34,500 nt of DNA, taken from the NCBI GenBank assembly GCA_040752415.1, contig JBFMGU010000107.1, forward strand, positions 1 to 34,500, written 5' to 3'. Every line of letters starts with the position of its first letter. Position 1 is the stretch's first letter. Positions 1 through 34,500 of this stretch are shown here, piece by piece. Under the pieces are notes generated by a model. The model made no database searches. It had not been told where the DNA came from and saw nothing but the letters and a program-made list of their open reading frames with translations. The position numbers and the translations under genes were made by a program. The DNA is from Myxococcota bacterium. GTDB taxonomy: Bacteria; Myxococcota; JACRCW01.

Positions 1-14
1 CAGGGAGCGCACAC

Positions 15-470
15 GTGACGGATCGTCCGAGAAATCCAGGAGGCTCGCTCACGCCGGTGGCCGTGCCGGCCGTCAGCGCCGCGGCGGCGGGCGGGGACGC
101 GGACCCCTCGTCGAGCTGGCGCGTGGTGCAGCACCTGGCGCAGGACGCTCCCGGCTTCACCAAGAGCTGGTACTGCCACCCCGACGCGGACCTCTTCCTG
201 TGGACCAAGCCCGACGAGGGCATTGCCGCGTTCCAGTTCTGCTTCGACAAGCGTGGCGACGAGCAGATGGTGGCGTGGGACCGGGAGCGCCCCGTGGAGG
301 TGGGACGCGTGGACGGAGGAGAGAGCAGCCCGCTGCACAACCGCAGCCCCGTGCTGGACACGCGTTCCGGTGGTCCCCGCACCCGCGCCCACGCCGCGTG
401 GGAAGAGCTGAAAGCGGGCCTGCCCGCCGAGGTCATCCGCTTCGTGGAGACCGCGCTGCGCTGGAGCTGA
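15..470 (+). CDS. Conserved hypothetical protein (151 aa)
   Basis: GTG start preceded by GGGAG (3-7); G/C-ending codon bias; globular core (WYCHPDADLFLW...FQFCFDK...W...VDGGESSPLHNRSPVL). No family assigned. Confidence 0.75.
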   Translation: MTDRPRNPGGSLTPVAVPAVSAAAAGGDADPSSSWRVVQHLAQDAPGFTKSWYCHPDADLFLWTKPDEGIAAFQFCFDKRGDEQMVAWDRERPVEVGRVDGGESSPLHNRSPVLDTRSGGPRTRAHAAWEELKAGLPAEVIRFVETALRWS

Positions 471-523
471 CGTCGGAACGCGATGATCGGGCGGCCGTTT
501 TTTGGTCCTCCCACCGCCGTCAT

Positions 524-532
524 TGCTAGCGT
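524..532 (+). promoter_or_regulatory. Putative extended -10 element (TG-c-TAGCGT), possibly a leaderless promoter for the giant TPR gene
   Basis: TGcTAGCGT ends 8 nt before ATG 541; no Shine-Dalgarno before that ATG. Confidence 0.35.
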
Positions 533-540
533 CCCGCCGA

Positions 541-3500
541 ATGGACCGATCCGCCCCCTCCTCTGGGCGCCCCGCAGGCGGTCAGCCACCCGACCGGCCA
601 CGTCGGTTGGGGTTTGCGCTGCGCTTTGCCGAGGGGAAGGCACTGCTGCTGGCGAAGGATCTCCCCGTGGGGGACCCGGGAACCACGGCGGCGGACGTGA
701 GCCTGGATGAGCTGGCGCTGGAGGTGCCCAACGTCCGCTTCCCGCTCGACGTCACCGGCGGCGCGGAGCGGTTCCAGACACGACGCCTGGTGGTGCGCAA
801 GGCCGCGCTGCGCGCGAGCACCGGCGCCATCCGCGCGCTGCTGCAGCAGGGGCTGGTGCGCGAGGGGTGGTCGGATCTGCGCGTGCAGCTCAGCGCGCCG
901 CAGCTGGAGCTGGAGGCGGGACTGACCCGGGACGGTGCACGTCGAGGACGCGTGCTCCTGCGACTCGCCGCCCTGCCCTCCCCTCCCTCCGCGCTCGACG
1001 TGGTGGTGACCCACGCGTGGGTGCTGGGCGACGCCGCCACGACGAGCCTGGACGCCGCCACCGCGGTGTTGGACGCGCTGGCGCGCGGTGAGTCCGCCGC
1101 TGGTCCCCTGGTGCGCCGCCTCGACGTCACCCGGCTTGCCGTCCGTGAGCTGCTCAACAGCCACGGGTGGAAGACGCCGGATTTCTCGTCGCTGCGCGAG
1201 ATCCAGCTGGTGGTGGAGACGGACGGCGTGCGCGTGGTGGCCGCCTCGGAGACACCGCCCACCGTCGAGGACGCGCTGCACCAGGATCGCCTGGCGCGCG
1301 TGCTGGCGGCGTCGTCACTGCTCGTGGGCTGGAGCGCGGCGCGCGGGCAGATGGCGCAGCTGCGTGGGCTGCTCGACCGCGTTGCGGTGCACCCGCATGC
1401 GTTGGCCCTGGTGGCCGATCTGCTGATGGGCGACCCGTTGGGTCGCGAGGAGGCGCTGGCCGCGCTCGACGAGGCGATCTCCCGTCACGGCGAGACGGTG
1501 GACCTCCTGGTGGCGCGCGCGCGTCTGGACCGCGACGATCCCAAGCACTGGAAGCGCGTCCTGGATTGGGCGCAGCAGCAGGGCGACACGGCGCTGGCGC
1601 ACGGTGCCGCGCTGGCGTGGGCGGAGGGACTTCCCGTCGAGCGCGCGGAAGAAGCGCTGGAGGCGTACCGCGCTGCTTCCCTCGCGCGACCTGATTCGGG
1701 CGCCGTGGCGCTGGGCCTGGCGCAGGTCAGCGTGCAGGCGGAGCAGTGGGCGGAAGCGGTACGCGCGGCGCGGTTGGCCATCCAGCTGGGTCTCTCCCCC
1801 GTCGACGAGCAGGTGGCTTCACGCTGCCTGGGCCTCGCACGCATGGCCATGGGCGACGCGCCCGGTGGTCGTCGTGCACTGCTGCGCGCTCTTCGTCACG
1901 GCGAGGACACCGCCACCCTGGCGGCCCTGGGCCAGCTCTCGGAAGCGGATGGCAAACACGGTGACGCCGTCCGCTACCGTCTCCGCGCCGCGCACGCAGC
2001 AACGGACGACGTCGCCAGGGCGGCGGAGATTGCCGAAGCGGCGCGGCTCACGCACGAGCGGCTGGGTGATGCGGTGGCTTCCGTGGCGCTGTGGCAGCAG
2101 GCGCTCGCGTTGCATCGATCGACGTCGTGGCGGGCCGCGGCGGCGAAGGCGGCATGGGCCGCGGGTGATGCGGAGCTGACGGCGCAATGGGCCCTGGAGG
2201 ACGGCGGTCGCGCACCGGAGTCTCCGGAGCTGGCGCGACTCGCCGGGCTGGCGCTCACGCGGATGGGCGGGCGCGAGGAGGAGACGCTCCTTCTGCTCAA
2301 GCGGGCCCGCACCCAGGACGTCACGGCCGACGTGGAGGTGGAGGAGGCCACGGCCCTGGTGCGCGCGCGGATGGGCGACGCCAGCGGACTGCTCGCGCTG
2401 GAGGAGAAGAAGGCGCGCACGGCTCCCGCGGGTCCTCAGCGTGCGGAAGCCATCGCCGCGCTTGCCCGCCAGCATCTCGACGACGACGCGCTGGTGGTTC
2501 CGGCCACCCGTCTCCTGTTGGACGCCGCGCAGGAAGAGCCCACGCCGGCCCGTCTCGACGAAGCCGTGGCGGCGATCCAGGCCCTCCCCGTCGAGGACGC
2601 CACCGGCGTCATTGCGCAGCTATGGCAGGAATCCGGTGTGCACCACCCCGTGCTCACCAACCCGGAACGTGCACGGACCCTTGCTGGCCTGTGGTGGACC
2701 CACAACGCGCAGGCGGCCCGCCCCCTCGTCACGGAGCTCCGTTCGCGCGGCGCCCTGACCGCCACCGACTGGCGCGCGATGGCCGCGTCCGCCCGCTCGC
2801 AGGGGGTTGTCGACGGAGAACAGCTCGCGCTGGAGGCGCTGGCGGAAGACGACACGCTCAACACCGACGAGGCCCTGCGATTGGCCGAGGTGCTCAGCAG
2901 CGCCGACGAGACCGATGCGGCGTTGAAGGTGCTGGTCCCGGTTGCCCTGCGTGACGGCGGTCCGGCGGCGGAACGCGCGGCGCAGCTCGCCGAGGAGGTG
3001 GGCCAGATCGACACCGCCCTCTCCGTCCTGACGGCGGCGGAGCAGAAGGCAGAGGGTTCCGCGGCATTGGCGTGGGCTCGTCGGGCGCGCGCCGCGGCGG
3101 CGTTGGGTGAGCGTTTCGAAGAGGCGGTGGCCGCGGCCCGTCGTGCGGCGGCACTGGGGACTGGTGACGACGCCGATGCGCTGGAGGAGACGCTGGAGGT
3201 TGCCGGCGATCTCACCGCCCTCAGCGACGTGCTGTGGGAGCGCGCCAAGACCGAGCTCGACGTGGACCGTGCGGTGCGGGCGGCCCGGCTGGAGATGGCG
3301 TCGGGACGTGCGGCCTCCGGCACGGTGGAGCGCTTGCGGGAATCCATGGAGGTGGGGCTGGTCCCCAATGCCGCGTTGTGGCGTGTGCTCGCCGAGGCCG
3401 CAGGCTCCGCCCACGACGGTCCCACCCGGGGCCAGGCCCTCCGCGCCACCTTTGACGACGAGACGCTGCCCGACCGCGAGCGATTGGAGGCGGCAGAATC

Positions 3501-6500
3501 CCTGGTGGCCCTGGAGCTGCCGTCGGTGGATGTGGCGGCGCTGGACGACGAGCTCCTGGCGAGCTGGCCAGCGCATGAGCCCGCGTTGGCGCGTCGGACC
3601 CGTCGGGAAGCACACGCCAATCCCGGCGCCGCCGCCGACGACGCGCTGGCGGTGGTGGATGCGCTGGCCAAGCGTGATGCCGCCCTGGTGGAACGACTGG
3701 AGTGGCTCCGGTTTGCGCAGGAGAACGCCGCGCTCGCCGAGCAGTCCGAGAACGAGATCAAGATCATCGAGCAGATGCTGGAGCTCGCTCGTCGTGAACC
3801 GGCCACCGCGCAGCAACACGGCATGGACCGGCGCGGTCTCGTGCTCCGACTGGCCGCGCTGTACGAGAAGGCCGGCAACGCGCTGGAGGCCGTGCGGGTC
3901 CTGAGCCACGCCGAAGCGCTCGAGTGCCCGCCCGCTGAGCGCGCCCTGGTCTTCCGACGGATCGCGCTCCTCGAGGACCAGAAGCTCTCGCGGCCGGACC
4001 GTGCGCTGGAGGCGCTGCAACACGCCTTCCGCGCGGACCCCGACGACGACGAGACGGTCCGGCTGCTCATGCGCACGCTGGACGCACAGCACCGCTACCG
4101 CGAGCTGGCCACCCTGCACGCGCAACGCGCCGAGCGCGGCACAGGAACCGCACGCGTGGCCCATCTCGTCGCGGAGGGCGAGCTGTGGGCGCGGAAACTG
4201 GGTGAACCCCGTCGAGCGGTGCTGTGCTGGCGGAAGGCGCTGCGCCTGGCGCCCTACTCCGACGCGCCACTCAAACACCTCCAGGACCTGCACCGCAGCC
4301 GCTCCCCCGCCGCCATGGTGCGCACGTACCTGATGGCCGCGCGTCTTCGCGGCATGCCGGAAGCGGCGCCGCTGCTCGAGGAGGGCGGCGCCATGCTCGC
4401 GGGGTTGATGGACCGGCCCCGGATGGCCACCGTGGTGTTCCGTGCCGCGGCGTCGGGAAGTCCGCCGTCGTCGTCAGCGTTGCGCGCGCTGGCCGAGGTG
4501 TACCGCGCCCTCTCCCGACCGGAGGACGCGCAGGCTGCGTTGCGTGACCTGGTGGCCGCGGCTCCCGACGCGCGTTCACGGGCGGGAGCGCGGGTGGCGC
4601 GGGCGGAGATCCTTGCTGCGCTGCATCGCTGGGAAGACGCGTGGGATGAGCTGAAGGCTGCTTTGGGTGAGCAGCCGCAGATGGTGTCCGCGCTGTCTCT
4701 CGCCGTCGAGGCCACATCCCGACTGGGACTGGTGGCGGACTACGAGCGACTCTCACGTCAACGTCTGCTGCACGTGCAGGACAGCCACCAGGTTGCGGAA
4801 GGAGCCGTGGCCGCGGGGCGGGAATTGATCCGCATGATGGACCTGCCCGCGGCGCTGCGCATGGCGCGGATGGCTGTGGAGGCGGAGGCAGACAACGACG
4901 ACGGGTGGCGCCTCCTGCTGGACGCTTCCGCGCAGCTCTCCGACGCGGTCAGCGAAGCGGAGGCACTGGGCACGCTGTCGCGCATCTGGGAGTCGCGGGA
5001 TCCCGAGGCTGCCGCGGGGTTCCTCGGTCGTCTCGCCGTGCTGCGACTGCGGAGCGGCAAGCGTGATGACGCCGTCATGGCGCTGCGTGACGCCCTGCAC
5101 CGCGACCCGGTTGCCGCGGCCAAGGCCCTGCAGTCCGCGTGGGATGCCGGGCTGGATGTCCCGAGTGAGATCGTCGTCGACGCGGCCGAGGCGCTGCGCG
5201 CGCGTTCGCTCTCGCAAGCGGCGTTCGTCCTCGTGGGGCGCGCACCGGACCGACGCAATCCCCGCCTGGCCCGCTTGATGCTGGAGCTGGGCGAAACGAC
5301 GCTCTCCGCCGAGGAGCGGGCCGACCTGCAACTGCTCGCCGTGGCGGACATGGAGGCCGGAGAAGCGCGCGCGTCCGTCCTCGACGAGGCCGCGCAGTTC
5401 TTCTGGGAATCCGGCGAGAAGAAGCGCGCCATCGCGGCTGCCGAGCAGGCGGTGCAGGCGCGTGCCACCGTCGAGCGCGCCGGCCGGGCCTTTGTGTGGG
5501 CGGTCTCCGACCGGGACTGGCCTGTCGTCGAGCGACTGGCGGCGCAGGCGCCGGCGGAGTCCATTGCGGACGTGGGCACCGAGCTGGCCGCCGCGGGCGA
5601 CCTGCACCTGCTTCCCGACGTTGTCCTCGAGCGCTGGTGCGAGATGCATCCCACGCCGATGGTGGCCTTGCAGGAGCGGGCACGTCGGGCCACGCAGCGC
5701 GGTGATGCGGACGGGGTGAAGCGCGCCCTCACGACGATCCTCGAAACCGCGCGCGGCACACCCGAGGGCGACGAGGCGGCGCGAAAGCTCGCGACCATGT
5801 CCGCCAGGGCCGGCGATCACGAAGCCGCGGTCACGACGTCAACCGCGATCCACGCCCCCACCGCGCAGGACCTGCTCGACCGGGCGGACTGGCTCTCCGC
5901 GCTGGAGCGCTGGGATGAAGAGCTCGCGCTCGTCGAGAAACTGCTGAAGCGGACCGCCGAGGTGGACGAGAGCGCGTTGTGCGAGCGGGCCGTGGAGCTG
6001 GCGCGGGATTACCTGGAGGAGCCGGCGCGTGGCGTGGCGCCGTGTCGTCGTTGGTTGGAGTTGCAGCCGGAGTCACGGTTGGCGCGCGCCGCATTGGTGG
6101 AGCTGCTGGAGGCCGCGGGAAACCAGGCCGACGCCGCGCGCGAGGTGAGCGCATGGGCCGCGCGCCAGAAGGGCGTGGAGGCCAACGCGTTGTGGCGTCG
6201 GGCGACGGAGCTGGCGCGCGACAGTGGTGATGTTTCGCTCTACGTCAGCGTGGCGAAGCGCGCGCACGAGGTCCTGCAGGAGCCCGGCAGCCACGCCGCA
6301 CTGACCGAGGCGCTGGCAGGCGCTGGCAACGTCGACGCCGTCGCAGCGCTGGCGATGGAGCGGGCCGAGACGTCGGGTGAGCGCGCGCACTGGGAGGAAG
6401 CGGCGCGTGAGCTGCAGAAGATTGGCCAGCATGACCGCGCCGCCGACGCGTGGCTGCGCGCACATCCGGACCTGGCGCCGGCTCCCGTCGAGGAGGAGGT

Positions 6501-9500
6501 TCGCCAGGCGCTGGCACGTGCGGGTCGTCGCGCCGCGCTCGCGGACCGCGTCTACAACGCGCTGGACGCCCACCCCACCGACGTGGCGCTGCGACACCGC
6601 TTCCTGACCCTTGCGTCCCGTCGTCAACCTGAACGCATCGTCCGCGCCGTCCTGGACCTGGCGCGCCTGGAGCCGTCCGCGAACCGCAGCGCGCAGGCCG
6701 CATTGGCCGCTCTCCACGTTGGGCGCGTGGCCGACGCGCGGATGTACAGCGACGAAGCGCGAGGACGTGGAGCACCGAAAGCGTTCCTTGCCCAGGTGTC
6801 GGTGGCCTTGAAGCCGGGCACGTGGCGCGGAGCGCGCGGTGGTGCCGTGGCGCCGGGCTGGTTGGACCAGGGGTGGCTGCGCGGCGGCGTGCTCCCGGCC
6901 ACCGTCGACGTGGCGGCGCGGCCCGCGTGGGTGCTGCGCGCATTGGAGCGCCGGGCCACGGAGGAGGAGCAGTGGACGCTGGCCGCCGCGGCGCTCTCGG
7001 AGCGTGTGCTGCGTGGTGAGCATTTCACTGAGGAGGACCTGGGGAAGCGTCCGTGGCTGGGACGCCCGGAGCTCGTCGACACGCTGCAGACCCTGGCGCG
7101 CTATGCCCCGGAGGCGGCGGAGGCGGCGTGCAACCTGGCGCAGCAATCCGGTCCGGAAGCGCTGGCCGCGGTGGCACGATCCTGGGCCGAGTCCGCCCGT
7201 TCCGACGCCGCCGCGGCGCAGGCGTGGGACCGGGTGGCCGCCGCGTGCGCGGAGCTCCTCGACGCCGATGGTCAGCGCCAGGCGCTTGAGCGGGCGCAGG
7301 CACGGTTGGCCACGGCTCGTCGGGCGAGAGAGCTCCTGCAGACTGCGCAGGCCTCGCGCGACGTCGACGCCCAGGAAAGCCTCCTCCGCAGCCTGGCGCA
7401 GCTGGAGCCCCGCAACGCCGCGCATTGGCACCTGGAGCGCGCGCACCTGCTCATCAACCTGGACCAGATGGGCCCCGCGGTGGAGGCCATCCGCGCCGCT
7501 GGCCCCGAGGCCGAGCTGCCTGCGTCGGCCTGGGAGACCGTGTTGCGCGGTGCGGTCCTCCATCACGACGAGGAGGTCCAGCTCGCGGCGCTTGAGGCGC
7601 TGGTGAATGGACCCAACGAGCCGCTCGCGCTGGCGGCGCTCCACGGGAAGGCGGGGCGATGGCCGCAGGCGCTGAAATGGACCGAGGTTGCCGCCGAGGA
7701 AGAAGCCAGCATCGACGCCGTGGATTGGATGCGGCTCGAGGCTGCGCAGGCCTCTGGCGACGTGGCGTGGTCTCTCCGCTTGCTGGCCGGGCTGGCGCAG
7801 CGTGGCAGCGAGCTCGCCCGTGACCAGCTCCTCGTCCTCGCCGACGGAGCGGAAGATGCCGAGCTTGCGCTGCGGTGCCTGACGCAGGCCGACGGAGGCG
7901 ACGTCTCCAGCGCCCTGGCCCGCGCCGACGCAGCTCGTCGTGGCGAGGACGTGCGTGGCCTTGCGGAGGCCTTGCGTGACGCACGGGCGCGCGGTGTGGA
8001 GCCGTCCGCCGAAGCCCTGCGCGAGGAAGCGGAAGCCTGGTTGGACGCCGAGGAGGACGCGTTGGCCGCGGAAGCCGCGCTGCTCCTTGCACGCCAGGAC
8101 GCGAACGAGTGGTCCTGGGCCCAGGAGCTCGCGAACGACGTCGGTGGAAACACCGCGATCACCTGCGCCGACGCGTGGACGCAGTCCCAGCCCGCCGACG
8201 GACGCGCGTGGCGCGCGCGACAGAAGGCGCATGCGGACGTCCACGGCCCCGCCGGTGAGGCAGACGTGCTGGAGGCGTGGGCCAACGCGTCGGGTGATCC
8301 CGCGATCATGCTGGAAGCTTCGGACGCGCTCCGTCACGCCGAGGAGAACGCGCGCTCCCTGAAGCTGCTGCGGCGGGTGGCGCAGTGCGGTCAGCGGGCT
8401 CTCGAGGACATTGCGCGGGCTCGCCTGGCGGAACGTGCTGCAACCCTGGGAGCCCAACCCGGCGCGCTCGACGAGATCCTGGCGTTGATCAGCGGTGCAC
8501 CCTCGGACCTGGACCTCGCCCGTCGGGCGTGCGCGATCAGCGAGGAGCTGGGAGAGACCGCGCAGGCGGAAGCAGCGTGGGAGGTCCTGGCGCGGCACGG
8601 CACCGGTGAGGAGCAGGCGCGCGCGTTGATGCGGGTGGCGGACATTGCGCACGGGCGTGGTGACCGTTCCCAGGAACGCGCCTGGCTCCGCGTGCTGCTC
8701 CGACGAGAACCGCGCAGTGTCCAGGTGCACCAGCGGCTTGCGGAGCTGGAAGACGGCGCCCAATCACTCTCGCACCACGCGGCGGTGGCGGCGTTGTCGG
8801 AGCAGCGTGTGGAGGCACTGCGCGCGTTGCGTCGTCGTGCAACGGAGCTGGGCGCGGATGATTGGACGGCGTGGGCGGAAGGCGCTCTCGTCGGAGCGGC
8901 GAAGACGTTGGATGTGCACAGCCCACTGGCCGAGGCCCGGGCGCGCGCCGAGGAGCGCACGTGGGGACTTGCGGGTGCGGCGCGAAGCTGGGCGGCCGCG
9001 GCGGAAAGGAGCCCCGCGGCGGCAGAGGCTCTCGTCGAGCGCGCGGTGTCCGCGGCAAACCCGGAGGTCCACGCGCTGCAGTCCGCGTTGTTCCGACGAG
9101 GAGCAAGCGGGTTGGCCATTGGCCTGTGGATGCAGGCGGAACGGGAGTGGCGCCGCTCCACGGACGCGGACGCCGCCGTCGACGCCTGGCGTGCCGCGGA
9201 GGCCTACGGCCTGGACGTGGCGCCCTCCCCCGAGCTGGCCATCGTCCTGTCCGCGGCGTCGGGAAATCGCGCGGCGCGTGAGGTGGTGCTGGCCCGCGTG
9301 GTGCGTGATCACGCCAAGCCCGCTCTCCGCGCCGACGCCGCGCGCGCGCTGGGCGTCTCCGCATCACGCCCGCAGGACGCCGCACGCTGGTGGAAGACCG
9401 CGTACGAGCTGGGCGGACGCATCGAGGATGCACGACGCGCCGTGGAGGCCATGCACCGGACCGGGCAGCTCGGCGGCGAGGCGGAGCTCGTCGAGAAGGT

Positions 9501-12500
9501 TGGGCGGTCCCTGGGCCATGCTCCGGATGCCTCCGCACGCCAGTGGCTCATGGACGTGCTGCACGACCTCGCCGCCGCCACCGACGATCTTCCGCTGATG
9601 ACCTGCGTGCAGGCGTACCGGCAACCGCCGCGCACACCGGGCGAAGGCGACGCGCTGGGAGCACTGGAGCGTGACGCCGCGGAGCACGGTTTCCCCGCCA
9701 GTGCGCTCATGGGCCTCGTCTCCGCCGCCCGCGCCTCCCGCGAGCACGACCGACTCATCCGCTACCTCGAGACCTCACTCGCGCACGGGGAAGCGCGCCC
9801 CGGTCCCGCCCACCTGGAGCTGGCGGAGCTGCTCTCCTCGCCGGGGACGCTGAATCCCACCCGCGCGCTGCATCACGCCGAGAAGGCCTGTCAGCTGATG
9901 CCCACGGACCTGACGGCCGCGCGACTGCGTCTGCGCATGGGCCGCACGGTGCGGGACCCCAAGCGGCTGTGCGCGGCGCTGGTGCACGCGTCCCACCTGA
10001 GCGACGCCGAGGACACCATCCAGCTCACCCTCGAGGCCGCGGAGGTGATGGCCTCGCAGCTGGATCGTCCGCGGGATGCCCTGGCGCTGCTCCGCTCCCT
10101 GCGCGTCGACGATCCCACGATGGCGGAGCGCGTGTTTGACGCATCCATGCGCTATGCCCAGGACGCCGGCGACCCCGCGGGTGTGGCCGGGATGCTGGAG
10201 ACGCGCGCCGCCGGTGAATCCGACCCCGAGGCCCAGCTCGCGCGCGTGCGACAGGCCGCCGAGGCGTGGGTGAGCGCCGGTGAGGTGCAGCGCGCCGAGC
10301 AACTGCTCATCAAGACCGCGCGCGCGTCCCAGGCGGCGTGCACGTTCGTCGTCGAGACGGCGGTGGGATTGCGCAAGCCGGTGTTCGCGGTGGCGGCCCT
10401 CCGTGCACGGTTCACCACCGCGAACGTCGAGGAACGGCGAGAGCTGACGCATGCCTGGCTGGACCGCTTCTCGTCGCTGGAAGAGGACAAGGAGCCGCGC
10501 GCGGCAACGCGTGAGCTTGTCGAGCTGGTGCTGGCGGGCGACCCCGACGACATCATCTGCCAGTGGTGGCTCGCCGAGGACGCGCAGGCGGAGCATCGCT
10601 GGGAGGACGCGGCGGAACACTGGCGCGCGCTGGCCGAGCTCTCCACGCGTGAAGAGGTGCCCACGCACGTTGCGCAGTCGCTCCACACCGCCGGCGTGGC
10701 CGCCCTGGCCCGCAGCGACGTCATGGAGGAGGCGGAGCGCCTGGCCGCTGCGCAACTGGAGGCGAACCCTGCGGATCGCAGCGCGCTGGAAATCATGCTC
10801 GCTGCGGCCATGGGGCGTGCGGATGCCGCGCAGGTGGCGTCGTTGCTGCTCCGACTGGCGAGCCAGACCACCTCTCGCGAGGAAGCCGCCTGGGTGCTGC
10901 GTGAAGCGGCGGACTGGCTCAGCGGACCTCTCAATGACCCCGCGGGCGCCGCCGACGCATTGCGCAGCGCGGGCGCGTTCAAGCCCCTCTCCCCGTCGGA
11001 GAATGAGCGCCTCACCGAGCTTGCGCGTCGTGCGGGCGACACGGATGCGGAGCTGGAGGCGCTGCGCAAGTTGACCGCGGAGGATGGTCCCCAGACCGGT
11101 GCGCGCTTCCTCCGTCTCGCCGAGCTGCTGCGCGACCGCGCCCGCGACCCCGACGAGGAAATCACCGCGCTTCACCGCGCCCTGGCCTTCCCCGACGTGG
11201 CCGCATCCGCCGCCGCGCGCCTGGCCGAGCTGGCGTCGTCGGAGACGAGTCTTCTCCCCTGGCTCCTCGAGGCCGCGCCGCCCGCGTCGTCCCGCACCGC
11301 CGCGTGGAGTCGCGCCCTGACCCGGGTTGCCGCCGCCGAGGGGAACGCGGAAGTGGCCGGTGACGCCGCGCTGTGGCTCGCGGAACATGGCGAGTCTTCC
11401 GAGTGGGCCGTGGCGGCGCGCTGGCTGGCGAAGACGGAGCGTTCCGCGGATTCCGCGCGCGCGTACCAGAAGGCCGCGGAGAACGACGAGACCCAGCGCG
11501 CGACCTTCCTCACCGACGCCGTGGCTCAGTGGGAGCGCGCCAACGATCTCTCCGCCGCCGACGGCGCTCGCCTCGCGCTCCTCGAGCACGACCCGGGCAA
11601 CGTGGCCACGTTCGAGGCGCTGGAGCGTCGTTTCCGTCGGTCCGGGAAGCTGGAACAGCTCGCGGCACTCGCGCGCAAGGTGGCCATGGCGCAGCAGGAT
11701 GCCGGGAGCCGCGCGGGGCTGTTGGAACGGGCGGCCATCCTGATGCGCGACGGCACCGGCGACGAGAGCGGCGCCCTCCAGGCCTTCAGCGATTCCTACG
11801 CGGCGGACACCTCGCGTGTGAGCTGCGCGCTTGCCGTCTCCGACCTCCTCTTCCGTCGTGGCGACCTGGTGGAGGCGGGCCGTTGGCTGGAGCGCGTGCC
11901 CAGCGAGGTGGACCTCTCCGTCGTCAACATCTCCGCCGCGGAGCTGGCGTACCGTCGTGGCGCCGCGCGCGAGGCCGCCGGTGGCGACGGACGGGAGGAC
12001 TTCCGTCACGCCCTGGAGCTCAACCGCAATCACACCGTGGCTCGCGACGCGTTGGTGACGGCGTGCCAACGTCACGGTGATCCCCTGGGCGCCGCCAAGG
12101 CCCTGGCCACCGACGCGCACGAGCCGGACCCCGCCGTCGAGCCCGCCGCCTACGCGCGCTGGATCCTGGAGCAGGGCCGCTCCCTCACGAATGCTGGATT
12201 CCCCGCCGCGTCGACGTCGCTGCTGGAGGAGGCCTTCCATCGCCTGCCCGGCAGCGTGGAGCTGGGAAGCGCCCTGGTGGCGGCCACGCGTGACGAGGAG
12301 CCCGCTCGCGCGGCGCAGGTGCTGATGACGCTCGCTCGCACGGCGCCGGCGGGTCGTCGACGTGCCACGCTGTTCCTCGATGCCGTGGACGCGTGGCGTG
12401 ATGCTGGTCGTGCTGCCGACGCCGCGCGCGCCGCGGTGGCAGCCCACCAGGAGACCCCCGCGGACCTCTCCGTGCTCTGGGAAGCGCTCTCATCGGCCGC

Positions 12501-13917
12501 CGCCGCTGAGGATGACATCCTGATCCGCGACCTGGTGCGGGAGCTCCACGCGCTGGACCGCAAGCCGCTGCTGACCCCGGAGCTGCATCTCTCCGTCGCG
12601 CGCGCGTTGCGGCAGGACACCAAGGCGGAAGGCGCCACCCTGCTCTTCCACGCCGAGCGCGCGCTCGAGGCCGGTGATGACTGGCAGGTGCGCCTGCTCG
12701 CCGTGGAAGGTGCGCGCCGTGCGCCCGACCCCGAGGCGTTGCTCCGCCATGTCGACGCCGCCCTCCCCCTGGCGCCGGATGCACGCATGGCCAGCGCCCT
12801 GGCCGCCGAGGCGGGACGCGTGGCGTTGGACCTGCTGAAGGACAACGAGCGCGCCGTCAACATCGTCTACCGCGCGCACACGCTGGCGCCGCAGGACAAC
12901 ACGCTGAAGGCCATGCTCGCCGAGGCGTACTCCCGCGACCCCTTGCTCGCCGACCACGCGCTCATGGCCTCCACGCACCTCCTCGACGCTGACGCGGAGC
13001 TCCCCGGTGCGTTCCTGTGGATTGCGCGGGCGCGTGCGCACCAGAAGGACCTGCGTCGTGCGGCGCTGAGCGGGGAAGCGCACCGGTTGCTGGGCGGAAA
13101 GGCCACCCTCCCGGAGACCGTGCCCTGGCATGATCCTCGTCGTGGCGCGGACCGTGCGCTGGAGCTCGCCGTCGACGCGTCGTGGGCCGCGCCCGAGGGC
13201 TACAACCACGCGCTCGCCTCCCTCTACGCGCAGCTCTCCGGGGCGGTGCACCAGCTTCGCACGGTGACCTCCGTGGAGGCGCGTCCGCTGGCCGCCGACG
13301 AGGCGCGCGCGCTGGTGGGCGACGTGAGGTTCGCGCGGAGCATGGTGGGCTTCACGTTGCCCGTCGTGGCGGCGTCCGATCCTGGCGCGCACATCGTGGG
13401 GACCACGGCGCCGCAGCTGGCGGTGGGGCCAGACGTGTTCACGGCGCCGGAGGCCGTGCGTCGCGCGGTGCTCACGCTGGGGTTTGCCGCCGTGAACTGG
13501 GGCCTGGAGCCCGCGCTGGTCATGGGCGTTCCCGACGTCACGCGGCTCCGTCAGGCCGTCATGGCGGCCCTGGGCGTGGGCCATGAGAACCACCCGCGGC
13601 TCAAGGCGGAGTTGCAGCAGCTGCAGCGCGCGCTCCGGGGTCGTCCGCTGGAGGCGGCGCGCAACCTGGCGCAGGACCTGGTGAACCTGCCCGTCGAGAT
13701 GGATGCCCAGTGGCTCGCGCAGAGCCGCACGCTCCTGGCGCGCCTGGCGTTCCTGGCCGCGGGCAACCTGACCCATGCCATGGAGGCGCTGGCCGTCATG
13801 GAAGGTGGGCTCGCGCCGTCGCCACAGTCCGCGGAGGCGCTGCGCCTGATGCGCTGGGTCTGCCTGGGCGACGGCGTGGACGGTCGACGCCGGCTGGGGC
13901 TGGAGGAATACCGGTAG
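541..13917 (+). CDS. Giant tetratricopeptide-repeat (TPR) protein (~4458 aa), myxobacterial AgmK-like architecture
   Basis: Uninterrupted 13.4-kb ORF with strong GC3 bias; many degenerate TPR units (e.g. PDRALEALQHAFRADPDDDETVRLL, EPRRAVLCWRKALRLAP); distinct non-TPR N-terminal (~250 aa) and C-terminal (~250 aa) regions. ATG 541 preferred over TTG 502. Confidence 0.88.
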   Translation: MDRSAPSSGRPAGGQPPDRPRRLGFALRFAEGKALLLAKDLPVGDPGTTAADVSLDELALEVPNVRFPLDVTGGAERFQTRRLVVRKAALRASTGAIRALLQQGLVREGWSDLRVQLSAPQLELEAGLTRDGARRGRVLLRLAALPSPPSALDVVVTHAWVLGDAATTSLDAATAVLDALARGESAAGPLVRRLDVTRLAVRELLNSHGWKTPDFSSLREIQLVVETDGVRVVAASETPPTVEDALHQDRLARVLAASSLLVGWSAARGQMAQLRGLLDRVAVHPHALALVADLLMGDPLGREEALAALDEAISRHGETVDLLVARARLDRDDPKHWKRVLDWAQQQGDTALAHGAALAWAEGLPVERAEEALEAYRAASLARPDSGAVALGLAQVSVQAEQWAEAVRAARLAIQLGLSPVDEQVASRCLGLARMAMGDAPGGRRALLRALRHGEDTATLAALGQLSEADGKHGDAVRYRLRAAHAATDDVARAAEIAEAARLTHERLGDAVASVALWQQALALHRSTSWRAAAAKAAWAAGDAELTAQWALEDGGRAPESPELARLAGLALTRMGGREEETLLLLKRARTQDVTADVEVEEATALVRARMGDASGLLALEEKKARTAPAGPQRAEAIAALARQHLDDDALVVPATRLLLDAAQEEPTPARLDEAVAAIQALPVEDATGVIAQLWQESGVHHPVLTNPERARTLAGLWWTHNAQAARPLVTELRSRGALTATDWRAMAASARSQGVVDGEQLALEALAEDDTLNTDEALRLAEVLSSADETDAALKVLVPVALRDGGPAAERAAQLAEEVGQIDTALSVLTAAEQKAEGSAALAWARRARAAAALGERFEEAVAAARRAAALGTGDDADALEETLEVAGDLTALSDVLWERAKTELDVDRAVRAARLEMASGRAASGTVERLRESMEVGLVPNAALWRVLAEAAGSAHDGPTRGQALRATFDDETLPDRERLEAAESLVALELPSVDVAALDDELLASWPAHEPALARRTRREAHANPGAAADDALAVVDALAKRDAALVERLEWLRFAQENAALAEQSENEIKIIEQMLELARREPATAQQHGMDRRGLVLRLAALYEKAGNALEAVRVLSHAEALECPPAERALVFRRIALLEDQKLSRPDRALEALQHAFRADPDDDETVRLLMRTLDAQHRYRELATLHAQRAERGTGTARVAHLVAEGELWARKLGEPRRAVLCWRKALRLAPYSDAPLKHLQDLHRSRSPAAMVRTYLMAARLRGMPEAAPLLEEGGAMLAGLMDRPRMATVVFRAAASGSPPSSSALRALAEVYRALSRPEDAQAALRDLVAAAPDARSRAGARVARAEILAALHRWEDAWDELKAALGEQPQMVSALSLAVEATSRLGLVADYERLSRQRLLHVQDSHQVAEGAVAAGRELIRMMDLPAALRMARMAVEAEADNDDGWRLLLDASAQLSDAVSEAEALGTLSRIWESRDPEAAAGFLGRLAVLRLRSGKRDDAVMALRDALHRDPVAAAKALQSAWDAGLDVPSEIVVDAAEALRARSLSQAAFVLVGRAPDRRNPRLARLMLELGETTLSAEERADLQLLAVADMEAGEARASVLDEAAQFFWESGEKKRAIAAAEQAVQARATVERAGRAFVWAVSDRDWPVVERLAAQAPAESIADVGTELAAAGDLHLLPDVVLERWCEMHPTPMVALQERARRATQRGDADGVKRALTTILETARGTPEGDEAARKLATMSARAGDHEAAVTTSTAIHAPTAQDLLDRADWLSALERWDEELALVEKLLKRTAEVDESALCERAVELARDYLEEPARGVAPCRRWLELQPESRLARAALVELLEAAGNQADAAREVSAWAARQKGVEANALWRRATELARDSGDVSLYVSVAKRAHEVLQEPGSHAALTEALAGAGNVDAVAALAMERAETSGERAHWEEAARELQKIGQHDRAADAWLRAHPDLAPAPVEEEVRQALARAGRRAALADRVYNALDAHPTDVALRHRFLTLASRRQPERIVRAVLDLARLEPSANRSAQAALAALHVGRVADARMYSDEARGRGAPKAFLAQVSVALKPGTWRGARGGAVAPGWLDQGWLRGGVLPATVDVAARPAWVLRALERRATEEEQWTLAAAALSERVLRGEHFTEEDLGKRPWLGRPELVDTLQTLARYAPEAAEAACNLAQQSGPEALAAVARSWAESARSDAAAAQAWDRVAAACAELLDADGQRQALERAQARLATARRARELLQTAQASRDVDAQESLLRSLAQLEPRNAAHWHLERAHLLINLDQMGPAVEAIRAAGPEAELPASAWETVLRGAVLHHDEEVQLAALEALVNGPNEPLALAALHGKAGRWPQALKWTEVAAEEEASIDAVDWMRLEAAQASGDVAWSLRLLAGLAQRGSELARDQLLVLADGAEDAELALRCLTQADGGDVSSALARADAARRGEDVRGLAEALRDARARGVEPSAEALREEAEAWLDAEEDALAAEAALLLARQDANEWSWAQELANDVGGNTAITCADAWTQSQPADGRAWRARQKAHADVHGPAGEADVLEAWANASGDPAIMLEASDALRHAEENARSLKLLRRVAQCGQRALEDIARARLAERAATLGAQPGALDEILALISGAPSDLDLARRACAISEELGETAQAEAAWEVLARHGTGEEQARALMRVADIAHGRGDRSQERAWLRVLLRREPRSVQVHQRLAELEDGAQSLSHHAAVAALSEQRVEALRALRRRATELGADDWTAWAEGALVGAAKTLDVHSPLAEARARAEERTWGLAGAARSWAAAAERSPAAAEALVERAVSAANPEVHALQSALFRRGASGLAIGLWMQAEREWRRSTDADAAVDAWRAAEAYGLDVAPSPELAIVLSAASGNRAAREVVLARVVRDHAKPALRADAARALGVSASRPQDAARWWKTAYELGGRIEDARRAVEAMHRTGQLGGEAELVEKVGRSLGHAPDASARQWLMDVLHDLAAATDDLPLMTCVQAYRQPPRTPGEGDALGALERDAAEHGFPASALMGLVSAARASREHDRLIRYLETSLAHGEARPGPAHLELAELLSSPGTLNPTRALHHAEKACQLMPTDLTAARLRLRMGRTVRDPKRLCAALVHASHLSDAEDTIQLTLEAAEVMASQLDRPRDALALLRSLRVDDPTMAERVFDASMRYAQDAGDPAGVAGMLETRAAGESDPEAQLARVRQAAEAWVSAGEVQRAEQLLIKTARASQAACTFVVETAVGLRKPVFAVAALRARFTTANVEERRELTHAWLDRFSSLEEDKEPRAATRELVELVLAGDPDDIICQWWLAEDAQAEHRWEDAAEHWRALAELSTREEVPTHVAQSLHTAGVAALARSDVMEEAERLAAAQLEANPADRSALEIMLAAAMGRADAAQVASLLLRLASQTTSREEAAWVLREAADWLSGPLNDPAGAADALRSAGAFKPLSPSENERLTELARRAGDTDAELEALRKLTAEDGPQTGARFLRLAELLRDRARDPDEEITALHRALAFPDVAASAAARLAELASSETSLLPWLLEAAPPASSRTAAWSRALTRVAAAEGNAEVAGDAALWLAEHGESSEWAVAARWLAKTERSADSARAYQKAAENDETQRATFLTDAVAQWERANDLSAADGARLALLEHDPGNVATFEALERRFRRSGKLEQLAALARKVAMAQQDAGSRAGLLERAAILMRDGTGDESGALQAFSDSYAADTSRVSCALAVSDLLFRRGDLVEAGRWLERVPSEVDLSVVNISAAELAYRRGAAREAAGGDGREDFRHALELNRNHTVARDALVTACQRHGDPLGAAKALATDAHEPDPAVEPAAYARWILEQGRSLTNAGFPAASTSLLEEAFHRLPGSVELGSALVAATRDEEPARAAQVLMTLARTAPAGRRRATLFLDAVDAWRDAGRAADAARAAVAAHQETPADLSVLWEALSSAAAAEDDILIRDLVRELHALDRKPLLTPELHLSVARALRQDTKAEGATLLFHAERALEAGDDWQVRLLAVEGARRAPDPEALLRHVDAALPLAPDARMASALAAEAGRVALDLLKDNERAVNIVYRAHTLAPQDNTLKAMLAEAYSRDPLLADHALMASTHLLDADAELPGAFLWIARARAHQKDLRRAALSGEAHRLLGGKATLPETVPWHDPRRGADRALELAVDASWAAPEGYNHALASLYAQLSGAVHQLRTVTSVEARPLAADEARALVGDVRFARSMVGFTLPVVAASDPGAHIVGTTAPQLAVGPDVFTAPEAVRRAVLTLGFAAVNWGLEPALVMGVPDVTRLRQAVMAALGVGHENHPRLKAELQQLQRALRGRPLEAARNLAQDLVNLPVEMDAQWLAQSRTLLARLAFLAAGNLTHAMEALAVMEGGLAPSPQSAEALRLMRWVCLGDGVDGRRRLGLEEYR
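13870..13917 (+). repeat. Copy A1: last 15 codons + stop of the TPR gene (DGVDGRRRLGLEEYR*), repeated at 14573-14620
   Basis: Ungapped alignment to 14573-14620: 34/48 nt and 9/15 aa identical, stop at the same position. Confidence 0.8.
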
Positions 13918-13950
13918 AGGACACACCGCTGCCGCGCTAGAACGCAAGCC

Positions 13951-14562
13951 ATGGAGTCCGCGGGTCGCAAGCTGACCTACGAGGAGTACCTCGCGCTCGA
14001 GGAGGCTCTCGGCACCAAGCACGAGTTTCTCGACGGTCAGGTGCTGGACATGGCCGGCGGTTCCCCTCAGCACGCCGCGTTGTCGGCGCGCGTGACGGCT
14101 GCATTGTCACGCAACCTCGGAGCTGGGCCGTGCGTCGCCTTCAGCTCCGATCTCAAGCTCTTCGTCGCGGCGCGCAACCGCGCCACCTTTGCCGACGCTG
14201 TCGTCGTGTGCGGACCGCTGGTGCGGGCGGAGCATGACCGCAACGCGGTGACCAATCCCACGCTGATCGTGGAGGTGTTTTCCGACGCCACCGAGGCGGA
14301 GGATCGGGGCGAGAAGTTCGCGGGGTACGGCACGCTCCCGTCCTTCCGGGAGTATCTGCTGGTCGACCAGCATGACCCGTGCGTCGAGGTCTTCCGACGG
14401 AATGACGACGGCACCTGGACGCTGCAACGCCACGGCCCCGGCGACGTCGTTCGTTTGACCTCGGTGCCGGCCCAGTTCCCGGTGGATGAGCTGTATGCCG
14501 GGCTGGAGTTGGAGCCCCGGGTCCGCAAGCCCCGCCTGGTTCCGCACGCCGGTGAGGGCTGA
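13951..14562 (+). CDS. Uma2 family (DUF820) PD-(D/E)XK putative endonuclease
   Basis: Typical motifs: LTYEEYLALE, KHEFLDGQVLDMAGGSPQH, NPTLIVEVFS, DRGEKF..Y..LPSFREYLLVDQ, VEVFRR. Confidence 0.92.
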   Translation: MESAGRKLTYEEYLALEEALGTKHEFLDGQVLDMAGGSPQHAALSARVTAALSRNLGAGPCVAFSSDLKLFVAARNRATFADAVVVCGPLVRAEHDRNAVTNPTLIVEVFSDATEAEDRGEKFAGYGTLPSFREYLLVDQHDPCVEVFRRNDDGTWTLQRHGPGDVVRLTSVPAQFPVDELYAGLELEPRVRKPRLVPHAGEG

Positions 14563-14572
14563 CCCCCGCCGT

Positions 14573-14620
14573 CACGACGTGGAAACCCGCCGCGAGCTGC
14601 GGCTGGAGGAGTACCGCTGA
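14573..14620 (+). pseudogene. Copy A2: displaced, diverged 3'-end fragment of the TPR gene (HDVETRRELRLEEYR*)
   Basis: Intergenic, begins 10 nt after the Uma2 stop; matches the TPR C-terminus with synonymous changes (cga/cgc, gaa/gag, cgg/cgc, tag/tga). Confidence 0.75.
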
Positions 14621-14628
14621 CCTGCGGC

Positions 14629-14657
14629 TTGCCTGGGCCGGGAGAAGCCACTAGCAG
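14629..14657 (+). promoter_or_regulatory. Possible sigma70-like promoter (TTGCCT-17-TAGCAG) for the GT-C gene
   Basis: Exact 17-nt spacing, but the -10 match is weak. Confidence 0.25.
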
Positions 14658-14711
14658 CGGGGGCGGCGGAGCTTGCGCGTCCCGTGCCCTCCGCCCCAAG
14701 GTTCGCCCGCC

Positions 14712-16208
14712 GTGACGACGACCACCACCGACCCGACCGCGCAGTCCCCCAGCGAGCCGGGAGCCCCTCCGGCGACGACACCCCCGCCCCCGCCCGACGC
14801 TGGCGCACCGTTCGTGCCGCCCATCATGCCCCTGCCCCGTCGGACGGCGCGCGACCGCTGGCAGGACCTGCGCGCCGAGGGCCCGCTGATGATGCTGAGC
14901 TGGGCCGGCTTCCTCAGCCTCCTGGTGGCCGCGGTCATCCAACGCTGGTGGTTCATCTTCCGCATGCACGACCCGAAGAACTTCGTCTGGTCGGACATGG
15001 CGGGCTACGTGGACCGCGGCTGGCGACTGGCCGCGCCCAACATCACGCTCAACCGCTTTGACACGTTCTATCCGCCGGGCACGCACATCCTGATGGCGCC
15101 CCTCTTCCGTCTCGCCGGGAGCAAGGAAAAGGGGATGGAATACAACCAGTGGCTGTGGTGGGTGCTGGCGTTCGTCACCGTGTGGGCCGTGGGGTTCATT
15201 GCGCTGCGACTCTTCCGCCATCCGCTCGCCGGCGCGCTCGCCATGCTGGGGCTGATGCTGCACTGGCCCTTCACCATCTTCACCGGTTTCTTCATGAGCG
15301 AGAGCCCGTTTGCGTGCTTCATGGCGCTCTCGTTGCTCGTCGGGCTCATTGCGTATGACATGGATCCCGCGCGGCCGTGGCGTCGGGCGGGCGTGTACGC
15401 GGTGGCGGGTCTGATTGCCGGGATGGCCGCCACCATCCGCCCGCAGTTCGCCATTGGCGCCATGTTCATCGGCGTGCCGCTGCTCTCGCTGCGCTTCCCG
15501 TTCGTGCGCATCCGGGAGGCGGTGGCGCTGGCGTTGATGTTCATCCTCCCGTGCGTGGGCGCCATGCGGCTCAACAGCCACGCGGCGGGCATCAAGATGG
15601 GCATGAGCGGGAATGCTGGCTTCAACTTCTACCAGGGGCATTGCGACGTGGTTCACGTCGAGACGCACGAGAAGGGCGGCGGGAGCTGGTACGCGTTTGC
15701 GGCGCCGGTGCGCATCCAGCGCGTGAACAACGAGGGCAAGCCGGAAAAGAAGGTGGTCATCAAGGGCCACATGGCCTGGGAGAACGACTACTTCTTCGAC
15801 GAAGGCTTCAAGTGCATCAGGGAGGAAGGCTGGAAGCACCTGGAGCGCATCTACACCAACGTGGAAGACCTGTTCGCGCCCGCGGATCCCTGGCCGCCCA
15901 ACTCCGGTCGCTTCGCGAAGATCAGCAACTGGGCGAACAAGTCCTATTCGCACGGGCTGTTGTTCCTGCTGCCCTTCGTGGTGTTCCTGGCACGGTACCG
16001 TCGGCCGGAGCGGTGGTTGCTCATCCAGCTGGCCACGGTGCTGCCCGTGGGCTTCCTGTTCTACGGCGACAGCCGCTACCGCGTTCCGTACGACATGTTC
16101 GGGTTCATCATGCTCGCTGGCGTCATCGTGGCCATTCTCGGGATGCGTCGGGATGAGCGATGGGTGCCGAGCGTGGGATGGCGGAAACGCGCGCGTTCCG
16201 TTGGCTGA
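14712..16208 (+). CDS. Polytopic membrane protein, GT-C fold glycosyltransferase-like (ArnT/PMT/GT39-like)
   Basis: Multiple TM helices; SDMAGY after the first TM, FYPPG, ESPF, IRPQ, large periplasmic loop, C-terminal GDSRYRVP. Start uncertain (TTG 14673, GTG 14712, ATG 14826). Confidence 0.75.
   Translation: MTTTTTDPTAQSPSEPGAPPATTPPPPPDAGAPFVPPIMPLPRRTARDRWQDLRAEGPLMMLSWAGFLSLLVAAVIQRWWFIFRMHDPKNFVWSDMAGYVDRGWRLAAPNITLNRFDTFYPPGTHILMAPLFRLAGSKEKGMEYNQWLWWVLAFVTVWAVGFIALRLFRHPLAGALAMLGLMLHWPFTIFTGFFMSESPFACFMALSLLVGLIAYDMDPARPWRRAGVYAVAGLIAGMAATIRPQFAIGAMFIGVPLLSLRFPFVRIREAVALALMFILPCVGAMRLNSHAAGIKMGMSGNAGFNFYQGHCDVVHVETHEKGGGSWYAFAAPVRIQRVNNEGKPEKKVVIKGHMAWENDYFFDEGFKCIREEGWKHLERIYTNVEDLFAPADPWPPNSGRFAKISNWANKSYSHGLLFLLPFVVFLARYRRPERWLLIQLATVLPVGFLFYGDSRYRVPYDMFGFIMLAGVIVAILGMRRDERWVPSVGWRKRARSVG
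16146..16196 (+). repeat. Copy B1: near-terminal 17 codons of the GT-C gene (RRDERWVPSVGWRKRAR), repeated at 20337-20387
   Basis: Ungapped: 41/51 nt (32/36 over the first 12 codons) and 14/17 aa identical. Confidence 0.88.
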
Positions 16209-16254
16209 TCCTGTCGTCATCGCGGCACATCCGCGCCCGCTTCGGAGTTCGTCC

Positions 16255-16953
16255 ATGGGCCCGCGCAGCATCGAGGAATTGGTCGTCGCGGATTCCGCGT
16301 GGCCGGAGATGCGCAAAGCGCTGGAGGACGGCGGGGAACGCGTTGAGGTGTTGCCCGCCGGGCCCGGACGCGCTGAAGCAACGCTCCTGGCACTACAGGT
16401 GACAACACACTCGACTCTTGGCGCGTTGGCGTACCAGACGGGCGGAATTCTCATGGATGGGGGATGGGTTCGCCTCCTCGGTTCCGGACACCCGCGCCTC
16501 CCGCGCGATCTTGCGAGCTGGAACGGTCTTGGTGAACCACCAGCGAGGGTGCGCCAGTCAGGCGCGTTGCTGTTTGCTGACGACGTCCTCGGCGGTTTCT
16601 TCGCAATCAACGGCGGCGGGCTGCCGGGTCCAAGCAATCACGTGCTCTACCTCGCGCCAGACACCTTGGAGTGGGAGGAAACGGACCTGGGTTTCACCGA
16701 CTTCTTCTACTGGCTAACAGATGCCGACCGCATTGCGGGGTTCTACGGAGAGGATCGATGGGAGGGATGGAGGGCCGAGCTCTCGAACGTGTCAGGCAAT
16801 CAGGCCTTTTCCTTCTACCCACCCTTGTGGGTTTCTCCCGTGGACGCCGGCAGGAGACCCGCTGCGGGTGAACGCTCGCGGAAGGCGATCAGCGTCGACG
16901 AGGCTTGGCACTTGAACGCGCATCGCTATCCGCAACAACTCGGTCTCCGGTGA
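16255..16953 (+). CDS. DUF2625 family protein
   Basis: GGAG RBS before ATG 16255; family-like motifs LQVTTHSTLGALAYQTGGILMDGGWVRLLGSG, ADDVLGGFFAINGG, YLAPDTLEWE, FSFYPPLW; more A/T-ending codons than the flanking core genes. Confidence 0.85.
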   Translation: MGPRSIEELVVADSAWPEMRKALEDGGERVEVLPAGPGRAEATLLALQVTTHSTLGALAYQTGGILMDGGWVRLLGSGHPRLPRDLASWNGLGEPPARVRQSGALLFADDVLGGFFAINGGGLPGPSNHVLYLAPDTLEWEETDLGFTDFFYWLTDADRIAGFYGEDRWEGWRAELSNVSGNQAFSFYPPLWVSPVDAGRRPAAGERSRKAISVDEAWHLNAHRYPQQLGLR

Positions 16954-17091
16954 CCGGTGACCCGGTTGGGCCGAGCGTCCGTAACGACGACGACGACGCC
17001 GACCCGCTGCGCTCCTTCCCGTCCTCCTCGGCAGCGCGTGACGCCGCTGACGCGATGTAGGGTCCGTGGTGACCAGCCTCCTCCTCGCGGC

Positions 17092-17130
17092 GGGTTCCCG
17101 GTGAAAGCGGTGTGGACGCCACGGGAACCC
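17092..17130. other. Intergenic inverted repeat/hairpin (GGGTTCCCG...CGGGAACCC)
   Basis: Perfect 9-bp arms with additional inner pairing (GTG/CAC, GCG/CGC); no U-tract. Confidence 0.5.
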
Positions 17131-17252
17131 ACACGGCGTTCACTCGCCTTGCGTGAGAATGCTGATAGAGCGCGCGAGCCGATTCACGTCGGAGCGCCTT
17201 GACGCCCGCGCCAACGCATCGAATCGGCATTCCACGTGCACGCGGCTTGGCC

Positions 17253-18053
17253 ATGGCGTGGGGAACGCTCATCTCCGTTGGTTTGCTGGTGGCCTTGAAG
17301 GCGAGTGAGCCAGCCCCCCCGGCGGTGGGCGCCTCTCCAATGGCCGCCACGAAGTGCGTTGAGCATCGCGAACGCATCGGTCACGTCGGTGGGATCCTCA
17401 GCGGTGTCGGTGCGGCGTTGGGCGTCAACTTACTGCTGGCGGCGTCGGCGTTGGCGGGTGGGTGGGTCGCCTGGACGACGCTGATTGCCTGGGAGGCCGG
17501 CATCTCCCCCGCCAGAATGGGGCCGGCGACGTTGGCATGGGCGTCCTTCCTGGGTTTCGGCTTCGCGCTGCTCAGCGCCGCGGCGTTCGTCCTCCTCTCC
17601 GCGCCGTTGATGCTCGCCAACGTCTTCGGGGGCGACTTGGCGGGATGGCTGGTGGGAACGCAGCTGCGCCGGCCGAGCCCACGCAGAGGAGTAGCGGCAT
17701 TCGCGGCTGTGGTTCCCGAGCTCCTCGTCGTCGCGCCGCTGGCGGTGGCGCCCGCAGTCCCCTTCCTCGCGGTTTCGGCAGGCGCGCTGGTTGCCGCCCC
17801 GGCACTGGCCCGGATGGTTCCGCCCCCGGGCTGGTGGGGCTTGGCCGTCCTCATCTGGTTGAGTCTGTACGCGGCCTTCTTCGGGACGATCGTGTTGCTG
17901 TCATCGTCCTACTACCTCGTCTACGGCTTCGTTGTTGCCGTCGTCGCAGCGGCTCTTCTGACCGTGCTGCGGGCAGGCAGCTGGTTCGCGCGCTACTGGG
18001 CCTACGTGCGTCTCCGCGACGTCCTTCCCGGGAAAGGAGGCCCCTGTCCATGA
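17253..18053 (+). CDS. Hypothetical integral membrane protein
   Basis: Signal-like N-terminus and several long hydrophobic segments; its stop overlaps the next start (ATGA, 18050-18053). Start uncertain (TTG 17199 or ATG 17253). Confidence 0.7.
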   Translation: MAWGTLISVGLLVALKASEPAPPAVGASPMAATKCVEHRERIGHVGGILSGVGAALGVNLLLAASALAGGWVAWTTLIAWEAGISPARMGPATLAWASFLGFGFALLSAAAFVLLSAPLMLANVFGGDLAGWLVGTQLRRPSPRRGVAAFAAVVPELLVVAPLAVAPAVPFLAVSAGALVAAPALARMVPPPGWWGLAVLIWLSLYAAFFGTIVLLSSSYYLVYGFVVAVVAAALLTVLRAGSWFARYWAYVRLRDVLPGKGGPCP

Positions 18054-19954
18054 CGGAGTCCACCCTGCAGAAGGTGTTCGTGCTGCTCGCGCTGTCGTTT
18101 CCCGTCGGGTGTGGCCGCCCACCGGCTCCCGGCTCGGCGCCGCCGAGTTCGACCGTTGCCGTGTTGGACGACGGAACGGTCCTCGCGCTCGACGCCGACC
18201 ACGACGCGCTGGTGTTCGTGAGCGGCGTGGAGGTTGCGGCACGCGTACCTACCGGGCCCGGCCCCGCGCAGCTGACCCGTCGTGGCGACCGGGTCGTGGT
18301 CACCAATGCGCGCGGCCGGAGCATCTCCGTGTTCTCCGTGTCCCAGCGCGCCGCGGTGGCCACGCACGTGGTGGGCGTGGAGCCTGCCGGGGTGGCGTTT
18401 GTCGACGATACGCACGTGGTGGTGGCGCTCCACGCCGAGCGGGCGCTGGCGCTGGTGGACCTGGACCGCGGGTCGGTGGTCGACCGGGTCCTGCTCCCGG
18501 CCGACGAGCCGTATGGACTGGCAATGCTGGAGGGCAACCGGCTCGTCGTCACCCACCGTCGCGGCGGGCGCCTCTCGGTACTCGACCCGGCGCTAACGCG
18601 GGATAAGCGCTTCGACCCTCGCCCCGCGGCGCAGTCGACGATGCTCCTCGATCGCTTGCCGGCGTCGGACCGCGCGGGACAGACGTGGCGAGCCAACGGC
18701 CAGGGCGTACCCACCATCCTGCCCCTCGGCGCGGGCGTGGCGTTGGTGCACACGCACCTCCCCGACAGCAACCTTGCCGACGGAAGACCGTCGCCATCCG
18801 TCTTCACCACCGCCGGGTACTACGCGCGACCGCAGGACGATGATCGCATCCGGCCAGGCCTCAGCGTCGTGGATCTGCGCTTCCCGAACGCCCCGGCCTA
18901 CGGGGGACCCATTGTCCCGGGGGAGGGGCGGACCTTCTGTGACCAGCAGATGAGCGACCCCGTCGCGGCGGTCTACCTCGACGGTGGTGCGGGAATGGCG
19001 ATGGTGGGACGCGGCTCCCGGAACGTGGTGATGTGGCCGGTGGGAGACGCGCTGAGGCCCTTCAAGCACGGCAGCGCCCCGACGGCGGTGGCCCCCGTTG
19101 GGCACGGCGCGGACGGTGTGGCGCTTTCCCCGGATGGTGCTCACCTCTATGTGCACAACAGCGCGGACCTGACGCTGACCCGGATCCGGGTGCCGTCTTT
19201 CGTCCCCGGGTCCGCCACCTATGACTGCGCGGCAGTGGGATTTCCCCAGGTTCAGCCCACGGTCACCATCCCGCTCGCCGAGGTGACGCTGGAGCCGGCG
19301 CAAGCCCTGGGCCGGCGGCTGTTCCACGACGGAACCCTTCCCACCATGACGTCGTCGGAAGGCGTCACCTGCGCCACCTGCCACATCGACGGGCGCCACG
19401 ACGGCCGCACCTGGCAGACACCCTTCGGCCCTCGCAACACGCCGTCCCTGGCGGGCGCCGCGGAGGGGCGCGTGGGGATCGCCACCACCACCGCACCTCT
19501 CCACTGGTTGGGAGAAGTCACCACCCACCGCGACCTCAACCTGACCGTGACCCGGGTCATGGGCGGCGTGGGACTGGACGACGAGCAATTGGACGCGCTG
19601 GCGGCGTACATCGATATCCTGCCCGCGCCGGACAGCGCAACGGCGGCGGATGATGCGCTGGCCTCGCAGCGCGCCCGTGGGGCTGTGCTCTTCCACGACC
19701 CGGAGGTGGGATGCGCCAGCTGCCACGTCGGCGAGCACCATACCGACAACCTGGCGCACCCGGAGCTGGGGCTTCCGTTCCAGACGCCGGTGCTGCACGG
19801 CGTGGGGCGGACCGCGCCCTATTTCCACGACGGAAGCGTGGCCACGCTGGAGAACGTGATCACCGACTGGGTGCGCACGGACCGCATGGGCCACGGATCC
19901 CACCTTGACGACGAGGATCTCGATGCGCTGCTCTGCTACCTGCGCTCCCTGTGA
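18050..19954 (+). CDS. Lipoprotein with YVTN/YncE-like beta-propeller fused to a di-heme cytochrome c (CcP/MauG superfamily-like) domain
   Basis: GGAGG RBS and ATGA coupling; lipobox-like FPVGC; propeller motifs (VPTGPGPAQL, VGVEPAGVAF, VGHGADGVALSPDG); two CxxCH (CATCH 19370-19384, CASCH 19712-19726); RNTPSL, PLHW, TPVLHGVGRTAPYFHDGS. The ORF extension back to 17462 is not the real start. Confidence 0.88.
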   Translation: MTESTLQKVFVLLALSFPVGCGRPPAPGSAPPSSTVAVLDDGTVLALDADHDALVFVSGVEVAARVPTGPGPAQLTRRGDRVVVTNARGRSISVFSVSQRAAVATHVVGVEPAGVAFVDDTHVVVALHAERALALVDLDRGSVVDRVLLPADEPYGLAMLEGNRLVVTHRRGGRLSVLDPALTRDKRFDPRPAAQSTMLLDRLPASDRAGQTWRANGQGVPTILPLGAGVALVHTHLPDSNLADGRPSPSVFTTAGYYARPQDDDRIRPGLSVVDLRFPNAPAYGGPIVPGEGRTFCDQQMSDPVAAVYLDGGAGMAMVGRGSRNVVMWPVGDALRPFKHGSAPTAVAPVGHGADGVALSPDGAHLYVHNSADLTLTRIRVPSFVPGSATYDCAAVGFPQVQPTVTIPLAEVTLEPAQALGRRLFHDGTLPTMTSSEGVTCATCHIDGRHDGRTWQTPFGPRNTPSLAGAAEGRVGIATTTAPLHWLGEVTTHRDLNLTVTRVMGGVGLDDEQLDALAAYIDILPAPDSATAADDALASQRARGAVLFHDPEVGCASCHVGEHHTDNLAHPELGLPFQTPVLHGVGRTAPYFHDGSVATLENVITDWVRTDRMGHGSHLDDEDLDALLCYLRSL

Positions 19955-19997
19955 CGCGCCGTCCGCCGGGTGGTGGCGGCGTCTGGGAATCTGCATC

Positions 19998-20195
19998 ATG
20001 GCGGTGCTGTCGCTCGCCTGTGGTCGCGGGGGCTACCGGGATCCCTGCCTCTCCGACGAGGTGTGCGATCACGGCCTCCACTGCGCGGTCGACGCTGGCG
20101 GGGTCTGTACGCGGCCCTGCGTCTCCCACGAGGACTGTCCGGCCGGCTTTCCCGTCGAGGCGCCCGCCGAGTGCGCGGGTGGCTACTGCCGGTAG
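19998..20195 (+). CDS. Small Cys-rich putative lipoprotein
   Basis: LSLAC lipobox followed by 8 Cys in ~50 aa (two CxxxxxC-type modules); GC3-biased. Start uncertain (ATG 19923 or 19998). Confidence 0.6.
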   Translation: MAVLSLACGRGGYRDPCLSDEVCDHGLHCAVDAGGVCTRPCVSHEDCPAGFPVEAPAECAGGYCR

Positions 20196-20312
20196 CTCCC
20201 GTGGCCCTGTCACCAGCCTCTCGGGGTCGTATTGCCCATGTGGCAGGCGTAGCGGCCCGCCTATCACACCAATGTGGAAGACCTCATCGTTCCCGCCGAC
20301 CTTGGCCGCCGA

Positions 20313-20327
20313 ATTAGATTAGATTAG
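20313..20327. repeat. (ATTAG)x3 micro-tandem repeat
   Basis: attagattagattag; AT-rich in a GC-rich context; gives stop codons in all six frames. Confidence 0.85.
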
Positions 20328-20336
20328 AGGGCAGAG

Positions 20337-20387
20337 CGGCGGGATGAGCGGTGGGTGCCGAGCCTGGGGTGGAGAATGCGCAGGCGT
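20337..20387 (+). pseudogene. Copy B2: displaced, diverged 3'-end fragment of the GT-C gene (RRDERWVPSLGWRMRRR)
   Basis: Intergenic, 4191 nt downstream of copy B1; of 4 mismatches in the first 36 nt, 3 are synonymous and 1 is V/L. Confidence 0.82.
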
Positions 20388-20462
20388 CCACGGGGAGGGC
20401 TGAGCACCCGGCGTCCTCGACGATTTGGGCGCCTACGCTCGACCGCCCCCATCGCTGGGACG

Positions 20463-21212
20463 CTACTCCGCACAGGGCTGGTCGTTCTTGTTGCCGCAAA
20501 CCGTGACACCGCCGCTGAACCCCAGCTCCTGCTGGGCCTGGACGAACGCCTGGGCCTCGGAAGCCTCAAGCTGCGGGTTCTTGGTGATCACAATGGAGGT
20601 GCCAGCCCTGAACTCCGCCGGGAGCGCGAGGTGCGTAAGGTCTGGGTTCTCAGCAACTTCCAGGAAATCCGCGTTGCGAAGCGCCCCGAACGCCGACAGG
20701 TCAGCAAGTTGGCCGTTCATCTTGACTCGCAATGTCCCGATGCTTTGCAGCGTCGGGAACTCGAGGAGCGTGAGGCGGCTGTTTCGGTACAGGTCCAGCT
20801 TCGTCAAGGTGGTCCTGTTCGACGAGAGCTTCCGAATACCGGGCGAATCAAACCCGGACACCGCAATCTCCTCAGCGTGCAGGTCCCCCAGCTTGAGCTC
20901 TTCAGCCTCCGTCTCGTCCAGCGTGAAGTGCTCGATGGACGAAACCGACGAGAGAGCATCGAGATCGTTTAACAGGTCGTTTTGCCTGATTAGCATCCCA
21001 GGAGCGGTGCGGAGCCCGATGAGCGCGTCCAAGCTCTGAAGGGATGTCTCCTCGATCGTAACCCAACAGGAGACTTCACCCAGTTCAGCCAGCCTCTTCA
21101 GATCTTGTTCCGTCTTCGGAACACAAACCGACCCGCTGGTGTTCGGGGCTCCGAAGCACGCACCCAACACCACGAGCGCCCCAAACAACGTGGCCGAGGC
21201 AAAGGTAGTCAC
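20463..21212 (-). CDS. Putative lipoprotein with receptor L-domain/LRR-like repeats
   Basis: Signal and lipobox VVLGAC; repeats such as LLIRQNDLLNDLDALSSVSSI, LDLYRNSRLTLLEFPTLQSIG, LRVKMNGQLADLSAFGALRNA; C-terminal VTVCGN; atypical lower-GC codon use. ORF is open to 21407; GTG 21212 chosen from the signal peptide position. Confidence 0.72.
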   Translation of the reverse strand: MTTFASATLFGALVVLGACFGAPNTSGSVCVPKTEQDLKRLAELGEVSCWVTIEETSLQSLDALIGLRTAPGMLIRQNDLLNDLDALSSVSSIEHFTLDETEAEELKLGDLHAEEIAVSGFDSPGIRKLSSNRTTLTKLDLYRNSRLTLLEFPTLQSIGTLRVKMNGQLADLSAFGALRNADFLEVAENPDLTHLALPAEFRAGTSIVITKNPQLEASEAQAFVQAQQELGFSGGVTVCGNKNDQPCAE

Positions 21213-21648
21213 ACGGCTCAAACGGTTTCGCCTTCTGCGATTGAAGAGTTTCTCGTGGTACCGCCCCTGCTGCACCAGCGCGCCCAACGTCTCCCCCCCG
21301 CCCATTCGCGCCAACCGCTCCTCGACAATCGCCATGTTCCGCCATGCCCACGCCTTGGCGGGCGTTTTGATGAGGCGCAGCCTGCTCCCCAATCGGTCGC
21401 GTGACAAGGGAGAACCCCGCGGTCGGTCGGCTGGCCGATGCGCTTCGGCCTTTCTTCATCCGCGCAAGCAGTTCGCCCAGCTTCGCTGTTGAGCCGAATC
21501 AGTGGCTTACGTTGCCCAGGCATCCCGGCAGACCGCGCCCCAACCGCAGCGCGCCCACTTCACCACTGCTCGACGACCGCTCCACCAACGCCCGCCGAGC
21601 GACGACAGAGCGCTGCACCGGCGCCAGCGGACCACCATCCGCACCCGC

Positions 21649-23205
21649 TCACCTCGCGGGGCCCGCGACACCCGGCTTCAATCTCACCGTCATCAACCTC
21701 GCCGCTCCCTCGTGATGCGCCAGCCACATCACCATGGGCGCTTCGTCGACGAGGAAGAACCGGTACGCGTACACCTCTCCCGGGTCGCGCTCCAACCGGA
21801 ACGGCGCCTGCAACTCGACGCCCATCGCATCCAGCACCACCACGTCCAGCGCGTCCGCGAAGCGCACCACCGGCACCGCCGTCATGATGCCCCGCAGCAC
21901 CCACGTCTCCTGCCCCACGGCCAGCACCGGCGAGTCCGTGGTGAACACCGGGGCGCGCGCAATGACGGTGGGCTCCCCCACGGGCCGTCCCGTGTCGTCG
22001 AGGGGAAGGAACAGCTGACGCGCCTGCACGTAACCCGCGTACTCCGTGTAGACCAGCTTCGCGTCCTGGCCACTCCATGCCACGCGCGGGAATCCCAGGT
22101 GCGGCCCCGGCAACACGTGCACCCGCTCGACGTTTCCCGCGCGCGTCACCGCCGTGAGCTCAATGGAGAGGTCCGGTCCCGTCGTGGCGGCCACCAGGTA
22201 GCGGTCACCGGCAAAGACACCGTCATAATCCGGGTGCCCGAATCCCGCCTCGAACAGCGCGTTGGTTAGTGGAGGTTCGCCTATCCATCGGATTTCGCCG
22301 CGGGGGCCGAAGATGGCCGCGCGCAGACCGTTCTCGTGGTCCGACCACAGGGCCAGCACGTCGCTGCCGTCACCCGCAATGAGCTCCACGCTGCGCGCGC
22401 CGGGAATCCGCGTGCCCCCGTTGAAGACCTCGCCGTCAACGCTGATCCACGCCGTCACCAGGTCCGACTGCTCAATCCACGCCGTCAGCCAGCCGCCATC
22501 CACCGTGGCAATGCCCACGTCACGCAGGTCACCGGTGACCAGGCACGTGTTTGTTCGTGGGGTGAGGTCTGGAGCAAGCACCACGACTTCGGCGGCGCGG
22601 TCTCCCGGCAGTTGCACGTTGGGATAGCCCAGGGGGTCGAACAGCGGGTCGTTGTAGAGGAGAACCACGGCAATGTCGGAGCCCAGGGCCGCGGCATCCA
22701 GGTAGCCCGCGGTGGCCACATGCGCGGCCTGCACCATCCCGCAAGACGCCACGCGCGGAAGCTCGACGCAGCTGCCGCACTCCCTCGTCTCCAACGTGCA
22801 CGCGGAAGTGCAGCGCACCGGCCCGTCGGTGAACCCCAGCTCCGCGCACGACGCGGTGGGGAGCGCGTCCGTGTCGCAGACCTCGCTGAAGCGGTCGCAG
22901 ACATCGTTGTCGCAGATCTCACACGAGTCGACGACGCCGTTGCCGCACCTTCCCGCGCACAGGGGTTGACCGGTCTGCAGTGCTTCCGGGCACGTCACCC
23001 CGACGACACCGCCCGAGGTGCTGGTGGTGGTGCCCACGCCGCCGGTGGAGGAAGAGCTGGAGGAGCTGCTGGATGACGACGACGTCGCCGCGCCGCCCGT
23101 GGTCACCCCGCCCGTGGTGGTGCCGCCTTCGGTCGGCGCGGCGGGCAAACAGCCGAGGACGCCAACCAAGCCCAGCAGGACCCCCGCGCGCAGCACGCTC
23201 TCCAT
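21649..23205 (-). CDS. Putative lipoprotein with Ser/Thr/Gly linker, myxobacterial Cys-rich repeat and beta-rich C-terminal domain
   Basis: GGGAG RBS; lipobox VLGC; poly-Ser/Thr linker; CGNGVVDSCEICD...EVCD...SCAELGF..G..RC...C. Confidence 0.8.
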   Translation of the reverse strand: MESVLRAGVLLGLVGVLGCLPAAPTEGGTTTGGVTTGGAATSSSSSSSSSSSSTGGVGTTTSTSGGVVGVTCPEALQTGQPLCAGRCGNGVVDSCEICDNDVCDRFSEVCDTDALPTASCAELGFTDGPVRCTSACTLETRECGSCVELPRVASCGMVQAAHVATAGYLDAAALGSDIAVVLLYNDPLFDPLGYPNVQLPGDRAAEVVVLAPDLTPRTNTCLVTGDLRDVGIATVDGGWLTAWIEQSDLVTAWISVDGEVFNGGTRIPGARSVELIAGDGSDVLALWSDHENGLRAAIFGPRGEIRWIGEPPLTNALFEAGFGHPDYDGVFAGDRYLVAATTGPDLSIELTAVTRAGNVERVHVLPGPHLGFPRVAWSGQDAKLVYTEYAGYVQARQLFLPLDDTGRPVGEPTVIARAPVFTTDSPVLAVGQETWVLRGIMTAVPVVRFADALDVVVLDAMGVELQAPFRLERDPGEVYAYRFFLVDEAPMVMWLAHHEGAARLMTVRLKPGVAGPAR

Positions 23206-23341
23206 GACGCTCCCGTCCGCGGTGCGACGCGCATGGGTCGCCCGCGTGAAACCGGGTGCTGAGCGATAACGAGGTGCCTGGGCATTCCGCAGGAACGGGT
23301 GGCGGGTTGCGCGGACAACGTGACGACGACGCCGTGGTTCG

Positions 23342-24442
23342 TCAGCGGTCCTTGCCCTTCCCCGGCACCATGAGCTGCCAGGGATTCTCCCGAATCTCCT
23401 TCAGCAGCGATTTGAGGTCCCGGTAGACGTCCTCGTCCTTCATCAACTTGCCCACGGTCCCCTCGCCCTTCTCGATGCGCTGCAACAGCACGTCCGCGCG
23501 CGCACTGAGGTTGTCCGCACGCCCCATCACCGTCTCACTCTGCGACAGCAGCGCGGACAGCCGTTTCTCGTCGGTGTAGCCGGCCTTCTCCAACGCGCGC
23601 AGCAACGCATCCACGCGCACGCTCATGCCCTCCGCCGTCACCAGCAGTGAGTCCGCGCGCCTGAGCATCTGCGGCGCGGTGTCCTTCACCTCCGTCAGCA
23701 GGCCCTGCGCGTCGGCGATCATCACCTTCCCCTCGCGCACCATCACGCGACCATCCTGCACCATGGCCGCCAGCGCCTCGGGGTCCTGCAGCACGGTGCG
23801 GGCGGCGGAGAGCACGTCGCGCGCGTCGGTGAGCACCAGCTGCACGTCGGCAAGGAACGCGCTCACGTCGGTCTTGCCCAACGCGGCGTCCACGCGCTTC
23901 ATGAGCGCCGCAGCGCTGCCAATGAGGTCCACCAGCTGCACCTCGTTGCGGTCCAGGATGGATCCAATCTGGTCCATCATCTGCGCCATGCGCGCCATCA
24001 GCATGTCCGTCCGAGGAGAATCCACCCCGCGCACGGTGGCGCCATCCCCAATCTGCGAGGCTCCCGCGGGTCCCGGCACCACGTCGACGTAGTGTTCCCC
24101 CAGCACGCCCAGCGTGGTCACGAAGAAGCGCGAACCCTCGGTCACCAGGGGTTGCGCGCGCTGCTCAACGAAGACATGCAGCCGCACAATGGGATGGTCG
24201 GGGCGGGCGTCGGCGGGGCGCGCGCCCATGAACTCCACTTCCCGCACCTTGCCCACGTTGACGCCGCTGATCTTCACCGCCGCGCCCTGCTTGATGGGCC
24301 CGGTGAACGCGTAGTCCAGCTTCAGCATGATGCCCGGCCCGAACGTGGGATTCCCGACGACAAAGAAGAAGAACAGCAGCACCGCCAGGCCACCCAGCAC
24401 GAACGCACCGACCTTGATCTCCAGCGTGCGTGAGGATTCCAC
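23342..24442 (-). CDS. mlaD: MlaD/MCE family protein
   Basis: LEIKVGAFV + TM helix, GAAVKISGVNVGKV, LGVLGEHYVDVVPG, helical tail, GEGTVGKLMKDEDVY, IRENPW. Confidence 0.92.
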   Translation of the reverse strand: MESSRTLEIKVGAFVLGGLAVLLFFFFVVGNPTFGPGIMLKLDYAFTGPIKQGAAVKISGVNVGKVREVEFMGARPADARPDHPIVRLHVFVEQRAQPLVTEGSRFFVTTLGVLGEHYVDVVPGPAGASQIGDGATVRGVDSPRTDMLMARMAQMMDQIGSILDRNEVQLVDLIGSAAALMKRVDAALGKTDVSAFLADVQLVLTDARDVLSAARTVLQDPEALAAMVQDGRVMVREGKVMIADAQGLLTEVKDTAPQMLRRADSLLVTAEGMSVRVDALLRALEKAGYTDEKRLSALLSQSETVMGRADNLSARADVLLQRIEKGEGTVGKLMKDEDVYRDLKSLLKEIRENPWQLMVPGKGKDR

Positions 24443-24443
24443 G

Positions 24444-25232
24444 TCAGGGCTCCTGGGCCGCGGCCGTGAGCGGGCCCTCTTCGGATGCGGTGAGCAGCTG
24501 GTGGAGCGCGGCGCTGGGATGACGGAACGCCTCGTCGGCGGACTGCGCGCTCAGCATGCGACCACCGCCGAGCACGCACACCTGCGAAGCGACGTCGCGG
24601 AACGGTTCCACGTCGTGGGTGACGACCAAGAGCGCGGTCCCGCCCGCGGCAATGCTCCCGCACGTCCTGCCCACGCGCGCGGCGGAGGCGAGGTCGAGGC
24701 CGGTGGTGGGCTCGTCGAGGAGGAGGGCGGTGGGCTCCACGGCCAACGCGCGCGCCAGCGCCACCAGCTTGCGTTCCCCGGCGGAGAGATCCACGGCCAC
24801 GTCCCGGGCGCGGTGTTGCGCCCCCACGCGCGCCAGCTCATGCATGGCCCGCTCTTCTGCCGCCTTTCTCCCAAGGCCCCGCCGCCACCGCAAGGGCAGG
24901 GCCACGTTGTCCAACACCGTCTCCTCGTCCAGCAGCGCGGGGTCCTGGTGGACCAGCACGGCCTTCTCCCGGATGCGCGCCGCGTCCCGACGAGGATCCA
25001 CCGCCACGCCCTGCAAGCGCACCGTGCCGCGTTCCATGGGCAGGAAACCCGTCGCGGCCTTGAGCAGCACGCTCTTCCCCGTCCCGCTGCGTCCCAACAG
25101 CAGCGACACCGCACCGGGTTCCAACGTCGTGGAGATGCCGTCCAGGATGACACGTCCACCCAGCCGCACCACCACGTCCTCAAGCTCGAGCACCGGCGTC
25201 ACAACGCACTGCGTCCCACCGCGGGCGGGCAT
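24444..25232 (-). CDS. mlaF: MlaF/Mkl-type ABC transporter ATP-binding protein
   Basis: Walker A GRSGTGKS, Q-loop HQDPALLD, signature LSAGE, Walker B LLLDEPTTGLD, H-loop VTHD; abuts mlaD. Alternative start GTG 25202. Confidence 0.85.
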   Translation of the reverse strand: MPARGGTQCVVTPVLELEDVVVRLGGRVILDGISTTLEPGAVSLLLGRSGTGKSVLLKAATGFLPMERGTVRLQGVAVDPRRDAARIREKAVLVHQDPALLDEETVLDNVALPLRWRRGLGRKAAEERAMHELARVGAQHRARDVAVDLSAGERKLVALARALAVEPTALLLDEPTTGLDLASAARVGRTCGSIAAGGTALLVVTHDVEPFRDVASQVCVLGGGRMLSAQSADEAFRHPSAALHQLLTASEEGPLTAAAQEP

Positions 25233-25281
25233 CCGTCAACGCGGTTGGTGTCCCGCACCGTGCGGAGTACGCATCAGTGCC

Positions 25282-26196
25282 ATGAGCGCCACCGTTCCCT
25301 CGCGCCCCGCTCGACTGGCCCTGCGCGCCGGCGTGGGTCTCGCGTCACTCGGCGTGAACTACGTGGTGATCTGCGCGGTGATCCTGGGAATGGCGCTGAA
25401 GGGAAAGCGTCGTCCCCTGGAGCGCACGCCGGTGGAGGCGGGTTTCACGGCGGAAGCGGTCACCTTCCCCGCCGCCGACGGAATTACACTGCGCGGCTGG
25501 TTCTTTCCCGCGCCCGGGCGGGACCGCGCGGTGGTGAAGCTGCACGGCCTCGACGGAAACTGCTTCAGCGGCAACTCACCCGGCCTGGTGCGACGTTTCG
25601 TCGACCACGGCTTCAACGTGCTGGTGTTTGACTTCCGCTCCCAGGGCGCCTCCGACGGAGAAGACCTCGGCCTCGGCTGGCGTGAGCGGCTCGACGTGCG
25701 CGGCGCGGTGGACCTTCTCCTGCAGCGCGGCTTCAAGGCGGGTCGCATGGCGCTGCATGGCTCGTCGTATGGCGCGGCCACGTCCCTCCTCTCCGCGGCC
25801 ATGATTCCCGAGGTGGCGGCGGTGGTGGCGGACAGCCCCTTCGCCGACGCGCGCGACCTGATGAACGGCGAGATCGCGCGTCGTGTGGGTTTCTCCTCGA
25901 CGGTGTTCCTGCCCGGCATCATGTGGGTGGGACGCGTGGCGCATGACCTGGACATGGAAGACATCCCGCCCATGAAAGCGGTTCCCGGGATCGCGCCGCG
26001 GCCCATCCTGTTCATCCACGGGGAGGCGGATTCGCGCATTCCCGCGGAGCACAGCCGTCGTCTCAAGGCGGCGTCGCGGAATCCCCGGGATGAGCTGTGG
26101 CTGCTACCCGGGGTCGAGCACACCAAGGGGTTCGAGCAGGACCCGGAGGCCTATTTTTCGCGCGTCAGCACCTTCCTTGACTCCGCCCTCCCCTAG
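25282..26196 (+). CDS. Alpha/beta fold hydrolase with N-terminal membrane anchor
   Basis: LRGWF, LHG, FDFRSQGAS, nucleophile elbow GSSYG, IHGEADSRIP (Asp), VEH (His). The long ORF from 24556 is a shadow extension over mlaF. Confidence 0.9.
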   Translation: MSATVPSRPARLALRAGVGLASLGVNYVVICAVILGMALKGKRRPLERTPVEAGFTAEAVTFPAADGITLRGWFFPAPGRDRAVVKLHGLDGNCFSGNSPGLVRRFVDHGFNVLVFDFRSQGASDGEDLGLGWRERLDVRGAVDLLLQRGFKAGRMALHGSSYGAATSLLSAAMIPEVAAVVADSPFADARDLMNGEIARRVGFSSTVFLPGIMWVGRVAHDLDMEDIPPMKAVPGIAPRPILFIHGEADSRIPAEHSRRLKAASRNPRDELWLLPGVEHTKGFEQDPEAYFSRVSTFLDSALP

Positions 26197-26271
26197 CAGC
26201 GTCAGATCCTTTCCCGCTGCCGCCCGTTCACACCCAGTCACGGATCCAACGTCCACCCCGTGAGGTCATCC

Positions 26272-30591
<4,320 letters not shown>

Positions 30592-30833
30592 TTCCCGTCA
30601 GCAGGGATTCCGCGCAACGTTCCCCGCGTGGTGCACAAACGGTGGAAGCGCGCCACGTCGGGGAATGCCTCGCTCCCGCACGATGTTGATGCGCGGACAC
30701 GCCGCCGCGTGACAGTCCGTCAGGGCCGCGGTGGTGCGCGCGTCATCATGTCGACGAGCAGGAGCGCGCACTGCGCACCACAGTGCGGTCTGCGGGTCAC
30801 CGGGCTGGTGGGTGGAAGAAAAATGCGAGGAGA

Positions 30834-30886
30834 ATCAACGTCGCGCTGTTGATCCGTTGCGTTTTGGTTGCACGCACTCCGTGCAA
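30834..30886. promoter_or_regulatory. Two adjacent inverted repeats, candidate operators upstream of higA
   Basis: ATCAAC-N8-GTTGAT (30834-30853) and TTGCACG-N5-CGTGCAA (30868-30886) in an AT-richer patch. Confidence 0.4.
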
Positions 30887-31134
30887 TCGATACGTCAAGG
30901 TTCGAGGCTTCCTGCATCACTGCCACGTTGTGGAGCGCAGCGGGAGGTTCCTTACCACGCCACATCCACATGACCTGGTGCCACCAACATCCCGGCCATG
31001 TGGTCACGGGAGCGCGAGGCCGCGCTCGTCGCCATCAAACCCAGGCACGCGACTGAAGCGACGCCGGTGCGCGCGCCATGTCCTGACCTGTTGGTCGTAC
31101 GGACGCCTCGTCCTGGAACGCCAAGGAGAAACCC

Positions 31135-31530
31135 ATGCAGCCAGACAACAGCATCGAGCCCAGCAACCCCAGCAGCAACGGGCAGACCCAGACGTCCGCC
31201 GATCAGCCGCCCATGGCGCAGATGATGGAGAAGCCCGACGGCAAGGTGGACAAGCAGCTGCCCTGCCATCCCGGTGATGTGCTCATCAACAAGTTCCTGA
31301 CGCCGCTGGGGCTCACCCAAGGCGCGTTTGCCAAGCACATCGGGGTTCCCGTGCAGCGCGTGAACGAGATTGTCCACGGAAAGCGCGGCGTGACGCCGGA
31401 GACCGCGTGGTTGTTCGCCCAGGCGTTCGGCACCACCCCGGAGTACTGGGCCAACCTGCAGATGGCCTATGACCTGGCCCGTCACCAACCGGACCGTCGG
31501 GTGGAGCGGGTGCGCGGCATCAACAACTGA
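31135..31530 (+). CDS. higA: HigA/VapI family HTH-XRE antitoxin (orphan)
   Basis: AAGGAG RBS; HPGDVLINKFLTPLGLTQ..FAKHIGVPVQRVNEIVHGKRGVTPETAWLFAQAFGTTPEYWANLQMAYDL. Confidence 0.93.
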   Translation: MQPDNSIEPSNPSSNGQTQTSADQPPMAQMMEKPDGKVDKQLPCHPGDVLINKFLTPLGLTQGAFAKHIGVPVQRVNEIVHGKRGVTPETAWLFAQAFGTTPEYWANLQMAYDLARHQPDRRVERVRGINN

Positions 31531-31544
31531 TCGGAACCATCCCT

Positions 31545-31592
31545 GGCGGCGCGCAGTGGGCAGAGGTTGCTTGCTGCGCGCCGTTCGTTTTT
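31545..31592 (+). terminator. Rho-independent terminator after higA
   Basis: Stem GGCGGCGCGCAG/CTGCGCGCCGTT with G-U-extended inner stem, followed by CGTTTTT. Confidence 0.7.
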
Positions 31593-31791
31593 GTCGACGA
31601 GGAATCAGCAGTTCCCGTGCCCCCCGCCCGGCTTGAGGCAGAGCGGCCCGACGTGGGTCCTCCGCGGATAACCGCTGCGCTGAGAGAACCTGCAGGCCGG
31701 GCACGGGCAGCGGCACGAGCACGGGCGGCGCTTCTGGAACTCTCGAACACACCTTCAGTCCAGCGGCGGCGGAGACAACGGAAACGCAAGG

Positions 31792-32283
31792 TCAGGAACG
31801 CGCGCGCGGCGCCAGGCGGCCCACCAGGGGACGGAGCAGCAGGTAGAGGACGCTGCCCATCAGCGGCGCCACCAGCAGCCACGCGGCAATGGCGTAACCC
31901 ACGGTGGTGGCCACCACGCGCACGGCGCGCTCTCCGTCGACGCTGGCCAGCTCCACCAGCTCCTCGGGAGAAGCGGCGAGCGGCGGTGCGTCAAACAGGA
32001 TCTCACCCGCGCGCAGGAGCGGGATGAACAGGATGAGCTGCAGCGGACCGGCAAGCTGGTTGGCCACCTGCGTGACCACCATGTTGAGTCGGAGCGCGGC
32101 GGCCAGCATCACGGAGAGCACCACCGTGGCGCCCACCACGGGAAACACGCCCACGCACACGCCCAGCACCACGCTGAGGGTCAGCTTCTCCGGCGTCAGT
32201 CCCTCCGCCAGCAGGGCCGCCACCCTTCGCGCGAGCGAGGGGGAGTCCTTTCCACCGGGGACGGGGGTTGCGGGCTTCTTCAT
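31792..32283 (-). CDS. DUF2062 domain membrane protein
   Basis: GLTPEKLTLSVVLGVCVGVFPVVG, LRLN....QVAN...PLQLILFIP.LR.GE motifs; ATG 32283 preferred to the upstream extension. Confidence 0.82.
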   Translation of the reverse strand: MKKPATPVPGGKDSPSLARRVAALLAEGLTPEKLTLSVVLGVCVGVFPVVGATVVLSVMLAAALRLNMVVTQVANQLAGPLQLILFIPLLRAGEILFDAPPLAASPEELVELASVDGERAVRVVATTVGYAIAAWLLVAPLMGSVLYLLLRPLVGRLAPRARS

Positions 32284-32420
32284 GGCGTGTCGTCGGAAAA
32301 CGGGGTCGGGCCAAGCGCGGCGGAATGGTGGCGCGCTACCCGTTGTCATATTGACGCCTCGACGGGCGGGCAACCGTCGCGCCCCCGCACCAGCATCGCG
32401 GATGTCGTGGATTGACGTCG

Positions 32421-33206
32421 CTACGGTTTGCTCAGCGTGTCCAGCATCCTGCGCGCGCGCGCCTTCTCGTGCTGATTCCATGCGCGCACTTCCGGGTCGG
32501 CGGCGGGCGGCGCATCCAGCACTTCACGCAGCAGGGCCGTGGCGGCAGCGGTGTCGCCTTGACGGATCTTCAGCTCCGCCCAGAAGACCTTGGTGGCGGC
32601 AAACTCCGGAGCGGTCTTGAGCGCCTTGCGGAAATGCTCCTCGGCGTCGGCGAGGCTCTTGCCCTGCATCCGTACCAGCAGGTCGGGGGTGCGGGTGATG
32701 ACCACGGCGCGGTAGCGGTCGGTGCCACCCCAGCTGTAGCCCGGCTGCAATGCGTCCACCTTCTTGATGAGCCCCTGCAGCGTCGGGAGCTGCCACGCGC
32801 TGGAGGTGATGCCCTTCAGCTCGGCGATCTTGGCGCGGTTGACGGCGTCCCAGTAGTAGCCGCCCGGCAACTCCGGCCCCAGCCTCTGCGCTTCCACGCC
32901 CGCGTTCATCCCCCGTGCGAAGGTGCGCTCCAGCGCCTCCCTGCCCGCCCCCGCCACCTCCATGCGCAAACCCAGCCAGTACGCTGCCTGCGCCACCATC
33001 ACGTGCGCCGGGGCGCTCTTCGGAGCGGCGGCCACCCACGCCTCGGCGGCGGCCAGCACCTTCTCGCCATTGGACACCTCCAGGGTGCGGGACAGCCACG
33101 CGGCACGCGCATCACGCTCCGCCTGCTCGACCGCGCCGGCATTGAGCGCGCCAGCGTCGGGCGGTGACTGGGTTGCCAGACTCAACACGAGCAGCGCCAA
33201 GACCAC
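32421..33206 (-). CDS. Secreted TPR-like helical protein (TRAP transporter TatT-like)
   Basis: AGGAGG RBS; signal peptide; GYYW.A...A..AELKG, LQPGYSWGG..R, AEEHFRKALKTAPEF. Family assignment tentative. Confidence 0.7.
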   Translation of the reverse strand: MVLALLVLSLATQSPPDAGALNAGAVEQAERDARAAWLSRTLEVSNGEKVLAAAEAWVAAAPKSAPAHVMVAQAAYWLGLRMEVAGAGREALERTFARGMNAGVEAQRLGPELPGGYYWDAVNRAKIAELKGITSSAWQLPTLQGLIKKVDALQPGYSWGGTDRYRAVVITRTPDLLVRMQGKSLADAEEHFRKALKTAPEFAATKVFWAELKIRQGDTAAATALLREVLDAPPAADPEVRAWNQHEKARARRMLDTLSKP

Positions 33207-33256
33207 ATCCGCCTCCTGGCCCGCGTTCTACGCAACCCCGGCACGCGGAGCAGCCA

Positions 33257-34474
33257 TCACGGCATCCGGGGCGGGAACACGGGGGCCTGGTAGCGCAGCA
33301 CGGTGCCCCCGCGACCCACGGCCCACACGTTGTCGGCGGAATTCCCGTCGACGGCGAGCAGACCGCAGCAGCTGTTGCCGCTGGCGCCCTTGAGGAGCTG
33401 CGTGCCCAGCACGCCAATGAACGCGGAGGTGGCCAGGTCGCGCTTGCTGACGGCGTAGGTCCACTCCGAGCCGTTCCAGTGCTGGATCTCCGTGGTGTCC
33501 AGGAACGCGTCCTTCCCCACGGCCCAGATGTCTTCCTTGGCGGTGCCCCAGAGCGCGGAGACCTGCAGGTTGTCGGCGGCATTGCGCGACCACCCGGTCC
33601 CGTCGAAGTGGTACACGCCGGTGCTGGCGGCCACGTAGATGTCGTCGCTGGCCAGTCCCCAGATGGAGCGCGCGCCCTCCACGTTGACGTTGGTCTGCTC
33701 CACCCACGTGCCGGCCTGGTAACGCAGCACCGCCTTGTCGCCGATGCCCCAGATGTCCTGCGTGCCGGAGACCCAGAGGCGGGTGGGTTTGGGCTTGTTG
33801 GGATCCTCGGACTGGCGCGTGCCGCAGTCGGAGCAGTCCGTCCCCAGCGCGCACGCGGTGGTGCGGGAGCCGGAGCCGCCGTCGTCGCAGGAGGTGTCGT
33901 AGGCCCAGGTGCAGCTGTTGGTGCACAGGTTCACCACGCTGGAGCTGCCCACGGTGGCCTTGAAGTAGACGTCCTGGCCGTTGATGCGCGGCCCGTCGGT
34001 GTCCAGCTCCAGCACGCAGTTCTCGCTGAGCACCCAGACCTGGTTGGCCGACTGCCCGAACACGTCCTGGAACGGCGCGCACTGGGTGAACACGTCGTTC
34101 ACGCCGGAGAAGACGTTGCGCATGGGCTGCCACTCGGTCCCGTCGAAGTGGCAGATGTCCCCGCCCACCACCCACGCGTCATTGGCGGCGGAAGCCCAGA
34201 GCGCGCGCGGCGGGTTGCTGGCGCGGTTGAGGCCGCCAGATTCGGAGCACGGGAGGTCGTCGTTGATCCAGCTGCTGCCGTTCCAGGAGAACACGGTGCC
34301 GTCCGCCTGCAGCACCCACACCGCGCCGTCGACGACGGAGAGGTCCACGTAGTCGGACGTGGTGGGGGACTCCATGCGCACCCAGTTGTCCTTGTCGGTC
34401 TCCGCGCTGCCGCAGGCGGTGAGACACGCCACCCCGACGAGAAACACGCAAGAGAAGCGGGCTTCAGTAGTCAT
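33257..34474 (-). CDS. Lipoprotein with 'WGxxxxDVWAVG' beta-propeller repeats and an inserted Cys-rich module
   Basis: GGAGG RBS; lipobox LTAC; repeats LWASAANDAWVVG, VFGQSANQVWV, IWGLASDDIYVA, LWGTAKEDIWAVG, VDGNSADNVWAVG; HFDGT.W. Confidence 0.85.
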   Translation of the reverse strand: MTTEARFSCVFLVGVACLTACGSAETDKDNWVRMESPTTSDYVDLSVVDGAVWVLQADGTVFSWNGSSWINDDLPCSESGGLNRASNPPRALWASAANDAWVVGGDICHFDGTEWQPMRNVFSGVNDVFTQCAPFQDVFGQSANQVWVLSENCVLELDTDGPRINGQDVYFKATVGSSSVVNLCTNSCTWAYDTSCDDGGSGSRTTACALGTDCSDCGTRQSEDPNKPKPTRLWVSGTQDIWGIGDKAVLRYQAGTWVEQTNVNVEGARSIWGLASDDIYVAASTGVYHFDGTGWSRNAADNLQVSALWGTAKEDIWAVGKDAFLDTTEIQHWNGSEWTYAVSKRDLATSAFIGVLGTQLLKGASGNSCCGLLAVDGNSADNVWAVGRGGTVLRYQAPVFPPRMP

Positions 34475-34500
34475 ACTTGGGCTCCTCCGGAGTGGGCGGG

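Follow-up and report, generated by a model that had tools for sequence, protein, structure and literature searches.

The 34,500-nt stretch of contig C10 from an uncultured Myxococcota bacterium analyzed here (the window) carries two adjacent blocks of cargo genes, each lying between the 3′ end of a live gene and a diverged, orphan copy of that same end (Table 1). The host gene of the first block encodes a giant repeat protein whose TPR and ARM Pfam matches are all sub-threshold. That of the second encodes a polytopic membrane protein that has no Pfam or NCBIfam match but was grouped with PMT_2/ArnT-like clusters in Atlas (feature score 0.99, TM 0.66–0.70), and whose orthologues share 60–75% amino acid identity with it. 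The names TPR and GT-C, taken from a preliminary description of the locus, thus hold only loosely.

Table 1. Genes, gene-end copies and neighboring features of the two brackets, in window coordinates.
Feature	Position	Strand	Basis or remarks
Giant 4471-aa repeat protein, TPR-like; host gene of bracket 1	502..13917	+	ORF
Copy A of TPR-like gene end, inside live gene	13871..13913	+	Repeat D6; translation ...GVDGRRRLGLEEYR*
Uma2-family PD-(D/E)XK nuclease gene, sole cargo of block 1	13951..14562	+	Pfam PF05685, E=2e-29
Copy B, orphan diverged copy of TPR-like gene end	14574..14620	+	Own stop TGA; ...DVETRRELRLEEYR*
Polytopic membrane protein, GT-C-like (PMT_2/ArnT-like); host gene of bracket 2	14673..16208	+	
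Copy A of GT-C-like gene end, live-gene stretch matching the remnant	15847..16196	+	
Cargo gene 1, DUF2625 protein	16153..16953	+	Pfam PF10946, E=1.1e-65
Cargo gene 2, 284-aa ORF, no assigned family	17199..18053	+	GC3 frame plot favours frame for 17300-17950
Cargo gene 3, di-haem cytochrome c peroxidase/MauG-like protein	18050..19954	+	Pfam CCP_MauG, Cytochrom_C, RoxA-like; NCBIfam MbnH/MauG-like; frame plot
Cargo gene 4, small Cys-rich protein (68 aa), lipoprotein-like start	19989..20195	+	Sequence
Orphan remnant of GT-C-like gene end	20260..20387	+	Block 1 ~20260-20315, filler ~20316-20335, block 2 20336-20387
Two genes (314 aa, LRR-like; 518 aa, no assigned family) between remnant and syntenic anchor	20463..23205	-	
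MlaD-domain gene, synteny anchor	23341..24550	-	Pfam MlaD, E=2.7e-12

The first bracket is as it had been described: the last codons of the TPR-like gene (13871–13913) recur at 14574–14616 with 33 of 43 nt identical (77%), on either side of 660 nt of cargo (13914–14573). The Uma2 gene has a genome-like GC3 of 0.85, and its closest homologue found (49% amino acid identity) is in a distant genome, G001. Copy B begins 11 nt past the Uma2 stop, in a frame that differs from that of Uma2, and its in-frame stop occupies the position equal to the gene's, though as TGA where the gene has TAG. The pair's score of 18.0 was matched by ∼0.2% of 506 cross-pairs in a flank test, and scores of 18 or above occurred in 6–19 of 6379 controls in the genome scan described below. 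The duplicated motif is the native C-terminus, a same-family orthologue terminating in ...RQRLGLEEAAGA.

The second bracket was likewise confirmed (42 of 52 nt identical between 16145–16196 and 20336–20387), although its size had been put too low. A second, collinear segment (28 of 34 nt, 15853–15886 vs. 20266–20299) lies further upstream, and the whole remnant (∼20260–20387) is the counterpart of about 350 nt of gene end (∼15847–16196), within which ∼239 nt have been swapped for 20 nt including (TTAGA)3, an internal loss of ∼220 nt. The last four codons of the live gene (16197–16208) have no counterpart in the remnant. The insert measures about 4.06 kb and holds four genes. GC3 in the DUF2625 gene is 0.71, under the 5th percentile (0.80) of called genes, and 0.87 in the small Cys-rich gene, which has no curated family match; the 284-aa ORF had no match in Pfam or NCBIfam; and the peroxidase-like gene, whose start is approximate (the frame is open from 17462), has paralogues on at least seven other contigs. 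Repeats longer than 30 bp flank both blocks, in block 2 as two segments (34 + 52 nt, 81–82%). The longest identical runs in the window repeats were 10 (the TPR-like pair), 11 and 12 nt; decay could have erased an identical core. For both blocks, no homology was found past the gene end on either side.

As the preliminary description had noted, no recombinase or attC-like site was found with the blocks. Pfam searches of the 13 ORFs of the region returned no recombinase, PF00589 and PF00665 had no match on contig C10, Rfam had none over 12000–24000 at E ≤ 0.1, and no tRNA was found in the region. None of the listed repeats is a terminal inverted repeat at the end of a block, and the cargos have no end motif in common. 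An integron gene cassette was rejected for want of an Rfam match in that interval, a terminal inverted repeat and an integrase. Also rejected was an Rhs/CdiA/T6SS orphan-tip array, the first host having only weak TPR/ARM matches and the second being a GT-C-like membrane protein.

The arrangement recurs across the genome. When the last 78 nt of 6379 genes were compared with same-strand DNA within 6 kb downstream, 49 genes had a gene-end copy at a score of 20 or above, against 7, 1, and 3 in controls using the opposite strand, a reversed query, and another gene's downstream DNA, respectively; the genome-wide excess that had been proposed as a check is thus present. Of 67 matches scoring at least 18, 22 were classed as orphan copies confined to the gene end, and an independent BLAST self-comparison found 21 genes with such copies. 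About 20 orphan copies bracket recombinase-free cargo, mostly of non-restriction type (oxidoreductases, regulators, proteases, a lone Uma2), between repeats of ∼30 to 350 nt. None of the 39 cargo ORFs across these events belongs to an integrase or transposase family, and the nine PF00589 matches and one rve match in the genome all lie on contigs other than C10, none of them event-bearing; in this 520-contig assembly (4.3% contamination), unassembled parts may be the site of mobility genes. Identity is 96–99% in young pairs (98, 107, and 201 nt) and as low as 77% in others, as would be predicted were copies to begin alike and then decay; several of the young duplications extend precisely to the stop codon. 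Orphan copies of the 5′ region were found for 31 genes, so that, contrary to what had been supposed, the process is not confined to 3′ ends.

In the nearest relative, L038 (74% amino acid identity), the GT-C-like gene directly abuts a homologue of the window MlaD gene (ORF 1159–2127, minus strand; 61% identity over 322 aa, E=6.5e-132), and the 16.2–23.3 kb stretch (∼7 kb) is missing, including the minus-strand gene pair beyond the remnant. In the distant G001, where the flanks differ, the orthologue of the giant TPR-like protein (40% identity across 452 aa at the C terminus) has a single TPR end with no Uma2 gene after it. Both observations support a reading in which the blocks were inserted rather than ancestral, across a wide gap, since the closest homologue of the GT-C-like protein among 5.8 billion proteins is only 75% identical. 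The searched data, which hold no relative nearer than 75% identity, contain no species-level empty site. Relatives differ from one another downstream of the GT-C-like gene, and in three of them it stands beside a cluster that in this genome sits on another contig, C1. The ancestral order formerly proposed (TPR end, promoter, GT-C) occurs in none of the relatives examined. Given that the TPR/GT-C adjacency is likewise found in none and that the GT-C-like gene has left its conserved neighborhood, the history of the locus must be more complex than two insertions.

Taken together, both blocks are probably scars of insertion with long target duplication, joined most likely by host recombination or repair. 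We infer the following order of events and the enzymes involved. DNA would have been joined to the upstream gene at its 3′ end in such a way that the gene's last stretch (43 nt in the TPR-like case, about 350 nt in the GT-C-like one) came to lie on both sides of the insert. Of the two copies, the upstream one would remain part of the live gene, with the final four codons and stop of the GT-C-like gene presumably supplied by the edge of the insert, and the downstream copy would be a dead, decaying remnant, in the GT-C case additionally short of ∼220 nt. The most likely joiner would be the cell's own recombination and repair rather than a dedicated recombinase, either by a single crossover of a circularized piece bearing the gene end (Campbell type) or by integration of a near-identical relative's linear DNA through one homologous and one illegitimate join. 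The latter is the previously proposed route minus its diverged allele, and the evidence fits both alike. Several points count against the favored explanation. Besides the wide gap to the relatives and the complex history of the locus, the TPR pair is short (43 nt, 77%) with differing stops, as would suit two ends that were both functional at one time or a boundary placed immediately ahead of the stop, and a random staggered break leaves the exact stop-codon ends of other pairs unexplained.

The route had been presented as possibly under-described, but its footprint is already known, if poorly understood, and recurs some 20 times in this genome. Of the kinds already described, the nearest is insertion with long target duplication, the alternative being Campbell-type or homology-anchored joining. 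Insertion with long target duplication was reportedly treated by Nobusato et al. in Gene in 2000. For restriction-modification units, the sections of Furuta, Abe and Kobayashi (2010; NAR, PMC2853133) drawn on here describe blocks of <20 kb between direct repeats of >30 bp (46 to about 420 bp, some overlapping the 3′ end of a neighboring gene) that are single-copy in genomes lacking the block; these have no transposase or integrase, and the mechanism is left unexplained, the authors suspecting double-strand breaks. The window blocks resemble these in having repeats of varied length above 30 bp, inserts well under 20 kb with no mobile-element gene in or beside them, and repeats at gene 3′ ends. 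Unlike the inserts in those sections, which hold both restriction and modification homologues and have empty sites in conspecific strains (PMC2853133), block 1 is a lone Uma2 gene with no methyltransferase and block 2 comprises a DUF2625 gene, an unassigned ORF, a di-haem peroxidase-like gene, and a small Cys-rich gene; moreover, the copies here are old and decayed, and the comparison genomes are not conspecific. As for the means of joining, the observed direct duplication of one segment around an insert, with the gene kept whole, is also what Campbell-type insertion-duplication leaves. There, a circular DNA with a homology segment integrates by a single crossover, a routine event with non-replicating plasmids in Myxococcus genetics; host recombination suffices, and the gene stays whole if the segment runs through the stop. 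Such integration nevertheless requires a circular intermediate and RecA-level identity, for which 43 nt is short.

How the copies diverged bears on the main rival, that of the preliminary description, in which the DNA that came in brought a foreign, previously diverged version of the gene end together with the cargo and pushed the native end downstream, both copies having diverged while translated. Displaced ends of this kind are familiar from Rhs/CdiA orphan tips. In the sections of PMC5361080 drawn on here, tip displacement in Vibrio cholerae T6SS effector-immunity arrays is attributed to homology-facilitated illegitimate recombination. There, a gene end arriving with the genes downstream of it takes the place of the resident end, so that older ends or immunity genes come to lie downstream, all without a recombinase, which would match the window; here, however, the hosts have no Rhs, CdiA, or T6SS family match, the cargo contains no immunity gene, and the copies resemble decay rather than alternative functional tips. 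The proposal relied on an enrichment of synonymous differences. The GT-C pair does show one, with 4, 3, and 11 differences at codon positions 1, 2, and 3 over 100 aligned nt (p=0.014 vs. a uniform spread), and we count this excess against our favored explanation. A dead copy decaying beside a constrained live copy also yields a third-position bias, however, so that the argument from synonymous changes fails; the GT-C pattern fits such decay, and its third-position share is compatible with the 49% expected with only one copy dead (p=0.21). In the TPR pair, the differences are spread 3/3/4, with two codons synonymous and five non-synonymous. Pooled over the orphan pairs (two outliers excluded), they are flat at 40/41/45 (third-position share 45/126 vs. 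1/3, p=0.32) and ∼30% synonymous, consistent with the dN/dS near 1 that the preliminary description had itself set against its proposal. When the GT-C changes were polarized with relatives, nine fell on the remnant, none on the resident copy, which agrees with the relatives, and nine were ambiguous. The derived ...RRDERWVPS... motif is common to the remnant and the resident gene and occurs in no relative, which would make any donor very close kin. Besides the GT-C third-position excess, the C477 pair, where, as in the TPR pair, the stops differ at an equal position, and the C51 pair, whose live copy has nine changes of its own (19 on the orphan), speak for a foreign allele, but overall we regard it as unlikely.

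Decayed site-specific integrative elements, in which an integrase acted at a 3′-end attachment site, a replacement end was carried in, and the integrase gene was later lost or acted from elsewhere, would share the anatomy of live end, cargo, and orphan end seen here. Elements that restore their target's 3′ end include tRNA-gene islands and e14 in icd, and several of our duplications terminate close to the stop codon or right at it. With recombinase genes lacking in the cargos and on event-bearing contigs, no shared attachment core (unless decay has erased one), end motif, or terminal inverted repeat, one-gene cargos down to 660 nt, variable repeat lengths, and similar 5′-end scars, this account is very improbable. 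No more credible is a history with no insertion, in which local segmental or tandem duplication was followed by differential loss, the cargo being ancestral and the remnant a leftover second gene copy. Homology extends into the flanks at C477 (a further 297 nt, 91%), C495 (182 nt, 97%), and C55 (160 nt, 88%), and the GT-C remnant shows that deletions act here; yet this history needs more steps, the whole stretch is missing in L038, and homology at the window blocks stops at the gene end on both sides. For block 1 it has also to be asked whether the Uma2 gene is a selfish unit that makes or exploits gene-end breaks and is captured with a long duplication, as has been proposed for restriction-modification units. 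Free-standing homing endonuclease genes in fungal mitochondria are accompanied by a duplicated host-gene 3′ end, with the nuclease gene right after the host gene and a displaced end copy beyond, as here; the window Uma2 is a predicted nuclease, and its bracket (3/3/4) lacks the synonymous recoding that a copy brought in by such an element should have. The part of PMC3424549 drawn on here notes hints that Uma2 genes have been mobile in gamma-proteobacteria. No activity of a Uma2 protein was reported in the literature examined. Most brackets hold nuclease-free cargo, so that a nuclease in cis is dispensable; the three bracketed Uma2 genes are mutually distant and in either orientation; and only one of 61 Uma2 loci in other genomes (tandem Uma2 pairs set aside) has a bracket. 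We therefore consider Uma2-driven capture quite unlikely, a little more so than the foreign allele. Even so, Uma2 genes stand alone inside brackets in 2 of 23 cases, whereas among the 6811 other called genes only 18 are bracketed (post hoc Fisher test, p=0.002); the second case is the C51 pair, whose host gene has an orthologue without Uma2 in G001, and a third Uma2 bracket (121 nt at ∼92%) occurs in G001 itself (G001:C126). A PD-(D/E)XK-superfamily domain is encoded in three of the four cargos of <1 kb, as Uma2 in two and as DUF4143 in one.

Two cargo blocks of the window, a lone Uma2 gene and a group of four genes, are each followed by a second (orphan) copy of the end of the gene that precedes them, an arrangement we call a bracket (see table). 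In bracket 1, 33 of 43 nt are identical between the live end of the giant TPR-like repeat-protein gene and the second copy, which starts 11 nt past the Uma2 stop. The second copy translates as ...DVETRRELRLEEYR and the live gene ends ...GVDGRRRLGLEEYR, with the stop at the equal position in both but encoded by different stop codons. Because the same-family orthologue in G001, a genome of a sister genus, has the C-terminal end ...RQRLGLEEAAGA, the motif is the native C-terminus of the TPR-like protein and not a piece of Uma2. The alignment score of 18.0 was attained by approximately 0.2% of 506 cross-paired Uma2 flanks and by 6–19 of 6379 genes in the three controls of the genome scan described below. 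A reading of the second copy as a remnant of the Uma2 N-terminus was also considered, since RKLTYEEY, with which Uma2 begins, is similar to either copy, and was rejected: that match covers 18 of 25 nt without extension, the match between the two copies is longer and shares its stop position, and the G001 orthologue retains the motif.

Features of the two brackets and their surroundings, in window coordinates
Feature	Coordinates	Strand	Remarks
TPR-like gene, host of bracket 1	502-13917	+	repeat protein, 4471 aa; sub-threshold Pfam hits only for the TPR label
TPR-like gene end, live copy	13871-13913		
Uma2 gene	13951-14562	+	Pfam E=2e-29
TPR-like gene end, second copy	14574-14616		
GT-C-like gene, host of bracket 2	14673-16208	+	polytopic membrane protein, 511 aa; without Pfam support
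GT-C block 1, live copy	15853-15886		
GT-C block 2, live copy	16145-16196		
Last four codons of GT-C-like gene	16197-16208		
DUF2625 gene	16153-16953	+	
ORF	17199-18053	+	284 aa
Di-haem peroxidase/MauG-like gene	about 18050-19954	+	
Cys-rich gene	19989-20195	+	68 aa
GT-C block 1, remnant copy	20266-20299		28/34 identical
TTAGA stretch	20313-20335		low-GC
GT-C block 2, remnant copy	20336-20387		42/52 identical
MlaD-domain gene	23341-24550		

Bracket 2 surrounds the cargo of the GT-C-like gene, a label consistent with Atlas matches to PMT_2/ArnT-like clusters (score 0.99, TM 0.66–0.70). Its two blocks of similarity are collinear, and therefore the region from about 20260 to 20387 is what remains of ∼350 nt at the end of the gene; the preliminary description had recognized this second copy but understated its extent. 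Within the remnant, ∼239 nt have been swapped for 20 nt that include (TTAGA)3. This low-GC 20-nt stretch of three tandem TTAGA units is unlike its surroundings; end joining may have left it as filler DNA. The last four codons of the resident gene have no counterpart in the remnant, which indicates that the edge of the insert supplies the tail of the live gene. The peroxidase/MauG-like cargo gene has at least seven distant paralogues in the genome (31–43% amino acid identity; contigs C204, C148, C182, C506, C487, and C116, two of them in tandem on C204); these apart, no second genomic copy of either block's cargo was found.

The window is one entire contig, C10 (34.5 kb), of a fragmented assembly (11.0 Mb, 520 contigs, 68.9% G+C) with 4.3% contamination, whose 6834 genes were called by a crude GC3 rule that misses low-GC3 genes. 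When the last 78 nt of 6379 genes were aligned to the 6 kb that follow on that strand, the genome-wide excess of gene-end copies anticipated by the preliminary description was borne out: at a score of ≥20 a copy was found for 49 genes on the same strand, vs. 7 on the opposite strand, 1 with the reversed query, and 3 downstream of another gene (67 vs. 19, 6, and 14, respectively, at ≥18). By-eye classing placed 22 of the 67 as orphan copies limited to the gene end (those on C178, C2, and C190 being doubtful), and the others as tandem paralogues or nearby self-overlaps. In an independent check, BLAST of all contigs against themselves gave 21 genes with a 3′-end copy mostly outside called genes and 31 with an orphan copy of the 5′ region, counts that are not strictly comparable given the looser 5′ window. 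The process is thus not specific to 3′ ends; its footprint occurs some 20 times at gene 3′ ends in this genome, with a similar frequency at 5′ ends. The most alike orphan pairs have identities of 99% (98 and 107 nt) and 96% (201 nt), and the least alike 77%. In several young pairs the end of the duplication coincides precisely with the stop codon, and several events continue into larger duplications nearby.

One 55-kb contig, C279, carries three separate gene-end brackets (2515-7222, 15494-20991, and 38855-45647), whose cargos are a DUF7151-subtilase, a protease plus TetR regulator, and a histidine kinase plus DJ-1 protein; two of the three have near-identical copies (98 nt at 99% and 201 nt at 96%) ending exactly at the stop codon. 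Mirror-image 5′-end scars occur on C161 (13919-14174 and 15943-16198) and C401 (27367-27645 and 29566-29838), where copies of 256–279 nt with 93–97% identity, comprising the gene start and upstream region, lie 1.8–1.9 kb further upstream.

By Pfam, the cargo ORFs at 19 loci encode a subtilase, a trypsin-like protease with a TetR regulator, a molybdopterin oxidoreductase with a ferredoxin, ArsR with an AHSA1/SRPBCC protein (on C477), a histidine kinase with a DJ-1 protein, a multicopper oxidase with a P-type ATPase, DUF7079, DUF1801/OmdA, NHL and SH3 proteins, a DUF4143 fragment, and a second Uma2. The DUF4143 domain is usually C-terminal to an AAA ATPase domain; the 804-nt cargo at C202:5348-6151 holds it alone in a 206-aa frame, so this insert resembles a gene fragment more than a working cassette.

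How genes without mobility machinery enter bacterial chromosomes is only partly understood. Here, host recombination or repair probably spliced in each block, with duplication of the gene end and later decay of the downstream copy. The joining could have proceeded by a Campbell-type single crossover or by homology-anchored illegitimate joining from a near-identical donor; the evidence fits both. The exact stop-codon endings of several young pairs are left unexplained by this account. The preliminary description instead had a diverged foreign allele of the gene end recombining in with its cargo, and took an enrichment of synonymous differences to mean that both copies were once translated. The GT-C pair does have an excess at third positions (4/3/11 at codon positions 1/2/3 over 100 aligned nt; p = 0.014 vs. 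a uniform spread), but ∼49% of differences are expected there if decay of one copy is unconstrained and the live copy accepts silent changes only, and against that expectation p = 0.21. The TPR pair gives 3/3/4. Pooled over the 22 pairs the counts are 82/75/104, flattening to 40/41/45 without the long or gapped pairs C178 and C2 (third-position share 45/126 vs. one third, p = 0.32), and 60 codons differ synonymously vs. 123 non-synonymously, so that the enrichment is not upheld; a synonymous bias between a live end and an orphan copy, however tempting, is no proof of past translation of both. Polarizing the GT-C differences with three relatives' loci (L036, L037, and L038) assigned nine to the remnant, none to the resident copy, and nine as ambiguous, and RRDERWVPS is common to remnant and resident gene yet absent from all 21 other homologues compared at the C-terminus, which makes the two ends close kin. 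A diverged foreign allele is thus unlikely, and a donor that differed very little from the recipient is possible. Decayed integrase-borne elements are very unlikely: as the preliminary description had held for the two window blocks, no recombinase is evident, with no integrase, transposase, or resolvase detected by Pfam among 39 cargo ORFs at 19 loci. The genome's nine tyrosine-recombinase matches lie on eight other contigs and its sole rve match on C518. No shared end motif or terminal inverted repeat was seen by eye in the 19 cargo and junction sets, and neither an Rfam family (E ≤ 0.1) nor a tRNA was found in or near the two window blocks.

Duplication followed by differential loss, with no insertion at all, is likewise very improbable. 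At L038, the closest locus (74%), the GT-C-like gene directly adjoins a convergent gene 61% identical to the MlaD-domain gene, and hence the 16.2–23.3 kb stretch is absent there; neighbors downstream of GT-C differ in three other relatives. The TPR orthologue of G001 has a convergent gene next to its end and no Uma2. A further reading, in which Uma2, and perhaps other lone PD-(D/E)XK genes, are nuclease-driven, self-spreading cassettes that break and are captured at gene ends with a long target duplication, the same route, possibly fed in trans by the 23 Uma2 genes, serving general recombinase-free accessory gain at both gene ends, is quite unlikely. Two of the 23 Uma2 genes stand alone in brackets, the window gene and C51:22644-23078, the latter lying in opposite orientation with the end of a 710-aa gene on one side and a 142-nt copy of that end on the other (∼84%; differences polarized as 19 in the orphan and 9 in the gene); the G001 orthologue of that host lacks Uma2 after it. 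The 19 cargo intervals contain 2 of 23 Uma2 genes vs. 18 of the remaining 6811 called genes (post hoc Fisher p = 0.002). Among 61 Uma2 loci in 12 other genomes of the phylum, high scores were mostly tandem Uma2 pairs, with one clean bracket on G001:C126 (L095, positions 1-2600, reverse strand), where a 121-nt duplication (1129-1249 and 2247-2368, ∼92%) surrounds a lone Uma2. Its host is an NHL-repeat gene whose last six codons are insert-derived and whose best counterpart in the studied genome is only a 30% homologue; the orphan copy has a 1-nt insertion. The over-representation of lone Uma2 among the smallest cargos is a testable lead on a large family without known function.

Insertion with long target duplication has been on record as a footprint since 2000. 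Furuta et al. (2010; PMC2853133) describe restriction-modification units of <20 kb flanked by direct repeats of >30 bp (46 to about 420 bp), some overlapping the 3′ end of a neighboring gene, without other mobile elements and with empty sites in conspecific strains; they propose double-strand breakage as the common cause, without offering a mechanism. Both window blocks fit the footprint so described, except for cargo type and a conspecific empty site. Since most of the cargo in this genome has nothing to do with restriction systems, a general repair route of the host is favored over a property of restriction genes.

The local history was more complex than the preliminary description supposed, with TPR end, promoter, and GT-C as the ancestral order. 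In no relative does the TPR-like gene adjoin GT-C, and the four-gene cluster (413-, 352-, 1089-, and 194-aa proteins) conserved upstream of the GT-C-like gene at L036, L037, and L041 lies on C1 (84565-91634) without it, so that the GT-C-like gene has been relocated and at least one further rearrangement occurred. No trace of GT-C was found at the conserved neighborhood on C1 (score 15.5, null range 11.5–17), and scans of metagenomes and genomes plus one protein search yielded no homologue of the GT-C-like protein with >75% amino acid identity. Nor was the MlaD gene end found near 20.4 kb as a mirror-image remnant from which the L038 junction could be rebuilt (score 13, controls 10.5–12).

A candidate 18-mer bracket around a Uma2 on C21 (score 15.5) was likewise set aside as a chance match, both copies lying within unrelated genes. 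The available text of published papers places Uma2 and DUF4143 in the PD-(D/E)XK superfamily and remarks on Uma2 mobility in gamma-proteobacteria (PMC3424549), reports copy numbers that vary between strains (PMC9403480, PMC9716671), and in none of the three gives an activity for Uma2. G001 holds 34 Uma2 copies in 6.4 Mb, and tandem adjacent pairs are frequent in other genomes of the phylum (e.g., G001:C139:43346-44442, G001:C15:22275-23719, G019:C40:7581-8764, and G010:C44:12432-13583).

What the first reader, a model, noticed from the sequence alone, without database searches (positions are those of the whole stretch)
13870..14620. Uma2 gene flanked by two versions of the giant TPR gene's C-terminus
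Seen: DGVDGRRRLGLEEYR* (13870-13917) vs HDVETRRELRLEEYR* (14573-14620), 34/48 nt, ungapped, stop aligned, 703 nt apart, with only Uma2 between. The downstream copy uses C/G-ending codons (cgc, gag) where the active end has cga and gaa. Inference: the downstream copy is the ancestral end and Uma2 arrived with a replacement end. Because Uma2 proteins are predicted PD-(D/E)XK nucleases and often highly multicopy, a role in their own spread is conceivable but untested. The usual PD position here reads FADAVVVC.
Basis: partly seen in the sequence, partly recalled or inferred. Interest (0 to 1): 0.75.

Follow-up and report, generated by a model that had tools for sequence, protein, structure and literature searches.

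The report
Uma2 gene insertion with displaced gene end
A small nuclease gene (Uma2) sits inside the tail of a giant bacterial gene, which still has a working last 15 codons while a decaying second copy of them lies just past Uma2; this is a real insertion scar, but nothing shows that Uma2 moved itself.

Summary
Window 13870-13917 and 14573-14620 match at 34 of 48 bases, ungapped, with the stops aligned. This is far beyond chance: the codon-aware exact P is 5.6e-9, and the next best match in the window is 28 of 48. Only an intact Uma2 gene (13951-14562) lies between the copies. Three distant homologues of the giant protein share the invariant 'R..LGLE' end but not 'EEYR*'. Both copies therefore derive from this lineage's own gene end. 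The downstream copy carries radical changes at conserved positions, so it is a non-coding relic.

Uma2 was therefore inserted into the last 16 codons of the giant gene, and the gene's end was kept by duplication or replacement. Which copy is native cannot be settled, because no close relative exists in any collection I could reach.

The pattern is not general. Of 21 plasmid-borne Uma2 genes, 1 is followed by a copy of the upstream gene's end, and a plain tandem duplication explains that case. A recent Thermus Uma2 insertion, seen as filled versus empty site, has no duplication at all.

My best reading is passive recombinational insertion. Self-homing by Uma2 remains possible (about 0.1).

The parts
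502..13917 (+). Giant Ala/Leu/Arg-rich helical-repeat gene. The ORF is 4471 aa from TTG 502. The database's gene call for this contig is 4458 aa, so it starts at 541. The stop is TAG at 13915-13917.
   Evidence: There are three full-length homologues, P0002-P0004 (38-42% identity over the last 1000 aa). Only sub-threshold TPR/ARM Pfam matches were found.
13870..13917 (+). Functional end of the giant gene (DGVDGRRRLGLEEYR*). It is the upstream copy of the 48-nt repeat.
   Evidence: It keeps the family-invariant R..LGLE and the consensus G387, R393 and G395.
13918..13950 (+). 33-nt leader between the giant gene's stop and the Uma2 start. It has no stop codon and is in the same frame as both genes.
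13951..14562 (+). Uma2/DUF820 gene, 203 aa, intact, predicted PD-(D/E)XK-type nuclease.
   Evidence: Pfam 102.7 bits. D82, E108 and K122 are invariant in 24 homologues. PDB 9y1l matches by sequence at E 3e-12. The predicted model has pLDDT 90.3 and matches 6okh, 9y1l, 3ot2 and 1wdj. It matches PADLOC PDC-S03. GC is 68% and GC3 85%, the same as the giant gene.
14563..14572 (+). 10-nt trailer between the Uma2 stop and the relic.
14573..14620 (+). Displaced, non-coding relic of the giant gene's last 15 codons plus stop (HDVETRRELRLEEYR*). It is in the +1 frame relative to Uma2.
   Evidence: There is no Rfam match, no terminator and no unusual fold here.
14621..16208 (+). Original downstream intergenic DNA, then a 511-aa ORF (TTG 14673 or GTG 14712) with no family match. 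It is not syntenic with the giant gene in the one related locus.

Best explanation
A 655-nt piece carrying only a solo Uma2 nuclease gene (33-nt leader, ORF, 10-nt trailer) was inserted 48 nt before the stop codon of the giant gene. The event left two copies of the gene's last 15 codons plus stop. The upstream copy stayed in frame and in use. The downstream copy was cut off from the gene and has been decaying as non-coding DNA. The lineage tolerated the insertion because the conserved '...R..LGLE' end was preserved.

I think the insertion was passive and carried out by host recombination, with Uma2 as cargo: an accessory gene of the solo-toxin or defence-candidate type. Two routes fit about equally.
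(a) One-sided homologous recombination (homology-facilitated illegitimate recombination). DNA from a relative that already carried Uma2 behind its copy of the gene recombined homologously inside the giant gene and joined illegitimately at position -48. On this route the upstream end is imported and the relic is native. I lean slightly to this route.
(b) Capture of a Uma2 fragment at a staggered break, with fill-in producing a 48-bp target duplication.

Shown: the repeat, its derivation from this gene's own end, the decay of the downstream copy, and the intactness of Uma2. Inferred: the insertion event itself, its route, and Uma2's passive role.
For: - The repeat is real and ends exactly at the stop codon on the right and 10 nt after the Uma2 stop on the left.
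- Both copies share the lineage-specific 'V' and 'EEYR*'. All three homologues end differently after the invariant LGLE.
- The relic has radical replacements at conserved positions and differences spread evenly over codon positions.
- No second Uma2 or trace of one exists anywhere in the window, by tblastn, blastn and a profile search of all six frames.
- Between the repeat copies there is no transposase, no integrase and no terminal inverted repeat at the boundaries.
- The one related locus, L001, has a giant-gene homologue with neither Uma2 nor a copy of its own end downstream.
- Uma2 genes are demonstrably gained as bare single-gene insertions. In Thermus thermophilus pAA1-1b, 540 nt (9-nt leader plus ORF) replace 11 nt between two operon genes. 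Of 20 matching Thermus plasmids, 19 lack this stretch. I aligned 2 of those 19: the flanks differ by 1 of 1226 and 0 of 1235 nt from one of them, and there is no duplication.
- The end duplication is not a family hallmark: 19 of 21 plasmid Uma2 genes have flanks at the null level.
- One-sided homologous plus illegitimate recombination, and displaced 3' regions, are documented in bacteria (passages of PMC5361080).
Against: - No empty-site allele of this locus could be found, so the insertion is inferred from one sequence.
- A 48-bp target duplication is much longer than any usual one.
- Route (a) needs a donor that already had Uma2 behind the gene.
- The Thermus insertion is strikingly exact. 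It runs from just after the upstream stop codon to Uma2's own stop and supplies a new overlapping GTG start for the next gene. That precision could hint at a dedicated mechanism rather than random recombination.
- Uma2's catalytic residues are intact, so an active role cannot be excluded.
- In the Methylobacter plasmid the duplicated unit also starts exactly 15 codons plus stop before the upstream gene's end. I treat this as coincidence.
Confidence: 0.62

Rival explanations
1. Uma2 is a free-standing homing-type endonuclease gene. It cuts Uma2-less alleles near the end of the giant gene, and repair copies in Uma2 together with a cut-resistant replacement end, leaving the native end behind. This is what the mobile endonuclease ORFs of fungal mitochondria do.
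For: - The layout matches the fungal cases: gene core, inserted C-terminus, endonuclease ORF, native C-terminus relic (passages of PMC3630166).
- Uma2 is in the same frame as the giant gene, as two of four Glomus cases are.
- The nuclease fold and conserved acidic and lysine residues are intact.
- The family is multicopy and patchy (passages of PMC1274311 and PMC9403480).
- A bare-ORF presence/absence polymorphism exists in Thermus.
Against: - This is a single case.
- Of 21 other Uma2 genes, 1 has a copy of the upstream gene's end behind it, and that case is a tandem duplication.
- The recent Thermus insertion has no duplicated or replaced upstream end and no co-converted flank (0 to 1 differences in about 1.2 kb on each side).
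- No other copy of that Thermus gene lies on any plasmid in the collection.
- Uma2 is almost absent from phages, occurring in 1 of 50,697 records.
- The closest Uma2 relative is only 69% identical, so there is no sign of recent spread.
- No paper found links Uma2 to mobility.
Confidence: 0.1
2. Uma2 was already behind the giant gene. A head-to-tail tandem duplication of the unit (last 48 nt of the gene, leader, Uma2, trailer) then occurred, and the second leader-Uma2-trailer was later deleted, leaving only the second copy of the gene end.
For: The first step is seen in nature. Methylobacter sp. YRD-M1 plasmid NZ_CP091425.1 has an 834-nt unit repeated head to tail at 82% identity. The unit starts 48 nt before the upstream gene's stop, so Uma2 #1 is followed by NAHDPVVEVFAHELS* and then Uma2 #2.
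Against: The similarity in the window ends exactly at the relic's stop codon (1/12 and 4/12 matches in the next two 12-mers). The deletion would therefore have had to start within a few bases of that codon and remove all of the second cassette. No trace of a second Uma2 remains. This reading also needs two events where one suffices.
Confidence: 0.07
3. The downstream 48 nt is not derived from the giant gene's end. It is either a chance match, or a leftover of another Uma2 gene's N-terminus, since Uma2 proteins begin '...TYEEYLAL' and the relic ends 'LEEYR'.
For: Uma2 codons 11-14 and the relic share 10 identical bases, GAGGAGTACC, within an 18/25 match (D5). 'YEEYLAL' is conserved in the family.
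Against: - 34/48 to the gene end against 18/25 to Uma2's 5' region.
- Matches of about 70% over 25 nt are common in this GC-rich DNA (one search lists several).
- Codon-aware P is 5.6e-9.
- The stops are aligned.
- There is no Uma2-like sequence after the relic.
Confidence: 0.02

Closest known systems
Mobile endonuclease ORFs (mORFs) of fungal mitochondria that create 'gene hybrids' with a duplicated C-terminus: Allomyces macrogynus atp6; Glomus sp. atp6, atp9, cox2 and nad3. Source: passages of PMC3630166. The original Allomyces paper was seen only as that paper's reference 48.
   Same: The order of parts is the same: gene core, in-frame functional C-terminus, endonuclease ORF, displaced native C-terminus. 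The two C-termini are diverged (64-81% identity in Glomus; 71% here).
   Different: In those cases the ORFs are of established homing-endonuclease families, the endonuclease was shown to drive mobility, and the native end matches close relatives. Here the ORF is Uma2 with no known activity, the host is a bacterial chromosome, the duplicated piece is only 48 nt, and there is no relative to tell which end is native. The pattern does not recur at other Uma2 genes.
Homology-facilitated illegitimate recombination, and C-terminal displacement in Rhs / type VI effector loci. Source: passages of PMC5361080. Jackson 2009 and de Vries & Wackernagel 2002 were seen only in its reference list.
   Same: Incoming DNA is anchored by homology in a long conserved gene and joined illegitimately at the other end. 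It brings a new 3' end plus a small downstream gene and pushes the old 3' region downstream as an orphan.
   Different: No Rhs/YD or toxin domain is found in the giant protein. The end is conserved rather than variable among homologues. The displaced piece is 15 codons rather than a toxin domain. Uma2 is not a known immunity gene.
Uma2 / DUF820 / COG4636 family: solo predicted PD-(D/E)XK nucleases, expanded in cyanobacteria and Thermus.
   Same: The gene between the repeat copies is a full, typical member. Like others it stands alone, and it matches the PADLOC defence candidate PDC-S03.
   Different: The literature I could search describes copy-number expansion, a 'likely solo toxin' and cassettes of paralogues. 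It does not describe insertion scars or displaced gene ends.
Integrase-mediated integration into the 3' end of a gene, where the element carries a substitute end (tRNA genes; icd with e14 / phage 21). This comparison is recalled; only a search listing was seen.
   Same: A functional substitute end lies upstream and a displaced native end downstream, flanking the insert.
   Different: There is no integrase and no element body, only 655 nt carrying one nuclease gene. There is no identical core sequence either: the longest exact run within the repeat is 10 nt.

Membership tests
Uma2 / DUF820 (PF05685) | Match to the family profile above the curated cut-off | tested here: met
   102.7 bits against a cut-off of 27, E 2e-29, covering residues 11-173 and profile positions 2-165 of 172.
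Uma2 / DUF820 (PF05685) | Conserved acidic and lysine residues of the PD-(D/E)XK-type site | tested here: met
   D82, E108 and K122 are invariant in 24 homologues. 'AD' replaces 'PD' in 8 of 24, so it is a normal variant. The assignment of these residues as catalytic is recalled from family descriptions and was not assayed.
Uma2 / DUF820 (PF05685) | Restriction-endonuclease-like fold | tested here: met
   AlphaFold2 model with pLDDT 90.3 and pTM 0.85. Foldseek matches 6okh, 9y1l, 3ot2 (DUF820) and 1wdj at E 2e-11 to 1e-8, with target-normalised TM 0.72-0.81.
Uma2 / DUF820 (PF05685) | Nuclease activity | not testable with these tools
   No biochemical characterisation was found in the passages read. 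The solved structures are labelled uncharacterised or putative.
Homing endonuclease gene with C-terminal duplication (fungal mORF type) | Layout of gene core, functional end, endonuclease ORF, displaced end | tested here: met
Homing endonuclease gene with C-terminal duplication (fungal mORF type) | The displaced end matches insert-free relatives and the functional end is foreign | not testable with these tools
Homing endonuclease gene with C-terminal duplication (fungal mORF type) | The same architecture recurs at other insertions of the family | tested here: not met
   Of 21 plasmid Uma2 genes, 1 is followed by a copy of the upstream gene's end, and that is a tandem duplication. The Thermus filled/empty pair has none.
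Homing endonuclease gene with C-terminal duplication (fungal mORF type) | The endonuclease cleaves the insert-free allele | not testable with these tools
   This needs protein and substrate.
Transposon / insertion sequence | Transposase gene, terminal inverted repeats and a short exact target duplication | tested here: not met
   Only Uma2 lies between the repeat copies. No inverted repeat pairs the boundaries at 13918 and 14572. The repeat is 48 nt at 71% identity.
Integrase-borne element in the 3' end of a gene | Tyrosine or serine recombinase in the element, with identical att core | tested here: not met
   The insert is 655 nt with one Uma2 ORF. No recombinase domain appeared among the window ORFs scanned.
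Rhs/CDI-type C-terminal displacement | Polymorphic toxin core with a variable toxic C-terminus and an immunity gene | tested here: not met
   No Rhs/YD, CDI or toxin domain is found in the giant protein. The C-terminal 400 aa are conserved to the last 'LGLE' in all four family members.
Tandem duplication | A second copy of the whole unit, head to tail | tested here: not met
   No second Uma2 or fragment of one is found in the window. The feature is met in the Methylobacter plasmid.

The most novel reading that the evidence does not exclude
Uma2 genes are the bacterial-chromosome counterpart of free-standing homing endonuclease genes. They enter as bare ORFs at gene boundaries, as in the Thermus operon. 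When they land inside a gene's tail they bring or create a substitute end, as in this window. That would explain why the family is so multicopy and patchy.
Probability: 0.1. Interest if true: 0.8.

Novelty: new variant of a known kind. Interest (0 to 1): 0.4.

Why it matters
Uma2/DUF820 is among the most expanded uncharacterised nuclease families in cyanobacteria, Thermus and some myxobacteria-like genomes. Nobody knows what the proteins do or why there are so many copies.

A clean insertion scar (this window) and a clean filled/empty pair (Thermus pAA1-1b against 19 sister plasmids) give two concrete substrates on which to test whether a Uma2 protein cuts the site its own gene occupies. A positive result would define a new class of selfish nuclease gene in bacterial chromosomes. 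A negative result would leave the window as a textbook example of how an essential gene end survives an insertion by being duplicated.

Tried and rejected
Searches for close relatives of the giant gene:
- Protein word-index search of the C-terminal region at near lengths found only the window's own protein.
- The same search at shorter lengths found nothing among 8000 candidates.
- The exhaustive representative library found only three full-length homologues at 38-42% identity.
- A genome-contig scan with the single protein found none.
- A genome-contig scan with the 4-sequence alignment found one locus, L001. It has no downstream synteny, because a convergent SEC-C-motif gene starts 12 nt after the stop. 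An empty-site comparison was therefore impossible.

Context of the closest Uma2 relative (P0052, 69% identity): not retrievable with the tools at hand.

Function of the relic: no Rfam match, no terminator, and a fold z-score of -0.28. A structured or regulatory reading was rejected.

Compositional foreignness of Uma2 or of the active end: none was found. GC3 is 85% in both genes, and no shift occurs towards the gene's end.

Further filled/empty pairs: the searches for Roseomonas, Methylomonas, Planktothrix and Nostoc plasmids gave no clean empty site. Neither the source of the Thermus Uma2 copy nor further Thermus plasmid paralogues were found on plasmids.

Phages: Uma2 occurs in 1 of 50,697 records.

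Literature: one paper search failed on a syntax error and was not resent. 'uma2' plus 'endonuclease' found 25 papers, of which I read passages of 3. 'duf820' found 13 papers, seen as a listing only. Nothing I saw links the family to self-mobility or to displaced gene ends.

Full report
THE OBSERVATION

The window is 70% G+C. A giant ORF runs from 502 to 13917, which is 4471 codons. The database's own gene call for this contig is 4458 aa, so it starts at 541. The ORF ends ...WVCLGDGVDGRRRLGLEEYR-TAG. A 203-codon gene follows 33 nt later at 13951-14562, and it matches Pfam Uma2 (PF05685) at 102.7 bits, E 2e-29.

Ten nucleotides after that gene's stop, 14573-14620 reads HDVETRRELRLEEYR-TGA. It matches 13870-13917 at 34 of 48 positions, without gaps and with the stops aligned. 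The repeat finder reports the same pair independently (D2). On both sides the similarity stops abruptly: 4/12 in the 12-mer before the repeat and 1/12 in the one after it.

IS IT MORE THAN CHANCE?

Yes.
- Sliding the 48-mer over both strands of the window gives only itself and 14573 at 30 or more matches. The next best is 28.
- Using the window's own codon frequencies, the exact probability of 33 or more matches in the 45 sense bases is 5.6e-9. Among 9380 real in-frame 15-codon windows from the window's likely genes the maximum is 26.
- Nine of 15 residues are identical, P 2.5e-7.
- A control with the same geometry (200-nt blocks 612 nt apart, 222 positions along the window) peaks at score 20, inside the repetitive giant gene. 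The Uma2 flanks score 23.

WHAT THE TWO COPIES ARE

The exhaustive representative search with the last 1000 residues found three full-length homologues, P0002-P0004 (4227-4270 aa, 38-42% identity). All three align to within a few residues of their C-termini. They end ...EGLEARQRLGLEEAAGA...EGLEARGRLGLEKVEV and ...QALDARVTLGLESPPSQ. In the four-way alignment R391, L394, G395, L396 and E397 are invariant.

Both window copies share V388 and the tail 'EEYR-stop'. None of the homologues has either. The downstream segment is therefore a copy of this lineage's own gene end, not a convergent motif.

The upstream copy keeps G387, R393 and the invariant G395. The downstream copy has D, E and R at those positions and matches the majority of the homologues only at E389. 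The 14 differences fall 4, 4 and 6 on codon positions 1, 2 and 3 (hand count), which is the pattern of relaxed constraint.

The downstream copy lies in the +1 frame relative to Uma2, at the end of a stop-to-stop stretch with no evidence of use. It has no Rfam match, no terminator and no unusual fold. It is a relic.

WHAT FOLLOWS, AND WHAT DOES NOT

Removing 13870-14572 (703 nt) restores a single gene ending in the relic, followed by the present downstream DNA. Uma2 with its 33-nt leader and 10-nt trailer therefore behaves as a 655-nt insert flanked by two copies of the target's last 48 nt.

I could not settle this. No close relative of the giant gene exists in what I could search.
- One search found only the window's own protein.
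- One search found nothing among shorter proteins.
- One search found no locus.
- One search found one locus, L001, at 40% identity. Its gene is followed 12 nt later by a convergent gene, with no Uma2 and no copy of its own end.

By parsimony against the L001 codons, the relic's lineage carries about 6 changes, the active copy's about 4, and 4 are ambiguous. This hand count fits either an on-the-spot duplication followed by divergence or the import of a diverged end.

Three of 15 against 1 of 15 A/T-ending codons gives Fisher P 0.6, and the gene-wide rate is 14.8%. Nothing compositional marks Uma2 or the active end as foreign: GC3 is 85% in both genes.

THE UMA2 GENE

The gene is intact and typical.
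- D82, E108 and K122 are invariant among 24 relatives.
- The sequence matches PDB 9y1l at E 3e-12.
- An AlphaFold2 model (pLDDT 90.3) matches the DUF820 structures 6okh, 9y1l, 3ot2 and 1wdj.
- It also matches the PADLOC defence candidate PDC-S03.
- Its nearest relative is 69% identical and has the same length, including the C-terminal tail. The whole ORF is therefore Uma2's own.

The papers whose passages I read describe the family as follows:
- an expanded family of unknown function (PMC1274311; PMC9403480);
- a 'likely solo toxin' that forms cassettes of paralogues (PMC2701414).

I saw nothing on self-mobility in two searches. One search found 25 papers, of which I read passages of 3. One search found 13 papers, seen as a listing only.

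IS THE PATTERN GENERAL?

A tblastn of the window's Uma2 against 72,556 plasmids found 49 records, all below 40% identity. I fetched 19 loci chosen by hand for taxonomic spread. Obvious duplicates were skipped, and 30 records were left unexamined. The 19 loci hold 21 Uma2 genes.

I compared the 200 nt before each gene with the 200 nt after it. Nineteen of the 21 are at the level of shuffled controls. The other two are the tandem pair of Methylobacter sp. YRD-M1.

A protein-level version compared the last 30 residues of a co-oriented upstream gene with the three-frame translation of the 240 nt after Uma2. The window scores 42 against a null maximum of 35. Of the other 14 loci, 13 are at the null level. 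The Methylobacter locus scores 71.

In the Methylobacter plasmid an 834-nt unit is repeated head to tail at 82% identity (L023 6464-7297 and 7298-8120). The unit begins 48 nt, that is 15 codons plus stop, before the end of the upstream gene. Uma2 #1 is therefore followed by NAHDPVVEVFAHELS-stop, a copy of the upstream gene's NAHDSEVEVFAHELS-stop, and then by Uma2 #2. No third copy follows. That is an ordinary tandem duplication.

The same history in the window would need a later deletion starting exactly at the relic's stop codon. No trace of a second Uma2 remains there. I therefore rate that history low.

A DIRECT LOOK AT A UMA2 INSERTION

In Thermus thermophilus plasmid pAA1-1b, Uma2 lies between an aldehyde dehydrogenase gene and a fumarylacetoacetate hydrolase gene. 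Of 20 Thermus plasmids that match this stretch, 19 lack it. I aligned two of the 19, pAA2-20 and HB8 pTT27.

In both, the sequence after the dehydrogenase stop reads a 7-nt spacer and then the hydrolase ATG. In pAA1-1b, 540 nt (a 9-nt leader plus the Uma2 ORF) replace 11 nt (the spacer plus ATGC). The hydrolase gene gains a new GTG start that overlaps the Uma2 stop. The flanks differ from pAA2-20 by 1 of 1226 nt on the left and 0 of 1235 on the right.

Three points follow. Uma2 genes are gained as bare ORFs at gene boundaries. This gain was recent. It left no duplication, no replaced upstream end and no co-converted flank.

No source copy is present on plasmids. Four other attempts to find filled/empty pairs gave nothing clean. 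Uma2 is nearly absent from phages, occurring in 1 of 50,697 records.

HOW IT MOST LIKELY HAPPENED

I commit to a passive, recombination-made insertion with Uma2 as cargo (0.62). The insertion hit the conserved tail of the giant gene and survived only because a working copy of the tail was kept. Two routes fit.

(a) One-sided homologous recombination. DNA from a relative that already carried Uma2 just behind its copy of the gene, as Thermus shows can happen, was anchored inside the giant gene and joined illegitimately at position -48. The process and its orphaned 3' regions are described in passages of PMC5361080.

(b) Capture of a Uma2 fragment at a staggered break, with fill-in giving a 48-bp target duplication.

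I lean slightly to (a). It uses documented bacterial processes, and it does not require the full 29% divergence to have built up while a neutral 48-nt relic escaped deletion. The relic's radical changes show real decay in either case.

RIVAL READINGS
- Uma2-driven homing (0.10).
- Tandem duplication followed by deletion (0.07).
- Chance, or a leftover Uma2 N-terminus (0.02). Uma2 codons 11-14 and the relic share the 10 bases GAGGAGTACC, but that 18/25 match is at the noise level of this DNA.

COMPARISON WITH WHAT IS KNOWN

The layout is that of the fungal mitochondrial 'gene hybrids'. There a mobile endonuclease ORF sits between an inserted C-terminus and the displaced native one (PMC3630166 passages). 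It also recalls C-terminal displacement at Rhs and type VI loci.

Membership in either family fails on tested features. The pattern does not recur at other Uma2 genes, and the giant protein has no toxin or Rhs domain. The decisive features could not be tested: which end is native, and whether Uma2 cuts the empty site.

The window is therefore best filed as a new variant of a known kind of insertion scar. It has a one-in-ten chance of being the first sighting of a homing-type role for Uma2.

WHAT STAYED UNCHECKED
- The metagenome and viral contig collections, which were closed.
- The genomic context of the 69%-identical Uma2 relative.
- The 30 plasmid records that were not fetched.

Noticed in passing
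L003 7926-8465 (Thermus thermophilus pAA1-1b) versus L019 1227-1237 and L020 1227-1237: Recent presence/absence polymorphism of a Uma2 gene inside an aromatic-degradation operon. 540 nt (9-nt leader plus ORF) replace 11 nt, and the next gene gains a GTG start overlapping the Uma2 stop. Of 20 matching Thermus plasmids, 19 lack it. The flanks are nearly identical (1 of 1226 and 0 of 1235 differences).
   Followed up: yes
L023 6464-8120 (= L018 1238-2894; Methylobacter sp. YRD-M1 plasmid NZ_CP091425.1): Head-to-tail tandem duplication of an 834-nt unit (82% identity) that starts exactly 15 codons plus stop before the end of the upstream gene, the same 48 nt as in the window. Within it a 52-nt stretch upstream of both Uma2 copies is perfectly conserved although its surroundings have diverged.
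   Followed up: partly
L023 3141-3336 and 8108-8305: A 200-nt direct repeat (83% identity) brackets the roughly 5-kb block of four hypothetical genes plus the two Uma2 genes. It may mark the edges of a larger inserted or duplicated segment.
   Followed up: no
window 13915-13953: Uma2 is in the same reading frame as the giant gene, separated from it only by the TAG stop and 11 sense codons. A read-through of TAG would fuse the two proteins. The chance of a shared frame is one in three, so this may mean nothing.
   Followed up: no
window 13981-13990 and 14606-14615: Ten identical bases (GAGGAGTACC) are shared by Uma2 codons 11-14 ('YEEY' of the family's conserved N-terminal motif) and the relic's 'LEEY'. 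The active end differs by one base. This is possibly a microhomology, possibly chance.
   Followed up: partly
L008 1426-2004; L021 1432-2037; L012 369-1995; L005 123-1992: Other plasmid Uma2 genes sit inside or beside defence or mobile genes. One lies between hsdM and hsdS next to XisH/XisI (Euhalothece). One is inside a DUF1156 / type I restriction / DUF499 cluster (Planktothrix). One is directly after a GIY-YIG nuclease gene (Polaromonas). One is directly after an IS605 OrfB gene (Stanieria).
   Followed up: no
window 13653-13695 and 13755-13797: An internal 43-nt repeat at 72% identity, 102 nt apart, near the end of the giant gene. This is consistent with 34-residue helical repeats, although Pfam TPR matches are below threshold.
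   Followed up: no
L001 11174-12709: In the only related locus, the giant-gene homologue is followed 12 nt after its stop by a convergent 506-aa gene whose product appears to end in a SEC-C-like Cys-rich motif. The motif name is recalled and was read by eye from the reverse strand; no tool tested it. Downstream synteny with the window is absent.
   Followed up: partly
window 26260-30591: A 1443-aa bacterial alpha-2-macroglobulin-like protein (MG2, A2M, TED and receptor-binding domains). Nearby are an MlaD/ABC transporter pair (23342-25232, minus strand) and a di-haem cytochrome c peroxidase-like ORF (17462-19954).
   Followed up: no
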